Assembly (NCBI GenBank): GCA_003563895.1
Contig: PWTK01000029.1
Location: 2,378 to 66,377, forward strand
Length of the DNA stretch: 64,000 bases
Direction of reading: 5' to 3'
DNA from: Syntrophomonadaceae bacterium
GTDB lineage: Bacteria > Bacillota > Dethiobacteria > DTU022 > UBA8154
Below the pieces are notes generated by a model, which saw nothing but the letters and a program-made list of their open reading frames with translations, ran no database searches and was not told the DNA's origin. The first letter of the stretch is position 1. Every line of letters starts with the position of its first letter. Made by a program: the position numbers and the translations under genes. Below are positions 1 to 64,000 of the stretch, piece after piece.

Positions 1-29
1 CGAGTCAAAAACCTTGAAATAAAAGCCAT
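1..29 (-). CDS. First 9 codons (MAFISRFLT) of a gene running off the left edge; possibly mreB by maf-radC-mreB synteny
   Basis: ATG at 29 with GGAAAGGAGAAG Shine-Dalgarno 8 nt upstream on the minus strand. Only 29 nt are in the window, so the product is a synteny guess. Confidence 0.3.
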
Positions 30-148
30 AAAGAGGTCTTCTCCTTTCCTGGAATTCATTAATTGCGCTGTTGAATTTATCTATCCTGATAACAGCCTTA
101 CGAGAACGAAACTTCTTCAGGGTTTTTCCCGGCGAGGGGGCCAGGCGT

Positions 149-781
149 TTAAAACAGCAGGCCTTCTTCTTTCAAGCTCAGGTAACGATGCTCCCCGATG
201 ATCACGTGGTCCAGCACTTCAATACCCATAATTTTTCCTGCCTCCACCAGCCTGCCGGTCACCTCCAGGTCTTCCCGGCTCGGTGTGGGATCCCCGCTGG
301 GATGGTTGTGGACCAGGATCACTGCTGCAGCGCTTTTTTTGACCGGCAGGTTAAATATTTCCCGGGGGTGCACGATAGAAGAGTTCAAGCTGCCAACCGA
401 GATTTCTTCGATGGAGATCACCTGATTCTTGGTGTTGAGGAGGATCACCTTAAAATATTCCTTGTTGTAATAGCGCATGGTTTCCATTAAAAGGGCGGCT
501 ACGTCCCCAGGAGAGGAGAGGGGGGTTCCATCAGCATTCATGGCCGCCGCCAACCTTCTTCCAATTTCAATGGCTGCCTTTAGCTGGACCGCCTTGGCCA
601 GGCCTATTCCTTTTATGAGCTGCAGTTCTTCCAGGGTGCATCCTGGAAGGTGGCGCATGCCGCCGGCTCGGTGGAGCACTCTCTCTGCCAGGTGGACAGC
701 CGTTTCATCCCGGCAGCCTGTCCGCAGCAAAATGGCCAGCAGTTCGGCGTTGGAAAGCTTTTCTGCACCCAGTTCTTTCAT
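149..781 (-). CDS. radC: RadC-like JAB/MPN-domain protein (UPF0758); true N-terminus probably lies upstream of the first ATG
   Basis: 210-aa ORF with the LSNAELLAILLRTG region and the JAB motif HNHPSGDPTPSxED. The conserved IKDLPSEERPRER segment is encoded in frame just upstream (782-820). Confidence 0.9.
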   Translation of the reverse strand: MKELGAEKLSNAELLAILLRTGCRDETAVHLAERVLHRAGGMRHLPGCTLEELQLIKGIGLAKAVQLKAAIEIGRRLAAAMNADGTPLSSPGDVAALLMETMRYYNKEYFKVILLNTKNQVISIEEISVGSLNSSIVHPREIFNLPVKKSAAAVILVHNHPSGDPTPSREDLEVTGRLVEAGKIMGIEVLDHVIIGEHRYLSLKEEGLLF

Positions 782-838
782 CCTTTCCCGGGGGCGTTCC
801 TCGGATGGCAGATCTTTTATTTTCGGTTTCTTTTCCGC

Positions 839-1414
839 CTAAATCTCCTCCTCGTTCCAAACTGAAATGCCAAATTCTCTCAAGGCCAGGGCCAAACGGG
901 CCAGGGGGAGGCCTACCACGTTGAAGTAACACCCTTCCAGTTTCTGCACAAACAGGGCTCCTTTTTCCTGGACGCCGTAGGAACCTGCTTTGTCAAGAGG
1001 CTCACCGGTATTGATGTAGGCGCGTATCTCCGCATCTTCCAGGCGGCGGAACCAGACCCTGGTCTCCTCGCGGCAGGTGGCCTTTTGCCCCCCTTTTACC
1101 AGGGCCAGCCCCGTGATCACGCTGTGCCTCCGGCCGCTGAGAAAACTTAACATGTGAAAGGCCTCGTTTCCATCGGCGGGTTTCCCCAACACCACCCCGT
1201 CGCAAACCACAATGGTATCGGCACCCAATACCAGTGGCGAATCTCTCTCTTCTTCAATGCTCATCGCCTTGGCCAGGGCAAATTCTTCCACGGTAGCGGG
1301 GTCTTTCATCGGTGGTTCCTGGAAACCGCTTGCCCTGATTTCGAATGGAATCCCCACCTGTTTTAACAAAGCAGCACGACGGGGAGATGCAGAAGCCAGC
1401 AAGATCGGATCCAA
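839..1414 (-). CDS. maf: Maf-like nucleoside triphosphate pyrophosphatase (septum formation protein Maf)
   Basis: 191-aa ORF with the N-terminal ILASASPRR motif and a full-length Maf-type sequence. Confidence 0.9.
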   Translation of the reverse strand: MDPILLASASPRRAALLKQVGIPFEIRASGFQEPPMKDPATVEEFALAKAMSIEEERDSPLVLGADTIVVCDGVVLGKPADGNEAFHMLSFLSGRRHSVITGLALVKGGQKATCREETRVWFRRLEDAEIRAYINTGEPLDKAGSYGVQEKGALFVQKLEGCYFNVVGLPLARLALALREFGISVWNEEEI

Positions 1415-1435
1415 AAAGCAACCTCCCTCAATGGG

Positions 1436-2095
1436 TCAGGGGTATAAGACTCTAAAGCCAATCCGTTCGGAAAGCCTCACAAAGTAAGCGGCCACCAACC
1501 CGGTAAAAACCCCCGTAGGTACGGCCAAAAGCAGCAGCAGGGGCATCAATCCCCTCCACATCATGAAATTCTGGACCAGTAGTGCGGCAATGGTCAACTG
1601 CACAACGTTAAAGGTCACCGCCCCGGCCAGGCTGACGGAAACGAGCGTGATCTTTCCGCTGTAATAATAGCGCATAACGATAGCCATGACCAGGCAGCTT
1701 ATCACCGCACCACCAAAGCTTAAATAAAAGCCAAAGCCCATAAAATTTCCGATCAGCAAACTGCCGATCACACTGCGCAGCGATGCGACAGCCATCCCGC
1801 TTTTGGCCCCGTAGAGAACTATGGCCAACAGGGTGATAATGTTGGCCAGGCCCAGTTTTGCACCGGGGACCGGGATGGGCACCGGGATGGCGGCTTCAAC
1901 CGTGTGCACGGCAACTGCAAAAGCAACCAGAAGGGCCACGTAAACCATTTTAAACGTCTTGCCGTGCTCTACACTGGTCCCCGCCAGGGCACCCCCATTT
2001 TTTACTGTCCCATCCCTGAGAGAAGAAGCGGTTCTCTTCGCCCCGTTCAGGCGGGATTCTTTCGTCAGGGAATGGGTTTGTTCCGTGGTCCGCAT
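1436..2095 (-). CDS. Gx-transporter / heptaprenyl-diphosphate-synthase-component-I-like integral membrane protein
   Basis: ORF 1436-2146 with about 5 hydrophobic glycine-rich helices, a family often found next to ApbE. Start is uncertain (ATG 2095 or 1948; no clear SD). Confidence 0.6.
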   Translation of the reverse strand: MRTTEQTHSLTKESRLNGAKRTASSLRDGTVKNGGALAGTSVEHGKTFKMVYVALLVAFAVAVHTVEAAIPVPIPVPGAKLGLANIITLLAIVLYGAKSGMAVASLRSVIGSLLIGNFMGFGFYLSFGGAVISCLVMAIVMRYYYSGKITLVSVSLAGAVTFNVVQLTIAALLVQNFMMWRGLMPLLLLLAVPTGVFTGLVAAYFVRLSERIGFRVLYP

Positions 2096-2177
2096 TGATA
2101 GATCCCGCTGCCGGAAGAATATAAGGCAGAAGGGTTCCCTCCCCATAATAGGGTGACAAGCTCCTGTAGCATATTTT

Positions 2178-3209
2178 TTATTCGGCCTTTATTTCAATGA
2201 GATCTTTCATCCCGGAGGTCAAGAATACTTCCCTGCTTCCATCTATCATGATCCCTTCAACACCGGGCAGTTCTTCCAAAAGCTCCAGCCCTTTCCCAGG
2301 TCCCAGGACAAAAACCGCCGTAGAAATGGCGTCAGCTTCCATAGCGCTTTCGGCGATAATGGTGACGCTTTTCATCCCTTCCGCCGGATAACCGCTATGG
2401 GGGTCGAGAATGTGATGGTAGCGGCGGCCGTTCTCTTCAAAATAGCGCTGATAATCACCGGAGGTGGCGATGCTCCCTTCTTTGAGGGTCACCACGGCAA
2501 AAAGCTCGGCCGCTTCATCCGGATCCCTGATCCCAATGCGCCATTCTTCCCCCCAAGGTCGGCTCCCCTTGATGTTGATGTCACCGCCGGCATTGACAAA
2601 AGAGGCTTCTACATCGTGTTCCATGGCCACCTCCTGGCCCCGGTCCACAATATAACCTTTGGCAATACCTCCCAGGTCGAGTTTCATGCCGGGGTGGGGA
2701 AGGTACACCCTGGATTGTTCTCTATCAACTTTTATCTCCCGGTAGTCCACCAGGGGCAGGATCTCCTCAATTTCCCGGTGCCGGGGCACCTGCAGCTCAT
2801 CCCTCCCAAACCCCCAGAGCGCGAGCAGCGGCCCCACCGTCGGGTCAAAGGCTCCTTCCGAAAGCTCGGCAGCCTCCAGCGCTTTTTCCAGCACGAAGAC
2901 AGTCTCCGGCTCCACCTGGATCCATTCTTCGCCGGCGGCTTCATTCAGGCGCGTCACATCGCTGTCTTCCGCGTGCCGGCTGAAAATGTTCTCCAGGCGC
3001 CTCATTTCGGCAAACACTTCCTCGGAGGCCCGGGAAGCTTCCTCCTCGTCCAGGCCGTAAACGGAAAAGTCAACCTTTGTATCCATTAAAAACGTGTTTT
3101 TATCGACCCTTTCCCCGTCGGCAGGGCCTTCCCTGCATCCGGCCAGAGAAAGGACAAGAGCCAACACGGCCAAAAAAGTTGTGATTTTCCACCATTTCAA
3201 TGCAAACAC
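2178..3209 (-). CDS. apbE: FAD:protein FMN transferase ApbE (lipoprotein)
   Basis: 343-aa ORF with a GTG start after a GGGGAG SD. Lipobox LSLAGC and ApbE motifs GGIAKGY, ATSGDY, HHILDP. Confidence 0.9.
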   Translation of the reverse strand: MFALKWWKITTFLAVLALVLSLAGCREGPADGERVDKNTFLMDTKVDFSVYGLDEEEASRASEEVFAEMRRLENIFSRHAEDSDVTRLNEAAGEEWIQVEPETVFVLEKALEAAELSEGAFDPTVGPLLALWGFGRDELQVPRHREIEEILPLVDYREIKVDREQSRVYLPHPGMKLDLGGIAKGYIVDRGQEVAMEHDVEASFVNAGGDINIKGSRPWGEEWRIGIRDPDEAAELFAVVTLKEGSIATSGDYQRYFEENGRRYHHILDPHSGYPAEGMKSVTIIAESAMEADAISTAVFVLGPGKGLELLEELPGVEGIMIDGSREVFLTSGMKDLIEIKAE

Positions 3210-3333
3210 GCCGCACTTACTCCCCTTATCACGAAATATCGTTCCTCAAACATTGTACATCGTAACACTTTTGGCGGCCCAAGGCAAGGACATTTAACGG
3301 GGTGGGAAAGCTCCTGGCGCGGGCTTTTTCCAA

Positions 3334-5772
3334 TTACAGATCCACCAGTGCCCGACCGTAATAAAAGAGGATGAAGATGACTATCCCCAACATCAGCACC
3401 ATTAACAGCTGATCGAAATTGATATTTTTTATGTTCCACTCCAGGGGATTGAAGGCCGGCCTGCGGCCCTTCCTGTCCCCCGCTTCCGCTTTTTCCCGCC
3501 CGTCAGGAGCAGCAGTTGGAGCAGGTTCTTTTACCTCCACCCTTTCCAGGCGGAGGGTTTTGCCGGCGAGCTTTTGGGCTGTTTTGCTCGAGCTCTCGTA
3601 TGTTTTATCCAGTGCCCGGTCAAAACGGGTGGTTTTTTCGGCGAGGTTCCTGGCGGCCCGTCCTGTGGCAGCATACGTCTTGTCGAGGGCCTTATCGAAG
3701 TGCGCAGTGCGGTCCGCCAGCCCCCTGGCAGCCCTGCCCGTGGATTCATAGGCCCTGTTTAACGCTCCATCCAGGCGGGAAGACCTGTCGGCAAAATCCC
3801 TGGCTGTAGAGCCGGTTTTCTCATAGGCTTCGTTCAGGGCATCGTCCAGCTCGCGGCTCCTTTCCATCAACCTGTAAACCTTGCGGCTGGACTGTTCGAA
3901 AAAGCTGTCCAGGTTGCTGTCGAAAGAGCCGACATATCGGCAGAATTTTAAGAACTTGCCGCCCACGCCAAAATAGAGCCGGTTTACCGAGTGGTCCAGG
4001 GTCACCCCCATACGGCACAAGATTTGATAGAACAGCCTGGCTGCCGGAAGCATCAGCATGGACTCCACGCTGAACCACGCCGGAAGCTCCCGGTCGAACA
4101 GCTTCCAGCGATAAAGCGGCACGTAAATCGCCACCGCGGTGATGATCACCGTCAGCGCAGCCGCCAGGGGCTGATAGCTGAAAAAATCAAGCCTGGCCAC
4201 GTGTTCGATGCCGTAAGGCTCAAAGGTAAACGCGTACGTGGAAGCCAGCACGAAATCCTCCACGAAGAAACCCGGCTGCAGCCCAACGACCAGCATGAAA
4301 AGGCCCAACACAAAAAGGGGCGCATACAGGAGCCAGGGGGCACTGCGAATCCTCGCACGGGTTTCTTCTCCCAAAAACGCCTTCTGGAAAAATTTCAAGT
4401 AATAGCAAAGCGTTAGCGCGCTCCCGGCGACAAAGATCTTTTCGGCCAGGTAAATATCCCAACCCCCATAGAGCTTATATGCCTCCAGCAGCGCATCGTG
4501 CACCAGCGTCTTGCTGATATAGCCGTTCAAGCCGGGCACCCCAGCAATTCCGAGGGCGGCAAGGACAAAAAAGGCGGTCAAAAGCGGCATTTTTTTGGCC
4601 AACCCCCCCAGCTTGCCCAGTTCCAGGGTGCCGGCGCGGTAAAAGATAATCCCCGCGATGAGAAAGAAAGCCGTTTTGTAAAGGGTGTGATTGAAGGCAT
4701 GCAACACTGCACCGCTGTAGCCCATGGCCTCCTCTGCGCCCAAAAGGTACGCAGCTGCACCCAGGCCGGTGATCATGTAACCTACTTGGCTGATGGAACT
4801 GAAAGCCAGCAGCCTCATGATGTGTCCCTGGAAGAGGGCCAACAGGGCGCCGGCAACCATGGTCAAAAGCCCGATCCACATCACCCAGTACCCCGAAGAA
4901 AGAGCAAAGGAATATAGTTCGCTCCATTCGAGCGAGGCGGGCGTCAGAATGAGCAGGAGCACACGCAAAATGCCGTACACACCGGCCTTGATCATCGCCC
5001 CTGAAGAGAGGGCGTTTACCACCGCCGGGCCCGCACCGTATGCCTTGGGCATCCAGAAGTGAAGGGGGACAACCCCGGCTTTTATGCCGAACCCGATAAA
5101 AAAGCAGCCAAAAACGATACCCAGCCCCGTTTTTTCGACACCGGCCAGCTCTTGCATGAGGGGGGCAATCTCGACCGTTCCCGCAGCGTTAAAAATGGCG
5201 AAGATCCCGAAAAGAAGTATTAGCCCGCCGGCGACCCCCATGTAGAGGTACAGCTTCCCGGCCGCCATGGCCGGCCGATCCCGGCGTGTTATAACCAGCA
5301 CAAAGGAACTGAACGTCATCAGCTCAAAAAACAGGAAAAGGCTGACCAGGTCGCCCGTCAAAACCACACCCAGGCAGCTGCCCAGGGTCAGCAGGGCAAA
5401 AGGGAAATAAAAGACGGGGAAACCTTCCACCTGCAGGTAATGGGAAGCGTACACCAGTACCAGCATCCAGGCCAGGGACATCAAAAAGGCAAAAATGAAT
5501 CCCAGAAGGTCCACCCTGAACATCAGCCCCAGGCCCATCATGTCGGCAAAGCGATGCTCCACCACCCCTTCCCGCAGCAGGGGCAGCAGGGAGAGCACCA
5601 GCAAAAAGGTGATGCACCCCGCAACAGCAGCCCAGAAACCGATATGGCGCTTCTTTTTAACCCCGAGAACAGCCAGGACAAGAGCGGCTGTCATAGGAAA
5701 AAGAACAACGGCCACCGGCCGCCAGGATAATACAATATTGGTAGCTTCTCCCCATAGCTCAGAAGCAGCCAT
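3334..5772 (-). CDS. Antiporter-like large subunit (NuoL/MrpA-type, Proton_antipo_M core) with a repeat-containing C-terminal extension and terminal TM anchor
   Basis: ORF 3334-5820, with start revised to ATG 5772 (AAGGAGG 11 nt upstream). Many TM helices and a WLPxAxxxP-like motif (HFWMPKAYGAGP). C-terminus carries 4 x 25-aa repeats plus one TM helix. Confidence 0.8.
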   Translation of the reverse strand: MAASELWGEATNIVLSWRPVAVVLFPMTAALVLAVLGVKKKRHIGFWAAVAGCITFLLVLSLLPLLREGVVEHRFADMMGLGLMFRVDLLGFIFAFLMSLAWMLVLVYASHYLQVEGFPVFYFPFALLTLGSCLGVVLTGDLVSLFLFFELMTFSSFVLVITRRDRPAMAAGKLYLYMGVAGGLILLFGIFAIFNAAGTVEIAPLMQELAGVEKTGLGIVFGCFFIGFGIKAGVVPLHFWMPKAYGAGPAVVNALSSGAMIKAGVYGILRVLLLILTPASLEWSELYSFALSSGYWVMWIGLLTMVAGALLALFQGHIMRLLAFSSISQVGYMITGLGAAAYLLGAEEAMGYSGAVLHAFNHTLYKTAFFLIAGIIFYRAGTLELGKLGGLAKKMPLLTAFFVLAALGIAGVPGLNGYISKTLVHDALLEAYKLYGGWDIYLAEKIFVAGSALTLCYYLKFFQKAFLGEETRARIRSAPWLLYAPLFVLGLFMLVVGLQPGFFVEDFVLASTYAFTFEPYGIEHVARLDFFSYQPLAAALTVIITAVAIYVPLYRWKLFDRELPAWFSVESMLMLPAARLFYQILCRMGVTLDHSVNRLYFGVGGKFLKFCRYVGSFDSNLDSFFEQSSRKVYRLMERSRELDDALNEAYEKTGSTARDFADRSSRLDGALNRAYESTGRAARGLADRTAHFDKALDKTYAATGRAARNLAEKTTRFDRALDKTYESSSKTAQKLAGKTLRLERVEVKEPAPTAAPDGREKAEAGDRKGRRPAFNPLEWNIKNINFDQLLMVLMLGIVIFILFYYGRALVDL

Positions 5773-5851
5773 CAAGGTAGCTTCCTCCTTCAGCAAATCC
5801 CAAACAGTAATGCAAACCATGCCAAAGTGCTCTTGTGCTTCGGTTTCCCTA

Positions 5852-7360
5852 TTAAGGCATGCCAGCGTTTATCAGAAAACTTGCCGTTCTCAAGGATAGC
5901 TCAAAGGCGAAATTGTTCGGCATAAGCCCAAAGACAATACAGGCCAATCCCAGAATGGCCACCGGTATAACCATGCGATGGGCGGCCTCCTGAATATTAA
6001 AAGGGATGCCCTCCCCGTGGTGGCCCCCTTCTTCCTCTTCCTCACCGCCGAAAAAGGCGGCAATGATGATGGGCAGGTAATAAAGGCCGTTAAGCAAGCT
6101 GCTGATGAGCAGAACCACCACGTATAACGGCGCCCCGGCCTCCAGAGCACCCAGGGCCAGGGTCCACTTGCTCAAAAAACCGTTCAGCGGAGGGATGCCG
6201 ATCATGGCCAGGGCAGCGATGGTAAATGCCCCCATGGTCACGGGCATTTTTTTGCCAATGCCCTGCAGATCGTTGATATTGCGAAGCCCGGTTTTCCAGA
6301 TAATCGCGCCGGCCGCCAAAAAGAGGGTGCTCTTCATCAGCGCGTGGCTGAAAATGTGGAAAACATCCCCCACCAGCGCCGTTTCGTTCAACAAGGCCAT
6401 GCCGAGAATAATATACCCCATCTGCCCCACGCTGGAATAGGCCAGGCGCCTTTTTAAATCCTCCTGGGTCAGCGCTACCGCCGAACCGAGCAGGATGGTG
6501 ATCACCGCCAGCACCAGCATGATCATATCCCAGCCGGTCTCTTTAACCAGCGGAATATTGAAAACAGTAAAAAGAACCCTCAGCATGCCATACGCCCCAG
6601 TTTTCAGCATGATCCCCGAAAGCAGGGCACTGGCCGGAGAGGGTGCCACGGGATGGGCGTCGGGAAGCCAGACATGCAGGGGAAACATGCCCGCCTTCAT
6701 GCCGAACCCCACCAGGAAGCTCAAAAAGGCCAGGAAGGGCAGTGTGCCTGCCGCGGTGATAAGGGTGCCCTGGCTGAGGCTGACCGTTCCCGCCAGCTCA
6801 AAGGTGAGAATAATGGCAAAAAACAGGGCCAGGCCGCCGATAATGGTCATGATCAGGTATTTATACCCCGCTCGAAGCGCTTCCCTTGTCTCTTCATGAA
6901 TCACGAGCACATAGGAGATGAGGGACATGAGCTCAAAAAAGATAAAAAGGGTAAAAAAGTCGCCCGCCATGAAAATCCCGAGGCAGCTGCCCAGCGTAAA
7001 AATAAAAATGGGATAATACCGGTCACCGCCGTGTTCGTGAGACATGTAGTCGATGGAGTAGATGGCAACAAGCATCCAGACAAAGGAGGAAATAATGGCC
7101 AGGCTGAAACTGAGTATATCAACCCTGACACTTACCCCCAGGCCCGGCAGGATGTCGAATATGGTATAGTCGATAATGTTGCCGGCCGCAAGGTAGGGGT
7201 ACATGGCTGCAACGGAAAAAAAAGTGACCACCGCCGTAGCGACGGAAAGACCATCCCGCAACTTTTCCGAGCGCCTGCTGATGATGAATATGACCATCGA
7301 CATGAAAATCGGAAACATGACCGTCCAGATGGGCATGAAATTGTAGAAAACTGCCTCCAA
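5852..7360 (-). CDS. mnhD: Mrp/Mnh subunit D-like (NuoM/N-type) antiporter-like subunit
   Basis: 502-aa ORF with a TTG start after AAAGGAG. Motif VWLPDAHPVAPSPASALLSG is typical of the Proton_antipo_M family. Confidence 0.85.
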   Translation of the reverse strand: MEAVFYNFMPIWTVMFPIFMSMVIFIISRRSEKLRDGLSVATAVVTFFSVAAMYPYLAAGNIIDYTIFDILPGLGVSVRVDILSFSLAIISSFVWMLVAIYSIDYMSHEHGGDRYYPIFIFTLGSCLGIFMAGDFFTLFIFFELMSLISYVLVIHEETREALRAGYKYLIMTIIGGLALFFAIILTFELAGTVSLSQGTLITAAGTLPFLAFLSFLVGFGMKAGMFPLHVWLPDAHPVAPSPASALLSGIMLKTGAYGMLRVLFTVFNIPLVKETGWDMIMLVLAVITILLGSAVALTQEDLKRRLAYSSVGQMGYIILGMALLNETALVGDVFHIFSHALMKSTLFLAAGAIIWKTGLRNINDLQGIGKKMPVTMGAFTIAALAMIGIPPLNGFLSKWTLALGALEAGAPLYVVVLLISSLLNGLYYLPIIIAAFFGGEEEEEGGHHGEGIPFNIQEAAHRMVIPVAILGLACIVFGLMPNNFAFELSLRTASFLINAGMP

Positions 7361-7435
7361 AGCGGGTCACTCCTTTAAATTATATTATAACATAACCGCC
7401 CATACAATAAATAATTTGAAAGTTTTCTTTTTTCC

Positions 7436-8905
7436 CTAAAGTACTATCGCCTGTTCCAGGAGCGCCAGGATGGGTCCGGGGTAAAAACCGAAAAAAATCA
7501 CACCGGCCGCGAGTATTAATACCGGCACCAGCATCATGCCGGGTACATCCCTGTGTTCTGAACGGGGCTCAATTTTCACGCCGAAGAACGCATTGATCAC
7601 AATGGGCAAATAGTAAATCCCGTTTAAGAGGCTGCTCAACAGGATGATCGCCACGAAAAATGGCCTTCCCAGGTCGAGGGCCCCCAGGGCCAGATGCCAC
7701 TTGCTGATGAAACCGTTGGTGCCTGGAATGCCGACCATGGAAAAAGCGCCGATGGCAAAAGCCCCCATGGTCAGGGGCATGCGAACCCCGATTCCCCTCA
7801 GATCCCTGATATTTCTAATGCCCGCTGCATATATGATCAGGCCTGCCGCCAAAAAAAGCATGGACTTCATCAGGGCATGGTTGAAAATGTGCACCAGCCC
7901 CCCCAGCAAAGCCCTGTTTCCAAAAAGACCGATGCCCATGAACACAAAACCGATCTGGGCGATGCTGGAATAGGCCAGCATGCGCTTGATATCCTCCTGC
8001 ACCATGGCAAAAATGGAACCTGCCATGACCGCCAGAACCGAAAGAAAAAGCAGTATATCCAACACAGGGACGACTTCGAACAGCTCGGCTGGAAAAACGC
8101 GGAACAGGAGCCGCAGGATGGCGGCCGCATAAATTTTAATCACCAGGCCGGAGAGGACGGCGCTGGAAGGGGAGGGCGCTGAAGAGTGGGCATCCGGCAG
8201 CCAGATGTGCAGCGGGAAAAGGGCAGACTTGACGCTAAAACCAACGATAAAAAGGCTCAGCGCCATCAGGATGTTGTATGGGTATTCCGCGATGGCCTGT
8301 GGAAGCTCCTGGGCCACAAAATCGTAATTCAGGTAGCCGGTGATCATGTAGATCATGGCCACACCGAGCAAAACGCAGCCGGAACCCAACACGCTTAAAA
8401 TAAGGTATTTAAAGCTGGCCTCGATACATTCCCGGTCTTTTTTGATGGAAATAATGCCGCACGCCGAGATTGTCGAGATCTCCAGGAAAACAAACAGGGT
8501 GAAAAGGTCGTTGGTGAGGGCGATGCCTATCATTGAAGCCAGCAGCAGAAGGTACAGGGTATAATACCAGCTCATCACTTCCGCCCTGATCTCGTGGTAG
8601 AGGTCGCGAGCACCGTAAACCATCACCACCAGGCAGATGGAGCTCAAAACCATCATCATGTAAACAGCCAGGTGATCAATATAGAGTTCCACCCCCCACG
8701 GCGGAGGCCAACCTCCCACGTGGTAGGAAAAAGCCCCCCTGCTTTCAACCAGGTAAATGAGGTAGAGGGAAACGGTAAATACGGCTCCCAGCACAGAAAG
8801 CGTAAAGGGCAAAGCAGCAGCCCTCGCGCCCCTTCTGAGGAGAGGCATGACAAAAGAAGCGAGCAGTAATAAGGCGATAGAAATTACAGGAAGGTGGAGG
8901 GACAC
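7436..8905 (-). CDS. mnhD: Mrp/Mnh subunit D-like (MbhH-type) antiporter-like subunit
   Basis: ORF 7436-8980, with start revised to GTG 8905 (GGGAGG SD, 1 nt after the mnhC stop). Motif IWLPDAHSSAPSPSSAVLSG. Confidence 0.85.
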   Translation of the reverse strand: MSLHLPVISIALLLLASFVMPLLRRGARAAALPFTLSVLGAVFTVSLYLIYLVESRGAFSYHVGGWPPPWGVELYIDHLAVYMMMVLSSICLVVMVYGARDLYHEIRAEVMSWYYTLYLLLLASMIGIALTNDLFTLFVFLEISTISACGIISIKKDRECIEASFKYLILSVLGSGCVLLGVAMIYMITGYLNYDFVAQELPQAIAEYPYNILMALSLFIVGFSVKSALFPLHIWLPDAHSSAPSPSSAVLSGLVIKIYAAAILRLLFRVFPAELFEVVPVLDILLFLSVLAVMAGSIFAMVQEDIKRMLAYSSIAQIGFVFMGIGLFGNRALLGGLVHIFNHALMKSMLFLAAGLIIYAAGIRNIRDLRGIGVRMPLTMGAFAIGAFSMVGIPGTNGFISKWHLALGALDLGRPFFVAIILLSSLLNGIYYLPIVINAFFGVKIEPRSEHRDVPGMMLVPVLILAAGVIFFGFYPGPILALLEQAIVL

Positions 8906-8906
8906 T

Positions 8907-9284
8907 TCAGCTTTCCTCCCTGGCGCGAATTTGGGCGATTTCGTTCGCACAACACGTTCCATACTGCTTGTAAAGCTCAACGATCAGGCTGAGCGCATAA
9001 GCGGTAACGCTGACCGCCACCACGATACCGGTCAGTATCAGGGCTGAAGGCAGGGGGTTCACATACATCTCCGCTTCAACGCCGGGTTGGATAATTGGGG
9101 CCATTCCACCCCGACGGTAGCCGATAGAGACGAAAAAAAGGAAGATGGAGGTATCCATGATATTCATCCCGATCACTTTTTTAATCAGGTTCGAATGGGT
9201 TAACATGGTATGAATCCCGATGATGAAGAGCACCATGGAAACAAAATAATAATAATTCTCCAGCAGTCTACTGATGATCTCCAC
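8907..9284 (-). CDS. mnhC: Mrp/Mnh subunit C (NuoK-like)
   Basis: 125-aa ORF with 3 TM helices and a NuoK/MnhC-like sequence. Overlaps the upstream mnhB end. Confidence 0.85.
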   Translation of the reverse strand: MEIISRLLENYYYFVSMVLFIIGIHTMLTHSNLIKKVIGMNIMDTSIFLFFVSIGYRRGGMAPIIQPGVEAEMYVNPLPSALILTGIVVAVSVTAYALSLIVELYKQYGTCCANEIAQIRAREES

Positions 9285-9711
9285 CGCTGCCTTCCTCCTC
9301 GCTCAGGTTGTAAAAAAGCGTGAACATGGTGGATGCAACCTTGACCCCGATGCCGAGGGAGAGCAAAAAGATCATCCCTCCGCTGAAAAGCTGGCCCGGC
9401 AATCCAAAACCGAGGCCGGCCGCGCGATTTGTCAGAAAGTTGCTCCCCAGCGCCAGCCCCAAAAGCCCGATCAGGATGTACCAGATCCCGCCTCCGCTCT
9501 CCAGGTAGGAGGAAGTTTCATGGCCCAGCTTTTGGGCTCCAGCCTCCAGGTGAAAAGAAAGGGCGAACAGGACCATGCTGGACCCGAGGATGGCTCCCCC
9601 GGCAAAGCCGCCCCCGGGGGAAAGATGGCCGTGGAAAATGACATATAAACCGTAAACCTGCACAAACGGCACGATCACGCGGCAAACCGTGCGGATCACG
9701 ATATCTTTCAT
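9268..9711 (-). CDS. mnhB: Mrp/Mnh subunit B-like (MbhF-type)
   Basis: 147-aa ORF carrying the hallmark HGHLSPGGGFAGG motif of the MnhB domain. Confidence 0.85.
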   Translation of the reverse strand: MKDIVIRTVCRVIVPFVQVYGLYVIFHGHLSPGGGFAGGAILGSSMVLFALSFHLEAGAQKLGHETSSYLESGGGIWYILIGLLGLALGSNFLTNRAAGLGFGLPGQLFSGGMIFLLSLGIGVKVASTMFTLFYNLSEEEGSGGDHQ

Positions 9712-9729
9712 CAGACACCGACTCCTTTA

Positions 9730-10077
9730 TCAGCGCGCTTTCAAATTGGACAGCGCTGCCACAATCGCCACAAAAAGGACGACAACCTCTCCCAGGGTGT
9801 CAAAAGCCCTGTAATCTGTAATAATGGCTGTAACAACATTAACTGCGCCGGTCTCTTCCGGGGCCCTGCCCAAGTATCTTTCCGGTACAACATTGTGGGC
9901 CGGGGTGTCCACGGCCCCAAAGGTGGGCATTTCCGATACCGTCATCACCAGCGCATAGCCAATAATGAACACGAGCAGCACAATAAGAACGTGCCTGATA
10001 TAGCCCGCCGGCAGGTAAAAAAACACGTAAGCCATAAGCAGCAGGATGCCGACCGCAACATAAGGATTGACTTCCAT
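9730..10077 (-). CDS. MnhB-related small subunit (MbhE-type)
   Basis: 115-aa ORF with the motif VVTAIITDYRAFDTLGE, typical of MrpA C-terminal / MbhE proteins. Confidence 0.75.
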   Translation of the reverse strand: MEVNPYVAVGILLLMAYVFFYLPAGYIRHVLIVLLVFIIGYALVMTVSEMPTFGAVDTPAHNVVPERYLGRAPEETGAVNVVTAIITDYRAFDTLGEVVVLFVAIVAALSNLKAR

Positions 10078-10149
10078 ACCGTTTGTCCCTCCAGCAAAAA
10101 TGCCGTTCCCCGCCCTTATACAGGACCGGCAGGGAAACGCGTGAAACAG

Positions 10150-10300
10150 TCATCCGGACAGTTCATCGCACAGCAGCCTTTCCCCGCTGCCTCGGTGCCC
10201 TAACGGCGTTTCGAGCGACGCCAGGGCAAAGTGGAGTCAAGGAGGTGTGTCCCCATACCTTGAAAAAAGGTGGAGATGAAAACTTCCCCCAAAGGTGGCG
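10150..10300 (+). repeat. Partial copy of dispersed repeat family D inside the Mrp-1 operon
   Basis: aacggcgtttcgagcgacgccagggcaaagtggagtcaagg aggtgtgtccccataccttgaaaaa matches 32724-32790 and 32820-32840. Confidence 0.6.
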
Positions 10301-10348
10301 CTGCCTCCAGGTTCAATGACCCTTTCTCCAGTGGGCTGGATAAATGCA

Positions 10349-10585
10349 TCATTCCAGGCGCTGGGTTTTGCTGATGGTGGCCAGAAACAAAAAGGTGGTC
10401 ACCCCGGCTCCCAGCGCCGCCTCGGTGATGGCGACGTCCGGGGCGCCCAGCATTTGCCAGATAATGGCCATAACCAGGCTGTATGCAGCGAAAATTATCA
10501 CAGCGCTAAGAAGATCGCGCGTGCGGGCCACCGCCACCGCGCTGACGATCAAAAAGGAAAGAAGAAAAAAGTCGAGCAGAGGCAT
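10349..10585 (-). CDS. DUF4040/MbhD-type small membrane subunit
   Basis: 78-aa ORF with 3 TM helices. The paralogue at 54421-54672 shares (Y)S(T/L)(I/V)M(S/A)(L/I)(V/I)WQ...(S/A)PD(I/V)AITEAA(V/L)G. Confidence 0.75.
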   Translation of the reverse strand: MPLLDFFLLSFLIVSAVAVARTRDLLSAVIIFAAYSLVMAIIWQMLGAPDVAITEAALGAGVTTFLFLATISKTQRLE

Positions 10586-10610
10586 ACCGGTCTTGTGACC
10601 TCCCGCAACG

Positions 10611-10946
10611 TTATTTTCCCGATCTCCTGTCTATCTCGAAGCTGCCTTCGGCCATTTCAATCCCGCTGGTGTAGGAAGCTTTGGAGATGACGTGGGCGGC
10701 CGTGGGGTTGGCAATCCATAACAGCACCACAATAATGACCAACTTTCCCGCGATAACCCAATCCCCCTGCAGCGCCAGGCCAACCAGCATAAGGCCGGCA
10801 CCAAGGGTATCGCACTTGGTGGTCGCATGCAGGCGGGTATAAACATCCGGCAGGCGGAGAAGGCCGATAACGCCCACGGCAAAAAAGAAAAGCCCGGCAA
10901 ACAACAAAAAGGACGAAATAATATTGATCACCAAAATTCCCACCAC
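10611..10946 (-). CDS. mnhG: Mrp/Mnh subunit G
   Basis: 111-aa ORF with the motif GLLRLPDVYTRLHATTKCDTLG, typical of the PhaG/MnhG/YufB family. Confidence 0.85.
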   Translation of the reverse strand: MVGILVINIISSFLLFAGLFFFAVGVIGLLRLPDVYTRLHATTKCDTLGAGLMLVGLALQGDWVIAGKLVIIVVLLWIANPTAAHVISKASYTSGIEMAEGSFEIDRRSGK

Positions 10947-10964
10947 CTGCCCGGGAAAATATAT

Positions 10965-11228
10965 TCAGTCCAGTGCCCCTTTTTCCATGTACTTGGCTAC
11001 CCCGATGGTCATAACAAAGGCGATCAGGGCATAAACAAGCGCCACATCAAGAAAAAATTCCTGCCCGAAAATGAAGGAAACAAGGCCTATGATTACCATG
11101 GTCTTTGTGCCGATTACGTTGATCGCGGCCACGCGGTCAGCCGCTGTCGGCCCGACCGCTGCCCGCAAAAGACAGAGAAAGGTCAGTGCCAGGAGTCCGA
11201 CAGCAGAGATGATGTATACGGTTTCCAC
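10965..11228 (-). CDS. mnhF: Mrp/Mnh subunit F
   Basis: 87-aa ORF with a GTG start after GGGGGA. LRAAVGPTAADRVAAINVIGT resembles the MrpF/PhaF family; paralogue at 55112-55378. Confidence 0.8.
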   Translation of the reverse strand: METVYIISAVGLLALTFLCLLRAAVGPTAADRVAAINVIGTKTMVIIGLVSFIFGQEFFLDVALVYALIAFVMTIGVAKYMEKGALD

Positions 11229-11485
11229 AGCTTCATTCCCCCTTGAACCCCGAGTTTTGGGGTTTTAAGCAAGCGCAAAAAGAACTGTGCCGACCCACCG
11301 GCCCCTGTTTTCAGCCGGCAGCAATCACCCGCTTCACCTGGCAGGAAACCTGCTTCACAGGCCTCCGGCCGGGCGGTCTTCCACCGGACTGTTTTCACCC
11401 CGGTCCGCAGGCGGCGGCAGCGGCAGAAAGCGGCAATGCCGATTTTCCGCGGCCCTGCCTCCGGCGGCAGCGGGGCAACCGCTTT

Positions 11486-12019
11486 TCAAAAAGGTGCATC
11501 GGCAGAGGCGTTTTCATCAGCAGCCTCAATTTTAGCCAATTCTTCGGCAAGTTCCCACGTTACTACTTCTTCTGCATTTTTTCGGGTCAGGGCATGGACC
11601 ATGAATTCTTCCTCCTCGACCAGGACGGTAAGCGTACCGGGGGTCAAAGAAATGGAGTTGGCCAGTATGGTTTTATGCAACCCCGTTTTCATCGGGCTGC
11701 CAAACCTGACCATGCCCGGGGATATGGGCATTCGAGGGTCGAGAACCAATACAGCTACCTGGATATTGGCCAAAATGATGGCTTTGAACAAATGAAGCCC
11801 GTAACGCAGGTAAAGGAGCGCGGCCCTGGTTTCCAGCAAAACCCTTTCATCCCTCCGGAAAAAAAGGTCGTTGTTAAACCAGGAAACCCCGAGCACCACC
11901 AGCAAGCCCAGCAGCAGTTGCTGGTAGTGGAGAGAACCGGTCACAACGATCCAGAACAACCAAAGCACTGCCGCCGAACCCCAAAAAGTGCTGTCGTATC
12001 GTTTGTTTCTCCTCTTCAT
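11486..12019 (-). CDS. mnhE: Mrp/Mnh subunit E
   Basis: 177-aa ORF with MnhE-like motifs (ISLTPGTLTV; the paralogue has ITLTPGTISV). Its ATG overlaps the moaC stop (ATGA). Confidence 0.85.
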   Translation of the reverse strand: MKRRNKRYDSTFWGSAAVLWLFWIVVTGSLHYQQLLLGLLVVLGVSWFNNDLFFRRDERVLLETRAALLYLRYGLHLFKAIILANIQVAVLVLDPRMPISPGMVRFGSPMKTGLHKTILANSISLTPGTLTVLVEEEEFMVHALTRKNAEEVVTWELAEELAKIEAADENASADAPF

Positions 12020-12513
12020 CCTTCTTCACCCCGGGGGCGGAAATAGTGGCCGCTTCTCCCCCCCATCTTCTCCAGGAGAAAAATGTTTCCTATCTCGATT
12101 TCCCGGTCAACCGCTTTGCACATATCATAAACGGTTAACGCCGCAATGCTGGCGGCCGTTAAAGCTTCCATCTCCACCCCGGTCCTGGATTCCACCCCGA
12201 CGGAAGCCTCAATCAGGATCGAGTTCGACGCGTCGTCAATGTGAAAGCTCAGGTCCACCCCTGAAAGGGGCAGCGGGTGGCACATGGGGATGAGGCTTGG
12301 GGTCTGCTTGGCACCCATCACCCCGGCCACCTGGGCCACCCCCAGCACATCTCCTTTGGCCATTTTTCCCTCACGGATCATGTGCAGGGTTTCGGGCTTC
12401 ATATACACCCGCGCCTGCGCCCTGGCCATCCGCCGGGTTGTTTGTTTGTCACCGACATCCACCATACGGCCTCGCCCTTCTTCGTTAAAATGGGTCAGCT
12501 TCTTTTCTTCCAA
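12016..12513 (-). CDS. moaC: Cyclic pyranopterin monophosphate synthase MoaC
   Basis: ORF 12016-12564, with start revised to TTG 12513, giving the typical N-terminus (M)EEKKLTHFNEEGRGRMVDV. Motif LIPMCHPL. Confidence 0.9.
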   Translation of the reverse strand: MEEKKLTHFNEEGRGRMVDVGDKQTTRRMARAQARVYMKPETLHMIREGKMAKGDVLGVAQVAGVMGAKQTPSLIPMCHPLPLSGVDLSFHIDDASNSILIEASVGVESRTGVEMEALTAASIAALTVYDMCKAVDREIEIGNIFLLEKMGGRSGHYFRPRGEEG

Positions 12514-12830
12514 GAGAACATCACCCGCCCGCAAAGGATTTCTCCCAAATACTTTCCGGCTCACCCAAACGTGATTGCCGGACCGAACAAAATCTTTTCA
12601 ATAAATCCCGGCGAACCATACAGCGAGCCTGCCCTGTAAAGAATTTTCCTCATATATTTCGATAAGATGTTTGCGGGATCAACTGCAGGAGCAATCTCCC
12701 CACCGGAATGTCGGCCCAGAACAACAAGATGATGAGTTTAACTATTCTAACCTGGCAATCCGAAATCCTTCCTGGAGGGTGCATTTTTGTGCATGATATC
12801 TTTGAATGCTGGTAAAAAAATGATTATGAA

Positions 12831-12863
12831 GCAAAATAAACGGCAGGGGATTTCCCCTGCCGG
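12831..12863 (-). terminator. Rho-independent terminator downstream of rnfB
   Basis: Minus strand reads CCGGCAGGGGAAATCCCCTGCCG followed by TTTATTTTGC. Confidence 0.7.
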
Positions 12864-12884
12864 GCCAAACAGTTCAGTGATTCC

Positions 12885-13015
12885 ATTCTAAAGATGGGTG
12901 TCTACTTTGAAAATAGAACATGTAGCACAAAGGTACGCCGCCAAACAGCAATCGATTTTCATCCTTCTAATGATGCCCCCTTATTGTGCCCGTATTGTGG
13001 AGGCATGAGGGGTTG
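12885..13015 (-). repeat. Repeat family C, one full unit plus the start of the next (inverted relative to the other copies)
   Basis: The reverse complement matches 42066-42168 (...catgcctccacaatacggg...ggatgaaaatcgattgctgtttggcg...gttctattttcaaagtag acacccat). Confidence 0.75.
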
Positions 13016-13311
13016 CCCTGAAAATGCAATTCCGCCGCAATGAATCTCCTGCTTGAAGGGGAACATTTTCGCCCTTCTGATGGTAAAGCGAAGCTTCTTG
13101 CTCGGCTCATCGGTTATAACCTCGATCGGAGACCACAGGTCCTTGTTTGCTTTCAGGACCGCTGTACGGGCTGGAATTGTGAGGGAAGTTCCAACGCTGC
13201 CAGGAATTTTGGAAACGCACCCCCAAACCGCCGGCTGCCGGCAGGAAAGCAAACACATAATCCCCGCTGCAACCGAGTCACAAAAAGCCGCAGAGGTTTT
13301 GACACGTGGGG

Positions 13312-14124
13312 TCAGCTCACATAGACCTTGCCCACGTCCCTGATAATCCCCCTCTTGCAAACCTTCACACACTCGCCGCAGTCATCGCATTTATCGCTGT
13401 CGATATAGGCCAGGTTTTCCTCCACCACGATGGCATCCTGCGGGCAGGCCTTGACGCAGGCTTTATCGCCAATACACCCCACCTCGCACACCTGGCGGGT
13501 TGTTTTGCCGCGATCCTTGGAGTTGCAGGGGACGTATTTGCCGCCGCGGTCGGCTTTTTCGATTTGGATAATGTCGCGCGGGCAGGCCTTGACACAAATG
13601 CCGCACCCGGTGCATTTTTCCTCATCCACGATGGGGATCCCCTGGCTCCCCGGATGAATTGCCTCAAAGGGGCAGACTTCCACGCAGGTGTCCAGGCCCA
13701 GGCAGCCGTACTGGCAGGCCTTGAACCCTCCGCTCATTTTCTGGGCGGCATTGCAGTCCTTTACGCCGTGGTACTCAAACCGATCCGGGGCCACATCCGG
13801 CGTTCCGATGCAGTAGACCACGGCCACCCTCCTCTCTTCGGAGGCGACCGACTCCAGGCCGAGCAGCTCACAGATGCTGTTGATTGTCTCTTTTCCCGCC
13901 GGGATACAACCGTCCACCGGCGCCTCGCCGCAGACAACGTTCTCAGCAAAGCTTATGCAGCCCGGCCAGCCGCAGGCTCCGCAGTTGGCATTGGGAAGAA
14001 GGTCGCAAATCGTTTCCACGCGGGGGTCTTCTTCAACGGCGAAGCGCTGCGCCGCGACGGCCAGCAGCCCTCCGAAAAGCAAGCCCAACCCCCCTATAAT
14101 AGCCAGAGCTTGGATCAGGTCCAC
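13312..14124 (-). CDS. rnfB: Rnf complex subunit B (polyferredoxin-type)
   Basis: 270-aa ORF with an N-terminal TM anchor, a Cys-rich domain and several CxxCxxCxxxCP motifs (CTGCGICVKACP, CDDCGECVKVC). Confidence 0.9.
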   Translation of the reverse strand: MDLIQALAIIGGLGLLFGGLLAVAAQRFAVEEDPRVETICDLLPNANCGACGWPGCISFAENVVCGEAPVDGCIPAGKETINSICELLGLESVASEERRVAVVYCIGTPDVAPDRFEYHGVKDCNAAQKMSGGFKACQYGCLGLDTCVEVCPFEAIHPGSQGIPIVDEEKCTGCGICVKACPRDIIQIEKADRGGKYVPCNSKDRGKTTRQVCEVGCIGDKACVKACPQDAIVVEENLAYIDSDKCDDCGECVKVCKRGIIRDVGKVYVS

Positions 14125-14138
14125 TCTTTCTCACCTCC

Positions 14139-14717
14139 CTATAAAGTCACCATTCCGGCAAATCCCATAAAAGCGAGGGAAAGGATGCCCGCCGTTACCA
14201 ACGTAACGGAAGCTCCTCTTAAAAAGCTGGACATACTCACCAGTTCCATTCTCTCCCTGATTCCGGCCATGACCACCACGGCAATGGTAAAACCAATGGC
14301 CGCAGCGATGGCATAAACGATGGTTTGGATGATGTTGTGCCCTTGGTCGATGTTCAATATGGCCACGCCCAGGATGGCACAGTTGGTGGTCATGAGGGGC
14401 AGATAGATGCCCAGCGCCCGAAAAAGGGTGGGGTTGGTCTTTTTGAGCACGATCTCCACCAGCTGCACCAGGGATGAAATCACCAGGATGAAGGAGATGG
14501 TCCTCAGGTAATGGAGGTTCAGGGGTTCAAGTATCCCGTAAAAAATCAGCCAGGAAATAACGGCTGCCAGGGTCATCACAAAAATTACCCCCATCCCCAT
14601 TCCCAGGGAGGTCTCCACTCTCTGGGTTACCCCCATGTAGGGACAGATGCCCAGGAACTGCATTAAGACGATGTTATTTGCCAGTATCGCCACAAATATG
14701 ATCGGCAGCAGGTCCAT
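14139..14717 (-). CDS. rnfA: Rnf complex subunit A
   Basis: 192-aa polytopic ORF of the RnfA/NqrE family. Its position in the rnfCDGEAB order supports the call. Confidence 0.9.
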   Translation of the reverse strand: MDLLPIIFVAILANNIVLMQFLGICPYMGVTQRVETSLGMGMGVIFVMTLAAVISWLIFYGILEPLNLHYLRTISFILVISSLVQLVEIVLKKTNPTLFRALGIYLPLMTTNCAILGVAILNIDQGHNIIQTIVYAIAAAIGFTIAVVVMAGIRERMELVSMSSFLRGASVTLVTAGILSLAFMGFAGMVTL

Positions 14718-14747
14718 TTTTCATGCCTCCCTTAACTCGTTAGTCCG

Positions 14748-15350
14748 CTACTCAATACCGAGGCGCTTGAACATTACATTAAACAGGGCCACCAGCACGC
14801 CAAGGGCGATGAATGCCCCCGGAGGAGAGGCCAGAAGCCCCATCGGTTCAAAGGCGGTACCCACAATATTAAACCCAAATAAGGTGCCGGCGCCAAGAAT
14901 TTCCCTGACGATGCCCAATACCGTCAGGGCGATGGTGAAGCCGATCCCCACGCCCAGGGCATCAATGATGGACCGGCCGATGGTGTTTTTGCGCGCAAAC
15001 GCCTCAGCCCTTCCCATAATCATGCAGTTCACCACGATTAAGGGAATAAATATACCCAGCGCCTCGTGCAGATCCGGAAGAAATGCGTTCAAGGTCAGGT
15101 CCACGATGGTCACAAACGTAGCAATGATCAGGATGAAAGCGGGAATCCGGACCCGGCTGGGAACAAAATCTTTAATCGCCGACACCACGATGTTGGAACC
15201 CAGCAGCACAAATGTGGCCGCGATGCCCATTCCAAAAGCGTTAAAGGCCGTGATCGACACGGCTAGAACCGGGCAAAGCCCCAACAAAAGGCGGAAAACC
15301 GGGTTTTCCACGAAGATGCCCTTGCTGAACTCTTGAGCAATGGTCCTCAC
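14748..15350 (-). CDS. rnfE: Rnf complex subunit E
   Basis: 200-aa polytopic ORF of the RnfE/NqrD family. GTG start 7 nt after GGAGGTG. Confidence 0.9.
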   Translation of the reverse strand: MRTIAQEFSKGIFVENPVFRLLLGLCPVLAVSITAFNAFGMGIAATFVLLGSNIVVSAIKDFVPSRVRIPAFILIIATFVTIVDLTLNAFLPDLHEALGIFIPLIVVNCMIMGRAEAFARKNTIGRSIIDALGVGIGFTIALTVLGIVREILGAGTLFGFNIVGTAFEPMGLLASPPGAFIALGVLVALFNVMFKRLGIE

Positions 15351-15405
15351 TACGTTTCACCTCCATAAAGTCCCTGTCTCAAAAAAACTGCTGCATGAAA
15401 ATCAA

Positions 15406-15536
15406 GGCTCTTTTAAATTAAAGTGCTGATATTGTTTGGAATTTAGGTGCTGTGTCCTCGAACAAGAAAATGGAAAACGAAATGAGGTAAGCAATAAAGG
15501 GTATTTAATGCTATCAACAATGCTTTTAAAAAGAGC
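15406..15536. mobile_element. 131-bp AT-rich MITE-like insertion between rnfG and rnfE
   Basis: Terminal inverted repeats ggctcttttaaa / ttaaaaagagcc. Flanking 8-bp direct repeats aaaatcaa / aaaattaa. AT-rich against GC-rich surroundings. Confidence 0.6.
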
Positions 15537-15545
15537 CAAAATTAA

Positions 15546-16367
15546 TTAGTTTAAAGCGTCAGCCACAGCCTCCACAATTCCTTCGGCACTTGCCGTGGCA
15601 CCGGACACCATCTCCACATCGTGGCTCTGCGCTTCAATAATGCGTCCGGGCATTTCCGCAGCTGCCTGGTCGAAATAATCAGGCGTATCGTCGTGGGAAA
15701 TGATCTCAATATCCGTGATCTCTCCTCCGCTTACTGTTACTTCGACCTCGATGTCATCTGCGAAACCAGTTCCCACACCGGTGTAAGTCCCATCGTCCAC
15801 CGCCGAGGGATCGATCTCCACCACTTCGACTTCCAATCCCAGGAACTCCATGCCGATGGTATCCACTTCCTCGCGTATGGAACTGACGATACCTCTTAAG
15901 GTGACCGTGGCACCGGATATTGCATCGACGTCTACATCCACGGCAATTTCATCATCAAAGGTGAGCCCCACGATTTGTTGTTCCTGCCATTCTTCTTCTG
16001 CAATGAAGTCTCCTATCCCCGGGGTTTCGGTGTGGGATACAACCCGAATGCCGACAATTTCCCCCTCCATGTCGACGGCCAGGTCGTAACGGATGGGTTC
16101 ATCGCCGTAGCCGCTGGCCCTGGCTTGCGCCACTACGCCGATTTCGTTGCCGGCTGCGTCATAGGCAATAAAGTACTTCTGGTCGTTGATTTCCTTTTCT
16201 TCGGCCTCCTCCACTTCGGGGAAGAAACCCTCCAGCGCCTCCAGGAACTCCCGCTGCTGCCGCTCTTCTATAATGGGCTCGGTATAGCTGTTTACAGCAG
16301 AGAGAAGGCCTCCGCAAACGCCGCCGATGATCAACAGGGTTACGGCCATACGCAAACCTTCACGCAT
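15546..16367 (-). CDS. rnfG: Rnf complex subunit G with an extra C-terminal FMN-binding domain
   Basis: 273-aa ORF. It has a TM anchor, an FMN_bind domain ending ISGATVTLRG and a second FMN_bind-like domain ending VSGATASAEG. Confidence 0.9.
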   Translation of the reverse strand: MREGLRMAVTLLIIGGVCGGLLSAVNSYTEPIIEERQQREFLEALEGFFPEVEEAEEKEINDQKYFIAYDAAGNEIGVVAQARASGYGDEPIRYDLAVDMEGEIVGIRVVSHTETPGIGDFIAEEEWQEQQIVGLTFDDEIAVDVDVDAISGATVTLRGIVSSIREEVDTIGMEFLGLEVEVVEIDPSAVDDGTYTGVGTGFADDIEVEVTVSGGEITDIEIISHDDTPDYFDQAAAEMPGRIIEAQSHDVEMVSGATASAEGIVEAVADALN

Positions 16368-16368
16368 C

Positions 16369-17289
16369 TTATTGTTTCACCTCCCCAAATTTTTTCGGTA
16401 TGGTCAGGCTGTCAATGAAAGGCGTCAGCCCGTTCATCAACAGGATACCATATGTCACGCCTTCCGGATAACCCCCCCAGAACCGGATGGCCATGGTCAC
16501 TGCGGCACATCCCGCTCCGAAAATAAGTTTCCCGGTAGGGGTTACCGGAGATGTCACCATGTCGGTGGCCATATAGAGCGCCCCCAGCATCACGCCTCCG
16601 GCCAGGACGTGGTAAAGGCCCATGGTGAATCCGCCGTCGAAAAGACCCAGGATAAAGACCACGCCGATAAAGCTGCCCGGGATGCGCCAGTCGATATGTC
16701 CCCTGTAGAATAAAAAGATAGCACCGATAATGAGGGCCAGGGCGGAAGTTTCTCCGAGAGAACCGGGGACGGTTCCGATGAACAGATCCAGCAGAGAAGC
16801 ATCATAGGTCTCCAGTGGCGTGGCCTGGGTAGTCAGATCTACTGTAAAGTTAAAGGGCTCAGGCCTTCCCCATATGTCCCCGGCCATGTGCCCAGCCCAG
16901 GAAACCAGCAGGACGGCACGGCCAACCAGGGCCGGGTTAAAAGTGTTGTTCCCGATCCCCCCGAAAAGATGCTTGCCAATGCCGATCGACACTGCTGAAC
17001 CGACAACAACCAGCCACCAGGAAGCGTCCGGGGGAAGGCACATCGCCAGCAGCAGGCCCGTTACCGCAGCGCTGCCGTCACCAAAAAATCCCTTTCGAAG
17101 AATCACCGCTTCTGTAGCCATGGCGGCCAATATCGCGATAACCATCGTAATCAGGGCATGATAGCCGAAAAGAAATACCGCCATCAAGGCAACCGGAAAA
17201 AGAGCGACCAGGACATCGACCATGATGCTCTGAATATCTTCCGGCGATTTAAAGTGCGGCGATGATGAAACGACAAGCTTTCTCTCCAT
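16369..17289 (-). CDS. rnfD: Rnf complex subunit D
   Basis: 306-aa polytopic ORF of the RnfD/NqrB family, starting MERKLVVSSSPH. Confidence 0.9.
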   Translation of the reverse strand: MERKLVVSSSPHFKSPEDIQSIMVDVLVALFPVALMAVFLFGYHALITMVIAILAAMATEAVILRKGFFGDGSAAVTGLLLAMCLPPDASWWLVVVGSAVSIGIGKHLFGGIGNNTFNPALVGRAVLLVSWAGHMAGDIWGRPEPFNFTVDLTTQATPLETYDASLLDLFIGTVPGSLGETSALALIIGAIFLFYRGHIDWRIPGSFIGVVFILGLFDGGFTMGLYHVLAGGVMLGALYMATDMVTSPVTPTGKLIFGAGCAAVTMAIRFWGGYPEGVTYGILLMNGLTPFIDSLTIPKKFGEVKQ

Positions 17290-17314
17290 TTTATAATCCC
17301 TCCTCCATTCGTTG

Positions 17315-18655
17315 CTACTTTTTCCTGCGCGCCGCTATTTCCCCCTTGGCAAGCTTAATCCACTGAACCAGGGGCCGGTTCGCCGGGCAGATGTATGTGC
17401 AGCAACCGCATTCGAAACAATCCATGGCTCCGTATTTTTCAGCCATATCTATATTCTCTATTTCCCCAGCAGAGCCGATGGTATTGGGAAGCAGGTTCAT
17501 CGGGCAGTTATCCACACATTTTCCGCACTTAATACAGGGGTCGATGGGAAACTCCTCTACAAACTCTTCTGTCAAAATCAGGATCCCTGAGGTCCCTTTG
17601 ATGCAGGGCACCTCGGTCGTCGGCTGAGCGAGACCCATTAACGGCCCGCCAAGGACCACCTTGCGGGCATCATCGGTCATTCCGCCGCACTGCTCGATTA
17701 CATCCTCCACCAGGGTGCCGTTGCGGACCATCAGGTTGGCGGGTTCTTTGATCCCGGGACCGGTTACCGTAACCACCCTCTCATAAAGCGGCTTGCCCAG
17801 CTTGATGGCCTCGGTCATGGCAACAGCGGTCCCAACGTTCTGGTTGACCACGTTCACCGCCATGGGCAGGGCTCCAGGAGGGACTTCCCGACCGGTGGTG
17901 GCTTTGATCAGCATTTTTTCTGCACCCTGCGGGTACTTGGTATGAAGCGATTGAACTTCCAGGTTGTACCCTCCACCGACTTCGGCCACGGCCTTTTGCA
18001 CGCTCTCGATGGCATCGGGCTTGTTGTCCTCAATGCCGATGATCCCCCTTTCCGCCCCCAGGGCCTTCATGAAGGCCATGGTCCCGTAAACCATGTCCTC
18101 CGCCCTTTCCAGCATGATGCGATGGTCGGCCGTGAGAAAAGGTTCACATTCAGCTCCATTAATAATGAGGGTGTCAATTTTGAATTCGGGTGGCGGAGCG
18201 AGTTTGACGTGGGTCGGGAACGTTGCGCCGCCAAGCCCTACCAGCCCGGCTTCTTTGGCGATCTCCTTTATTTCATCGGGCGTCAACTCCTCCAGGGCCT
18301 TGTTCGGCTTGATGCTTTCATCCGGAGTATCCTGGCCGTCGCTTTCAATAATCACGGACTCCACAGGATTGCCCAACGGGTGATAAAAAGGAGCAATTTT
18401 TGTGACCTTTCCCGAAACGCTGGAATGTATGGGAGCGGAAACAAATCCCTTTGGCTCGCCAATCTTCTGCCCAACCTTTACCTCGTCCCCTTCCTGGACA
18501 ACCGCTTCACAGGGTGCTCCAATGTGCTGCTGCAAAGGGATCACGACCCGTGAAGGGGGACGGGCAGGAGTAATGGCCATCCCTGCTGTGGCTTCCTTGA
18601 AGTAGCTGGGATGTATGCCGCCAACAAAAGTCCTTTCACTCATGCACTCATTCAC
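17315..18655 (-). CDS. rnfC: Rnf complex subunit C
   Basis: 446-aa ORF with two ferredoxin motifs (CIKCGKCVDNCP, CFECGCCTYICP) and a GLGGATFP nucleotide-binding region. Start is 18655 or 18643. Confidence 0.9.
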   Translation of the reverse strand: MNECMSERTFVGGIHPSYFKEATAGMAITPARPPSRVVIPLQQHIGAPCEAVVQEGDEVKVGQKIGEPKGFVSAPIHSSVSGKVTKIAPFYHPLGNPVESVIIESDGQDTPDESIKPNKALEELTPDEIKEIAKEAGLVGLGGATFPTHVKLAPPPEFKIDTLIINGAECEPFLTADHRIMLERAEDMVYGTMAFMKALGAERGIIGIEDNKPDAIESVQKAVAEVGGGYNLEVQSLHTKYPQGAEKMLIKATTGREVPPGALPMAVNVVNQNVGTAVAMTEAIKLGKPLYERVVTVTGPGIKEPANLMVRNGTLVEDVIEQCGGMTDDARKVVLGGPLMGLAQPTTEVPCIKGTSGILILTEEFVEEFPIDPCIKCGKCVDNCPMNLLPNTIGSAGEIENIDMAEKYGAMDCFECGCCTYICPANRPLVQWIKLAKGEIAARRKK

Positions 18656-18906
18656 CCCTTTATCATTTTTTAAGGCGCGGCAGATTCAATAACATGATCT
18701 TATTCGTTACAAAGTTTTTTTTTCCTTCTCATTTCGCCTCCTTTTTTCAAGATCTTTTTTGTAATATTATATTAATCCTAATAATTAGAACCAGCGTTCC
18801 GTTCAGGCGTTGAAGGAAAACCGTTTCAGCACGACACTCGGGAGAGATCTCAAACCTCAAGACGTTGTGGCCGCAGGAGGGACATAAATATAATTTTTAT
18901 AACAAT

Positions 18907-19046
18907 CCCAACCTGGACATGGCCGGAATCATAAAAGTTGAATTTCAAAATGCGCCCTTCTAAACGTGACAAACTCAGTGTTTACGCGATCGCTAAAAAA
19001 GTTTTCCAAATTTACAAAGAACTTTGAGAACTTCAGAATTAAGGGG
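18907..19046 (+). repeat. Repeat family A, copy A1 (uninterrupted)
   Basis: cccaacctggacatggcc...ttgaatttcaaaatgc...gctaaaaaagttttccaaatttacaaaga. Matches 24961-25265 (minus its insertion) and 37450-37580. Confidence 0.75.
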
Positions 19047-19185
19047 TTGGCGCGAAAGATCAAATGAATTTTGAACCATCGCCAGACATGGGGATGATTC
19101 CATTGTCTTCCCCTCGGACCTCCGCTTGCCACGGTGACGCTTAAACCGTCCACAAGACAGTCCCCACGGGAACATTACGTGCAAA
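19041..19185 (-). repeat. Repeat family D, copy D2 (inverted orientation)
   Basis: gcgaaagatcaaatgaattttgaaccatcgccagacatgggg matches the reverse complement of 32835-32905. cctccgcttgccacggtgacgcttaaaccgtcc matches the reverse complement of 41254-41287. Confidence 0.7.
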
Positions 19186-19362
19186 TTATCGCTGCAGGCA
19201 TGATTTCTATGATTTTTCCCAGCGCGGGAATTAAAGAGGTGGGGCCTTCTTTTTAAAACAGCGCGCTCAATTATTTTCGCCGATTGGCAGGAAAACGGGC
19301 GTTTTTATGGAAAGATATAATTTTGTAATGTAATTGATAGCTCCAAGGGGCGTGTTAACGAA

Positions 19363-20658
19363 ATGTGGAATCCGAAGTACGAATCCATGGATCGAGAAGA
19401 ACTGGAAAGGCTGCAGTTTTTGAGATTGAAAGAAACGCTGGAAAGAATATACCAACGGCTGCCATACTATAAAGAAACCTTTCATAAAAAGGGAATAGAG
19501 CCGGGAGACATAAAAAGCCTGGAAGACATCTCCCTCCTTCCCTTTTTTACCAAGGAAGACCTGCGCAAGAATTACCCCTACGGCCTTTTTGCGGCCCCCA
19601 TGAGCGAAGTGGTACGCGTGCACTCTTCTTCGGGCACGACAGGCATACCGACTGTTGTCGGTTACACGGCCAGGGATATCGAAACCTGGTCGGAACTGAT
19701 GGCCCGGACCCTGGTTAACGGTGGGGCCAGCCGGGATTCTGTGATTCAAATTGCCTACGGGTACGGCCTCTTTACAGGAGGCTTGGGGGCTCATTACGGG
19801 GCGGAAAAAATTGGCGCCACCGTGGTTCCCATTTCGGGAGGACAGACCATAAGACAGGTGCGCATCATGAAAGATTTCGGCACCACCATGCTGGCCTGCA
19901 CACCCTCTTATGCGCTCTACATTGCCGAAACGATCGAAGAGATGGAGATCAACCCCGCTGAGTTGAAACTTAAATCGGGAGTTTTCGGTGCAGAACCCTG
20001 GTCGGAGGGTATGCGCCAGGTCATCGAATCCAGGCTGCAGATCGACGCTTTTGACATCTACGGCCTCAGCGAGGTCATCGGGCCGGGGGTTTCCAGCGAA
20101 TGCGCCCAGAAAAACGGACTGCATATCTGTGAAGACCATTTCATCGCCGAAATAATCGATCCCGCCACAGGCGATGTCCTTTCCAACGGAACGGCAGGAG
20201 AGCTGGTACTGACCAGCATCACCAAGGAAGCGCTGCCTGTCATCCGCTACCGGACCGGGGATATTACCAGGCTGGACCGCGAACCCTGTCCCTGCGGCCG
20301 CACCCACGCGCGGATGGAAAAAGTCAGCGGCCGCAGCGATGATATGCTGATCATCCGCGGCGTAAATGTTTTTCCCTCCCAGATCGAGACCATCCTCCTG
20401 GAAATTGGAAACACAGAGCCCCATTACCAGATCGTCGTGGATCGGCAGGGCTCGCTGGACATTATGGAAGTATGGGTCGAGGTATCTGAGCAGATGTTTT
20501 CCGACCATATCAGGGGCCTGGAGAGCCTGGAAAACGCCATTTACAGCGAAATCGAAAATGTGCTGGGCATTTCGGCCAGGGTCCGGCTGGTGGAACCCAA
20601 AACCATCACGCGCAGTGAAGGCAAAGCCCGACGGGTTATCGATAAAAGGACGATCTAG
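19363..20658 (+). CDS. paaK: Phenylacetate-CoA ligase family (aryl-acetate/indoleacetate-CoA ligase)
   Basis: 431-aa ORF with the AMP-binding motif [10 protein letters not shown]-terminus ([18 protein letters not shown]) is PaaK-like. Confidence 0.9.
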
Positions 20659-20855
20659 CGCTCTGCCGGCATACTGTATCTCGCAATTGGCAAATTACAC
20701 CAAACACGCGGCAACAACTGCTTTGGGCTTATTATAAAATTATTCACTTCAAGCAAAACAAAACAAATTTGCTTGACACGGCACTGGCCTTGCACAGGAA
20801 TTGGGCAAGGAAGGCTTGCCATAACAAAAGAAAAAGGAAAGGAGCGAAGAACGGC

Positions 20856-21284
20856 ATGGTCAAGCAGATTTCCATTTTCCTGGAAAACAAGTGCGGACGG
20901 CTGGTCGATGTGACCCGGACCCTCGGACGCTACAACATCAACATCAGGGCTTTAACCATCGCTGACACTTCAGATTTCGGCATCCTGCGGCTCATCGTGG
21001 ATCAGCCGGACAAGGCGGTAGAAGTTCTTAAAAGCGAGGGCTTCATGGCCAGCGAAACGGAAGTGATCGCCATCGAAGTCCCCGACCAGCCGGGCGGCCT
21101 GGCCAGGGTGCTGGAATACCTGGAAGAAGCGGGGATCAATATCGAGTACCTCTATTCTTTCGTGGAAAAACCGGAAGAAGATGCGCTCATTCTCATGCGT
21201 GTTGAAAATATCGCCAGGGCGGTCGAGGTTTTTCGGGTTAATAATGTTAAGGTCCTCGAAGGGGAACGCCTTTATTTGCTCTGA
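20856..21284 (+). CDS. ACT-domain protein
   Basis: ORF 20769-21284, with start revised to ATG 20856 (GGAAAGGAG upstream). Tandem ACT-like segments (MVKQISIFLENKCGRL.., VIAIEVPDQPGGLARV..); typical partner of paaK/ior clusters. Confidence 0.8.
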   Translation: MVKQISIFLENKCGRLVDVTRTLGRYNINIRALTIADTSDFGILRLIVDQPDKAVEVLKSEGFMASETEVIAIEVPDQPGGLARVLEYLEEAGINIEYLYSFVEKPEEDALILMRVENIARAVEVFRVNNVKVLEGERLYLL

Positions 21285-21561
21285 GCAAAAACATTAACAG
21301 CCCGCGACAAGGTTCCCGCCAAAACCAGGGATTCTTCATTGGGAGAGCAACCTCTTTCAGATCGAGATAGAGCCGTCGCCAGGTCCTCCGATGGCAGAGC
21401 CGTAATACGGAAGGACGGCAGCGCCGATATGTACGTAATGAAAGGTTTTTCATTAAGCGGGGCGATCCCGGCAATGGCATATTATTCTTCATATCCAGGG
21501 TTTGGGGGGCATAGGTCTTTTTCGCGTCATGCGCCGGAAAACAAACCGGAGGTTGAGGTTC

Positions 21562-21585
21562 CCCAACCTGGACATGGCCAGAACC
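21562..21585 (+). repeat. Solo 5' fragment of repeat family A (copy A2) just upstream of the paaK2 RBS
   Basis: The 18-mer cccaacctggacatggcc is identical to 18907-18924. Confidence 0.7.
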
Positions 21586-21612
21586 GCAGCCGGTTTCATG
21601 GAAGGAGTGAAT

Positions 21613-22923
21613 ATGGGGATGTGGAAAGGTCTTGATTGTATCTCCAGGGACAATTTGGGGCAAATCCAGGGAATAAGGCTCCGGGAAACCGTTAAATATG
21701 CCTATGAAAACGTGCCCTTTTACCGCCATAAGATGGGGGAAGCGGGCATTGTTCCCGAAGATATAGCAACCCTGGAAGATATCATAAAACTTCCTTTTAC
21801 CACCAAGGAAGACATGCGCAGCAATTATCCTTACGGAATGTTTGCTGCGTCGATGGAGGAGATCATAAGGCTGCACGCTTCTACAGGGACGACGGGGCGG
21901 CCCGTCGTGATGGGTTACACCAGGCGCGACCTGGAAAACTGGAGCGAGCAGGTGGCGCGCATTTGCATGATGGCCGGAGTTAAGACCAGCGACATTGTGC
22001 AAATTTCTTTTGGTTACGGGCTTTTTACCGGCGGCTTCGGCCTGCATTACGGCCTGGAAAAACTGGGCGCCACAGTGGTGCCTTTTTCCAGCGGCAATAC
22101 GGAACGCCAGCTCACGTTAATGCGGGATTTTCAAACCAACGTCCTGGTGAGCACCCCCTCTTTTGCCCTGTATATGGCCGAGGTGGCAGAAACGCTGGGG
22201 CTCGAACCGGCCGGTTACGGCCTGCGCCTCGGGCTTTTTGGCGGAGAGCCGTGCTCGGATCTCATGCGCCAGGAGATCGAAAAAAAATGGGGCATGAAAG
22301 CCACCCTTAATTACGGGTTAACGGAAATTGTCGGGCCGGGCGTTTCGGGAGAGTGCGAGTGCCGCTCGGGGATGCATATCTGTGAAGACCACTTTTTCCC
22401 GGAAATCATAGACCCGGAAAGCGGCCAGAAACTTCCACCGGGTGAAGAAGGGGAGATCGTCTTCACTTCATTGACCAAGGAGGGGGTGCCCGTCCTGCGG
22501 TACCGCACAAGGGACATTACTGCCCTTTTGCCGGAGGAATGTCCCTGCGGAAGGACCACACAGCGCATGGACTACATCACGGGACGCACTGACGATATGC
22601 TCATCGTGAGAGGGGTGAATGTTTTCCCCTCGCAGGTGGAAGAGATTTTGGGCCAGGTAAAAGAAGTGTCTCCGCATTACCGCCTGGTAGTGCACCGGGA
22701 AAAAGACTACATTAAAGACATGGAAGTCCACGTCGAACTGACGCCGGAAGGATTTACGGACAGCTTTCCTGAAATACAAAAAATTGAAGATAAAATAACT
22801 TCCCGTTTAAAAACCGTGCTCTCCCTCAACTTGAAAGTCCGTTTGATGGAGCCCAAATCCCTGGAGCGCAGCACGGGCAAAGCACAGCGGATCGTGGAAA
22901 ATGAGGAGGCTGTTGCTGAGTAG
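21613..22923 (+). CDS. paaK: Phenylacetate-CoA ligase family, second paralogue
   Basis: ORF 21502-22923, with start revised to ATG 21613 (GGAG 5 nt upstream). Motif STGTTGRPV; collinear with the first paaK. Confidence 0.9.
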   Translation: MGMWKGLDCISRDNLGQIQGIRLRETVKYAYENVPFYRHKMGEAGIVPEDIATLEDIIKLPFTTKEDMRSNYPYGMFAASMEEIIRLHASTGTTGRPVVMGYTRRDLENWSEQVARICMMAGVKTSDIVQISFGYGLFTGGFGLHYGLEKLGATVVPFSSGNTERQLTLMRDFQTNVLVSTPSFALYMAEVAETLGLEPAGYGLRLGLFGGEPCSDLMRQEIEKKWGMKATLNYGLTEIVGPGVSGECECRSGMHICEDHFFPEIIDPESGQKLPPGEEGEIVFTSLTKEGVPVLRYRTRDITALLPEECPCGRTTQRMDYITGRTDDMLIVRGVNVFPSQVEEILGQVKEVSPHYRLVVHREKDYIKDMEVHVELTPEGFTDSFPEIQKIEDKITSRLKTVLSLNLKVRLMEPKSLERSTGKAQRIVENEEAVAE

Positions 22924-22976
22924 ATTCCCGTACTCTTACACGGCGGGAACGCCATCGGAAGGATGTGACATGCGAA

Positions 22977-24758
22977 ATGAAAGCAATACTTTCAGGGAAC
23001 GAAGCGATCGCCAGGGGAGCATACGAATACGGCGTAAAGGTGGCAACCGCTTATCCGGGCACGCCCAGTACAGAAATACTGGAAAACCTTTCCGGGTACC
23101 GTGGAATAAAAAGCAGCTGGTCCCCCAATGAAAAAGTGGCCCTTGAGGTAGGATTTGGGGCCTCTCTTGGCGGCAGCAGGGTGCTGGTGGCGATGAAACA
23201 TGTCGGTGTCAACGTGGCCGCCGACCCGTTTATGACCCTTCCCTATACAGGTGTTGGCGGCGGGCTGGTGCTGGTTTCTGCGGATGACCCCGGCATGCAC
23301 AGCTCCCAAAATGAACAGGACAACCGCTTTTTTGCCCGCATGGCCAAAATTCCACTGCTTGAACCTTCGGACAGCCAGGAATGCAAAGACTGCGTGGGAG
23401 CTGCGCTGGAAATCAGCGAGCAGTTTGACACACCCGTCATGCTGCGCACCACCACCCGCGTCTCCCATTCGCGGGGAGTGGTCCAGGAAGGGGAGGTCAA
23501 TTCCCCGCCGGCAAAAGACTACCATAAACAAAAAGAAAAATACGTCATGCTGCCGGGATTTGCCAGATTGCGACACCCTCTCGTGGAAAAACGCCTGAAG
23601 AAACTCCGGACGTTTGCAGAAACAACTTCCCTCAACCGCGTGGAATGGTCGGAAAAAAAGATAGGGGTCATCGCTGCGGGAGCAGCATACCAGTACGTGA
23701 AGGAGGCACTCCCCGACGCCTCCGTCCTTAAGCTGGGCTTTTCTTTTCCCCTCCCTGAAAAAATGATTCGGCAGTTTTCCTCCGAGGTTGAAACCCTTTT
23801 TGTGGTGGAAGAACTGGAACCTTTTTTCGAAGAACAACTGAAAGCAATGGGCTTGGCGGTCAAGGGCAAAGAATTGTTTTCTCCGCTGGGCGAGCTTTCA
23901 CCGGAAATCGTTGCGTCAAACATTAAAGGTATTTCCCGGGAAATAATCATCCCTGGCAAGGAAGTGGGAGAGCTTCCCGCCAGGCCGCCCATCCCCTGCC
24001 CGGGGTGTTCCCACCGCGGAGCATTTTACGTGCTCAGGCGTATGAAACTCAGGGTCACGGGCGACATTGGCTGCTATACACTGGGCGCCCTGCCGCCGCT
24101 GGAAGCCATGGATACCTGCCTCTGTATGGGGGCCAGCATCGGAACTGCTTTTGGCATGGAAAGGGCCGACCCGGAGGCGAGTCAAAAAACGGTGGCGGTG
24201 ATTGGGGATTCAACCTTTTTCCACTCCGGGATCACCCCCCTGCTTGACATTGTTTACAACGGAGGGGAAACCACGGTGCTCATCCTGGACAACAGCACCA
24301 CGGCCATGACGGGCCACCAGGATCACCCCGGAACCGGAAGAACCCTGCAGGGCGAACGGGCCGTCAGGGTAGAATTGGAATCACTTGTCAGGGGGTTGGG
24401 GGTAAAAAGGGTATTCACCGCAGACCCCCTGGACATGGAAGGCCTGCGGGAGCGTCTGGAAGAAGAGCTGCAGGCCCCGGAACCTTCCGTCATAATAGCG
24501 CGACAGCCCTGCGTGCTTCTTTTGAAAGAGAAGCGAGCTCCGCTGAGGGTGAAAGACGCCCTCTGCAGCGGCTGCAAACTCTGCCTGCGGTTGGGCTGCC
24601 CTGCTATGAGCCTGTACATGCCGGAAGTAAAAGAAGGATGGGAAGAAGAAAAAAAAGAAAAGGTGGCCATTGAAGCCGCCATGTGCGCAGGCTGCAAGCT
24701 CTGTGCTCAACTCTGCCCGCAGGAAGCCATTGTTGAAAAAACCGGGCCCGCGGGTTAA
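22977..24758 (+). CDS. iorA: Indolepyruvate:ferredoxin oxidoreductase alpha subunit
   Basis: ORF 22965-24758 beginning MKAILSGNEAIARGAYEYGV. It has a TPP-binding region and two C-terminal 4Fe-4S motifs (CSGCKLCLRLGCP, CAGCKLCAQLCP). Confidence 0.9.
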   Translation: MKAILSGNEAIARGAYEYGVKVATAYPGTPSTEILENLSGYRGIKSSWSPNEKVALEVGFGASLGGSRVLVAMKHVGVNVAADPFMTLPYTGVGGGLVLVSADDPGMHSSQNEQDNRFFARMAKIPLLEPSDSQECKDCVGAALEISEQFDTPVMLRTTTRVSHSRGVVQEGEVNSPPAKDYHKQKEKYVMLPGFARLRHPLVEKRLKKLRTFAETTSLNRVEWSEKKIGVIAAGAAYQYVKEALPDASVLKLGFSFPLPEKMIRQFSSEVETLFVVEELEPFFEEQLKAMGLAVKGKELFSPLGELSPEIVASNIKGISREIIIPGKEVGELPARPPIPCPGCSHRGAFYVLRRMKLRVTGDIGCYTLGALPPLEAMDTCLCMGASIGTAFGMERADPEASQKTVAVIGDSTFFHSGITPLLDIVYNGGETTVLILDNSTTAMTGHQDHPGTGRTLQGERAVRVELESLVRGLGVKRVFTADPLDMEGLRERLEEELQAPEPSVIIARQPCVLLLKEKRAPLRVKDALCSGCKLCLRLGCPAMSLYMPEVKEGWEEEKKEKVAIEAAMCAGCKLCAQLCPQEAIVEKTGPAG

Positions 24759-24960
24759 ATAGGCCGGACAAAGGGTATTTTGCAGAACCAGAAAAAACAT
24801 GAACCGCGTACAAAAGCCGGCTCTTTACATCCAGGTAATGCGTTTCTCCCGGGAAGGGAGGATTGGCGCATTGGTCCCGTCATGTTAATGTTTGCGCACA
24901 CCGTGGACCCCCTCAGCAGGAAAGCAAACCGGGCAGCTACTTGGGGACAGGGTGAATACA

Positions 24961-25265
24961 CCCAACCTGGACAAGTCGGAACCAAAAAAATTGAATTTCA
25001 AAACCAGGCTATCCCAGTTTGCTCAGGATGACAATGAAAGAAATCCTGCAAAAAAAGAGGTTTTAAAAGGTCACACTTACAAAAAGGCCTTGATCTGCTA
25101 AAAGGCTGTATTTGGGGGCCACTCAACAAGAATTCCCTGAGTTAAGTTACCAGTCATGTTTCAAAATGCCCCCCACTAAACGTAGAAAAAATCAGCCCCA
25201 ACAAGATCGCTTGAAAAAGTTTTGCCAAATTTACAGAGAAAGTAAGTACTTAGGGCCTAACAACC
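24961..25265 (+). repeat. Repeat family A, copy A3, interrupted by a MITE
   Basis: Same ends and core as A1 and A4. It carries a 155-bp insertion at the tttcaaaa site. Confidence 0.75.
25004..25158. mobile_element. MITE B1 (IS1595-like termini) nested inside repeat A3
   Basis: Flanked by the 8-bp direct repeat tttcaaaa (24996-25003 and 25159-25166). About 85-90% identical by eye to 26679-26834. Copy A1 preserves the empty site. Confidence 0.8.
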
Positions 25266-25288
25266 TTGTGAAGGATGGTGCGGTAGGG

Positions 25289-25894
25289 ATGAGCACACCA
25301 GGGGGGAAAATTGATGTCTTCATTGCGGGCGTGGGCGGGCAGGGCACCATCCTGGCAGGGAGAATTATTTCCCATGTCGGGCTGGAAAAAGGCCTGGACG
25401 TCAAGCTCAGTGAAACACACGGCATGGCCCAGCGCGGGGGGAGCGTTGTGACCCACGTTCGCCTGGGGGAAAAGGTGTATTCTCCCCTTATTCCTCGGGG
25501 GAAAGCCGATTACCTGCTGGCCTTTGAACAGCTGGAAGCGCTGCGGTGGATCGATTTTTTATCCGAAACAGGCACGGTGATCACCAACACGCAGAGGCTT
25601 AATCCACTGCCCGTGCTGACCGGAATGAGCGGGTATCCCGAAAACGTTCTGGAAAAGATCAGGTCTCAGGCAAGGTTTACCCTGGCCATCGACGTACTCA
25701 AAGAAACGGTTGCCGCCCAAAACACCCGGGTTACAAACCTGGTTTTAATCGGTGCGCTGGCTTCATTTGTTAACTTTGAGCCTTTCGAGTGGGAGTGCGT
25801 AATCGCCGAGCTGGTTCCGCCTGCATTGCTGGAAATAAACCTTCAAGCCTTTCGGGAGGGATACCGCATTGGCGCAGCCTGCAAGGCCTTCTGA
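25289..25894 (+). CDS. iorB: Indolepyruvate:ferredoxin oxidoreductase beta subunit
   Basis: ORF 25112-25894, with start revised to ATG 25289 (201 aa). Motifs IAGVGGQGTILAG and HGMAQRGGSV. Confidence 0.85.
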   Translation: MSTPGGKIDVFIAGVGGQGTILAGRIISHVGLEKGLDVKLSETHGMAQRGGSVVTHVRLGEKVYSPLIPRGKADYLLAFEQLEALRWIDFLSETGTVITNTQRLNPLPVLTGMSGYPENVLEKIRSQARFTLAIDVLKETVAAQNTRVTNLVLIGALASFVNFEPFEWECVIAELVPPALLEINLQAFREGYRIGAACKAF

Positions 25895-26037
25895 AATCCT
25901 GGCTTCGCTCTTGAAGCCGGAAAATATAAAATTTCCGGAAAATCAAAAAATCATGTTTCAAATCCTGTTCAAATTTGATAATATAATATGTGCTGGTAAT
26001 TATTTTCCCCAGTATCTTTTTGGCCGGGAGGTATTGT

Positions 26038-26610
26038 ATGGTTTTAAATGATATTAGAAAGCAACCGTTTCTCCGACTGGCGGTTCTTTTTATCCTGGTG
26101 GCCGCTCTTTTTTTCTTTCCGGGATGTGGAGAGGAAACAGGAGAAATAACGGAGATAGAAGCTGAAGAACAGAAAGAATTTATCGCCTGGGCCAGGCCTT
26201 TATGGCAGCATATTGATAAATCGGACCAGGCATGGCTGCATATGTCGCGCACCATGGTTTTCTACACGGATGAAGAAGAAAAAGCATCCAGGGATGAGCT
26301 GGAAAGCATCGCGGCAGATAGCATTAAGCTGCACGAAGAGTTGATCGACTACTTCAGCGACACGGCTGGCAGCGGCGACGAAAAAAAACTGCTTCAAGAT
26401 CTCAGCAGGGAACTCTGCCAGGCTCGACTGGAAGCCAGCGAGTATATTGTAGAGTGCCTGCAAAAAGACGAAATGCCTGATGCAAGAAGCGAATACTTTG
26501 CAGCGGTACAAAAAAAGGCCCGCGCCCTGGGTGCCGAATTCGAATCCATCATGAAGGGATATGACGTTGTTTGGGCGCACTTGAGGTATTTCGAAGATAA
26601 GCCCCAGTAA
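26038..26610 (+). CDS. Hypothetical lipoprotein
   Basis: ORF 25990-26610, with start revised to ATG 26038 (GGGAGG upstream). Signal peptide with lipobox FFPGC. No family recognised. Confidence 0.6.
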   Translation: MVLNDIRKQPFLRLAVLFILVAALFFFPGCGEETGEITEIEAEEQKEFIAWARPLWQHIDKSDQAWLHMSRTMVFYTDEEEKASRDELESIAADSIKLHEELIDYFSDTAGSGDEKKLLQDLSRELCQARLEASEYIVECLQKDEMPDARSEYFAAVQKKARALGAEFESIMKGYDVVWAHLRYFEDKPQ

Positions 26611-26644
26611 TCTTAACATATGTACTGTGATTCTCTTAAAAAGG

Positions 26645-26675
26645 AAGCTGCCCCTTTACGGGCAGCTCTTTTTTA
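26645..26675 (+). terminator. Rho-independent terminator of the lipoprotein gene
   Basis: agctgccc-ctttac-gggcagct followed by a T-tract. MITE B2 is inserted right at the T-tract. Confidence 0.75.
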
Positions 26676-26678
26676 ATT

Positions 26679-26834
26679 CAGACTATCATCGGGCTTGCTC
26701 AGGATGACAATGAACGAAGCCCCGCAAAAAAGAGGTTTTAAAAGGTCACACTTACAAAAAGGCCTTGATCTGCTAAAAAGCTGTATTTTGGGGGCCATTC
26801 AACAAGAATTCCCTGAGTTAAGTTGATAATCATG
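26679..26834. mobile_element. MITE B2 (IS1595-like termini)
   Basis: Flanked by the direct repeat ttttttaatt (26669-26678 and 26835-26844). Imperfect TIRs cagactatca...ctcagg / cctgag...tgataatcatg. Confidence 0.8.
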
Positions 26835-26854
26835 TTTTTTAATTTTATTTTAAA

Positions 26855-27104
26855 GGGGGTACGCGGTTAGCTCCAGTTGTGATATAGTTAAAATAATATT
26901 TCACAACTGGGAGAACTAAAATGGATCATGATTACCCAAATACCCATTGTCAATTTGTAATATGTTTCCTGACGATGTAACGTGTGCTAATTATTTGGCA
27001 CTTCTACGCTGGCCTGAAGGCTTTATCTGCATAGATGTAAGATCTCTTCAACACCGGCTATAATTGGGGTTACAATGATTTGCTGGAGCTAACTGCGTAC
27101 CCCC
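26855..27104. mobile_element. IS1595-family deletion derivative (MITE E1) retaining a transposase N-terminal remnant
   Basis: 22-bp TIRs gggggtacgcggttagctccag / ctggagctaactgcgtaccccc (1 mismatch). Flanking direct repeat ttattttaaa. Confidence 0.8.
26962..27063 (+). pseudogene. Remnant of the IS1595-type transposase N-terminus (zinc-ribbon region)
   Basis: The 33-codon remnant MFPDDVTCANYLALLRWPEGFIC... matches the conserved start of ISXO2/IS1595 transposases (..C..YL..LRWP.GF.C). Confidence 0.65.
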
Positions 27105-27132
27105 ATTATTTTAAACCATCGGCAAGCGTTGC

Positions 27133-27402
27133 TTACGAAACCTTGACACCGAGGCCTCCCCATAGAGGCCTCAAAAATATTTTCACCTTCCCGGCGTTAA
27201 AGGGATGGCCCAGAAATATTTTGATATCTTCTTCCTCGTACTCCCGGTATTCCTTTTTGTTTTCCGGTTGTCCTGCAAACACGGCAGGCTTGTAGGTAAA
27301 ACCCGTTCAGCCGCCGCACATCACCATCTTCAAGGTTACGGCATTGGTGTTTTTCTTCTTGGTTAAATATTGTTTGGCTTCCGGAGTGACTTCTATGCGC
27401 AA
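27133..27402 (-). CDS. Candidate small selenoprotein (HesB/IscA-like GG-U-xGF motif), 89 codons with in-frame TGA at 27307-27309
   Basis: TTG start 8 nt after AAGGAGG, with a consensus promoter upstream. The frame stays open for 57 codons past the TGA, and a SECIS-like hairpin sits at 27272-27288. Not in the ORF track because each half is under 60 aa. Confidence 0.6.
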
Positions 27403-27423
27403 TATCCACACCTCCTTTTTTCA

Positions 27424-27452
27424 ATTATACTATAGAGTTATTTCGCTGTCAA
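27424..27452 (-). promoter_or_regulatory. Consensus sigma-70-type promoter of the UGA-containing small gene
   Basis: Minus strand reads TTGACA, a 17-nt spacer, then TATAAT, about 20 nt upstream of the start codon. Confidence 0.7.
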
Positions 27453-27569
27453 TAAATATCCACCCATCAGCAATGCGCTCATGGTGACTTTGCCCCTCGC
27501 GCCCGTTTTGGTGTCCCACAATTTTTCGTTCCAGAAGGCAATAGGGACTTTTATTTTTTCGGCTGTTAA

Positions 27570-27578
27570 TGGTATAAT
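27570..27578 (+). promoter_or_regulatory. Extended -10 element (TGgTATAAT) upstream of the S8 protease gene
   Basis: tggtataat lies 38 nt upstream of ATG 27616. Confidence 0.45.
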
Positions 27579-27615
27579 TTTATAAGCTTGGCCTGTAGTA
27601 AGATCCCGGGAAAGG

Positions 27616-30525
27616 ATGCCGGTACAGGATATGAAAAAGCACAAGAATGATTCATCCCCGCTTTTGTTTTTTTTGGTCTTTCTTCTCGTTTTTTTCTCCT
27701 CCTTTTCCGCTTCCCCGGACTTTTTGACTGACAGCGCTTTCGCCGCTGTCAGTCAAGAAATCGAGGATTCCTTCAAGGATAATGAGTTCGTTCCCGTGAT
27801 CGTCATCCCCGAGCACACTACATATGAGGGAAATGGCGTCAACCCTTCCACTTCTTCAAATTCGGGCGAAGATTTGGTGGAAGAGCTTAAAAACAAATCC
27901 GGGAACGTCTCGGCATCCCTTAAAGAGAACCTGCGGCCGGAAATTGACAAAGGGAACGTCATAGACCTGCACTTTTTCTGGATCGTCAACGCCTTTGCCG
28001 CAAAAGTGAACCGGGAAGGCCTCACGGCGATCGCCGCCATGCCGGAAGTAGATCGAGTGATCAAAGACCGCTCCCACGCGCTGCAGGGTTCCGTTGCGCC
28101 TCCTGCTGAAGAGATCGAGGAAAATCCTTCTCTTCAAAACCGGCCCCTCCCCTGGAACCTGCAGCAAATTAACGCCCACCGCATATGGCAAAGAGGGATT
28201 TACGGAAAAGATGTGGTGGTGGCCGTTATGGATACCGGGGTTGACCCCTCCCACCCGGCTTTGGAAGAAAGCTATCGGGGGTTCCAGGAGGGGCACGACC
28301 ACAAAACCAGCTGGTTTGATGTTGCCGCCGGGCTGGAAGGTAGCGGAGAAAAAGAGCCGAATGATCCAAACGGTCACGGCACTCATATCGCCGGGGTTAT
28401 TCTCGGCGGCACGCCTTCCGACCCCCAGGGAGTGGCACCGGCCGCCCGGTGGATGGCGGTGAATATTTTCAGCGAGGGGTACGCCTGGGACTCCCAGATA
28501 ATCAAGGCTTTTCAGTGGCTTCTGGCCCCCAATGACAACCCTGAAAACGCCCCCGATATCATCAACTGCTCCTGGGCTTCAAGGCCTGATTATGTGGCAG
28601 ACCCGCTCCAGTGGGAATTGCTTCATAATTTAGAAAAGGCCGGGATTTTTGTCGTGTTTGCTGCAGGGAACAACGGAGCGGCAGGCCCCGGAAGCCCCGC
28701 CAGTTTTCCTCACGCCTTTTCTGTAGGAGCCTTGAGGCGGGACGATGAGGGAATGGTCGACCTGGCGAATTTCAGCAGCAGGGGAATCGTCGACTGGAAC
28801 GGCATCCGCTATCCCAAACCGGAATTGACCGCTCCCGGCACAGGAATCACATCTGCCTGGCCTGGGGGAGGCCATCACACCCTCGACGGAACCTCCATGG
28901 CGGCAGCCCATGTCTCCGGCACTGCGGCGCTGCTCTTGGAAGCAAAACCTGGGTTGCTGCCCTACCAAATTGGTTATACACTGAAGCACACGGCCCGCTG
29001 GGATGCCTCCTGGGGGGAAGAAAACCGGCCGAACCCCCGCTACGGCCATGGAATGGTCGATGCCTTCAGAGCGTTGACCGGCAAAGATGCCCCTGCTGAA
29101 GAGACCCTCTTTAAGGATGAAGTGGAAGAAGAAAGTGACCTTTGGAATACTTCTCCGAAGCACCCCTGGAGAGCATCCGGTGAAAAGGTGTTTGAAGGCG
29201 AGTTCGCCCACGCAGACTCGCCTTGGGGCAACTATGCCCGCGATGCCCATTCCTGGATAGCCATAGCCGAAGCCGTACCCCTCTGTGGTTACCATTATCC
29301 CGTCCTTTCATTCAAACATTATTACGATCTCCATCCCGGCAAGAGCGGGGAAGAAGACGATTACGCCTACGTGGAAATCTCGCCCAATAACCGGGATTGG
29401 GTGCGCCTTTACCGATTTTCGGGCACAAACGAAGATTTCCAGTCTTTTGCCCTTCCAGTTCACCTGCCTCCTGACACAAAGGAACTACACCTGCGCTTCC
29501 GCCTGGAAAGCAACAACAGTGGAGAGGGAAAAGGGTGGTACATAGACCGGATACAAATCGATGCCGCACCCCTTCCTTTAACTGCACTGGCTGCCCTGGA
29601 GCTCAGACCCGAGAAAAGCCAGCTGGGAGTCAATGAAGTAATGCAGATAGAGGTGGAGGCCCTCTTCTGTTCGAAAGTCTCTCGCCCGGTGGATGTGGAG
29701 AGTGTCCGGTGGAGCACGTCCGATCAGGAGATCGCTATTGTAAAAAGCGGCAGGGTCACAGGGGTATCCCCCGGAGAGGTCACCATTGAAGGCCGGTTTT
29801 CTGGAAAAACGGCTGAAGTGAACATGGAAGTGGTACGGGTTGCAGCTCCGGAAGCATCGCCTGCCGCCGGTCTCTTCTATAATTCGGTAGAAGTCGAGTT
29901 GATCCCGCCAAAGCCGGGAGTGGAAATCCGCTACACTCTTGACGGCAGCAAACCTGGGCCCGAAAGCCCTCTCTATGAAGAACCCTTGAAGATCGATTCG
30001 ACGACGATCATTAAAGCCAGGGCTTACGACGATGGAATTCCGGGACCGGTCCAGTTGATGCCTTTCCGCATTAAAGAGGGGGGGAAGGTGGAAGGCCGCG
30101 TAGCGCTTCAGGGAAGAGATTTCATAGATGATAAAACGCGGGCTTTTTTCCTCTGCCTCGACGAAAAAAGCCGCTACCCCGTGGCTGCAATCCGGCGCGA
30201 CGGGACATTTTCCACGGGACTCCCGCTGGGCCGTTATGCGCTGGTGCTGGAAAGGGATAAGTACCTGAGGCGGGCCTCGGAGTTTGCCGTCCTGGAAAAG
30301 GGGGAGATAATAGAGCTGCCCCCGCAGGAACTCCGGGCAGGGGACATCACCGGGAGCAACAAGGTAGGACTTGCTGATTTGGCGGCGTTAACCCTGGCTT
30401 TTGAAAGCGTGCGCGGGGAAGAAAGCTGGAATCCCTCGGCCGACCTGGACGGTGACGGTGTAATAGACTCGAGGGACCTGGAACTGCTGAGAGAAAATTA
30501 CGGCCTGAAGGGAGACGAGTTATAA
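27616..30525 (+). CDS. Secreted multidomain S8 (subtilisin-family) serine protease with a C-terminal dockerin
   Basis: 969-aa ORF with a signal peptide and an I9-like propeptide. Catalytic D (VMDTGVD), H (HGTHIAG) and S (GTSMAAAHVSG). Also a Big_2-like domain, a chitobiase/Fn3-associated-like domain and dockerin repeats (GDITGSNKVGLADL, DLDGDGVIDSRDL). Confidence 0.9.
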   Translation: MPVQDMKKHKNDSSPLLFFLVFLLVFFSSFSASPDFLTDSAFAAVSQEIEDSFKDNEFVPVIVIPEHTTYEGNGVNPSTSSNSGEDLVEELKNKSGNVSASLKENLRPEIDKGNVIDLHFFWIVNAFAAKVNREGLTAIAAMPEVDRVIKDRSHALQGSVAPPAEEIEENPSLQNRPLPWNLQQINAHRIWQRGIYGKDVVVAVMDTGVDPSHPALEESYRGFQEGHDHKTSWFDVAAGLEGSGEKEPNDPNGHGTHIAGVILGGTPSDPQGVAPAARWMAVNIFSEGYAWDSQIIKAFQWLLAPNDNPENAPDIINCSWASRPDYVADPLQWELLHNLEKAGIFVVFAAGNNGAAGPGSPASFPHAFSVGALRRDDEGMVDLANFSSRGIVDWNGIRYPKPELTAPGTGITSAWPGGGHHTLDGTSMAAAHVSGTAALLLEAKPGLLPYQIGYTLKHTARWDASWGEENRPNPRYGHGMVDAFRALTGKDAPAEETLFKDEVEEESDLWNTSPKHPWRASGEKVFEGEFAHADSPWGNYARDAHSWIAIAEAVPLCGYHYPVLSFKHYYDLHPGKSGEEDDYAYVEISPNNRDWVRLYRFSGTNEDFQSFALPVHLPPDTKELHLRFRLESNNSGEGKGWYIDRIQIDAAPLPLTALAALELRPEKSQLGVNEVMQIEVEALFCSKVSRPVDVESVRWSTSDQEIAIVKSGRVTGVSPGEVTIEGRFSGKTAEVNMEVVRVAAPEASPAAGLFYNSVEVELIPPKPGVEIRYTLDGSKPGPESPLYEEPLKIDSTTIIKARAYDDGIPGPVQLMPFRIKEGGKVEGRVALQGRDFIDDKTRAFFLCLDEKSRYPVAAIRRDGTFSTGLPLGRYALVLERDKYLRRASEFAVLEKGEIIELPPQELRAGDITGSNKVGLADLAALTLAFESVRGEESWNPSADLDGDGVIDSRDLELLRENYGLKGDEL

Positions 30526-30790
30526 ATTCCCGCAATACCTGTACCGGCATCCTTCACCCCACGGGCTGATTTCCCCGCACTTACAAGCCGCTTCATTCGC
30601 CGGCCCCACGGCGGAAAAAAGAAGCTGCCCGGCATGATCTGCGGGGCAGCATCGGGGGAGCCGCCGGCCGTAAAAGCCTGCTGATGAACTGCCCGAACGG
30701 CAGGAGGGTAAAAAAAGCCCGCACCGGTCCACCCACCGCAAAAGCGGCAGCTGATGCGCAGCCTCCAGAAGGGAAAGAAGCGATAAGTAA

Positions 30791-30823
30791 GCCGCCGGCT
30801 TCATCCCGGCGGCTCTGTTTTTT
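30791..30823. terminator. Bidirectional terminator hairpin (pckA side and plus-strand side)
   Basis: gccgccgg-cttcatc-ccggcggc with a T-tract on the plus strand, lying 30 nt downstream of the pckA stop on the minus strand. Confidence 0.65.
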
Positions 30824-30853
30824 CTGAAAACACGTTTGCACAAATGCGCTCGT

Positions 30854-32455
30854 TCAGCTCCTCTTGATGTTTTTGGAACGTGTATCGGCGCCGTTTTTTA
30901 CATTGGCCAGCTCGCTGGCCGATGGTGGGAGATGGGCAAAATTCTCTTTAAATTTTTCGGCCAATGCCCTCGACTGCCTGCGGTAGGCCGTTTTGTCATC
31001 CCAGATGTTCTCGGGCCAAAGGATCTCATTCGGCACCCCGTCACAAGCATCGGGCACAAGAAAGCCAAACACGGGGTGGCGGCGCAGGTGGGCTTCTTTT
31101 AGAGAACCTTTAATGGCGGCCCTGACAATGCAGCGCGTATGGTCAATACCAATACGCCTCCCGACTCCGTAACACCCCCCGACCCAGCCGGTATTTACCA
31201 GGTAAACCTCCACGCCGTGTTCTTTAATTTTTTCGCCCAGCATGCGCGCGTAAACCACGGGAGAAAGCGGGAGAAAAGGAGCACCGAAACAGGTCGAAAA
31301 GGTGGCCCTTGGTTCGGTTATGCCCCGTTCCGTCCCAGCCAGCTTGCTGGTATATCCGGACAAAAAGTGGTACATGGCCTGATTTGAGTCGAGCCGGGCC
31401 ACGGGAGGCAGCACCCCGAAAGCATCCGCGGTGAGAAAGAGCAGCACCCGGGGGTGGCCGACAACGCCGGGGTTCAAGGCCCCGGAAATATGGTCCACCG
31501 GATAACCCGCCCTGGTATTCTCGGTTATGCTGTCATCACTGAAATCTATTTCACCGGTGCAGGGGTCCACCGCTGCATTTTCCACCACACATCCGAAACG
31601 AATGGCCTCCCAGATTTGGGGCTCGCTTTGACGGGAAAGGTTGATGCACTTGGCATAACAACCCCCCTCAATATTAAAAATCCCCCATTCGGACCATCCG
31701 TGTTCGTCGTCACCGACCAAAAAACGCCCTGCATCGGCAGAAAGGGAAGTTTTGCCGGTCCCCGATAGACCAAAAAACAAGGCCGCTTCTTCCCCGCCGG
31801 GTCCCGCATTGGCTGCACAGTGCATGGGGAGGACCCCTTCTTTGGGCAGCAGATAGTTCATCACGGTGAAGACGGCTTTTTTGATCTCTCCAGCATAATA
31901 ACTTCCCCCGATCAGCACCAGCCGTCGGGAAAAATTGATGGCCACAAAAACTTCGGAATTCGTACCGTGCTTTTCCGGGTCAGCCTGGAAGCCCGGGGCA
32001 CAGAGAACGGTAAAATAAGGAGAAAAGGTGTCCAGCTCTTCCGGCCTGGGCTTGATAAACAGCTGCTGTGCAAAAATATTTTGCCAGGCCAGTTCATTCA
32101 CAAACCTTAGCGGATAACGATAGCGCTCATCGGCCCCGGCAAAGCCGTCAAAAACAAACACGTGGCGTCGTTTCAAGTATGCCAGAAGGCGCTCGTAGAG
32201 ATGCTCAAAAATGTCCGGTGCCATGGGCTTGTTGACACGGCCCCACCATATTTCATTTCTTGTCTGGGGTTCATCCACAATATACTTATCCTCCGGCGAT
32301 CGTCCCGTATATTTGCCCGTCTCTACCCGGAGCGCTCCCCGGGTCGTTAATAGACCCTCATTGCGCAAAATCGCCATTTCCACCAGCCTGGAAATAGAAA
32401 GATTGCAGTAAATCTTGTTAAAGATGGAAAGGTCCTCCGTGCGGTTTGCTTCCAT
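30854..32455 (-). CDS. pckA: Phosphoenolpyruvate carboxykinase (ATP)
   Basis: ORF 30854-32554, with start revised to ATG 32455 (GGAAGGAGG upstream). Kinase-1a motif GLSGTGKTSLS and TGRSPEDKYIV. Confidence 0.92.
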   Translation of the reverse strand: MEANRTEDLSIFNKIYCNLSISRLVEMAILRNEGLLTTRGALRVETGKYTGRSPEDKYIVDEPQTRNEIWWGRVNKPMAPDIFEHLYERLLAYLKRRHVFVFDGFAGADERYRYPLRFVNELAWQNIFAQQLFIKPRPEELDTFSPYFTVLCAPGFQADPEKHGTNSEVFVAINFSRRLVLIGGSYYAGEIKKAVFTVMNYLLPKEGVLPMHCAANAGPGGEEAALFFGLSGTGKTSLSADAGRFLVGDDEHGWSEWGIFNIEGGCYAKCINLSRQSEPQIWEAIRFGCVVENAAVDPCTGEIDFSDDSITENTRAGYPVDHISGALNPGVVGHPRVLLFLTADAFGVLPPVARLDSNQAMYHFLSGYTSKLAGTERGITEPRATFSTCFGAPFLPLSPVVYARMLGEKIKEHGVEVYLVNTGWVGGCYGVGRRIGIDHTRCIVRAAIKGSLKEAHLRRHPVFGFLVPDACDGVPNEILWPENIWDDKTAYRRQSRALAEKFKENFAHLPPSASELANVKNGADTRSKNIKRS

Positions 32456-32684
32456 ATCGTCCTCCTTCCTTTTCCCCTTTCGCCACTGCGCCAAACACCT
32501 CTGAGCCACCAAGAACAGAGGCGAACAAACCCTTTGCGGGCAGGAGGGAAACATCCGGGAAAAGTGAATACTCGCTTTGCTTTAAAGTATAAAACAAAAC
32601 CGGGGGCAAAAAAAAGGGGGGGTTGCTTTTTCGCCACCCCAAAAAGTCACTGGCCGACCTCAGCCCGATCCCAAACATGAGCCG

Positions 32685-32922
32685 GTTTGGCCCGCAGCGA
32701 AAATTTGCACACAGCGCCTCCATAGGAACGTTTCGAACATCACCACAGCGAAGCGGAGCAAGGGGACATTCCTCCGCAGGAGTTGTGTCCCCATGCCTTG
32801 AAAAATGACATTCCTCCGCAGGAGGTGTGTCCCCATACCTAACATGGGAAGAGGATGGAAACGCTCCCATGGCTGGCATTGGTTCAAAATTCATTTACCT
32901 TTGCGCTACAGGGTGTTAGCTA
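32685..32922 (+). repeat. Repeat family D, copy D3, with an internal tandem duplication
   Basis: TIR-like ends (gcagcgaaaatttgca / cctttgcgctacagggtgttagc). Core ggaacgtttcgaacatcaccacagcgaagcggagc. gacattcctccgcaggagKtgtgtccccatRcct occurs twice. Confidence 0.7.
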
Positions 32923-33023
32923 AGAAAAGATTCCCTTCCTGACCCCCTTTTTCCTTCCGGAACTTGCAATTCCAGCCTCTTCTTTTTAAAATAGAAGCGA
33001 GATATTAATTGAAGGGGGAACCA

Positions 33024-34019
33024 ATGTTGCCTGCCAATCTTACCCCCGAGTATTATGCCGCCGAAGAAGCATATAAAAAAGCGTCCACCGCCGAAGAGAA
33101 AATGGAAGCGCTGCGGGAAATGCTCGCCGTCATCCCCAAGCATAAAGGAACGGAAAAACTCCAGGGAGATTTAAGACGGCGCCTTTCCAAGCTGCGCGAA
33201 GAAAGCCAGAAAAAACCGCAGAAATCAACCTATAACCCCTTTCTCATTGAAAAGCAGGGTGCGGGACAGGTTGTGATGATCGGTCACCCCAATACTGGAA
33301 AATCTTCCTTGATCACTGCCCTGACCCGGGCCAAAGCCAAGGTCGCCGACTATCCCTTTACGACCACCATCCCGGTCGCAGGAATGATCCCGTTTGAAAA
33401 TATCCTTATTCAGCTGATTGATACCCCACCCTACAGCCCCGAAGGGGCCCCACCCGGGCTGCTGGACGCCATCCGGCGGGGGGATCTGCTGCTTCTACTG
33501 ATTGATATCAGCAGTGACGACTGCCTGGAACAGATAGAAAACCTCCTCTCTTTCCTGGAGGGAAAAAAGGTCATTCACTTCTCCCAGGGAGAAGGTGAAG
33601 ATGATACAGATCTCACAGGAGTGAAGCTCCTCCCTTTTCTCATCCTGGCCACGAAGGCAGACCACCGGGAGAGTGAAGAAAACCTGGAAATCATTGCAGA
33701 GCTGAAACCCGAACTCTCCCTCATGCCCGTTTCGGCAGCCAAAGGGATAGGGTTGGAAGAGCTGAAGCGCTGCATTTTCGAAAAGCTCGAAATTATCAGG
33801 GTTTACACCAAGGCACCCGGCAGCGACCCGGACTTGGAAGAGCCTTTTGTGCTGAAAAAAGGGGAAACAGTGTTGGACCTGGCAGAAAATATCCACCGCG
33901 ATTTTCCCGAACGCCTTAAAAATGCCCGCGTCTGGGGTTCAGCCAAATTTGACGGCCAGTCTGTCCCCCGGGAACATGTCCTGGAAGACGGCGATATCGT
34001 GGAGTTAAACATAACCTGA
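33024..34019 (+). CDS. DRG/Rbg-type Obg-family GTPase with a C-terminal TGS domain
   Basis: ORF 33009-34019, start ATG 33024. G1 is GHPNTGKSS and G4 is TKAD. N-terminal helical region (HKGTEKLQGDLRRRLSKLREE). TGS-like C-terminus (IRVYTKAPG...VWGSAKFDGQSV..DGDIVEL). Confidence 0.75.
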   Translation: MLPANLTPEYYAAEEAYKKASTAEEKMEALREMLAVIPKHKGTEKLQGDLRRRLSKLREESQKKPQKSTYNPFLIEKQGAGQVVMIGHPNTGKSSLITALTRAKAKVADYPFTTTIPVAGMIPFENILIQLIDTPPYSPEGAPPGLLDAIRRGDLLLLLIDISSDDCLEQIENLLSFLEGKKVIHFSQGEGEDDTDLTGVKLLPFLILATKADHRESEENLEIIAELKPELSLMPVSAAKGIGLEELKRCIFEKLEIIRVYTKAPGSDPDLEEPFVLKKGETVLDLAENIHRDFPERLKNARVWGSAKFDGQSVPREHVLEDGDIVELNIT

Positions 34020-34041
34020 GGTTTGAAAAGGGGAGAGCTCT

Positions 34042-35430
34042 TTGTCAGATCCTGGCTTCGCACTCTGGACCAGCTTTGCAGCCGTTATTTTTTTTATGGT
34101 GCTCCTGGGAGTTCTCTCCGCTTTGAAGGTGAAAACCTCCAGTGATTTTTCCCTTGGGGGAAGGAGAATGAGCTCCTTGCTGGTTTCCGCTTCCTTGATG
34201 GGAACCTTCGTGGGCGGCACCTCCATAGTGGGAACCGCCCAAGCTTCCTTCCTCTACGGCATCAGCGGCATCTGGTTCACCCTGGGAGCCGGCCTGAGCT
34301 GCCTGATGCTGGCCCTTTTCTTGGCCGGCCCCCTGCGCCGCTCCGGGGTGGAAACCATTCCCGAACTGCTCTTGAGGAGTTATGACCGCAAAACGGCCCT
34401 TTGGGCCAGCTTTTACACCTCGATAGGCATATTTATCCAGGTAGCCACCCAGCTGTTGGCCGCTGTTCCCTTGATGAGCTCCCTCTTCAACATCCCCCCC
34501 GCCCCCTCGGCCCTCCTGGTGACCCTTCTCGTGCTCTGCTCGGTGGTCTTCGGGGGGTTTTGGGGAGCAACCCTTATCGGGCTGTTGAAAATGTTCCTGC
34601 TGTATTTCACCCTGATCGCGGCCGTGTTCATTCTTTTTCATCATACAGGCGGAATCGGGGCTTTTTGGGAGGCCTTCCCCCGCGATCCCTGGCTTAACCT
34701 TTGGGCGAGGGGAGCTGCCCGTGAGCTCGGTGCCGCTTTTTCCGTTTTGGTCGGCTTTGCTTCAACCCAATCCTACCTCCAGTCGCTTTTTGCCGCCCGC
34801 GATGTTCCCGCTGCGCGCAAGGGGGCGCTGATCGCCTCCATATTTATTCCCCTGGCCGGTGCAGGGTCGGCCTTGATCGGGATGTACATGAGCCGGCACC
34901 ACACCGAAATCATCCCCGGTGAAGCGCTGCCCCTGTTTGTGCTGGAATATGTCCCTCCCGTTGCCGGGGGTGTCATGCTGGCCACCCTGCTGATCACCCT
35001 TATTATGACCTCTGCCGGCTTGACGCTTGGGCTGGGGACCATGATCAACCGCAATTTTTATCGCGACATCTTCCGGCCCGACGCCGGCGAAAGAGAGCAG
35101 CTCATGGCCTTCCGGATTATCGTGGTAGTCATCGCGATGGCAGCCTTTTTTTTCACCATGAGCACCCTTCACGTGCTCATACTCACCCTGGCCTTCATTT
35201 CCATGGCCTTGAGGGGGGTGACCGTTTTCCTGCCCCTGCTGGGTGCCATTTTTTACTCACACAGAATCCCCCCCGCTTCTGCCAGGAATGCGGTTATTGT
35301 TGCGCCGGCCGCTTCCCTCTGCTGGGCACTCTTTTTGCCCGATTTTCTCGACCCGATTTACATTGGGCTGCTCATCAGTTTTTTGGTTTTAAGCCGGCCT
35401 TTGACAAAGATCACAGTCCCGAAGGGATAA
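34042..35430 (+). CDS. Sodium:solute symporter (SSF) family transporter
   Basis: 462-aa polytopic ORF (about 13 TM helices) with a TTG start after GGGGAG. The call rests on general SSF-like topology and sequence. Confidence 0.7.
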   Translation: MSDPGFALWTSFAAVIFFMVLLGVLSALKVKTSSDFSLGGRRMSSLLVSASLMGTFVGGTSIVGTAQASFLYGISGIWFTLGAGLSCLMLALFLAGPLRRSGVETIPELLLRSYDRKTALWASFYTSIGIFIQVATQLLAAVPLMSSLFNIPPAPSALLVTLLVLCSVVFGGFWGATLIGLLKMFLLYFTLIAAVFILFHHTGGIGAFWEAFPRDPWLNLWARGAARELGAAFSVLVGFASTQSYLQSLFAARDVPAARKGALIASIFIPLAGAGSALIGMYMSRHHTEIIPGEALPLFVLEYVPPVAGGVMLATLLITLIMTSAGLTLGLGTMINRNFYRDIFRPDAGEREQLMAFRIIVVVIAMAAFFFTMSTLHVLILTLAFISMALRGVTVFLPLLGAIFYSHRIPPASARNAVIVAPAASLCWALFLPDFLDPIYIGLLISFLVLSRPLTKITVPKG

Positions 35431-35487
35431 GGTATGTTACCATAAAACAGGCACGAGAAAATAACTATATCCCAAGGGGGAATAAAG

Positions 35488-36237
35488 ATGAAAACCATAC
35501 GGAAAATTATCCGGATCGACGAAGAAAAATGTGACGGCTGTGGGCTCTGTGTCCCTTCCTGCCACGAAGGCGCCATCCAAATCATCGACGGCAAAGCTCG
35601 CCTGGTTGCAGAAAACCTGTGTGACGGCCTTGGAGACTGCCTGGGGGAATGCCCCCAGGGAGCCATCACCATTGAAGAGCGAGAAGCGGCGCCCTTCGAC
35701 GAAGAGGCCGTGCAGGAGCACCTGCAAAAAATTTCCTCCCAGGAGCCTGGAGATGGGGAGGGGGAGGAACTTCCCTGTGGCTGTCCCTCCTCCCAGGTGC
35801 GCACCCTCCAGAAGAGGGTTGAGCAGGAGGCGGGGGCAGAAGGGGAGGCCGTTCCATCTCTGCTGCAGCAGTGGCCCATTCAGCTGGCGTTGATACCGCC
35901 CAGGGCAGGGTTTCTTAAGGAAGCCGACCTTTTGATCGCGGCGGACTGTATACCTTTTGCTTATGGGAACTTTCACCGCGACTTTCTGCAGGGCCATGCC
36001 CTCGCTGTGGGCTGCCCCAAGCTCGATGATGCGGATTCCTATGTCGAAAAGCTGACCGAAATCTTCCGCCAGAACGAGATCAAAAAAGTAACCGTTCTCG
36101 TCATGGAGGTGCCCTGCTGTGCCTCCCTGCAGCGCATCGCACAAAAAGCCCTTGACCGTTCCGGGAAAGACATTCCCGCCGAAAAAATCGTGATCAGCGC
36201 GGAAGGAGAAGTGGTGGAAAAGGTAGAAATTACTTGA
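35488..36237 (+). CDS. 4Fe-4S dicluster domain protein with a Cys-containing C-terminal domain
   Basis: 249-aa ORF. N-terminal CDGCGLCVPSCHEGA and CDGLGDCLGECPQGA ferredoxin-like motifs. Confidence 0.75.
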   Translation: MKTIRKIIRIDEEKCDGCGLCVPSCHEGAIQIIDGKARLVAENLCDGLGDCLGECPQGAITIEEREAAPFDEEAVQEHLQKISSQEPGDGEGEELPCGCPSSQVRTLQKRVEQEAGAEGEAVPSLLQQWPIQLALIPPRAGFLKEADLLIAADCIPFAYGNFHRDFLQGHALAVGCPKLDDADSYVEKLTEIFRQNEIKKVTVLVMEVPCCASLQRIAQKALDRSGKDIPAEKIVISAEGEVVEKVEIT

Positions 36238-36371
36238 GGTGCGAAGGGCGTGAGCTGCCTGACTGCAGGAGTAAGGGCATTATTTTCCCGAAATCAGCAG
36301 GGAATGTCCTCCGGGCAGATAACCCACACGATCCTTTGCTCGGCACCAGCCCAAACGAGGAATGACGTTAT

Positions 36372-37208
36372 ATGAACAACGTTTTTTTAAACGGCCGCTA
36401 TCTCAGCTCTGAAAACGCTTTCGTTCCCCTTGAGGATCGCGGGATGCTCTTCGGGGACGGCGTCTACGAAGTCGTCCGCGTTTACCGGGGAACACCCTTT
36501 CTGCTGCGTGAACACCTCATTCGCCTGGGGAAAAGCGCCGCTCACCTGCAGCTGGAGGTGCCTCACTCCATTGCTGAAATGGAACAAATCGTCGACATTC
36601 TCCTCCGCGAGACCGGTATCCAAAGCGGAAAGCTCTATTTCCAGCTTACCAGGGGTGTGGCCCCCAGGAGCCATGAGTTTCCCCGGAACACCCGCCCCAC
36701 CTTTTTTGTCCTGGCCAAGGAGCAAATTTTCGATCACAAGCCCGGCGAAACAGGGGTGAGGACCCTTATTTTTCCCGATGACAGGTGGAACCAGTGCCAC
36801 ATCAAATCGATCAACCTCCTGCCGAACGTGCTCTCCAAAGAGAAGGCCAGGAGAAAAGGTGCGTATGAAGCTCTCTTTTTCCGGCGTGAGGTCGGGATGA
36901 CGGAGGGCTCCTCCAGCAACATTTTTGCCCTGATCGGGGGAGAGTTGGTAACAACCCCGGAAGGTTTTTATATCCTGTCCGGGATTACCAGAAAACAGGT
37001 GCTCCAGTTGGCCCTGGCGAGAAATATCCCTACCAAAGAACGCTACCTGCAAAAGAGCGAGTTAGTACAGGCCGAAGAGGTTTTTTTGACCAGCACCGTC
37101 TATGAAATTACCCCCGTGGTAGAAATAGATGGCCATGTGATCGGCCGGGGGCATCCCGGACCGATCACCCGGGCCCTGCAGGAGGGGTTCCTCCAGTTGC
37201 TGCCCTGA
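36372..37208 (+). CDS. Class IV aminotransferase (D-amino-acid / branched-chain aminotransferase family)
   Basis: 278-aa ORF with DRGMLFGDGVYEV and EGSSSNIF motifs typical of fold-type IV PLP enzymes. Confidence 0.85.
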   Translation: MNNVFLNGRYLSSENAFVPLEDRGMLFGDGVYEVVRVYRGTPFLLREHLIRLGKSAAHLQLEVPHSIAEMEQIVDILLRETGIQSGKLYFQLTRGVAPRSHEFPRNTRPTFFVLAKEQIFDHKPGETGVRTLIFPDDRWNQCHIKSINLLPNVLSKEKARRKGAYEALFFRREVGMTEGSSSNIFALIGGELVTTPEGFYILSGITRKQVLQLALARNIPTKERYLQKSELVQAEEVFLTSTVYEITPVVEIDGHVIGRGHPGPITRALQEGFLQLLP

Positions 37209-37362
37209 ACCTACTGCGGGAAATCATTATCTTTGAAATGAACCGTATTGGGGGCCGATGCTTCGTTCAAACCGTCCCCAGGAGACGCCAAGGCCGATTC
37301 AAGGCCAATTGCCGCTGTGCTGCTATTGAAAGCTTCCTGCCGGTTGGAGGGCACGCGCCGAT

Positions 37363-37398
37363 AAAAAGAGCGGGGGATATATCCCCCGCTCGTCTTTT
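37363..37398. terminator. Bidirectional rho-independent terminator
   Basis: gagcggggga-tata-tcccccgctc flanked by an A-tract and a T-tract. Confidence 0.75.
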
Positions 37399-37449
37399 CC
37401 CAGGAGGGGACCCGGTAGCAGCGCACCGCTTCTTTTGCCGGCCCCGCCT

Positions 37450-37580
37450 CACCCGGATAAGCCGGAACCGTATACGTTGAATGTCAAAATGCCCTTCCCA
37501 AAGGCAGAATAAACAGCTCTCGCGAGTACGCTTGAAAAAGTTATGCCATATTTACAGAGAAATGGAGAACGAGGGGCCTA
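37450..37580 (+). repeat. Repeat family A, copy A4 (its end overlaps the hisG stop codon)
   Basis: cacccggataagccggaacc...ttgaatgtcaaaatgcc...gcttgaaaaagttatgccatatttacagagaaa...ggggcctaa. Confidence 0.7.
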
Positions 37581-38450
37581 AGGGATGATTTTGTTCAAGG
37601 AAAATTCGATGATCCCTTCGGCTCCAGCCTCCTTGGCCTTAAACACCAGGTCCCTCACCAGTTTTTCGCTGACCACGGTCTCTACGGCCACCCAGCCTTC
37701 CTCGTGCAGTTCGGAAATGGTAGGGCGGCGCAGCGCCGGCAGCAGTTCAAGCAATTGCGGCAGATTTTCTTTGCTCACGTTCATTTTCAGGACCACCTTC
37801 TCCTCGGCCATGAGGGCCCCTTCCAGGAGGGTGACGATCTGCCGGATCTTGTTTCTTTTCCATTCCTCCTCCCAGCTTATGGGGTTTGCAATGAAGCGCG
37901 GGGTGGATTCCAGGATGGTCTCCACAATACGCAGGTTGTTGGCCTTCAAGGAACGGCCGGTTTCTGTGAGTTCGGCAATGGCATCCACCAGGGTAGGCGG
38001 TTTTACCTCCGTCGCGCCCCAGGAAAACTCCACCTCTGCTTCAATGTCATGGCGGCGCAAAAATTGCCGCGTGACCTCAACCAGCTCGGTGGCGATCTTT
38101 TTGCCCTGCAGATCTTTAACGCTCTGGATCTCCGAGTCCCGGGGAACCGCGATCACCAGCTTCACAGGCCTCAATCCCTGGCGCGAGTAGGTCAGCTCGG
38201 CTACTTCGACCACCTTTGCTCCCGTTTCCTCGATCCAATCCTTCCCTGATATGCCCACATCAAGGACGCCATTTTCCACATAGCGGGGGATTTCCTGCGC
38301 CCTGATCAGCGTGCAATCAAGCTCTTCATCGTCTACAAAGGGGAAGTAAGAGCGCTCATTCACGTAAATGTTAAAGCCGGCCTTTTTGAAAATGTCGAGG
38401 GTGGTTTTTTGCAGGCTTCCCGCCGGAAGCCCCATTTTAAGCAATTTCAT
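37578..38450 (-). CDS. hisG: ATP phosphoribosyltransferase, long form
   Basis: ORF 37578-38459. LKMGLPAGSLQ...LIRAQEIPRYVENGVLDVGISGKDW plus a C-terminal regulatory domain. Start is ATG 38450 or TTG 38459. Confidence 0.88.
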   Translation of the reverse strand: MKLLKMGLPAGSLQKTTLDIFKKAGFNIYVNERSYFPFVDDEELDCTLIRAQEIPRYVENGVLDVGISGKDWIEETGAKVVEVAELTYSRQGLRPVKLVIAVPRDSEIQSVKDLQGKKIATELVEVTRQFLRRHDIEAEVEFSWGATEVKPPTLVDAIAELTETGRSLKANNLRIVETILESTPRFIANPISWEEEWKRNKIRQIVTLLEGALMAEEKVVLKMNVSKENLPQLLELLPALRRPTISELHEEGWVAVETVVSEKLVRDLVFKAKEAGAEGIIEFSLNKIIP

Positions 38451-38482
38451 GGAGATCAACGCTCCTTCCCGGCGTGCTTTCT

Positions 38483-39856
38483 TTAGCGACCGGCCTTTGG
38501 TTTTGGATAGGATTTCAAAACCTCCACCGTTCTCTGGATCTCTTCTTCCGGCAGGACATAATCGACCAGCTCGCCGTTTAAGTAAGAATCATAGCCCGAG
38601 AGATCCAGCATCCCGTGGCCGCTGAGATTGAAGAGAATGGTCTTCTGCTGCCCTTCCTCCTTCGCCTTCCGGGCCTCCTCGATCACTGCCGCCACGGCAT
38701 GGTTTGTTTCCGGGGCACAGATGAGGCCTTCGGTGCGGGAAAAGATCACTCCCGCCTCGTAAGACTGCAGCTGTCCATAAGCGCGAGCCTCGATCAGGTT
38801 ATCGGTCAGCAGCTGGCTGACCAGGGGGGACATGCCGTGGTACCTCAGCCCGCCGGCGTGGATGGGCTTGGGCATAAAGTCGTGGCCCAGGGTAAACATG
38901 GGCAGCAGAGGTGTCGTAGCAGCGGTGTCGCCGAAATCGTAGGAAAACGGTCCCCGCGTCAGCGTTGGGCAGGCCGTGGGTTCCACCGCCAGCACCTGGC
39001 AATCCTTGCCGTATATTTTATCGCGGACAAAGGGAAAGGAGATGCCGGCGAAATTGCTGCCGCCCCCGACACACCCCACCACCACGTCAGGGTATTCGCC
39101 CAGCGCCTCCATCTGCCTTTGCGCTTCCAGTCCGATGATTGTCTGGTGCAGCATGACATGGTTTAAAACGCTGCCCAGGGAGTACCTGGCATCATCACGG
39201 GTCACCGCTTCTTCAATGGCTTCGCTGATGGCAATTCCCAAGCTGCCGCTGCATTCGGGGTCCTGTTCCAGCATTTTGCGTCCGAAGCTGGTTTCATTGC
39301 TCGGGCTGGGGACGCATTCAGCCCCCCAGGTGTTCATCATCATTCTCCGGTAAGGTTTCTGGTTAAAGCTGACGCGCACCATGAACACCTTGCATTCCAA
39401 CCCGAACATGGCGCAGCCAAGGCTCAAGGCACTCCCCCACTGCCCGGCTCCTGTTTCCGTACAGAGCCGTTTAATGCCGAAAGTCTTGTTGTAATAGGCC
39501 TGGGCGATGGCCGTGTTCGGCTTGTGGCTCCCCGCCGGGCTAACCGACTCGTTTTTATAATAGATCCTGGCAGGAGTGCCCAGGTACTCTTCCAGCCGCC
39601 GCGCCCTGTGAAGCGGGGTGGGCCTGTAAATAAGGAGTTTGTCGAGCACCTCTTCCGGGATATTGATCCATCTCTCCGTACTTACTTCCTGCTCGATGAG
39701 GTTCATGGGAAAAATTTTCGCCAAATCCTCCGGCCCGATGGGCTGACCCGTGGCGGGGTTTAACGGGGGCTGCAGGGGGTTGGGCAGATCGGCCTGAATA
39801 TTGTACCACTGCCTGGGGATCTCCTTTTCCGGCAAAAAAACCTTTTGCTCTTCCAT
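38483..39856 (-). CDS. trpB: TrpB2-type tryptophan synthase beta-like PLP enzyme
   Basis: ORF 38483-39862, with start probably ATG 39856 (6 nt after AAGGAGGAGG). PLP-lysine motif AGSHKPNTA; length and N-terminal extension match the TrpB2 type. Confidence 0.88.
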
Positions 39857-39904
39857 CTCCATCCTCCTCCTTCTTCGTGGTCGTGGTGATTGGCTGCAGC
39901 AGCC

Positions 39905-40228
39905 AAATAAAAAAACCGCCCAATCAGGGACGGGTAAAAGCCCGCGGTGCCACCCACTTTACCCCGGCCGCGGTCTCGCCGGGATCGCTCTGGTTTGGGC
40001 AGAAACCTGGAAGACCAGCCTTCTGGCCCATGTCGGGTAACGGCGACCATCCGTTCCGACCTACTGGCTCAAGAAAATCTCGCTTTCGGCCGGACACCTC
40101 CGGGGCCCATTCGAACGGAGAGAAGGTGCCCGGTTTCCAGCTCCCGGCCTGAGGGCCGGGACCGGGCTCTCTGTTACCCCTCTTCCCGAACTACTACTCC
40201 CCTTCAAGGGTTTTTAGGAAGAAATTTG
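39905..40228 (-). promoter_or_regulatory. T-box riboswitch leader, probable Trp (UGG) specifier, with an intrinsic terminator
   Basis: Minus strand has AGUA and AGAGAG boxes and a specifier-loop context GAA-UGG-G. T-box AAAGUGGGUGGCACCGCGGGC (39939-39959), then hairpin CCGUCC/GGGCGG plus U7 (39908-39935). Confidence 0.85.
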
Positions 40229-40232
40229 TTGA

Positions 40233-40262
40233 TATCGTATCACAGCGCCGAAGGAACTGTCA
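40233..40262 (-). promoter_or_regulatory. Promoter of the T-box/trpB2-hisG transcript
   Basis: Minus strand reads TTGACA (40262-40257), 18 nt, then TACGAT (40238-40233), preceded by an A-tract. Confidence 0.6.
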
Positions 40263-40411
40263 ACTTTTTTTTCGCTCAGCCGGTGGCTGCTCAACCTTCA
40301 ACCTCATTCCGGGTTGTGATATAATTTTTCGTGGGCGGTGAGTTGGCCTGCCATGACGCGGGGAACTGAACACCCTGGAGGGCCCAATCAAAAATGTAGA
40401 GAGGGATCGCC

Positions 40412-41062
40412 ATGTCCGACAACTACCGAGAAGTGCTGGAAAAAGCGCGCCGGGAATTTGCCGAAAAAGAGCCATCGGAAATGGCCTGCCGGACCGCCTC
40501 GTGCTATCAATTTTATCCCCCCCTTTCCATCCGGCGGCTGCTGCTGCCGTACCTGGGACGCTTCTACAGCGTTTCCTGGCCGGACGGCTCGGTTCACCGC
40601 TGGGGAACAGGAGCAGAGGAGGAGGTCTCGTTTTCCACCTCGCTCATCCTCCTCCATTATCCCACTTCATCCTCCGGGCAGGCCCCCCTTGGCAAATGGC
40701 TCAGCTTCAAGGAACTTTGGGGCGGGCGGAGCTATTTTGCGGCCTTTGAAAAAAGGGCCCAGCAGCGCCTGGCCCACTTTTTTCACCGGCAAAAAGAGGG
40801 GGTCTTCCCTGAGGCCATGCAGAAGCTGGGCGGGAAACGGCACAGGGATTACCCCAACGGGTACCTTCTTTTTGCCCTGCCCCGTCTCCCCCTGCTCTGC
40901 CTGCTCCACCGCGGGGACGATGAGGTGCCCACGAGGGCCGTAATACTCTTTGACGAGGCGGCCAACACCCACCTGGAAACGGAAGACCTGGCCGTGCTCG
41001 GCGAAGCCCTGGCGGCAAGAGCGGAAAAGGCATCGGGAGAAGCAAAAGAAAAAGCTGATTAA
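40412..41062 (+). CDS. DUF3786-like protein
   Basis: 216-aa ORF with ATG after GAGAGGGA. Recognised only by overall resemblance to DUF3786 proteins of acetogens and methanogens, so the family assignment is tentative. Confidence 0.5.
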   Translation: MSDNYREVLEKARREFAEKEPSEMACRTASCYQFYPPLSIRRLLLPYLGRFYSVSWPDGSVHRWGTGAEEEVSFSTSLILLHYPTSSSGQAPLGKWLSFKELWGGRSYFAAFEKRAQQRLAHFFHRQKEGVFPEAMQKLGGKRHRDYPNGYLLFALPRLPLLCLLHRGDDEVPTRAVILFDEAANTHLETEDLAVLGEALAARAEKASGEAKEKAD

Positions 41063-41145
41063 GACTGCATTTGAGAACAGGGCGCAGGCGTGAAAAAACA
41101 AGATTGCCCCGAAAATGCACCCCGTTCATTATTCACCCTTTGGCC

Positions 41146-41213
41146 GGAAGGATGAAAATCGATTGCTGTTTGGCGACAAACTTTTGAGCGGCATGTTCTA
41201 TTTTCAGAGTAGC
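41146..41213 (+). repeat. Repeat family C, partial unit
   Basis: ggaaggatgaaaatcgattgctgtttggcgacaaacttttgagcggcatgttctattttcagagtagc matches 42100-42168. Confidence 0.75.
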
Positions 41214-41356
41214 TAACCCTACAGCGAAAGATTGCAGTCAGTGCACTCATGGGGACGGTTCGAACGTCACCGGAGCAAAGCGGAGGATCCGAAGGGAAGA
41301 AGAACGAACCGTCCCTATGGCTATGGAAAAGATAAGCCACTTTTCGCTTTAGACCT
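41213..41356 (+). repeat. Repeat family D, copy D4, with an 11-bp-stem hairpin
   Basis: TIR-like ends (ctaaccctacagcgaaagat / cttttcgctttagacc). Stem gggacggttcg (41252-41262) pairs with cgaaccgtccc (41305-41315). Confidence 0.7.
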
Positions 41357-41481
41357 AAATAGAAAGTTGCTTTGCTTAGAAAAATGCTGGAATCAATCCC
41401 CGGCCGGGGCCTCCCAACACAAAGGGCTCGTCGGGATATTCGGGTGCACGGGTTTCCCGACCGGCAAAGGAGTGAAGTGGT

Positions 41482-41814
41482 GTGATTTCTTATGAAGATT
41501 TTTGGAAAGTGGAAATGAGGGTGGGGAAAATAACCGAAGCAGAAGATTTTCCGGAGGCCAAAAAGCCGGCTTACCGCCTGAAAATCGATTTCGGGGAAGA
41601 AATCGGGGTCAAAAAATCGAGCGCCCAGCTGACCCTGACCTACCGCAAGGAGGAGCTGGTAGGGAGGCAGGTTGTAGCGGTGACCAATTTTCCGCCAAAA
41701 CAGATTGGGGGCTTCATGTCGGAAGTGCTCCTTTTGGGTGTAATCCTGGAAGACGGGAGGGTGCCGCTGCTCCAGGTCGACGGGGAGGTGCCGCTGGGGG
41801 CACGGGTCTCATGA
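41482..41814 (+). CDS. CsaA-like tRNA-binding domain protein
   Basis: 110-aa ORF with GTG after AAAGGAG. DFWKVEMRVGKI...AKKPAYRLKIDFG...SSAQ is typical of CsaA/EMAP-type OB-fold proteins. Confidence 0.85.
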   Translation: MISYEDFWKVEMRVGKITEAEDFPEAKKPAYRLKIDFGEEIGVKKSSAQLTLTYRKEELVGRQVVAVTNFPPKQIGGFMSEVLLLGVILEDGRVPLLQVDGEVPLGARVS

Positions 41815-41874
41815 ATGGCGGGTAAGATAAGCGTTTCCCCCTGACTGACAGGTGTGGTACCCCGCAAATGAGAT

Positions 41875-42168
41875 GAGACATCCATGAAGCTTCGCTTCAC
41901 CATCAGGGGATGAAAATTGACCCGCCCCGGGCAGCGGGTCAATCAAAAGCGACTTGCATTTTCAGATTAGACACCCATGCTCCCCCAAAGTGGGGGCACC
42001 ATCAGAAGGATGAAAATGGGTTGCATTAGCAGCAAACGTTTGTATGAATTTGTTCCATTCTCAGGGTAGACCCTCATGCCCCCACAATACGGGGGCACCA
42101 TCAGAAGGATGAAAATCAATTGCTGTTTGGCGACGGACTTTTGAGCGACATGTTCTATTTCCAGAGTA
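41875..42168 (+). repeat. Tandem array of about 3 units of the ~97-bp repeat family C
   Basis: Units start near 41875, 41967 and 42066. Each has a G/C hairpin (e.g. gccccc-acaatac-gggggc, 42078-42096), then caccatcagaaggatgaaaat and ...gttcYattYYcagRgtag. Confidence 0.8.
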
Positions 42169-42354
42169 GCAGGGCCTTTTTGAGCAAACACCCTCCATAA
42201 CCCGCCGCATCCTGCGAAAGGACCCGCCTCTTTTTGCCGGAAGCCAGGCGGTCGCAGAACCCCCGGTAAGCGGGAAACAATTGCGGCCGACTGGGACGAA
42301 CGACTGGCTTTCCGTGCTGCGTGAACACCTGGACCTCCAGGGGATTATACCCCC

Positions 42355-43116
42355 TTAAGGAAGCTGGCTGGCTGCGCCGTCGCAAAACGCCAGGACGCTG
42401 TCCCCCAGGGATCGGGCATTGTAACCGCCTTCCAGCACGGCAAACAGGCGCCCCCTGCACTTTTCTTTTGCAAAAGCACCCAACAGCTCCCCCATGGAGC
42501 CGTAATCTTTTGTATGCAGCATGCCGCCCCAGTCGTTCACATGGCGGTCAAAACCGGCGGAAACCGCCACAATATCGGCCTCCGCTTTTTGCAGGTAGCT
42601 ATCCAGGTTGCTCACAAAGGAACTGCTGTTGGCGCCCTTCACATGCCAGAACGAAACGGCGGGATTGCCGGTAAAAATGTTGGAAGTACCGTCTCCAAAG
42701 TGCAGGTCGAAATCGATGATTAAGGCCTTTTTGACAGATTTTTCATACAGCAGCTTTTCCAGGGCAATGGCCACGTTATTGAAATAACAAAAACCCCAGC
42801 AGGAAGAGGGGCTGGCGTGATGACCGGGCGGCCGGCACAGGGCAAAAGAGGCGCGGCCGGCCAAAGCCAGCGCTGATGATTTAATGGCCGCACCGGCTGC
42901 CAGCAGGGCCATGCGGTAAACCGGGGAGTCCATGCGCACATGCTCCAGGTGGCCGGGAGTATGAACCCGGAGCACATCTTCTTCGCTGCAAGGAAATGGC
43001 GTAACAAAGGGATACTTTCCCTGCAGCAGATTTAGGGCGTGGTCCAACCTGCCGGGAGAAGCTGCCGGATCGCTGGTATACGTCTCGCGAAATAATTCGT
43101 GGAACACGATTTTCAT
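42355..43116 (-). CDS. Compact histone-deacetylase/AcuC-family deacylase
   Basis: 253-aa ORF with motifs RPPGHHA, DFDLHFGDGT, GFD and EGGY. Confidence 0.85.
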   Translation of the reverse strand: MKIVFHELFRETYTSDPAASPGRLDHALNLLQGKYPFVTPFPCSEEDVLRVHTPGHLEHVRMDSPVYRMALLAAGAAIKSSALALAGRASFALCRPPGHHASPSSCWGFCYFNNVAIALEKLLYEKSVKKALIIDFDLHFGDGTSNIFTGNPAVSFWHVKGANSSSFVSNLDSYLQKAEADIVAVSAGFDRHVNDWGGMLHTKDYGSMGELLGAFAKEKCRGRLFAVLEGGYNARSLGDSVLAFCDGAASQLP

Positions 43117-43209
43117 TCTCTGCGGTGTAAGAAGACCTTCCCCCTTTCTTGATGAATACCTCGTATACTTACATAGCCGCTGCGGCGAGTCTGCGGGCAG
43201 CGGTCATGT

Positions 43210-44349
43210 TCAGTACTCTTTTATTTCTTCCTCCCCCCTTAATCCCCGGAGTGCCCCTTCGGCCAGGGCCTGCATTTCATTATCCTGGATGATGCGCAGA
43301 GGCCCCAGAAAAGCAACCCTTTTTTCAATCCCTTCCATCACCCTCTTTGACCCCGTCATCGCTCCCGTTAAAATAACCGCATCCACTTTTCCTTCCAGCA
43401 CCGTTGACATTGCACCGATCTCCTTGGCCACCTGGTAAGCCATGGCTTCAATTGCCCGGCCTGCTTCCTCTGAACCTTCCTGTGCCCACTGCTCGACTTC
43501 GCGGAGATCGCCTGTGCCCAGGTAGGCAATCAGCCCTCCCTGTCCCACAAATCTTCGGCGCAGCATTTCCCTTGAATCCTGGAGACACTGTTGAAAAGTT
43601 TCCAGGGTTAATTCAGGCTGGGAAGAAGCGGAATATTTTTCTTCCAGATATGCCAGCACGTAATCCACCACGTTTAAAAGGGGCAGCACCCCCGTTCGTT
43701 CGGGAGTAAAAGGACCCTCGCTCAGGCCGTGGCTGGCATCGACCACCCTTCCCCGGAGGTGTGCCCCTACCGTGATCCCCCCGCCCAGGGGCGCTACGAT
43801 GAAATTGCTGCTGCCGTATTCCAGTCCCATCTCGGCAGCTGCCTGCCGGGCCGCCGCTTTTTGGCTCAGGGCATGGAAGGCACTGCTGCGCTCCATCAGG
43901 GGAGTGCCCGAAAACCTGGCCAGGTCGGAAAATTCATCAGTGCTGGGAGGGTCAACGGTCAGGGCAGGACACGAAAAGCGTTCCGCAAGCCGGTACGCGA
44001 TTACCGGGCCCAGCGAGGAAGGATGACTGCCGTGCCGTTCCGAGAGGAGATCCCGGCACATTGCTTCGTTGATGTTATAAACCCCTGCCGGCAGCGGCTT
44101 CATAAGCCCTCCACGGCTTACAACCGCCGACCAGGAAACTTTTTCCCCACCGTAGAGCTGCAGAAAACCGGTAACCTGATCCTCCCGCCTTTCCAATTGA
44201 TCCTGGAGACCGGCGCCGCTTTCGAAATCGAATTTATCTTCTGCCACCACCTCTTCTTCTCTAAAAATGGCCACCCGACTTGAAGTCGACCCGATGTTCA
44301 GGACAAAAAGCAGGTTTCCTCTGGACTGGCCAACATTGGAATCAGACAT
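43210..44349 (-). CDS. buk: Butyrate kinase family (acyl-phosphate:ADP phosphotransferase)
   Basis: 379-aa ORF. N-terminal VLNIGSTSSRVAIF is the ASKHA phosphate-1 motif; length and sequence are butyrate-kinase-like. Confidence 0.85.
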   Translation of the reverse strand: MSDSNVGQSRGNLLFVLNIGSTSSRVAIFREEEVVAEDKFDFESGAGLQDQLERREDQVTGFLQLYGGEKVSWSAVVSRGGLMKPLPAGVYNINEAMCRDLLSERHGSHPSSLGPVIAYRLAERFSCPALTVDPPSTDEFSDLARFSGTPLMERSSAFHALSQKAAARQAAAEMGLEYGSSNFIVAPLGGGITVGAHLRGRVVDASHGLSEGPFTPERTGVLPLLNVVDYVLAYLEEKYSASSQPELTLETFQQCLQDSREMLRRRFVGQGGLIAYLGTGDLREVEQWAQEGSEEAGRAIEAMAYQVAKEIGAMSTVLEGKVDAVILTGAMTGSKRVMEGIEKRVAFLGPLRIIQDNEMQALAEGALRGLRGEEEIKEY

Positions 44350-44355
44350 TTCTTT

Positions 44356-45168
44356 TCACGCCCCCAAAGCCGAGGCTGCCAGAGCAACCTCTACGTGTTT
44401 ATGCGCCGGGGAGATAAAAGAGGGATGGATCACCAGCGGTACGGGAGCGCCGAGCAGCACTCCGGCCGTGGGCATTTTCCCCAGCCAGGAAAAAAACTGG
44501 GAAAGGGCGTAAGCCGATTCAATATCGGGACAGAGCAAAATATCCACTTCCCCCGGCACATTTGATTTTATCCCTTTGCGGAGAGCTGCCTCGCTGGAGA
44601 GCGCCGTATCGATATCCAGGGGCCCCTCTACCTCCGCGCTAAACTGACCTCGCTGGCCCATTTTTGACAAGGCGGCGGCTTCTACGGTCGAAGGGAGGGC
44701 CGGATTTACGGTTTCCAGCGCCGAAAGGGCCGCCACCAGCGGGTTTGTCATGCCAAGCTTCGCTGTCAAGCCCAATACCTGCTCCAGGATATGGATCTTT
44801 TCGCGCAGCGTAGGGAAATTGTGAATGTACGTGTCCGCGGCAAAGAGGAGTTTTCCCCGCCGGGAATCTTCAAAGACCGAAACAAAGCACAACCTTCTAA
44901 GATCGACGCCACACTCTTTAATGATTACCGTCCAAAAGTCCTCCAGGGACATTCCGCCCTGCACCAAAACCCCGGAGCCTGCTGTAAAAATTTCCTGAAA
45001 CGCTTTTTTTACCGCCTCTTCAGGCGATGCGCCCCCCTCTTCTTTCACCAGGTAACCGCTGCCTTTCAGCTCATTCACCAGTAGAGCCTGGTCATTTTGG
45101 GGGGGAGGGGCAAAAATCACCGCTTCGCCCTTTGCAGTTGAACGGAGGATTTCGGAAAATGTTTTCAT
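44356..45168 (-). CDS. Phosphate acyltransferase (PTA_PTB family) paralogue
   Basis: 270-aa ORF that resembles the C-terminal two-thirds of phosphate butyryltransferases. 6-nt gap to buk. Confidence 0.7.
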   Translation of the reverse strand: MKTFSEILRSTAKGEAVIFAPPPQNDQALLVNELKGSGYLVKEEGGASPEEAVKKAFQEIFTAGSGVLVQGGMSLEDFWTVIIKECGVDLRRLCFVSVFEDSRRGKLLFAADTYIHNFPTLREKIHILEQVLGLTAKLGMTNPLVAALSALETVNPALPSTVEAAALSKMGQRGQFSAEVEGPLDIDTALSSEAALRKGIKSNVPGEVDILLCPDIESAYALSQFFSWLGKMPTAGVLLGAPVPLVIHPSFISPAHKHVEVALAASALGA

Positions 45169-45183
45169 TGTTTTAGAAATGCC

Positions 45184-46086
45184 CTACCTCCTTTCGGCCT
45201 CATCGAGCCGTTTTTTGCGCTCTGCAACCACAAGGCCCAGGGCCAGCCCCGTATAGATCTGATCCGCTCCGTCGGAACGAGAAGGAATAATCACCGGCCC
45301 CCGGGAGCACATCACCACGGAAGCCCGATTTACATCAAGGAAAAAGTCCAACTTCACAATAATATTGCCGGTGTCGAGGTGAGGGATCAGGATAATATCC
45401 GGGAGCGCTTCGGATCCACCGCCGAGCCAATGCTTCAGATCCGCCCCCCATTCCAACCTGCAGGAAACCCCCTCCTCGGCAAAATACGTCTCTATTTTCT
45501 CGGCATCGCTTTTGGAAGCCACATTTTGATCGATTTCCCTGGCCGCAGTCAGAACGAGCACCCGGGGAAGTTCATAGCCGAACAATTTCATAAAATGAAC
45601 AGCACGCCGCAGTATATCGGCTTTTGTTTGCCAATCGGGCTTGATGTTCACTCCGGTGTCGGTCATCAAAATCAGGCGGTTTTCCTTTACCAGCTCCCAA
45701 AGGGAAAAAACTGCTATGCGTTCTCCCCCACCCGTTTGCTTTTCTTTTTCAATGATGGCCCGATAAATGTAAGAGGTGGGGATCTGTCCTTTGCAGACCA
45801 AGTCCAACTCCCCCTCAAAAAGCATGGCCAGGCCTGTTCGGGAAGCTTCCAGGCGGCTGAGCCGGTCGATAATCTCCACGTTCGACAGGTCAAACCCGGC
45901 CTGGTTCGCATAAGAGACAATTTTCCCTTCTTCTCCGATGAAGACAGGTTGAATCAATTCATCCCTCGCCGCCTTTTCGACACCCCCCAGCACCTCCCTA
46001 TCAGCCGGCAAAAGAAACGCCGTCCGCTGGGTGCCAATGCGGAGCGCTTCCTCTTCGATTTGTTTAAAATTTGTTATTTTTTGCAT
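45184..46086 (-). CDS. ptb: Phosphate butyryltransferase-like (PTA_PTB family)
   Basis: ORF 45184-46122, with start revised to ATG 46086 (GGGAGAGGAAGGG upstream). MQKITNFKQIEEEA... is Ptb-like throughout. Confidence 0.85.
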   Translation of the reverse strand: MQKITNFKQIEEEALRIGTQRTAFLLPADREVLGGVEKAARDELIQPVFIGEEGKIVSYANQAGFDLSNVEIIDRLSRLEASRTGLAMLFEGELDLVCKGQIPTSYIYRAIIEKEKQTGGGERIAVFSLWELVKENRLILMTDTGVNIKPDWQTKADILRRAVHFMKLFGYELPRVLVLTAAREIDQNVASKSDAEKIETYFAEEGVSCRLEWGADLKHWLGGGSEALPDIILIPHLDTGNIIVKLDFFLDVNRASVVMCSRGPVIIPSRSDGADQIYTGLALGLVVAERKKRLDEAERR

Positions 46087-46118
46087 GACCCTTCCTCTCC
46101 CTGTTTTAGACTGCCTCC

Positions 46119-47099
46119 TCAAAATGCCTTCAAGTGGATGATCCTGAGGCTGTAGCGCCCGAGCCCAAACGTGCTGCCCGCCCCCAGGTTGGTAAATTCG
46201 CCGAGCTTCAGGATCGGAGCATATTCCGCTGCCGAGCCCTCGTAGTGGACTTCACCGATAATCCCTTCCGGCCTGGAACTGCGCCCCGGAAACTGCTCCC
46301 AGGAAACAAACCGGGTCTGATCGCGGATAATTTCCACCCTGGCGGCGTCTCCCAAATATTTGCCGTAATCTAAATCCAGCTCTTTCAGCCCGTGATATTG
46401 ATAATAAAGCAGCGATATCCTTCTCAACAGCGCCCGGAGCACTACCTGGAAGGCGGGTCTTCTCAGTTTTTCTTCCTCCAACTGAAGGAGCAGGGGAGTT
46501 TGAAATTTCAAGGAAAACCTTTGGGCCGGCGGTTGCCTGGCAGCCCATTCTTCTATTTGGCTACCGGTAATGACAGCCTTATCAAATTTCTTTTGCACCG
46601 CTTCCCCGGAGCTCGGGGAAAACAGGGAACATCGCAGGCCGGAAAAAGGGTTGTTGAGCCTGGCTTCCTGCAGAAAGGCTCCCGTGCGCCGCCCCCTGGG
46701 CATGCTCCCCAAAAAAGTCTGCAGGCTTTTTAGCAGCACCGCAAGGTGTCCTATGCCGCTGCCAAAAAGGGTTAAGCCAAAAGCAAATTTTTCCCCTTCG
46801 AGATAACTGGTTTTCTTCTCCGGGGGAAAGCTCCAGGCCAGGGGAGGGACAACAGGAAAAAGCGGATGTGTCTTTTTGGCCTGCAGCTGCTCCGTTTCAT
46901 ACATCAGGGCAAAGGTGCAGCTTTGGAAAAGCGGGCAGCCACTGCAGACCTCGCGACTGATCCTGCAGGATTCGCTTCTTAAGGCTTCTTTAAAATCTTC
47001 ATCCCACAGCAGGGAGGCTTTTTCCTTGGGAAGCGTACCCATCTTTTCATGTATGGAAAAAACAAACTGACAGTTTGCCAGCCGAAAGTCCTGGATCAT
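46119..47099 (-). CDS. cas6: Orphan Cas6-type RAMP protein (CRISPR_Cas6/PF10040-like)
   Basis: ORF 46119-47156, with start revised to ATG 47099. Cys cluster CSGCPLFQSCTFALMYE, LKFQTPLLL, and a C-terminal G-rich loop GEFTNLGAGSTFGLGRY as in type III Cas6 proteins. Confidence 0.7.
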   Translation of the reverse strand: MIQDFRLANCQFVFSIHEKMGTLPKEKASLLWDEDFKEALRSESCRISREVCSGCPLFQSCTFALMYETEQLQAKKTHPLFPVVPPLAWSFPPEKKTSYLEGEKFAFGLTLFGSGIGHLAVLLKSLQTFLGSMPRGRRTGAFLQEARLNNPFSGLRCSLFSPSSGEAVQKKFDKAVITGSQIEEWAARQPPAQRFSLKFQTPLLLQLEEEKLRRPAFQVVLRALLRRISLLYYQYHGLKELDLDYGKYLGDAARVEIIRDQTRFVSWEQFPGRSSRPEGIIGEVHYEGSAAEYAPILKLGEFTNLGAGSTFGLGRYSLRIIHLKAF

Positions 47100-47229
47100 T
47101 GTTATTTCCTGCTCCCCGTGTGGAAAAATGATTAAAGAGTGGCATTTTCCATACAATTCTTTCTGTCAGCCCGATTTTCCTGCCTCTTCAGATTTTTATT
47201 GCTTCGCTAGTGAATGTCGGTTAATTTTA

Positions 47230-47238
47230 TGTTATAAT
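47230..47238 (+). promoter_or_regulatory. Extended -10 element (TGtTATAAT) upstream of clpB
   Basis: tgttataat lies in an AT-rich region about 100 nt upstream of the clpB ATG. Confidence 0.45.
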
Positions 47239-47338
47239 TTTTTATGGAGATACAATTATTACCTTTATAAACATTAGAAGATATACAAATATTGTAATTC
47301 AAAAGGAGGTGAAACCTGGCTGCAGGCCAGGTAAAATC

Positions 47339-49957
47339 ATGGATTTAAACCGCTTAACAACCAGGGCACGCGAAGCAGTGGCCGCATCTCAAAACCTCGC
47401 CGCCCGGTATCACCACCAACAAATTGATTGCGAACACTTGCTGCTGTCCCTGCTGGAACAGGAAAACGGCCTGGCACCTGATTTGCTGAACAAGGCCGGG
47501 CTGGATGCACGAGAGATAAAAAGCCGGGTGGAATCTTACCTGGCAAAACAACCGAAAGTCTATGTAAAAGAAGGAGCCGAACAGATATATCTCAGCCCCC
47601 GCCTGGCGAGGGTGCTGGATAAATCCCAGGAGGAAGCGGCGTCTTTAAAAGACGAATACATCAGCACGGAGCACCTGCTCCTGGGATTGTGGGAAGTGGG
47701 TGAAAGCGAAGCGGCGCGTATTCTAAAACAAGCCGGCCTGGAACGCACCCGCCTGCTTCAGGCCCTGCAGTCGATTCGCGGTCACCAGAGGGTTACCAAC
47801 CCCGATCCCGAAGGCACCTACCAGGCCCTGGAAAAGTACGGCCGGGATCTCACCCGGGTGGCCGAGGATGGCAAGCTGGATCCTGTCATAGGGCGTGACG
47901 AAGAGATCCGCCGCGTTGTTCAGGTCTTATCGCGCCGCACAAAAAATAACCCGGTCCTCATCGGGGACCCCGGCGTGGGGAAGACCGCCATCGCGGAAGG
48001 GCTTGCCCAGCGTATAGTTAGAAACGACGTGCCCGAGGGCTTGAAAGAAAAGCGCATTTTTGCGCTGGATATGGGCGCCCTGCTGGCAGGGGCCAAATAC
48101 CGCGGTGAATTCGAAGAGCGCCTGAAAGCGGTGCTCAAGGAAATTCAGGAATCGGACGGAGAAATCATCCTTTTCATCGACGAGCTGCATACCGTCGTCG
48201 GAGCCGGTGCAGCCGAAGGCGCCATGGATGCCAGCAACATTTTAAAACCCATGCTGGCAAGGGGTGAGCTGCACTGCATCGGAGCCACCACCCTCACCGA
48301 GTACCGCAAGCACATTGAAAAGGATGCCGCGCTGGAGAGGCGTTTCCAGCCGGTTCTCATCCGGGAACCGGATATCAACGATTCCATCTCTATCCTGAGG
48401 GGCTTAAAAGAGCGCTATGAAGTCCACCACGGCGTGCGAATCAAGGATTCAGCCCTGGTAGCTGCTGTCACGCTCAGCCAGCGCTATATCACGGACCGCT
48501 TTCTTCCGGACAAGGCCATTGACCTGGTGGACGAAGCGGCTGCCCTGATCAGGGCCGAAATCGACAGCATGCCGGTGGAGATGGACGAGGTTACACGGCG
48601 CGTCATGCAGCTAAAAACGGAAAAAGAGGCCTTGAAAATGGAAACCGATGAAAGCTCGCAGAAACGGCTGGAAGAAGTGGAAAAAGAGCTGGCCGAACTG
48701 GAAGAAGAAGCCGCTCGGTTGAAAGCACGCTGGGAAGAGGAGAAGGAGCACATCTCCAGGGTCAGGAATTTAAAAGAAGAAATTGAAAACACCAAGCTGG
48801 AGATGGAAAAAGCGGAAAAAGCATACGAGCTGAACAGGCTGGCCGAACTGAAGTACGGGCGGATGCCCGAACTCGAGCAGCAGCTGAAAGAAGCGGAAGA
48901 ACAGCTTTACCAGGGAGGCCTGCGGCTGCTGAAAGAAGAAGTGGACGAAGAAGATATCGCCGCTGTCGTCAGCCGCTGGACGGGGATCCCCGTCAGCAAG
49001 CTCCTGGAGGGCGAACGCCAGAAAATACTGCAGCTGGAAGACAGGCTCCACGAGAGGGTGGTAGGGCAGCACGAAGCCGTCCAAGCCGTCAGCGAAGCCG
49101 TTTTAAGGGCTCGTTCGGGCATCAAAGACCCCGACCGGCCCATCGGGTCCTTTATCTTCCTGGGGCCGACCGGGGTAGGAAAGACAGAACTGGCCCGTTC
49201 TCTGGCCTACACCCTTTTCGATGACGAAAATGCCCTGATTCGGCTGGACATGTCGGAATACATGGAAAAACACTCCGTGGCGAGATTGATCGGGGCACCG
49301 CCGGGCTATGTGGGCTTCGAAGAGGGGGGCCAGCTGACCAACGCCGTCCGCAAAAGGCCCTTTTCCGTTCTGCTCTTCGATGAGATCGAAAAAGCCCACG
49401 GCGACGTCTTCAATGCCCTTCTTCAAATTTTGGATGACGGACGCCTGACAGACTCGCAGGGTCGGACGGTAGATTTTCGCAACACCGTCATCATCATGAC
49501 GTCCAACCTGGGCAGCCAGTTGATTACCGAAGCCGAAAGCCACAGCGAAAGCTCCTTTGAACGGGTTCGGGAACAGGTTTTGGCCCAGCTGCGTTCCTTT
49601 TTCCGCCCCGAGTTCCTGAACCGGGTAGACGAAATCGTGGTTTTCCATCCCCTGGAGATGGAGCACCTGCGGCAGATCGTAAAAATCCAGGCAGGCCGCT
49701 TGTTAAAGCGCCTGGAAGATCAGCACATGAGGCTGGAACTCACGCCGGAGGCGGAAGAGTACCTTGCAGAAGTCGGGTATGACCCCGTATACGGCGCCAG
49801 GCCGCTGAAAAGAGCCATACAGAAAGAGCTCGAAACGCCGCTGGCTCGAAAACTGCTGGGAGGGCAGTTTAAGGCGGGAGACACCATCCTGGTTGACCGG
49901 GAAAACGGAAGCCTGGCATTTACAAATAAGAGGAAGGCAGCAGTCCAGGAGGCGTAA
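47339..49957 (+). CDS. clpB: ATP-dependent chaperone/disaggregase ClpB
   Basis: ORF 47309-49957, with start revised to ATG 47339 ([14 protein letters not shown]). Two AAA+ Walker A motifs ([16 protein letters not shown]) and a long middle coiled coil. Confidence 0.95.
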
Positions 49958-50051
49958 AACCTGCGCAGGTTTAACGGGAATAGCACATTTTCACAGAAAG
50001 CCCGGCTTTTCCCAAAAAGTCGGGCTTCTCAATTTTGGCGCCGGATCACAG

Positions 50052-50091
50052 AAAAAGCAGCGGTGCCCGCCCGGCGTTGCCGCTGCTTTTT
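50052..50091. terminator. Bidirectional terminator between clpB and Mrp-2
   Basis: gcagcgg...ccgctgc stem flanked by an A5 run and a T5 run. Confidence 0.7.
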
Positions 50092-50126
50092 CGTGGTCAC
50101 CCGGGAAGGCGCACCCTCCCCGTTTC

Positions 50127-52151
50127 CTACCAAACACCAACACCAATGATACCGAACTGCAGGTAAAACAGGAATACCAGCGCAATCCCGAGCATGCTCA
50201 TGATCAGCAGAACGTCAAAATCGATGTTCATGAGGTTGACAAAACGGAGCACCCTCGATTCACCGGGCCGGTAATCGAGCCCCTGCAGCAACCGGAAACC
50301 AAAGGTAAATATTCCGCTGAAAATGTTCCCGAAAAACCTCACAATGCCCAAAACAACGAAACCGAGGCCGTTCCAGAAAGCGACAACTGCCCGCCCCACC
50401 TTGGAAGCCATGAATTCCTGTCCAAGCCAGTAGGGGACATCCGCCCTGAAAAGACCGGTCTTGAGTCCGATAAAAAAGGCCAGGGAACCCAGGCCTATCA
50501 CAATAAACTGCGGAATGAGATCATATGCCGCGAAAAAGTTAATACCGACAATATGATCTTCAATAAAATGCGGGTCGAAGATAAAATAATGCAGCGTGGG
50601 AACGATCAAGCTTTCCAGCATGAAGCCCGGATTAATGCCAATAAAAACAATGGTTGCGGCCAGCATGGCCATCCCAATTTTCATGGCCAGCGATTCGGGC
50701 TTCAGTTTTTCAATCTTCTCTTTGCTCTCCGGCGGAGGTTCCCGCAGGAAGGTCAGGTAAATAAACTTCAGGTAATACAGCACCGTACCGGCAGCGGTAA
50801 TCATAAAGATCCGCTCAGCCTCAAGAAGAGCGGCCACACCATAGTGCTCATAAGCTTCCACAATAGCGTGGTGCAGCAGCACCTTGCTGACATAGCCGTT
50901 AAAAAGGGGCACACCGGCAATCCCCATGGCGGCGATGAACACCACCACCGTGGTAAAGGGCAGTTTTCGCCAGAGCCCCCCCAGGTTGTACATGTTCAAA
51001 TCATCCAGCTTGTAGGCGATCACGCCGGCCACGAGAAAGAGGGCGGACTTGAAAAGAGCATGGTTGACGATATGGTAAGAAGCGCCGGCCATACCCATCG
51101 CTCCGTCGTATTTCAGGTAACCCGCCACACCGACCCCCACCAGGATAAAGCCCATCTGGCTGATGCTGCTGCATGCCAGCATCTTTTTGATATTTTCCTG
51201 GATGAGGGCCAGCACCACACCGAGAAACATGGTACAGATCCCGATCCAGATGATCACATGCCCCATGGTGGAAACAACCGCCCAAAAATCCTCGAAGTAC
51301 TGCGGCAGCAGTTTTGCCACAGTGGGATCGATGGTGGGCACCAGCAGCACATTGGTCACACGGATGATCCCGTATGCGCCGGTTTTGATCATGATGCCCG
51401 AAAGCAGGGCGCTGGCAGGCGCCGGCGCCACGGGATGAGCCCTGGGAAGCCAGATGTGAAGGGGAGCCATCCCCGCTTTAATCCCAAATCCGATGATCAT
51501 GAGTATTGCCGCCAGAGGGATGATGCTGTCCATCCCTTTCAGGATGACCGTTCCCGGAAGTATATCCAGGGTGCCGTTGCGGTAAAACAGAAGCGCCAGC
51601 CCGGTCAGAATGCTCATCCCCCCGGCTACACCCAGGTAGAGGTAGAGTTCTCCAGCGCTGTATGCTTCCTCCATCTGGGTGTGCACAACCAGGGCGTAAG
51701 AAGCCAGCGACATGATTTCGAAAAACAGCAGCAAGCTCAAAAAATCCCCGGCCAGCGGCACCCCCACCGTCCCCGACATAGTCAGCAGCAATAAACTATA
51801 AAAGCGCCCTCGGTTTTCTTCGTGGGTCATGTAAGACAGGGCAAATATCGTCGCGGCCAGCCAGACAAAACAGGATATCAAGGCAACGATCAGGCTGAAA
51901 CCGTCCACCCGAAAGGTCAAGTTAATCGGTGATACGATCTTGAAAAGCTCAAAGGTAATGACCTGCCCCTTCGTCACCACCTCCGGATACATGAGGGCCA
52001 CCACACACAGTGCAGCGGCCGTGGCCAGGGTGGCAACAAAATTCCTCCATCGTTCCGAATAAAAGGAAACCAGGGCCACCAACCCGGAAGCTACTGCCGG
52101 GATCAAAACGGCCAGCAGGGGCAGGTAGGAAACATCGATCAATTGGGGCAT
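50127..52151 (-). CDS. Antiporter-like large subunit (NuoL/MrpA-type), paralogue of 3334-5772 without the repeat region
   Basis: 674-aa polytopic ORF with motif HIWLPRAHPVAPAPASALLSG. Its C-terminal anchor NIDFDVLLIMSMLGIALVFLFY matches that of the paralogue. Confidence 0.8.
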   Translation of the reverse strand: MPQLIDVSYLPLLAVLIPAVASGLVALVSFYSERWRNFVATLATAAALCVVALMYPEVVTKGQVITFELFKIVSPINLTFRVDGFSLIVALISCFVWLAATIFALSYMTHEENRGRFYSLLLLTMSGTVGVPLAGDFLSLLLFFEIMSLASYALVVHTQMEEAYSAGELYLYLGVAGGMSILTGLALLFYRNGTLDILPGTVILKGMDSIIPLAAILMIIGFGIKAGMAPLHIWLPRAHPVAPAPASALLSGIMIKTGAYGIIRVTNVLLVPTIDPTVAKLLPQYFEDFWAVVSTMGHVIIWIGICTMFLGVVLALIQENIKKMLACSSISQMGFILVGVGVAGYLKYDGAMGMAGASYHIVNHALFKSALFLVAGVIAYKLDDLNMYNLGGLWRKLPFTTVVVFIAAMGIAGVPLFNGYVSKVLLHHAIVEAYEHYGVAALLEAERIFMITAAGTVLYYLKFIYLTFLREPPPESKEKIEKLKPESLAMKIGMAMLAATIVFIGINPGFMLESLIVPTLHYFIFDPHFIEDHIVGINFFAAYDLIPQFIVIGLGSLAFFIGLKTGLFRADVPYWLGQEFMASKVGRAVVAFWNGLGFVVLGIVRFFGNIFSGIFTFGFRLLQGLDYRPGESRVLRFVNLMNIDFDVLLIMSMLGIALVFLFYLQFGIIGVGVW

Positions 52152-52290
52152 TTACTTTTCACCCCCCGATGCAGTATATGAAATTCGTTCTATCGACAAA
52201 GAATTTCCTGCACGCCTACAATACAATGTATGTGCACCAGCCTGCTCCGGCTATTATATCTTTTTTGGATCAACCGGGCAGCTGTATCCA

Positions 52291-53745
52291 TCACCACAAG
52301 TAGCTGACGACGCCTTCCACAAAGGGCAGCGTGAGCTCCAGCCTGATCCCTACCACAATACAGGTAATCGCCAGCACAGCGATGGGGAGAATCATGCTCA
52401 ATGGAGCTTCTATGCCCTGGGGAGGCTCAAAGTCACCCTTTTTGAAAAAAGCAGCCGTAACAATGGGGAAAAAGTAAACCGCGTTTAGCAGCGCACTGGA
52501 AACAAGGATCACCAGGAAAATGGGCGTTCCCGCTTCCAGGCTTCCCCACATCAGGTACCACTTCGAAATGAATCCGTTCACGGGCAGTATCCCGACCATC
52601 CCGATACTGCCCACGGCAAAGGCCAGCATGGTAATGGGCATGCGGCGCCCGATTCCGTTCAGCTCGCTGATCTTCTTCTTGCCGGTGGCCGTGGCAATGG
52701 CCCCCGCACAAAAAAAGAGCGTGATTTTGAGCAGGGCGTGGTTTATGATATGCAGCAATCCACCCCCCAGCCCGATAGGGGTCAAAAGCGCCGCGCCCAG
52801 GGTAATGTATCCCAGCTGTCCGATGGTGGAATAAGCCAGACGCCTCTTCAAAACGTCCTGCCTCATCGCGATGATGGAGGCGACCAGGATCGTAAATGAA
52901 ACCAGTACGGCCACGATGATGCCGACGTTCAACTCAATCATTGCCGAAGAACCGTAAACCGAATACATCACCCTAAGAATGCCGAAAACACCGGACTTAA
53001 CCACCGCCACCGCATGCAGAAGTGCGCTCACCGGCGTCGGTGCAGCCATCGCCGAGGGCAGCCAGGAATGGAGCGGCATAATCGCCGCCTTCACGCCAAA
53101 CCCCAGGATATACGTGATAAAAACGATGCGCAAAGTCATGGGAGCCGTTTCCACGACCTCGCCCACGATCCCGCCCTGGGCAAAAGCCAGGCTCCCGACC
53201 TGCCCGTAAGTCATGAGTAGTGAAAAAAGCACCAAGCCTGCGCCTAAAAAACTGTAAATCATGTAACGGACCCCGGCTTCCTGCGCTTCCTGGTGCCCTT
53301 CGTGGATCACCAGCGGATAGGTGGCCAGGGTGAGCATTTCATAAAACAGGTACAGGGTGAACAGGTTGTCCGCAAAAGCGACGCCCATGGTCACGCCTAA
53401 CGAGATCATGTAGAAAATAAAAAAGCGCCTGCGGTTGTGTTCATGGGCCATGTACCCGATTGAATACAGAACCGAGAAAACCCAAAGAATTGAGGCCGCC
53501 CCGCCAAACAGCGCCCCCAGGGGATCCACCCGGAGGGTAAACTCCAGCCCCGGTAGAATCTCGATAATCGTATAGGTAACGATATAGCCCTCTATGACCA
53601 TCTGGAGGACCAGGACCACGAGAAAAGCAGTAACCAGGCTAATCGCAAAGGCAAAGGGATTGCGGAGATTGTCTCTTTGCTCGGGGATAAAGACCAAGAT
53701 CACTGCCCCCAGCAGAGGTATGAGAATCGCCAAAAACGGCAACAT
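52291..53745 (-). CDS. mnhD: Mrp/Mnh subunit D-like (NuoM/N-type) antiporter-like subunit
   Basis: 484-aa ORF with motif HSWLPSAMAAPTPVSALLHA. Confidence 0.85.
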   Translation of the reverse strand: MLPFLAILIPLLGAVILVFIPEQRDNLRNPFAFAISLVTAFLVVLVLQMVIEGYIVTYTIIEILPGLEFTLRVDPLGALFGGAASILWVFSVLYSIGYMAHEHNRRRFFIFYMISLGVTMGVAFADNLFTLYLFYEMLTLATYPLVIHEGHQEAQEAGVRYMIYSFLGAGLVLFSLLMTYGQVGSLAFAQGGIVGEVVETAPMTLRIVFITYILGFGVKAAIMPLHSWLPSAMAAPTPVSALLHAVAVVKSGVFGILRVMYSVYGSSAMIELNVGIIVAVLVSFTILVASIIAMRQDVLKRRLAYSTIGQLGYITLGAALLTPIGLGGGLLHIINHALLKITLFFCAGAIATATGKKKISELNGIGRRMPITMLAFAVGSIGMVGILPVNGFISKWYLMWGSLEAGTPIFLVILVSSALLNAVYFFPIVTAAFFKKGDFEPPQGIEAPLSMILPIAVLAITCIVVGIRLELTLPFVEGVVSYLW

Positions 53746-53800
53746 AGATGCTTTTTCCAGCTAAATCACCACCCTTCCAGCCTACATTATATTCTTTTAT

Positions 53801-53951
53801 CTGGCTATCAAGCTTAATCAGAAACTCCGATTTACAAGCCTTATGATATGGCCATTTAACAGATCTTCAGCACATTATCTTGTGAAGTCCATCTAAAGCC
53901 TTGAATATACAGGCCTCGTTCACTATTACCCTGAGCTAACTGATAGTCATG
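53801..53951. mobile_element. MITE B3 (divergent member of the B family) inside the Mrp-2 operon
   Basis: Flanked by the 9-bp direct repeat ttcttttat (53792-53800 and 53952-53960). Termini ctggctatcaagcttaatcag / ccctgagctaactgatagtcatg. Confidence 0.75.
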
Positions 53952-53965
53952 TTCTTTTATTCTTT

Positions 53966-54106
53966 GATAATTATCGATTTAGCTCAGGAACCTTTTATAC
54001 ATGATGCGCTGGCTAAATGGATTCCAGTGCCACAGGTGCGGGCATGAGCATACTTACGAGATTGTAACCAAGAAACTGCCCTTTCCTGAGTTAATCGGAT
54101 AGCCAT
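53966..54106. mobile_element. IS1595-family deletion derivative (MITE E2) with a transposase zinc-ribbon remnant
   Basis: Termini gataattatcgatttagctcagg / cctgagttaatcggatagccat. Ends 12 bp from the stop of the upstream mbhE-like gene. Confidence 0.7.
54001..54102 (+). pseudogene. Remnant of the IS1595-type transposase N-terminal zinc ribbon
   Basis: The 33-codon remnant MMRWLNGFQCHRCGHEHTYEIVTKKLPF... matches the LRWPNGFxCPxCG signature. Confidence 0.65.
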
Positions 54107-54118
54107 AAATTTCTTTTT

Positions 54119-54424
54119 TTATTCTTTCACGCTCTGTACGCCCCAGAGCACAATAATTGCCATAACTGCTGTAAAGAGCACCGTGGTTTCCAGCATGGTA
54201 TCGTAAGCGCGGTAGTCCAGCAGAACATTGGTTACAAAATTGTAGCCGCCGCTTTCCTCTACCCCCTTGTCCACGTAGCGCTTCATCACATAATTGTTGG
54301 TCGGGTTGTCCACTTCTCCGTAATCGGGCATTTCAACAACGGTCATCATCAGCACCCCCGCTATCATGATGACCAGGAGAGCAACCGTGCACAAGTAAAT
54401 TATTTCCCGCCAGTTAACCCTCAT
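54119..54424 (-). CDS. MnhB-related small subunit (MbhE-type), Mrp-2
   Basis: 101-aa ORF with motif FVTNVLLDYRAYDTMLE. Paralogue of 9730-10077. Confidence 0.75.
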   Translation of the reverse strand: MRVNWREIIYLCTVALLVIMIAGVLMMTVVEMPDYGEVDNPTNNYVMKRYVDKGVEESGGYNFVTNVLLDYRAYDTMLETTVLFTAVMAIIVLWGVQSVKE

Positions 54425-54672
54425 GTCGGACGCCTCCCCACTTTGGCTACCACTGTAATAAGAATAATTGAAATGCCGATCCCCACGGCAGCTTCGGTGA
54501 TTGCTATGTCGGGAGAGTTAAGCTGCTGCCAGACCAGGGACATGATGGTGCTGTACCCAGCAAAAATAATGATTACATACAAAAGGTCTTCGAAGATAAA
54601 AACAGAAAGGGCCGCCAGTACGAGAAGGATTAAAAGGACGAAAATAAAGTATTCTGTGAGCATTACAACCAT
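54421..54672 (-). CDS. DUF4040/MbhD-type small subunit, Mrp-2
   Basis: 83-aa ORF with 3 TM helices. Paralogue of 10349-10585; overlaps the downstream gene by 4 nt. Confidence 0.75.
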   Translation of the reverse strand: MVVMLTEYFIFVLLILLVLAALSVFIFEDLLYVIIIFAGYSTIMSLVWQQLNSPDIAITEAAVGIGISIILITVVAKVGRRPT

Positions 54673-54675
54673 CTT

Positions 54676-55035
54676 TTACTCACCTTCTTCCGAGAAAAAA
54701 TCTTCTTCTTCTTCATAGTACGTGCTGACCACGAAACTCCCCTCAGCTAATGGAGTCCCGCGCACATAGGCCGTTTTGGTGATCAAGTGCGTCATAACGG
54801 GGTTGATGGTTAAAACGAGGGCACCCATCAGGAGCAGCTTAACAATATTTTCCATTCCAGGAACAACGAATACCAATCCCAGGATAATCAACCCCGACCC
54901 TAAGGTGTCACTTTTCCCCAGAGCGTGGAGGCGGTTGTAAACATCGGGGAGACGGACCAGCCCGACAGCACCCACCATCAGGAAGAAAAACCCCCCCAGC
55001 ATTAAAACAATCGCGACGATCTCGTTCAACAGCAT
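54676..55035 (-). CDS. mnhG: Mrp/Mnh subunit G, Mrp-2
   Basis: 119-aa ORF with motif GLVRLPDVYNRLHALGKSDTLG. Confidence 0.85.
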   Translation of the reverse strand: MLLNEIVAIVLMLGGFFFLMVGAVGLVRLPDVYNRLHALGKSDTLGSGLIILGLVFVVPGMENIVKLLLMGALVLTINPVMTHLITKTAYVRGTPLAEGSFVVSTYYEEEEDFFSEEGE

Positions 55036-55111
55036 TATAAAGCCCCCTTTTGGCTGCTTGAGCGCCTTATCACCTGCAGGGTGGTCCAGGTTATATTTTA
55101 AGGCATACTTC

Positions 55112-55378
55112 CTAAAAAAGCCGCCCTTCCCGCAGGAATTTCAGGATGGCAACAGTGGAGATAAAGGCAGAGAGTATAAATACCAGCGCCACATCGAAAA
55201 AATCATAATTCCCATCCAGGTATGAAAAGAGGAGAATGTAAACGACCACCAGGGTCACGATCATATTCATGGACACAATCCTGTCCGTGGCTGTAGGCCC
55301 ACGGAAAGCCCTGTAGAGGGAAGCCAGTCCCAGCAAACCCAGCCCCAGGATCAGGTAAGTCATCACTGCCTCAAGCAC
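55112..55378 (-). CDS. mnhF: Mrp/Mnh subunit F, Mrp-2
   Basis: 88-aa ORF with YRAFRGPTATDRIVSMNMIVT, which is MrpF-like. Confidence 0.8.
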   Translation of the reverse strand: MLEAVMTYLILGLGLLGLASLYRAFRGPTATDRIVSMNMIVTLVVVYILLFSYLDGNYDFFDVALVFILSAFISTVAILKFLREGRLF

Positions 55379-55898
55379 TTTCTTCCGCCTCCTCCAGGTC
55401 TTTCAAAATATCGTACATGTACCAACTGCGCACCCCAAAAGCATGGTGCCTGGTCATCCCGTGGACCAGCAGGCGATCGCCTTCCAGATCCACCGAAATT
55501 GTACCGGGGGTCAAGGTGATGGAGTTGGAATAAAAAACCCGCGGCAGGTCTTTTTTCAATGCCAGCCTCGTCACGATCAGCCCCGGTGAAATGGGCAGCT
55601 TGGGATCGAGCACGATCCTGGCCACAATAAAGTTCGCCCTCAAAACCTCAAATGCCAGGAAAAGGCTGTAGCGCAGAAAAATCCTGAATTGCCGCCAGGT
55701 TATTTTTGTCTTGCCCACTTCGTCAATGGTAAGCTGATTCCAAAACAGGGTGAGCAGCGATACCAAAAAAAATCCCATGAGCAGGTGCTGCCAGTCAACC
55801 GAACCGGAGAGCAGCAGCCAGAAACCCATCAGCAAAACGAACATGAACGCCGAGCCCTTCATATCCCTTTTGAACCTTGCCATTAACTGCGCAAGCAT
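55371..55898 (-). CDS. mnhE: Mrp/Mnh subunit E, Mrp-2
   Basis: 175-aa ORF of the MnhE family (ITLTPGTISV). Overlaps mnhF by 8 nt. Confidence 0.85.
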   Translation of the reverse strand: MLAQLMARFKRDMKGSAFMFVLLMGFWLLLSGSVDWQHLLMGFFLVSLLTLFWNQLTIDEVGKTKITWRQFRIFLRYSLFLAFEVLRANFIVARIVLDPKLPISPGLIVTRLALKKDLPRVFYSNSITLTPGTISVDLEGDRLLVHGMTRHHAFGVRSWYMYDILKDLEEAEESA

Positions 55899-55922
55899 TG
55901 CTCCAACAACCCCTCTTATCCC

Positions 55923-57419
55923 TTAGAGTAAATACCTCAAAACATACCTCTCCAGAAATTCCAGGATGCTCCCCGGGAAGATGCCCATATAAATGACCCC
56001 CAACGCCATGATCGCTATAGGGATGAGCATGGTTACCGGTACTTTATCCATGAAAAACTTCATCTCAGCTCCCGAGGTGAAATAAGCCTGCCAGATAATG
56101 GGGAAATAGTAAGCCGCATTTAACAGACCACTGAGAACAATAAGCACGACGAAGTAAGGGTTATCCGCTTCCAGGCTGCCCAGTGCCAGCCCGTACTTGG
56201 TTATGAATCCGCCGAAAAGGGGAATGCCCACCATGGAAAGAGAGGCAATGGTGAAAGCGGCCATGGTAACGGGCATCTGGTATCCCAGCCCGGAAAAGTG
56301 GGTCACCTTTTTGCGCCCTGTCTGGTAGTAAACGGCGCCGGCCGACAAAAAGAGGCAGATTTTCATAAACGCGTGAATAATGATGTGCAAAAGCGCTATC
56401 TTGATGCCCCAGACGGTACCCAAACCAAACCCCAGGAAGATGTAGCCGATTTGCGCAACTGTCGAATAAGCCAAGCGCCTTTTCAGGTCCAGCTGCACAA
56501 AGGCGAAAAGCGAACCGCCCAGCATGGCCAGGGCAGCCAGGAAAAGAATCAGGTAGCGCATGTACGTCTCGTGGAATACATCAAAACCGAACACCTCGAA
56601 ATAAATGCGCAGCTGAGCTACAATGTAAACCTTGACCACCAGCCCCGAAAGCACGGCGCTGGAGGGAGAAGGCGCAGAAGAGTGGGCGTCTGGAAGCCAG
56701 ATATGCATGGGAAACAGGGCAGCCTTAACCCCCAGCCCGACCGTGAAAAAACTCATCGTAGCCCACATCAGGAAAGGATAATCCTCCCCGACCCTGAGCA
56801 GTTCCGTGGCCACATAGGGATAGTTCAAGTTCCCGGTCACCTGGTACAGAAACGCGATAGCAAACAGCAAAAAACCCGACCCCAGAGTTGAGAGCATCAG
56901 GTAGCGCAAGCTGGCCTCCGTGGAGAGCCGCTCCCCCTTGGCTACCACCAGGCCGCACGAACCGATGGCCACGATCTCCACCATAACATAAAGGTTAAAG
57001 AGGTCGTTGGTAACGGTCATCCCCATCATGGCAGCGAGGGTCAAGACAAATAACGTGTAATACCACCCCGCTGCCGGCGGGGGTATTTCCTTGGGCAGCG
57101 ATCTGTAGCTGAACAGCAGCACAAATAAGCAGGTGCCGCATAAAAGCAAAAGCATCATCGCGGCCAGTTCATCGATAAAAATTTCAATTCCCCAGGGAGG
57201 GAGCCACCCGCCAGCCGCATAGCTTAGCAGCTCCCCGCCGGCTACTTGAACGGTGAGCATGACACTCATAATTAAAGCGAGAACGGTAGCTCCCAGGGCC
57301 AGATAGGGACAAACCTCGCTTTTCCAGCGGGCAAACATGGGCATGACGAAACAGATGCATAAAGGCAAGAGAATCAGCAAAAAGGGGAGCATTTCCAGGT
57401 ATTGCATGTCGCTGGTCAC
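55923..57419 (-). CDS. mnhD: Mrp/Mnh subunit D-like (MbhH-type), Mrp-2
   Basis: 498-aa ORF with motif HIWLPDAHSSAPSPSSAVLSG. 4-nt overlap with mnhC. Confidence 0.85.
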   Translation of the reverse strand: MTSDMQYLEMLPFLLILLPLCICFVMPMFARWKSEVCPYLALGATVLALIMSVMLTVQVAGGELLSYAAGGWLPPWGIEIFIDELAAMMLLLLCGTCLFVLLFSYRSLPKEIPPPAAGWYYTLFVLTLAAMMGMTVTNDLFNLYVMVEIVAIGSCGLVVAKGERLSTEASLRYLMLSTLGSGFLLFAIAFLYQVTGNLNYPYVATELLRVGEDYPFLMWATMSFFTVGLGVKAALFPMHIWLPDAHSSAPSPSSAVLSGLVVKVYIVAQLRIYFEVFGFDVFHETYMRYLILFLAALAMLGGSLFAFVQLDLKRRLAYSTVAQIGYIFLGFGLGTVWGIKIALLHIIIHAFMKICLFLSAGAVYYQTGRKKVTHFSGLGYQMPVTMAAFTIASLSMVGIPLFGGFITKYGLALGSLEADNPYFVVLIVLSGLLNAAYYFPIIWQAYFTSGAEMKFFMDKVPVTMLIPIAIMALGVIYMGIFPGSILEFLERYVLRYLL

Positions 57420-57778
57420 CTCAGTCGTATAATCTCAGGTGCATAGATTGTTCCATAAAAATAGTACAGCTTCACTATGATCGCCAGGGCAAAGGCGGTT
57501 ACGCTGAAGCTCACCACAATTCCGGTCAGCACCAGGACAGAGGGGAGGGGGTTAATGTAGAGCACTCCTTCCGGAAGGGCGGGATCGTAAATTGGAGCAA
57601 CCCCTCCCTGGATGTTGCCCACGGCGATGAAAAAAAGAAAGATGCCCGTTTCCATGATATTAATCCCGATCACTTTTTTTATCAGATTGTGCTGGGTTAA
57701 AATGGCGAGACAGCCCAGGCAAAATAAAATCATGGAGATAAAGTAGGGGTAATTGACCAATAAGCGGGATAATTCCAT
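57416..57778 (-). CDS. mnhC: Mrp/Mnh subunit C (NuoK-like), Mrp-2
   Basis: 120-aa ORF, collinear with 8907-9284. Confidence 0.85.
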   Translation of the reverse strand: MELSRLLVNYPYFISMILFCLGCLAILTQHNLIKKVIGINIMETGIFLFFIAVGNIQGGVAPIYDPALPEGVLYINPLPSVLVLTGIVVSFSVTAFALAIIVKLYYFYGTIYAPEIIRLR

Positions 57779-57782
57779 ACCG

Positions 57783-58178
57783 TTATTCCTCCTCCACCAA
57801 GAGGTAAAAAATGCTCAATATCGTGCTGGCCACCAGCAGCCCGATTCCAACATTTACAACCGTAATGATTCCCACGCTAAAAAGGGTGCCGGGCATTCCC
57901 ACGGGACCTTTTTCGTAAGGGAGCAAAAATTTAATTGCTTCCAACATACCCCCCAACCCGATAAAAACAATGGCAACGTCCATGGGCAGGCGCCTGAGCT
58001 TGGCTTTCCATTCAAATCCGAAGAGCAAAAAATAGAGCAGTATGCCCATGCCCAGCACGATGCCCCCGGCAAATCCTCCGCCGGGAGAAAGATGTCCGTG
58101 CAGGATGACGTAAAAGGCGTAAAGGAGGATGAACAATAAGACATATCGGAAAACCACTTTCGTGATATAATCTTCCAA
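57783..58178 (-). CDS. mnhB: Mrp/Mnh subunit B-like (MbhF-type), Mrp-2, first gene of the module
   Basis: ORF 57783-58250, with start revised to TTG 58178 (AAGGGG 8 nt upstream). Motif HGHLSPGGGFAGG. Confidence 0.8.
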   Translation of the reverse strand: MEDYITKVVFRYVLLFILLYAFYVILHGHLSPGGGFAGGIVLGMGILLYFLLFGFEWKAKLRRLPMDVAIVFIGLGGMLEAIKFLLPYEKGPVGMPGTLFSVGIITVVNVGIGLLVASTILSIFYLLVEEE

Positions 58179-58422
58179 GAGCACCACCCCTTCCGTTCCG
58201 ACCTGCTGCAGGCCGGCATTGTTAAAGGTTTCACATCTATGGAAACACAAGGGAAAATTCTAAAAGAAAGAAGGTTTATAACAGTTGATAATAAATGATT
58301 CTTTTTTTTGAGGGCAATTCCTGCAAAAAAATAAACAAATAAATATTTCCCAGCTTCCTGGTGACCGCAAGATGGAGGCAGGATCACGACAGCATCACCG
58401 CAAACCCCGCATGACAGGACCC

Positions 58423-59871
58423 TTAAAGTTCCAGGAGGCCTTTGTGGTTGCTGCGAATTTCCTTTTCAAGCTCCGCGCCCACATAATGCTGGTGCTCTCC
58501 CCCCAAAATCCGCTGGGCAATCTCTTCCGCCGTGGTCCAGCTGTCCTTGCCGCCCGCAGCTTCCCAGGCCTGGTAGCTTCTGCGGTCGCTGACCCGCGGG
58601 AAGAACGATTCGGTGCGCATATATTTGACCGTGTGGGGCTCAGCCAGGAAGTTCCCCCCGGGCCCCACGGCAGCGATCACGTCGACGGCCAGGGTATCGT
58701 CATTAATTTCTACCCCGCGCAGGGCGCGCAGGCACCCTCCAATGATGTCGTTATCGATGATATACTGGGCATAAGAAGCGGTCATGGCCCCTTCCAGCAA
58801 GCCTGCCGCCTCGTGGATAAAGTTGCCGCCAGCCAGGGCTGCCAGCAGGCAGGTGGTGGCGCTCTCATGAGCCGCCTGGGCGTCGGGAATCTTGGAATCG
58901 GTCGTTCCCACCGTAATGTAGCTGGGAATACGGTAGTAATAAGCGATTTGAGAGATGGCGGCATTCATCAGGCCCGATTCCACGCTGCCCATCAGAAAAG
59001 ACATCGTGCGGAGATCCATGGTTGAGGGAACGGCGCTGTAGAGAACGGGCGTTCCCGGATTGACCAGCTGGGAGAGAATAACACCCATCAGGGCTTCCGC
59101 ATTCTGCTGCACCAGGGTGCCGGCCAGCGTAATCGGTGCAGTGGCACCGGCAGTCGGAGCCGTAGAGGTGGCCAGGGGCAACCCCATGGAAGCTACTTCC
59201 ATCAAGAGCTGGGCATAAAGCCTGTCAAATTTTAAAGGGCTGACAATACTGGTAATAAACCCGACAAAGGGTCGGCGCTGGAGCTGCTCCATCCCGCCGG
59301 CAATGGCAGACGCAATCTCTACAACTTCTTTCAATCCCTCGTGAGAATAAACGCCCCCCATGACCGGCTTGGGGCTGTGCAAAAATGCGGGGAAAAAGCG
59401 GTTAATATCTACCTTGTCTACCGGGGCATCGTGGGGATATACCGGCACGATAAAAAAATCGACATACTCCAGCTTATCCACCAGGGAGGCAATATCGGCG
59501 ATATCCCTGGCCGTGGATTTCCTTTTTTTCCTGTCCAGGGCCAGGACGTTCAAGGCAGTTCCGCCCGTTCCAAAGTGAACCCTGGTCCCGCCGAGGATGA
59601 TCTCCCGGTCCTGGCCGAGGCCGTAAAAGGTAAATTCCCCCGGGGCCTGCTTGATGCAGCGTGAAACCAAATCTCGGGGGATATAGGCCCTTTTCAAATC
59701 TAAATCCACCTTGGCCCCATTCTTTTCCAGCAGCTCCAGCGCGGGGGGATAGTTAACCTCAAACCCCACCTCCCACAGCACCTTCATGGTAGACTCGTGG
59801 ATCTCTTTAATTTCTCCCTCGGATAATATCTTGTACTTTCCTCCAAAATAGCTTCTTCTTCCGGAAGACAT
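58423..59871 (-). CDS. MttB-superfamily methyltransferase, non-pyrrolysine type (glycine-betaine/quaternary-amine type plausible)
   Basis: ORF 58423-59979, with start revised to ATG 59871. It is MttB-like throughout and has no in-frame TAG. Confidence 0.8.
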   Translation of the reverse strand: MSSGRRSYFGGKYKILSEGEIKEIHESTMKVLWEVGFEVNYPPALELLEKNGAKVDLDLKRAYIPRDLVSRCIKQAPGEFTFYGLGQDREIILGGTRVHFGTGGTALNVLALDRKKRKSTARDIADIASLVDKLEYVDFFIVPVYPHDAPVDKVDINRFFPAFLHSPKPVMGGVYSHEGLKEVVEIASAIAGGMEQLQRRPFVGFITSIVSPLKFDRLYAQLLMEVASMGLPLATSTAPTAGATAPITLAGTLVQQNAEALMGVILSQLVNPGTPVLYSAVPSTMDLRTMSFLMGSVESGLMNAAISQIAYYYRIPSYITVGTTDSKIPDAQAAHESATTCLLAALAGGNFIHEAAGLLEGAMTASYAQYIIDNDIIGGCLRALRGVEINDDTLAVDVIAAVGPGGNFLAEPHTVKYMRTESFFPRVSDRRSYQAWEAAGGKDSWTTAEEIAQRILGGEHQHYVGAELEKEIRSNHKGLLEL

Positions 59872-60029
59872 CCTTAATCCGCCCTTTCCCGGGTTGCTTG
59901 TATGTAAATTTTTGGCCCTGGTGAGAGATCGCGGAACTGTGCGCAAATAGTATTGAGACGATGATTCTCTCCACAGCAATGCCTTTCTTAACGCTGGCCT
60001 GCCAGACCGGGATACCGCATTCCAGCGCG

Positions 60030-60815
60030 TCAGCTCATGCTCTTTGAGGCAGCCTTGTTTTTTTCAAAAATCAACCGCAGCCCTTCCAGGGTAAGAAAAT
60101 AATTGACTTCTTCAATGGTTTCCGACCCTTTGGCGATCAAGCCGGCCAACCCCCCGGTCGCTACCACCAGAGGCTTGGTGGAAAACTCTTTCAGCATGCG
60201 TTTGACGATCCCATCCACCTGCCCCACAAAGCCGAACACAATGCCCGACTGCATGCTGGAGACGGTGTCTTTGCCGATCACCCTGCGCGGTGTCAAAAGC
60301 TCCACCCGCGGCAATTTGGCCGCTTTCTGAAAGAGGGCTTCCGTGGAGATCCCTATGCCGGGGGCAATGGCCCCCCCAAGATAATCGCCCTTTTCCGAGA
60401 TGGCACAAAAAGTTGTCGCTGTTCCGAAATCCACGATGATCAAGGGGCCGCCGTAAAGCCCCAGCGCTCCAACGGCATTCACAACCCTGTCGGCCCCTAC
60501 TTCGCGGGGATTGTCCATTAAAATATTCAAGCCTGTTTTGACACCCGGCCCCACTACCAGGGGCGCGACATGGAAATATTTGTGCGCCATTTTTTCCAGG
60601 GGGTGCCTGAGGGGGGGGACCACAAGGGAAATGATCATGTCGGTTATATCAAATGCTTCGATATTGCTCTGCTGAAAGAGGTTTTTGATCAGCACCCCGT
60701 ACTCGTCTTCCGTTTGATCGCGATTGGTAGATATGCGCCACCATGTTATCAGCTCGTCGTTTTTGTAAACCCCCAGCATGATATTTGTATTGCCAACGTC
60801 TATGGCCAGCAACAA
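60030..60815 (-). CDS. coaX: Type III pantothenate kinase
   Basis: 261-aa ORF with N-terminal [10 protein letters not shown] and GADR motifs. TTG start after GAGGTG. Confidence 0.9.
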
Positions 60816-60944
60816 GGGGCTTCACCTCGCCTCCACTCTTTACATGTTCAGTTTACTACATTTTTTTTAATTTAAAAAGTGTAAATCAGCGGAAAGGAGG
60901 GCGGTTGATGAAATTTTTCTCAGAAGCGCAATAGAAGCGCAATA

Positions 60945-60992
60945 ATAAAAAAACAGGCCCTGCTGCCGGGGAGATCCCGGAGCAGGGCCTCG
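60945..60992 (-). terminator. Terminator downstream of folT (hairpin also has a T-run on the plus strand)
   Basis: caggccctgctgccggg / cccggagcagggcctcg stem. The minus strand is followed by GTTTTTTT. Confidence 0.7.
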
Positions 60993-61121
60993 GGTTTTTG
61001 TTTGCGAATGTTTCAGGTTCTGCCTGTGTAAGAAAGCGGCCCCGTTAAGAAACCGGGTTTATTTCTTTGAACAAAGTGCGTGAGATGGCAAGAGCTCTCA
61101 AGCAAATCAGCATTTCTTTTG

Positions 61122-61904
61122 CTACCACAGCTTTCCAGACACATGCAGGGCTCCTCCCTGCACCCTGGGTACCACCCTCTCCATCACCCTGCCCAGAACA
61201 ACGAGTAAAGCGGTATAAGCGGGTATGGTGACAATCCCTTCAACAATGCGGGGCGGAACGGTAACCACCCTCATTACACCGAAAAGCGTTTCGATGAAGT
61301 ATGGCACCATGAAGATGTCTACTACCAAAAAAGTGGTGCAAGCAGCCAGGAAAAGGGGGAAGAATCCCACTTCCTGGCGGCCGCGCACAGCCATCACGAT
61401 AATCAGCCCGGGGATGATGCCCCGCAGCGCAGCGGTCATGGTGAAGTGGGGCATGTAAGCCCCCAGGGGGCTGACAAAGTATCCCACCAGGTCACCGATT
61501 CCTCCTACCAGTCCTCCGGCCAGCGGGCCCATGAAAACACCGGCCAGAATTACGGGAAGGGTGCCGATGCCGATGCGCATCCCCTCCACCGCTCCCAGGG
61601 GTATGCGCAAACTTAAAACCCTCTCCAGGATAACGTTTAACGCAATGAGTAAAGCGATTCGGGTCAGCATCTGGTTGTCGAGGGCTTGTCCTCTGCCGCC
61701 TGCTTTGTTTGTCAATATTGCAGTGCCAAAAACAGCGCCAACAATCCCGGCAATGATCAGGCTGGTTTCATCCTCCAACCTCAGCAGTTGCGGCATGCTC
61801 AACATTCCGGTATGTTCCAGCACTGCATACAGCATCATCGCCAGTCCGGCGGTTAACAACAGGGAGCCGGCCAAAAGCCTAATAACGTTTATTTTGCCAG
61901 GCAC
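61122..61904 (-). CDS. folT: Folate-family ECF transporter S component with an N-terminal two-helix extension
   Basis: ORF 61122-62072, with start revised to GTG 61904 (7 nt after AAAGGAGGTG). The core from MLTRIALLIALNVILERV is FolT-like and it sits behind a THF riboswitch. Confidence 0.75.
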   Translation of the reverse strand: MPGKINVIRLLAGSLLLTAGLAMMLYAVLEHTGMLSMPQLLRLEDETSLIIAGIVGAVFGTAILTNKAGGRGQALDNQMLTRIALLIALNVILERVLSLRIPLGAVEGMRIGIGTLPVILAGVFMGPLAGGLVGGIGDLVGYFVSPLGAYMPHFTMTAALRGIIPGLIIVMAVRGRQEVGFFPLFLAACTTFLVVDIFMVPYFIETLFGVMRVVTVPPRIVEGIVTIPAYTALLVVLGRVMERVVPRVQGGALHVSGKLW

Positions 61905-61990
61905 AAAAACACCTCCTTTCTTCAAGGATGGGGCTAGCTGCCACATCCAAGAGAAAAGAGGTGAAATGAATAAATCTTTCGCTCTTGATG

Positions 61991-62100
61991 TGGCAGCGGA
62001 GGCGGTGTCATAACGCAGGCGCCCGTCATGCGGGCGCCTTTCGTCTAAGGGCAACCTCCCATCCCTTAGCACTTAACGCATGACACCTACTCTGCCAGCG
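61991..62100 (-). promoter_or_regulatory. THF (tetrahydrofolate) riboswitch aptamer
   Basis: Minus strand has GGCAGAGUAGGUGUCAUGCGUUAAGUG...GGGAUGGG...ACGAA...GCGUUAUGACACCGCCUCCGCUGCC, with P1 and the conserved AGAGUAG/GCGUUAAGUG/GGGAUG blocks. Confidence 0.85.
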
Positions 62101-62134
62101 AGTATTCAACTTTTCCCCGCAAGGGAAAACGGGC

Positions 62135-63898
62135 TTAGAAGAGGCCCGTTACCTTGCCGGTTTTGGTATCGACGTCTACGCGGCGGAAGGCGGGATCTGA
62201 AGAGGTGCCGGGCATGAGGGAGATCGCGCCGGCAACCGGGACCACAAAACCGGCCCCGCCGTAGGTGAGCACATCCCTGACGTGAAGCTTCCAGCCTTTC
62301 GGTACGCCTTTGATCGCCGGGTTGTCGCTCAGGCTGAGGTGGGTTTTCACCATGCAGGTTCCCAGCTTTTGAATTTCCGGATCCTGCTCCATCCGCTTGA
62401 TTTTTTCCAGCGCATCCGGGGTGTACTCCACGCCGTCGGCGCCGTATACTTCCTGGGCGATAAGATCAACACGCTTGCGCAAGGGAGTGTCCAGCTCATA
62501 GAGAAACTTGAATTCGCTGGGACGCTCGCAGGCTTCGGCAACGGCATCGGCCAGTTCCAGGGCCCCGTCCCCGCCTTCTTGCCAGTGGTTGGAAAGGGCG
62601 ACAAAGGCGCCTGCCTCCTCGGCAATGCGGCGGACAGCCTTGATCTCGTTTTCCGTATCGGTGTGGAAGGCGTTAATGCAGACCACCGGGGTGATGCCGG
62701 ACTTCTTGATGACGTTGATCAGGTGAACCAAGTTTTCGCTTCCCGCTTCTACCCACTCCACGCTCTCTTTCTTGTAAACGGGGTCGATGGGCTGTCCGGG
62801 AACGGGAACCGGTGCGCCGCCGTGACACTTGAGAGCCCTGATGGTGGCCACAAGCACCGCACAGTCCGGCTTCAGCCCGGACATGCGGCACTTCAGGTTC
62901 CAGAACTTCTCAAAGCCGATGTCGGCGGCGAAGCCGGACTCGGTGATCACGTAGTCGGACAGCTTCAAGGCCACGCGGTCGGCCACGATGGAAGACTGGC
63001 CGATGGCGATGTTGGCGAAGGGACCGGCATGAACGAATACCGGCTGGCCTTCCAAAGTCTGCATGAGGTTGGGGTTGATGGCCTCAACCATCCAGGCCGT
63101 CATGGCGCCGGCCACTTCCAAGTCTTCGGCGGTTACTGGATTGCCCTTCTTATCGTAAGCCACCACAATTTTGCCCATGCGCTCGCGCATATCCTGCAGG
63201 TCGTTGGCAACGGAAAGGATGGCCATGACTTCGGAGGAGACGGCGATATTGAAGCCCGACTCCATCATGAAGCCGTCGCGCTTGCTGCCCAGCCCGATAA
63301 TAATGTTGCGCAGGGCCTGAGCACAGAAGTCCATGATCCAGTTCATCTCCACATTGCGCGGATCGATATTGAGGCGTTTCAGGTTGCGCTTGGCCAGGAA
63401 CTGGTCCCCGTAGTTGAACTCGTGCTGCAGCCTGGAAGTCACGGCTACCATGGCCAGGTTGTGCGCGTTCATGATAGCATTAATGTCTCCCGTCAACCCC
63501 AGGGAGAAAGGGGTAAGGGGGATACACTGCGACAGCCCGCCGCCGGCAGCAGAACCCTTGATGTTCATGGTCGGCCCGCCGGAAGGCTGCCTGATGGTGG
63601 CGATGACGTTTTTGCCTCTTTTGCCCATCCCCTGGGTCAGCCCCATGGTCGTGGTGGTTTTGCCTTCGCCCAGCGGGGTGGGGGTGATCGCCGTCACATC
63701 AATATATTTTCCGTCCGGGGCATCCTTCAGCCTCTCCAGGACCTCCATATAGTCTACCTTTGCGATGTAATGACCCTGCGGAAGCAGTTCTTTGTCTTCC
63801 AACCCCAATTCTTTTCCCAATTCATACACCGTCTTCATCTTCTCTTCTGCTGCTTCGGCAATTTGCCAGTCAGCATACTTGGTCGGATCCAGTACCAT
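62135..63898 (-). CDS. fhs: Formate-tetrahydrofolate ligase
   Basis: ORF 62135-63904, with start ATG 63898 (7 nt after GGGAGG). Motif [13 protein letters not shown] and full-length FTHFS-like sequence. Confidence 0.95.
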
Positions 63899-64000
63899 TC
63901 TCAAACCTCCCTAATAATTTCTAAGTTTTCTTGTAGCAGCCCCGACCGCGGCCGGAAGTATTGTGACTTATTTAACAAACTAATGCCTTAAAAATGTAGC

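What the first reader, a model, noticed from the sequence alone, without database searches (positions are those of the whole stretch)
27133..27452. Unannotated 89-codon gene with in-frame UGA, SECIS-like hairpin and consensus promoter: candidate HesB/IscA-like selenoprotein
The minus strand has TTGACA (27452-27447), 17 nt, TATAAT (27429-27424), then AAGGAGG, an 8-nt spacer and a TTG start at 27402. The translation is MRIEVTPEAKQYLTKKKNTNAVTLKMVMCGG-[TGA 27309-27307]-TGFTYKPAVFAGQPENKKEYREYEEEDIKIFLGHPFNAGKVKIFLRPLWGGLGVKVS-TAA (27135-27133). The frame stays open for 57 codons after the TGA, so each half falls below the 60-aa ORF-track threshold. The TGA sits where A-type Fe-S carrier/HesB proteins have their first conserved Cys (G-G-C-x-G-F-x-Y; here G-G-U-T-G-F-T-Y). 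A Cys lies three residues upstream, which could form a C-x-x-U redox pair. Eighteen nt downstream of the TGA is a hairpin CCUGC-CGUGUUU-GCAGG (27288-27272) with G/U in the apical loop. It is extendable by a lower stem GUUUU (27302-27298) / AAAAC (27263-27259). That is the position and shape expected of a bacterial SECIS. HesB-like selenoproteins have been described as a family. This locus would still be missed by standard gene callers, and the C-terminal half lacks the usual IscA CGCG motif.
Basis: partly seen in the sequence, partly recalled or inferred. Interest (0 to 1): 0.75.

Follow-up and report, generated by a model that had tools for sequence, protein, structure and literature searches.

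The report
Small selenoprotein gene, known CC/Se family
This is a real 89-codon gene whose in-frame UGA almost certainly encodes selenocysteine; it belongs to an already catalogued but uncharacterised family ("CC/Se motif" selenoproteins) that is a distant relative of the IscA/HesB iron-sulfur carrier proteins.

Summary
As a single sequence the hairpin is not remarkable. The fold z-score is 0.19, and 8 % of the window's UGA triplets have an equally good hairpin. Comparison settles it. Ten distinct homologues (38-79 % aa identity) all have TGA at the same codon, and seven other relatives have Cys there. The reading frame after the TGA shows a normal coding signature. The four codons that build the hairpin (CCT GCC GTG nnn GCA) are identical in 10/10 genes, while all ten other invariant degenerate residues vary in codon choice. 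Cys-type relatives lack both the hairpin and the PAVxAG peptide it encodes. The protein scores 67.6 bits (cutoff 40) on NCBIfam NF041239, "CC/Se motif family (seleno)protein", which a 2026 review lists as a predicted selenoprotein family. It is not a member of the described HesB-like selenoprotein family (14 bits against a cutoff of 85). Remote homology to IscA/SufA is nevertheless supported (hhalign 95.7 %; Foldseek top hits), with Sec at IscA's first ligand Cys. Sec machinery could not be checked, because none lies in the window. Verdict: a real gene and a new member of a known kind, of modest interest.

The parts
27424..27452 (-). Sigma-70/sigma-A type promoter: TTGACA (27452-27447), 17 nt, TATAAT (27429-27424)
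   Evidence: 12/12 consensus match, the only perfect one in 26500-27700. The extended sequence TTGACAGCGAAAT...TATAGTATAAT recurs upstream of the homologues in L019/L034 and L020, and closely in L001.
27411..27417 (-). Ribosome-binding site AAGGAGG, 8 nt before the TTG start
   Evidence: Read directly from the sequence. The alternative in-frame GTG at 27411 overlaps the RBS and is therefore implausible. The N-termini of the homologues align with the TTG start.
27133..27402 (-). Coding sequence of 89 codons plus stop: CC/Se motif family selenoprotein (TTG start 27402, Sec codon 27309-27307, TAA 27135-27133)
   Evidence: NF041239 at 67.6 bits, E 7.8e-19, cutoff 40. Ten homologues are collinear over the whole length. 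The coding signature after the TGA (differences at codon positions 1/2/3 = 0.37/0.28/0.66) is like that before it (0.37/0.19/0.57).
27307..27309 (-). In-frame TGA, inferred selenocysteine codon (residue 32)
   Evidence: TGA at this column in 10/10 distinct Sec-type genes. TGC/TGT (Cys) in 7 Cys-type family members. The column aligns with the first ligand Cys of classical IscA.
27272..27288 (-). Upper SECIS stem-loop CCUGC-CGUGUUU-GCAGG (stem 27288-27284 / 27276-27272, loop 27283-27277 with invariant CGUG)
   Evidence: Stem and the first four loop bases are identical in 10/10 genes, including 4 synonymous positions, while all 10 other invariant degenerate codons vary. Absent from Cys-type genes. 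Meets the published bSECIS loop, stem, G and spacing rules.
27266..27303 (-). Possible lower SECIS stem: GGUUU (27303-27299) pairing with AACC (27269-27266), enclosing the upper hairpin with a 9-nt 5' bulge
   Evidence: RNAalifold consensus. 74 % of cells are paired and 3 pairs change on both sides, but this is not significant against shuffles (46/500 reach the score). Only 4 bp form in the window itself. Tentative.

Best explanation
The locus is a monocistronic gene with its own strong promoter. It encodes an 89-residue selenoprotein of the 'CC/Se motif' family (NCBIfam NF041239, Pfam PF28096). During translation the ribosome reaches UGA at codon 32. The stem-loop CCUGC-CGUGnnn-GCAGG lies 18 nt downstream, inside the coding sequence, and acts as a bacterial SECIS. 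SelB-GTP-Sec-tRNA(Sec) binds its apical loop (invariant C-G-U-G) and delivers selenocysteine, so translation continues for 57 more codons instead of stopping. Because the SECIS overlaps the coding sequence, it fixes the peptide P-A-V-x-A-G, which is found only in the Sec-type members. The protein folds like an A-type iron-sulfur carrier (IscA/SufA/HesB). Sec sits at the position of the first cluster-ligand cysteine, on the turn between two beta-strands. The C-terminal C-G-C ligand pair is missing, so each subunit offers a single selenol (plus a non-conserved Cys three residues upstream in this organism). The most likely role is a small carrier or redox protein that uses one reactive selenol to bind or transfer a metal, Fe-S or chalcogen species, probably as an oligomer or with a Cys-rich partner. 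SHOWN: gene structure; family membership; conservation of the TGA; Sec/Cys alternation; RNA-level constraint on the hairpin; translation of the downstream half (coding signature); fold-level homology to IscA. INFERRED: actual Sec insertion; SelB binding; presence of the Sec machinery in this genome; the biochemical function.
For: Family: NF041239 at 67.6 bits against cutoff 40, and all 12 collected relatives hit the same model. The family is listed as a predicted selenoprotein family with a CxxU motif in PMC13188914, Table 1. TGA: it sits at the same codon in 10/10 distinct genes with 38-79 % aa and 48-79 % nt identity. Three of these came from a metagenome scan whose pattern allowed TGA/TGC/TGT and did not include the hairpin. 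Cys forms align across the site. Downstream translation: the position-3 > 1 > 2 substitution pattern after the TGA, and 16 synonymous-only codon differences against the syntenic orthologue. RNA element: P39 CCT, A40 GCC, V41 GTG and A43 GCA are identical in 10/10, against 0 of 10 other invariant degenerate columns being identical. My arithmetic gives Fisher p of about 0.001. Variation resumes at the wobble base of G44, immediately outside the stem. Cys-type genes lack the hairpin and lack PAVxAG. Geometry fits the published bSECIS model: 7-nt loop, 5-6 bp upper stem, G at loop position 2 followed by U, and 23 nt from UGA to the loop. PMC4605307 describes a conserved loop G about 20 nt after UGA. 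TGA is an ordinary stop in this genome, for example for PEPCK, the ACT protein and the PTA-like gene. An orthologous locus in conserved synteny (L034) has the same TGA, and the JGI gene caller split it into 31-aa and 48-aa ORFs. Fold: the AF2 model has pLDDT 82. The Foldseek top six hits are all IscA-fold proteins with probability 0.94-1.00 and TM 0.52-0.68, and the next hits have probability below 0.1. hhalign gives 95.7 %, E 1e-8, over 82 columns, with Sec aligned on the IscA Cys.
Against: No selA, selB, selD or tRNA-Sec lies in the 64-kb window or in any related contig, so the Sec-decoding trait of this organism is unverified. The stem shows no compensatory covariation because it never varies, so the support is conservation only. 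The hairpin alone is not statistically unusual in a single sequence, and the upper stem alone (-7.0 kcal/mol) just misses the -7.5 kcal/mol rule. Rfam has no matching family. There are no expression, proteomic or 75Se data. Nothing is known experimentally about the family's function. Gene neighbourhoods are not consistent enough to assign a pathway.
Confidence: 0.88

Rival explanations
1. Pseudogene: a Cys-type (TGC/TGT) gene that suffered a nonsense mutation to TGA, so that only a 31-residue fragment is made, or nothing functional at all.
For: TGC/TGT to TGA is a single base change, and Cys-type relatives exist. Gene callers treat the locus as two short ORFs.
Against: The same TGA occurs in 10/10 independent, divergent homologues. 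The downstream frame keeps a coding substitution pattern and stays open in all of them. The promoter and RBS are intact and conserved.
Confidence: 0.02
2. UGA is read as a standard amino acid (Trp or Gly, as in genetic codes 4 and 25, or by near-cognate read-through), not as selenocysteine.
For: Public gene calls for five homologues translate the codon as W. The Sec machinery is unverified for this organism.
Against: Those W calls do not re-translate under code 11 and come from contigs of 0.6-1.3 kb, where metagenome gene finders may pick code-4 models. In the window and in the syntenic 44-kb contig, TGA terminates ordinary genes and neighbouring genes are full length under code 11. The aligned residue in relatives is Cys, the usual partner of Sec, not Trp or Gly. 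A conserved SECIS-shaped hairpin has no role under a reassigned code.
Confidence: 0.04
3. The conserved hairpin is not a SECIS. Its conservation reflects protein-level selection on PAVxAG together with codon bias, or a different RNA function such as mRNA stability or ribosome pausing.
For: Four of the five stem pairs are forced by the amino acids P-A...A-G whatever the codons. There is no compensatory covariation. Rfam gives no hit.
Against: Four synonymous positions, including loop bases (GCC, GUG), are invariant in 10/10 genes while all ten other invariant residues vary in codon. Codon bias would have to act only on these four codons across different organisms. PAVxAG and the hairpin are both absent from the Cys-type members, which do not need a SECIS. 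Position and shape match the bSECIS model.
Confidence: 0.05
4. Two separate small proteins: a 31-residue peptide ending at the TGA, and an independent 49-residue protein started at the internal GTG (27282).
For: Both ORFs are called separately in public data (P0001, P0016, P0017, P0018).
Against: There is no RBS before the internal GTG, and internal start positions differ between homologues. Similarity to Cys-type relatives and to IscA is continuous across the junction as a single domain. Codons between the TGA and the GTG (TGFTYKPA) are among the best conserved in the family.
Confidence: 0.01

Closest known systems
[quoted passage not shown]
   Same: Scores well above the curated cutoff (67.6 against 40 bits). 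About 90 residues, single domain. Sec at the motif column with Cys three residues upstream (CxxU, as the review lists). Both Sec and Cys forms exist.
   Different: Nothing that defines the family differs. This copy comes from an uncultured organism also seen in a sediment metagenome (L036; the gene there is identical to the window's). Unlike several relatives, it has no DUF1540 gene downstream. The adjacent 'C-C / C-Sec' arrangement that gives the family its name appears in L003 and P0010 but not here.
A-type iron-sulfur carriers IscA / SufA / ErpA / HesB (Pfam PF01521 Fe-S_biosyn)
   Same: Same predicted fold (Foldseek: SufA 2d2a, IscA 1r94, AQ_1857 1nwb). Profile homology of 95.7 %. The local motif VMxGG[C/U]xGFxY is shared with classical IscA proteins recovered in the same scan. 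Sec occupies the first cluster-ligand Cys position.
   Different: Below the Pfam and NCBIfam thresholds (14.8 against 26.3 bits; 16.6 against 58.8). No PDB IscA sequence is hit by the family profile at E <= 10. The C-terminal C-G-C ligand pair is absent, so the canonical three-Cys cluster site cannot form within one subunit.
HesB-like selenoprotein family (TIGR01911 / NF038090 IscA_HesB_Se; motif UxGP)
   Same: Also a selenoprotein on an IscA/HesB scaffold found in anaerobes, with Sec and Cys forms.
   Different: The family model scores 14.1 bits against a cutoff of 85. The motif here is U-T-G-F, not U-x-G-P. It is a separate family.
Cys-less or single-Cys IscA-fold proteins DsrR (2k4z) and YneR (9a4q_B)
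   Same: IscA fold without the full ligand set, and both appear among the confident structural neighbours. They show that the scaffold is used for roles other than classical cluster carriage.
   Different: No Sec, no detectable sequence similarity, and different genomic contexts.
Bacterial SECIS elements (bSECIS consensus model; E. coli fdhF and M. thermoacetica fdhA hairpins)
   Same: Sits in the coding region just after the UGA, with a small apical loop carrying G then U, 23 nt from UGA to the loop, and a 5-6 bp GC-rich upper stem.
   Different: The sequence is specific to this family and invariant across it. No curated RNA model matches. SelB binding is untested.

Membership tests
CC/Se motif family (NF041239 / PF28096) | Whole-protein HMM score above the curated cutoff | tested here: met
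   67.6 bits, E 7.8e-19, cutoff 40, covering model positions 1-81 of 91. Homologues carry the precomputed tag PF28096.
CC/Se motif family (NF041239 / PF28096) | Sec (TGA) or Cys at the motif column, with CxxU listed as the motif | tested here: met
   The window has C-G-G-U. The column is TGA in 10 Sec-type and Cys in 7 Cys-type members. The review lists CxxU. The -3 Cys itself is present in only 4 of 10 Sec-type members.
CC/Se motif family (NF041239 / PF28096) | Small single-domain protein of about 90-100 residues | tested here: met
   89 residues; relatives are 88-100 residues.
HesB-like selenoprotein (NF038090 / TIGR01911) | HMM score above the curated cutoff | tested here: not met
   NF038090 scores 14.1 bits against cutoff 85. 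TIGR01911 was not reported at E <= 10.
HesB-like selenoprotein (NF038090 / TIGR01911) | U-x-G-P motif (PMC13188914 Table 1) | tested here: not met
   The window has U-T-G-F.
A-type Fe-S carrier IscA/SufA/ErpA (PF01521) | Pfam / NCBIfam score above threshold | tested here: not met
   PF01521 scores 14.8 against 26.3 bits. TIGR00049 scores 16.6 against 58.8, and the ErpA and SufA equivalogs score far below their cutoffs.
A-type Fe-S carrier IscA/SufA/ErpA (PF01521) | Three conserved ligand cysteines (C-x(n)-C-G-C) | tested here: not met
   Only the first position is occupied, by Sec. No Cys lies in the C-terminal half of any Sec-type member. Classical IscA proteins from the same scan end in CGCGSSF.
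A-type Fe-S carrier IscA/SufA/ErpA (PF01521) | IscA fold / superfamily-level homology | tested here: met
   Foldseek: SufA E 3e-4, IscA E 1e-3, TM 0.5-0.68, probability 1.00, on a model with pLDDT 82. hhalign 95.7 %, E 1e-8.
Bacterial SECIS (bSECIS consensus, PMC13188914 Fig. 2A) | Apical loop of 3-9 nt and upper stem of 4-16 bp | tested here: met
   7-nt loop. 5-bp stem, or 6 bp with a G-U closing pair in 7 of 10 members.
Bacterial SECIS (bSECIS consensus, PMC13188914 Fig. 2A) | G in the first two loop positions, usually followed by G or U | tested here: met
   The loop is C-G-U-G-n-n-n and the first four bases are invariant.
Bacterial SECIS (bSECIS consensus, PMC13188914 Fig. 2A) | 16-37 nt between UGA and the apical loop | tested here: met
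   18 nt to the stem plus a 5-nt stem gives 23 nt in all ten genes.
Bacterial SECIS (bSECIS consensus, PMC13188914 Fig. 2A) | Minimum free energy <= -7.5 kcal/mol | tested here: inconclusive
   The upper stem alone gives -6.6 to -7.0. With flanking pairs it gives -9.0 in the window and -10.6 to -17.4 in the others.
Bacterial SECIS (bSECIS consensus, PMC13188914 Fig. 2A) | Binds SelB and directs Sec insertion | not testable with these tools
   Requires biochemistry or in-vivo reporters.
Sec-decoding organism | selA, selB, selC (tRNA-Sec) and selD present in the genome | not testable with these tools
   None lies in the 64-kb window or in related contigs. The rest of the genome is not available.

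The most novel reading that the evidence does not exclude
The CC/Se family may be a distinct functional offshoot of the A-type carrier scaffold that works with a single selenol per subunit. In several lineages it may act together with the Cys-rich DUF1540 protein encoded immediately downstream, as a two-component carrier for a metal, Fe-S or selenium/sulfur species that has not been described. Its SECIS, invariant across distantly related bacteria, may travel with the gene as a self-contained Sec cassette and dictate the PAVxAG peptide.
Probability: 0.15. Interest if true: 0.55.

Novelty: new member of a known kind. Interest (0 to 1): 0.3.

Why it matters
For annotation, this is a clean example of a selenoprotein gene that ordinary pipelines mishandle in three ways, all seen in public data: it is omitted, split into two orphan mini-ORFs, or 'rescued' by wrongly switching to genetic code 4 (W at the Sec position). 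For biology, the family has no experimental characterisation. This analysis adds three points. First, it is a remote IscA/SufA homologue with Sec at the first ligand position and no C-terminal ligands. Second, its SECIS is invariant at the nucleotide level and explains a peptide motif (PAVxAG) present only in the Sec forms. Third, DUF1540 is a recurrent neighbour. These points give concrete handles for testing function. They do not change what is known about Sec decoding.

Tried and rejected
(1) Rfam scan of 26500-28000 at E <= 10: only noise hits (miRNA, lncRNA), no SECIS model.
(2) Single-sequence folding: z = 0.19, and the MFE structure does not even contain the hairpin, so thermodynamics alone gives no support.
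(3) Word-indexed protein search with U->C found only the 49-aa fragment P0001.
(4) Viral contigs: no relatives.
(5) The genome-collection scan used a back-translated pattern with TGY at the Sec column. It therefore could not match most TGA loci and returned only two loci.
(6) Exact look-up of the window's Fhs protein, to identify the source record, found nothing.
(7) Covariation test of the two-stem model: not significant. I do not claim covariation.
(8) Profile search of PDB sequences: no IscA hit at E <= 10. The homology shows only with hhalign and fold comparison.
(9) Screen of TGA-interrupted frames in the window for a second selenoprotein: only shadow frames and adjacent Mrp/Rnf genes.
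(10) NCBIfam typing of the ABC exporters upstream of Cys-type members: no model reaches its cutoff, so no functional hint.
(11) The 2008 and 2016 papers cited for the family do not mention Moorella or this family in their main text. Supplements were not read.

Full report
OBSERVATION. The promoter is the only 12/12 consensus match in 26500-27700. The mechanical ORF list splits the locus into a 34-aa and a 49-aa ORF. The hairpin CCUGC-CGUGUUU-GCAGG occupies 27288-27272, 18 nt after the TGA.

IS IT MORE THAN CHANCE? Not from this sequence alone. The 68 nt after the TGA fold no better than shuffles (z = 0.19), and the MFE structure omits the hairpin. Of 1902 UGA triplets in the window, 610 are followed by some hairpin of at least 5 bp that meets the loop, spacing and G rules, and 159 (8 %) by one at least as stable as this one. 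Rfam has nothing. The case rests on comparison.

FAMILY. With U replaced by C, the protein scores 67.6 bits (E 7.8e-19, cutoff 40) on NCBIfam NF041239, 'CC/Se motif family (seleno)protein'. It scores only 14.1 bits (cutoff 85) on the IscA_HesB_Se model and 14.8 bits (cutoff 26.3) on Pfam Fe-S_biosyn. [quoted passage not shown] No other paper in the library mentions it, and I found no functional data.

HOMOLOGUES AND THE TGA. The word-indexed search found only a 49-aa fragment identical to the C-terminal half. An exhaustive HMMER search with the 57-residue post-TGA half found two full-length proteins with 'W' at the Sec column. Their DNA has TGA there, so the gene finder had switched to code 4. 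A metagenome scan used a pattern covering only M-V-M-x-G-G-[TGA/TGC/TGT]-x-G-F and therefore did not include the hairpin. It returned three more family members, all with TGA, plus classical IscA genes with TGT. A genome scan gave a Desulfovibrionaceae MAG locus with ...APGC-TGA-AG... (C-Sec, which explains the family name) and a Clostridiales MAG locus with a true Cys. A profile search then gave three further 'W' (= TGA) proteins, orphan N- and C-terminal half-ORFs, and seven 99-residue Cys-type proteins, one of which NCBI names as this family. In total, 10 distinct Sec-type genes (38-79 % aa, 48-79 % nt identity) all have TGA at the same codon, and 7 Cys-type relatives have Cys. All 12 full-length relatives hit NF041239.

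THE DOWNSTREAM HALF IS TRANSLATED. After the TGA, mean pairwise differences at codon positions 1/2/3 are 0.37/0.28/0.66, the same pattern as before the TGA (0.37/0.19/0.57). TGA is an ordinary stop codon for neighbouring genes in the window, so a reassigned code is excluded. A 44-kb metagenome contig (L034) is syntenic with the window: ACT, AMP-ligase, IorA, IorB ... gene ... S8 peptidase, PEPCK, GTPase, with PEPCK 66 % and IorA 70 % identical. It carries the orthologue with the same TGA, called there as a 31-aa plus a 48-aa ORF.

THE HAIRPIN. In the 10-gene codon alignment, every invariant residue with degenerate codons outside the hairpin uses 2-4 different codons (10 of 10 columns). In contrast, P39 CCT, A40 GCC, V41 GTG and A43 GCA are identical in 10/10, and variation resumes at the wobble base of G44, the first base outside the stem. 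By my arithmetic the Fisher exact p is about 0.001. Position-3 divergence in the hairpin codons is 0.15 against 0.66 elsewhere. Four of the five stem pairs are dictated by the amino acids P-A...A-G, but the invariant synonymous bases include the fifth pair and two loop bases. The Cys-type genes have neither the PAVxAG peptide nor an equivalent hairpin. This is what one expects if the RNA element, and not the protein, imposes the motif. The geometry matches the published bSECIS model: 7-nt loop, 5-6 bp stem, G at loop position 2 followed by U, and 23 nt from UGA to the loop. There is no covariation: the upper stem never varies, and the putative lower stem (GGUUU/AACC) is 74 % paired with three double changes, which 46 of 500 shuffles also reach.

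RELATION TO IscA/HesB. The family profile does not hit any PDB IscA sequence. However, hhalign against a classical IscA gives 95.7 % probability (E 1e-8, 82 columns), with the Sec/Cys column on IscA's first ligand Cys. An AlphaFold2 model of a Sec-type member (pLDDT 82, pTM 0.68) has as its only confident PDB neighbours SufA, IscA, Aquifex AQ_1857, YneR and DsrR (probability 0.94-1.00, TM 0.52-0.68). All further hits have probability below 0.1. The protein is therefore a remote member of the A-type-carrier fold. It lacks the C-terminal C-G-C ligands and fails the membership thresholds of both PF01521 and the described HesB-like selenoprotein family.

FUNCTION. Only the Sec/Cys residue is conserved as a nucleophile. 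The -3 Cys of the window is Ser in half of the Sec-type members, so a CxxU redox pair is not general. Context gives weak hints. A DUF1540 (Cys-rich) gene follows the Sec-type gene in four lineages, but not in the window, where about 510 bp downstream is non-coding. Cys-type genes in Christensenellales sit about 35 nt after a pair of generic ABC-exporter genes. I infer a single-selenol carrier or redox protein on an IscA scaffold, with low confidence in the chemistry.

WHAT COULD NOT BE DONE. No Sec machinery lies in the window or in related contigs. No second selenoprotein gene was found in the window.

VERDICT. This is a real gene, almost certainly a selenoprotein with a coding-region SECIS. 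It is a new member of an already curated but uncharacterised family. Interest is modest (0.3).

Noticed in passing
window 26620-27132: About 510 bp downstream of the gene has no credible ORF in any minus-strand frame. The syntenic contig L034 carries DUF1540 and DUF1847 genes at this place, while the next neighbour (a 181-aa lipoprotein-like gene) is retained at 26053-26592 (+). The gap contains a promoter-like site (TTGACA-17-CATGAT, 26953-26925, minus strand), a long hairpin at about 26866-26916 that drew only noise-level Rfam hits, and a bidirectional terminator-like hairpin at 26645-26668.
   Followed up: partly
window 27151-27172 (minus strand, inside the 3' end of the gene): A perfect 8-bp GC-rich palindromic hairpin, GAGGCCUC-UAUGGG-GAGGCCUC, lies 15 nt before the stop codon and has no U-tract after it. 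I did not check whether it is conserved in the homologues.
   Followed up: no
P0002, P0005-P0008 (loci L001, L002, L037-L041); P0001, P0016-P0018: Public protein collections hold Sec-type members of this family in two wrong forms. One is full length with Trp at the Sec position, because the gene finder applied genetic code 4 to short contigs. The other is orphan N- or C-terminal half-ORFs. Both are systematic annotation artefacts for small selenoproteins.
   Followed up: yes
L028-L033 (Cys-type loci, Christensenellales and relatives): The Cys-type family member always sits about 35 nt downstream of two tandem ABC_membrane+ABC_tran exporter genes on the same strand, so it is probably co-transcribed. 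The exporters reach no NCBIfam cutoff (MsbA-, CydDC- and bacteriocin-exporter-like).
   Followed up: partly
L001 534-608; L034 10278-10460; L039 677-865; L040 460-645: A DUF1540 (small Cys-rich protein) gene lies 85-130 nt downstream of the Sec-type gene in four distinct lineages. It is absent in the window, L003 and L020.
   Followed up: partly
window 3334-8980 and 50127-58250; 13312-18655: The window holds two separate Mrp/Mnh-type multisubunit cation/proton antiporter-like clusters and a complete Rnf cluster, together with Fhs (62135-63904). The gene identical to the finding is also on a JGI contig whose sample name (SL_1KL_011_SED) suggests a lake-sediment metagenome. This fits an alkaliphilic or halophilic anaerobe, but the organism was not identified.
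   Followed up: no
window 46119-47156 (minus strand): An ORF with a C-terminal Cas6 domain (PF10040, E 6e-15) lies next to two PTA_PTB-like genes and an acetate-kinase-like gene. No CRISPR array was looked for. A weak CRISPR-DR10 Rfam hit at 26707-26743 is probably noise.
   Followed up: no
window 27616-30525 (+): Transcribed divergently from the selenoprotein gene is a 969-aa S8 subtilase with Big_2, CHB_HEX_C/Fn3-associated and type I dockerin domains. The pairing with the selenoprotein gene is conserved in L034-L036 (46 % identity), but this probably reflects synteny between related organisms and not a shared function.
   Followed up: partly
window 58423-59979 (minus strand): An MttB-family (trimethylamine methyltransferase-like) gene is read as one uninterrupted 518-aa ORF. 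It is therefore apparently a non-pyrrolysine member of that family.
   Followed up: no

What the first reader, a model, noticed from the sequence alone, without database searches (positions are those of the whole stretch)
42355..47099. Orphan Cas6-type RAMP protein encoded as first gene of a ptb / ptb-like / buk (/HDAC) operon
The 326-aa protein (46119-47099) has the features I associate with type III-style Cas6 (CRISPR_Cas6, PF10040). These are an N-terminal Cys cluster CSGCPLFQSCTFALMYE, a ..LKFQTPLLL.. strand and the C-terminal glycine-rich loop GEFTNLGAGSTFGLGRY. No CRISPR array or other cas gene occurs in the 64 kb. Its stop is 32 nt from the ptb start. The following gaps are 15 nt (to ptb-like) and 6 nt (to buk), all on one strand, and an HDAC-like deacylase follows 93 nt later. 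A pre-crRNA endonuclease homologue embedded in an acyl-phosphate/ATP-generating operon has no obvious rationale. It may process this operon's mRNA or local repeat RNAs, or it may have been exapted.
Basis: partly seen in the sequence, partly recalled or inferred. Interest (0 to 1): 0.65.

Follow-up and report, generated by a model that had tools for sequence, protein, structure and literature searches.

The report
Domesticated orphan Cas6 in Bacillota
A true Cas6-fold protein sits alone, far from any CRISPR system, at a fixed chromosomal site in a small group of Firmicutes and has lost the residues its CRISPR-linked relatives conserve, so it has probably been recruited for another RNA-related job; its link to the ptb/buk genes is recent and lineage-specific.

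Summary
A 326-aa protein (46119-47099, minus strand) is a genuine Cas6. It scores 56 bits on PF10040 (cutoff 25) and 2e-52 on a full-length PADLOC Cas6 model. Its AF2 model (pLDDT 93) matches only Cas6 structures. It is followed at 32/15/6/93 nt by two PTA_PTB paralogues, butyrate kinase and an HDAC-type deacylase. The 64 kb holds no CRISPR array and no other cas gene.

The ptb/buk linkage is not the conserved feature. The protein belongs to a nine-member clade (bootstrap 40/40, median identity 33%). All context-bearing loci (window plus seven others) lack cas genes, and most share the order mrp – clpB <> cas6-like – (HDAC) – hisG. ptb-ptb-buk lies between cas6-like and the orthologous HDAC only in the window and one 61%-identical relative.

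The clade keeps the fold, a family-wide Cx6Cx2Cx5C cluster, the loop glycines and a basic pI. dN/dS is about 0.1. It retains only 0-4 of 11 near-invariant family residues.

Best reading: an exapted Cas6 derivative acting outside CRISPR immunity as an RNA-binding or RNA-processing factor of unknown target. Main rival: a trans-acting Cas6 serving a distant CRISPR locus. I rate it a new variant of a known kind, of moderate interest.

The parts
46119..47099 (-). cas6-like gene (326 aa), member of the orphan 'Cas6L' clade of the PF10040 / AF_1859_N Cas6 subfamily
   Evidence: PF10040 56.3 bits. PADLOC Cas6 PDLC01477 2e-52 over the full length. AF2 pLDDT 93. Top 37 Foldseek PDB hits are all Cas6. 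Clade membership.
46917..46967 (-). codons for C45-x6-C52-x2-C55-x5-C61, a four-Cys cluster inserted in the alpha1-beta2 region of the N-terminal RRM
   Evidence: Invariant in the clade and in CRISPR-linked relatives. Same spacing as the endonuclease III / MutY [4Fe-4S] loop (my own knowledge). Weak profile hit to EndoIII chains, E 0.3.
46152..46202 (-). codons for the C-terminal glycine-rich loop (GEFTNLGAGSTFGLGRY)
   Evidence: G306, G312 and G314 are retained. The family-conserved K307 (95% of other members) is replaced by Ala.
47100..47308 (.). AT-rich divergent intergenic region between cas6-like and clpB; presumed promoters; 10-bp hairpin at 47118-47154 in the cas6-like leader
   Evidence: Sequence read. 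Inverted repeat. No consensus promoter was called on the minus strand.
45184..46086 (-). PTA_PTB-family acyltransferase paralogue A (300 aa)
   Evidence: PF01515 51.9 bits. Far below every NCBIfam ptb/pta cutoff, about 150 bits against 282-413. Homologues are annotated phosphate butyryltransferase, many in Syntrophales MAGs.
44356..45168 (-). PTA_PTB-family acyltransferase paralogue B (270 aa)
   Evidence: PF01515 69.9 bits. Below the NCBIfam cutoffs.
43210..44349 (-). butyrate kinase (379 aa)
   Evidence: TIGR02707 349.7 bits against a cutoff of 289.1; NF002834 385.9 against 222.
42355..43116 (-). compact HDAC-type Zn deacylase (253 aa), orthologous to the gene next to cas6-like in related loci
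   Evidence: PF00850 153 bits. PGHHA, DFDLHFGDG, SAGFD and EGGY motifs are invariant across the five orthologues, which are 60-81% identical. PDB relatives are HDAC6 and bacterial deacylases.
47309..49957 (+). clpB, divergently transcribed; a syntenic anchor of the locus
   Evidence: translation. ClpB lies next to cas6-like in L009/L014, L013, L021 and L022.
50127..52151 (-). Mrp/Mbh-type antiporter large subunit; a syntenic anchor
   Evidence: An Mrp cluster lies beside the locus in L009, L013, L022 and L023.
37578..38459 (-). hisG; a syntenic anchor on the other side
   Evidence: HisG lies downstream of cas6-like/HDAC in L009, L012 and L013.

Best explanation
The gene encodes a domesticated (exapted) Cas6.

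Shown:
- It is a two-RRM Cas6-fold protein of the PF10040 / AF_1859_N subfamily.
- Its nearest motif-retaining relative is the Cas6 of a type I cas operon with an adjacent array (Halobacteroides-type locus).
- It belongs to a well-supported clade that sits without cas genes or arrays at a conserved chromosomal site (mrp - clpB <> cas6L - HDAC - hisG) in Dethiobacter-related Bacillota.
- It is under purifying selection.
- It has replaced the subfamily's near-invariant residues in three places: helix alpha1 (R33/G34/G37), the C-terminal beta-hairpin loop (R269-Q274, partly deleted) and the glycine-rich loop (K307). It has also acquired its own invariant signature (W89, E94-K95-K96-T97, W185, K298).

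Inferred:
- Those three elements are the ones that build the active-site and RNA-binding pocket in TtCas6A. The protein therefore no longer recognises or cuts a CRISPR repeat the way its relatives do.
- It remains basic and keeps the Cys4 module (probably an Fe-S or Zn site) and the loop glycines. It most likely still binds RNA, now a host RNA, as a binding or processing factor.
- In the window's lineage a ptb-like/ptb-like/buk module lies between cas6L and the ancestral HDAC neighbour. The five genes now form one transcription unit driven from the cas6L promoter. That co-expression is a secondary, lineage-specific arrangement and not the key to the protein's function.
For: - Family and fold.
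- CRISPR-linked relatives: L002 type III with an array; L003 with cas3; L004 with cmr genes; L016 with cas1; L026 with cas3-cas8-cas7-cas5-cas6 plus a 37-nt repeat array.
- Clade: NJ monophyly 40/40 bootstraps, identities 29-61%.
- Motifs: 0-4 of 11 family signature residues retained, against 8-10 in 121 of 146 homologues. The clade has its own invariant residues.
- Contexts without cas genes or arrays: window, L001, L009/L014, L013 and L012, L021, L022 and L023. No arrays in any of them.
- Selection: dN/dS about 0.11 against L001, similar to the neighbouring PTB-B gene.
- Charge: pI about 9.1 and net charge about +8, the same as CRISPR-linked members.
- HDAC orthology, 60-81% identity.
- Active-site geometry of TtCas6A (helix alpha1, beta10-beta11 loop, alpha5-beta12 loop): PMC3902920.
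Against: - No RNA ligand was found. The flanking intergenic regions of the orphan loci share no hairpin or repeat.
- Cas6 active sites are notoriously plastic (PMC3902920; reviewer discussion in PMC3150331). Loss of subfamily motifs therefore does not prove loss of nuclease activity or of repeat binding.
- I could not examine the rest of any host genome for a remote CRISPR-Cas locus.
- Conserved synteny within one lineage may reflect descent and not function.
- The mapping of lost residues onto the TtCas6A pocket rests on predicted secondary structure and alignment, not on a superposition.
Confidence: 0.55

Rival explanations
1. It is a normal, active Cas6 that works in trans for a CRISPR array and effector module elsewhere in the genome. 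Many type III loci rely on a Cas6 encoded elsewhere.
For: - TtCas6A (TTHA0078) is encoded outside any CRISPR locus yet cleaves the R1 and R3 repeats (PMC3902920).
- The 2025 classification states that most type III systems use a Cas6 supplied in trans (PMC12669027).
- The protein keeps the fold, the G-loop glycines, the Cys4 cluster and a basic charge.
Against: - 0-2 of 11 subfamily-invariant residues are retained, including five Arg/Lys.
- The gene occupies the same housekeeping site across relatives only about 33% identical, whereas CRISPR-Cas loci turn over quickly.
- No cas gene lies within about 10 kb in eight loci, nor in the 64-kb window.
- Its score on the Cas6 model is 177 bits, against 282-304 for CRISPR-linked members.
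Confidence: 0.2
2. One reading: the protein is dedicated to the ptb/buk operon, for example processing or stabilising the polycistronic mRNA to set the stoichiometry of the acyl-phosphate enzymes.
For: - Tight spacing (32/15/6/93 nt) and no internal terminator above chance.
- The same five-gene order with 29/16/-8/58-nt spacing in L001 at 61% identity.
Against: - ptb-like and buk are absent next to the gene in the six other context-bearing loci (L009/L014, L012, L013, L021, L022, L023). There it is followed by HDAC, a CN-hydrolase on the opposite strand, acyl-CoA dehydrogenase, trpB-like or small genes.
- No hairpin sits in the 32-nt junction.
Confidence: 0.1
3. The protein no longer handles RNA. 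The Cas6 scaffold with its Cys4 cluster has become a redox/Fe-S protein or a protein-binding partner, for example of the HDAC-type deacylase encoded beside it.
For: - The orthologous HDAC is adjacent or nearly so in 5 of 8 loci.
- The conserved RNA-contacting residues are lost.
- The Cys4 motif has EndoIII-like spacing.
Against: - The protein remains strongly basic, like its RNA-binding relatives.
- HDAC is missing from L012, and from L021 and L023 as far as those contigs reach. It is separated by an opposite-strand gene in L013.
- The Cys4 cluster is also present in CRISPR-linked members, so it is not a new function.
Confidence: 0.1
4. It is a decaying remnant of a lost CRISPR-Cas locus with no function.
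For: Orphan position; lost family motifs; it is the least conserved gene of the cluster (61% against 67-81%).
Against: - Intact ORFs in nine lineages about 33% identical, with clade-specific invariant residues.
- dN/dS about 0.11.
- High-confidence fold prediction.
Confidence: 0.03

Closest known systems
[quoted passage not shown] P0023 in CP003359.1; P0004-P0006)
   Same: Same domain architecture (AF_1859_N + CRISPR_Cas6), two-RRM fold, invariant Cx6Cx2Cx5C cluster, G-rich loop glycines, similar length and basic charge.
   Different: Not next to cas genes or arrays. It lacks R33/G34/G37, R204, the RYSxRQ loop and K307, which those proteins conserve at 90% or more. It has its own signature residues and a fixed housekeeping neighbourhood.
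Thermus thermophilus TtCas6A (TTHA0078), an active Cas6 encoded outside CRISPR loci
   Same: A cas6 gene away from any CRISPR locus. Structural match in Foldseek (4c8y/4c97, E about 1e-10).
   Different: TtCas6A keeps its catalytic His37 and Arg22 and cleaves the host's repeats (PMC3902920). The window protein has Asp/Glu at the positions aligned to its subfamily's R33 and partly conserved H38, and no host array is known.
Non-catalytic Cas6 homologues of Pyrococcus (P. horikoshii protein, PDB 3QJJ; P. furiosus Cas6-related protein, PDB 3UFC)
   Same: Cas6-fold paralogues that have diverged in the active site. They appear among the structural matches, and one is cited as a 'non-catalytic Cas6 homolog' in PMC3902920.
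   Different: Those belong to CRISPR-rich archaeal genomes and to a different Cas6 subfamily. They have no Cys4 cluster, and no conserved non-CRISPR synteny has been reported for them.
Known CRISPR-derived modules recruited for other roles (Streptomyces cas5-8 + STAND, haloarchaeal HRAMP, type IV, CASTs)
   Same: Cas/RAMP proteins maintained without adaptation genes or arrays (PMC8730458).
   Different: Those are multi-gene effector-derived modules, mostly still defence- or MGE-related. Here a single Cas6 gene is fixed among housekeeping and metabolic genes.
Clostridial ptb-buk operon
   Same: A PTA_PTB-family gene or genes followed by a bona fide butyrate kinase on one strand.
   Different: Two tandem, highly divergent PTA_PTB paralogues that fail all NCBIfam ptb/pta cutoffs, flanked by cas6L and an HDAC-type deacylase.

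Membership tests
Cas6 (PF10040 / COG5551 / AF_1859-type subfamily) | Passes the curated family HMM | tested here: met
   PF10040 56.3 bits against a cutoff of 25. Precomputed PF27225 AF_1859_N + PF10040. PADLOC Cas6 PDLC01477 2e-52 over positions 2-294 of 296.
Cas6 (PF10040 / COG5551 / AF_1859-type subfamily) | Tandem ferredoxin/RRM fold with a C-terminal glycine-rich loop | tested here: met
   AF2 pLDDT 93, pTM 0.91. Foldseek top 37 PDB hits are all Cas6, TM (target-normalised) 0.55-0.68. G306, G312 and G314 conserved.
Cas6 (PF10040 / COG5551 / AF_1859-type subfamily) | Subfamily-invariant basic and glycine residues (G28, R33, G34, G37, R204, W264, R269, S271, R273, Q274, K307) | tested here: not met
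   The window protein keeps 1 of 11 and the clade keeps 0-4. 121 of 146 homologues keep 8-10.
Cas6 (PF10040 / COG5551 / AF_1859-type subfamily) | Encoded with cas genes and/or a CRISPR array | tested here: not met
   None in the 64-kb window or in the flanks of seven related loci. The rest of the genomes could not be searched.
Cas6 (PF10040 / COG5551 / AF_1859-type subfamily) | Metal-independent endoribonuclease activity on CRISPR repeat RNA | not testable with these tools
   Needs biochemistry.
Cas6, TIGR01877 (cas_cas6 equivalog) | Score above the trusted cutoff | tested here: not met
   22.3 bits against 58.65. CRISPR-linked members of this subfamily score only 39-44 bits on the same-named PADLOC model PDLC00956, so this model does not cover the subfamily.
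[4Fe-4S] cluster loop of endonuclease III / MutY type | C-x6-C-x2-C-x5-C spacing with four invariant Cys | tested here: met
   C45, C52, C55 and C61 are invariant in 12 and 17 sequences and at least 97% conserved in 70. Weak profile match to EndoIII chains, E 0.3. The EndoIII spacing is from my own knowledge.
[4Fe-4S] cluster loop of endonuclease III / MutY type | Actually binds an Fe-S cluster | not testable with these tools
   Needs anaerobic purification and spectroscopy. Zn binding is an alternative.
Butyrate kinase (TIGR02707) | Score above the equivalog cutoff | tested here: met
   349.7 bits against 289.1.
Phosphate butyryltransferase (TIGR02706 / NF004472 / NF005837) | Score above the equivalog or subfamily cutoff | tested here: not met
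   Both paralogues score 114-150 bits against cutoffs of 282-413. Only the broad Pfam PF01515 is passed, so the substrate is uncertain.
Zn-dependent HDAC / deacylase (PF00850) | Family HMM plus catalytic His-His, Asp/His/Asp metal ligands and Tyr | tested here: met
   153 bits against 27.9. PGHHA, DFDLHFGDG, SAGFD and EGGY are invariant among five orthologues. The motif assignment is from my own knowledge of HDAC8-type sites.

The most novel reading that the evidence does not exclude
A lineage of Bacillota has permanently domesticated a Cas6 as a host RNA-binding or RNA-processing protein carrying an EndoIII-like [4Fe-4S] module. It would be a redox- or iron-sensitive post-transcriptional factor expressed divergently from clpB and, in some lineages, together with acyl-phosphate and lysine-deacylase enzymes. 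This would be the first case of a single RAMP protein recruited into core cell physiology independently of any CRISPR-Cas system. It would also reveal that a whole Cas6 subfamily, including CRISPR-linked members, is made of Fe-S proteins.
Probability: 0.25. Interest if true: 0.75.

Novelty: new variant of a known kind. Interest (0 to 1): 0.45.

Why it matters
Cas proteins recruited for non-defence roles are mostly known as multi-gene modules or on mobile elements. A single Cas6 kept for a long time at a housekeeping locus, with a remodelled RNA-binding pocket, would give a clean case of RAMP exaptation and a new candidate sequence-specific RNA-binding scaffold.

The family-wide EndoIII-like Cys4 motif also suggests that a whole Cas6 subfamily may carry an Fe-S cluster. 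I found no discussion of this in the searchable literature.

For annotation, the result warns that 'Cas6' calls by PF10040 or PGAP do not imply CRISPR activity. It also warns that the two 'ptb' genes here fall far below the equivalog thresholds.

Tried and rejected
1. A CRISPR array near the gene. The repeat finder, Rfam, TRF and my own finder were all negative in the window and in the orphan loci.

2. The tandem ~99-nt repeats downstream of the HDAC gene (41850-42165) as a Cas6L substrate array.
- The element is a dispersed repeat with a second copy at about 12.9-13.1 kb.
- It has no Rfam match and only weak folding z-scores.
- It is absent from all related loci.
- It is therefore not linked to the clade and is kept only as a side note.

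3. A shared hairpin or leader in the intergenic regions flanking the orphan genes. None was found.

4. Loss of positive charge as a sign of lost RNA binding. Rejected: pI and net charge equal those of CRISPR-linked members.

5. Defence-system membership of the ptb-like, buk and HDAC genes. No PADLOC hits.

6. Identifying the source genome.
- The Buk protein is not on record.
- Only the PTB-like protein matched an NCBI contig of 66,678 nt, without an organism name.
- The window's genome is not among the GTDB species representatives.

7. The first alignment was too divergent for the genome scan, the first tree script timed out, and the first bootstrap was spoiled by NaN distances. All three were redone.

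8. Literature searches for orphan/solo Cas6, Cas6 with Fe-S, Cas6 with butyrate kinase, and AF1859 found nothing describing this clade.

Full report
OBSERVATION

The minus strand of 42355-47099 carries five tightly spaced genes:
- a 326-aa protein (46119-47099)
- two PTA_PTB-family paralogues (45184-46086 and 44356-45168)
- a butyrate kinase (43210-44349)
- a 253-aa HDAC-type deacylase (42355-43116)

The ATG at 47099 is the real start. All homologues begin there, and a GGGGAGCAGG Shine-Dalgarno-like stretch precedes it. The ptb-like start at 46086 is confirmed by a 100%-identical 300-aa database protein. Terminator-like signals inside the cluster do not exceed chance, so co-transcription is likely but inferred.

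IS IT A CAS6?

Yes.
- Pfam PF10040 is passed at 56.3 bits against a cutoff of 25.
- The collection's precomputed Pfam domains for its homologues are AF_1859_N + CRISPR_Cas6.
- A full-length PADLOC Cas6 model matches at 2e-52.
- An AlphaFold2 model built on a 70-sequence alignment has pLDDT 93 and pTM 0.91.
- Its 37 best PDB matches are all Cas6 structures: MMB-1 Cas6 domain, S. thermophilus Cas6, TtCas6A/B, Sulfolobus and Pyrococcus Cas6.
- TIGR01877 is failed at 22 bits against 58.65. CRISPR-linked members of the same subfamily also score only 39-44 bits on the equivalent model, so that failure is uninformative.

IS IT ORPHAN?

Within the window, yes. Four methods found no CRISPR-like array. 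The array finder detected the array in control locus L002. None of the other 52 ORFs hits a Cas family in PADLOC.

WHAT THE RELATIVES SHOW

An exhaustive HMMER search found 3062 homologues, but only 12 at E<1e-30.

Distant relatives (21-33% identity) are ordinary Cas6 genes:
- L002 sits with cas10, RAMPs and an array.
- L003 is next to cas3.
- L004 is next to cmr genes.
- L016 is near cas1.
- L026 (CP003359.1) is the last gene of a cas3-cas8-cas7-cas5-cas6 operon, followed by a 37-nt-repeat array.

The window protein groups with eight other sequences (P0002, P0007-P0013). In a neighbour-joining tree of 146 homologues they form an exclusive clade with 40/40 bootstrap support and internal identities of 29-61%.

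Every member with usable flanks lies in a non-CRISPR neighbourhood:
- L001: cas6L-ptbA-ptbB-buk-HDAC.
- L009/L014: mrp-clpB(-)-IS200-like tnpA-cas6L-HDAC-hisG.
- L013 (a Dethiobacter MAG): mrp-clpB(-)-cas6L-CN hydrolase(-)-HDAC-hisG.
- L012: cas6L-trpB-like-hisG.
- L021: clpB(-)-DUF6788(-)-cas6L-acyl-CoA dehydrogenase.
- L022: mrp-clpB(-)-tnpA(-)-cas6L-HDAC.
- L023: mrp operon-cas6L.

The window has the same frame: mrp 50127-52151, clpB 47309-49957, cas6L, then HDAC, and hisG at 37578-38459.

The HDAC genes of the window, L001, L009, L013 and L022 are orthologues (60-81% identity, catalytic motifs invariant). The ancestral order was therefore mrp - clpB <> cas6L - HDAC - hisG. The ptb-like/ptb-like/buk trio lies between cas6L and HDAC only in the window and its 61% relative.

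WHAT CHANGED IN THE PROTEIN

I compared the nine clade members with 61 other subfamily members and then with 136.

The clade keeps:
- the four cysteines (C45, C52, C55, C61)
- P86 and G113
- G279 and G282
- the loop glycines G306, G312 and G314

It has lost positions that are 90-100% conserved elsewhere:
- G28, R33, G34 and G37 (the 'RGxFG' motif at the start of helix alpha1)
- R204
- W264
- R269, S271, R273 and Q274 (the 'RYSxRQ' motif in the C-terminal beta-hairpin loop, partly deleted)
- K307 in the glycine-rich loop

The window protein retains 1 of 11 and the clade 0-4, while 121 of 146 homologues retain 8-10. The clade has its own invariant residues: W89, E94-K95-K96-T97, W185 and K298.

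In TtCas6A the active site is a pocket formed by helix alpha1, the alpha1-beta2 loop, the beta10-beta11 loop and the alpha5-beta12 loop. Arg22 on alpha1 and His37 contact the scissile phosphate (PMC3902920). By predicted secondary structure the lost motifs fall in the corresponding elements. This mapping is an inference, because I could not superpose coordinates.

The gene is not decaying. dN/dS against L001 is about 0.11 (dS is saturated), the same as for the adjacent PTB-B gene. The protein also remains basic: pI about 9.1 and net charge about +8, indistinguishable from CRISPR-linked members. That fits continued nucleic-acid binding through a remodelled surface.

THE CYSTEINE CLUSTER

The motif C-x6-C-x2-C-x5-C is invariant across the whole subfamily, including CRISPR-linked members. 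It is therefore not a peculiarity of this orphan. From my own knowledge, the spacing is that of the [4Fe-4S] cluster loop of endonuclease III and MutY. A profile search gave only a weak hit to EndoIII chains (E 0.3). The cluster sits in the alpha1-beta2 region, where other Cas6 enzymes carry their catalytic histidine loop. I found no paper discussing an Fe-S cluster in Cas6.

MECHANISM

Most likely (confidence 0.55) this is an exapted Cas6 derived from a type I/III Cas6 of Bacillota. It has been fixed at a housekeeping locus and no longer serves CRISPR immunity, acting instead as an RNA-binding or RNA-processing factor on an unknown host RNA. In this genome it is expressed from its own promoter together with the acyl-phosphate enzymes and the deacylase.

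The pairing of ptb/buk with an HDAC-type lysine deacylase makes sense on its own, because acyl-phosphates acylate lysines non-enzymatically. That is an inference from general knowledge and was not tested here.

Rivals:
- A trans-acting Cas6 for a remote CRISPR locus (0.2). The precedent is TtCas6A, and type III loci commonly rely on a Cas6 supplied in trans.
- An operon-specific mRNA-processing role (0.1).
- A non-RNA role, for example with the HDAC (0.1).
- A relic (0.03).

The main weakness is that the rest of the host genomes could not be searched and no ligand was found.

COMPARISON AND NOVELTY

Orphan but active cas6 genes (TtCas6A) and non-catalytic Cas6 paralogues (Pyrococcus) are known. 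So are CRISPR-derived modules with non-defence roles (PMC8730458). I found no description of a single, vertically inherited, motif-remodelled Cas6 clade in a conserved non-CRISPR neighbourhood. Where databases name these proteins, they simply call them Cas6.

I rate it a new variant of a known kind with interest 0.45. The orphan Cas6 is real and evolutionarily interesting. The 'Cas6 inside a ptb/buk operon' puzzle, however, largely dissolves into a lineage-specific gene-order change, and the function remains inferred.

Noticed in passing
window 41850-42165 (minus strand) and window ~12895-13110 (plus strand): A dispersed ~300-nt element built of 2-3 tandem ~99-110-nt sub-repeats. Each sub-repeat reads 'ATTTTCATCCTTCTGATGGTG', then a GC hairpin, then 'CATGAGGGTCTA'. 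One copy lies in the convergent gap after the HDAC gene and one lies upstream of ORF 13306-14316. It has no Rfam match, only weak folding z-scores, and is absent from related loci. It may be a REP/MITE-like element or a small RNA family.
   Followed up: partly
whole PF10040 / AF_1859_N Cas6 subfamily (e.g. window residues 45-61; P0004, P0005, P0006, P0023): An invariant C-x6-C-x2-C-x5-C motif, the spacing of the EndoIII/MutY [4Fe-4S] loop, is present in CRISPR-linked Cas6 proteins of this subfamily too. No paper on an Fe-S cluster in Cas6 was found.
   Followed up: partly
L025 3467-4393 (P0129, GCA_036524135.1): The sister of the orphan clade is another Cas6-like gene in a non-CRISPR context (sdhA-sdhB-hypothetical-cas6L-ftsH). 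It shows partial loss of the family motifs (4 of 11 retained) and a neutral pI. It could stem from the same exaptation or from a second one.
   Followed up: partly
L009 9275-9836 and L022 3693-4248: An IS200-type Y1 transposase gene plus a ~53-aa ORF sits at the same position, between clpB and cas6L, in two clade members only ~35% identical in Cas6L. It may be an old, fixed (RAYT-like?) insertion.
   Followed up: no
window 39923-40216 (-) and 38483-39862 (-): A T-box leader (98 bits) lies upstream of a TrpB-like PLP enzyme gene next to hisG. The same trpB-like-hisG pair follows cas6L directly in L012.
   Followed up: no
window 58806-58905 (-) within ORF 58423-59979 (-): A pyrrolysine insertion sequence (PYLIS mttB, 69 bits) was detected. 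This implies a Pyl-decoding, methylamine-using Bacillota host.
   Followed up: no
window 61992-62096 (-): A THF riboswitch (81 bits) overlaps the 5' end of my crude ORF call 61122-62072. The true start of that gene is probably further downstream.
   Followed up: no
window 44356-46086 (-): The two tandem 'ptb' genes are highly divergent PTA_PTB paralogues, scoring about 115-150 bits against NCBIfam cutoffs of 282-413. The nearest annotated relatives of paralogue A are in Syntrophales and other deltaproteobacterial MAGs. Their substrate, and whether they form a heteromer, is open.
   Followed up: partly
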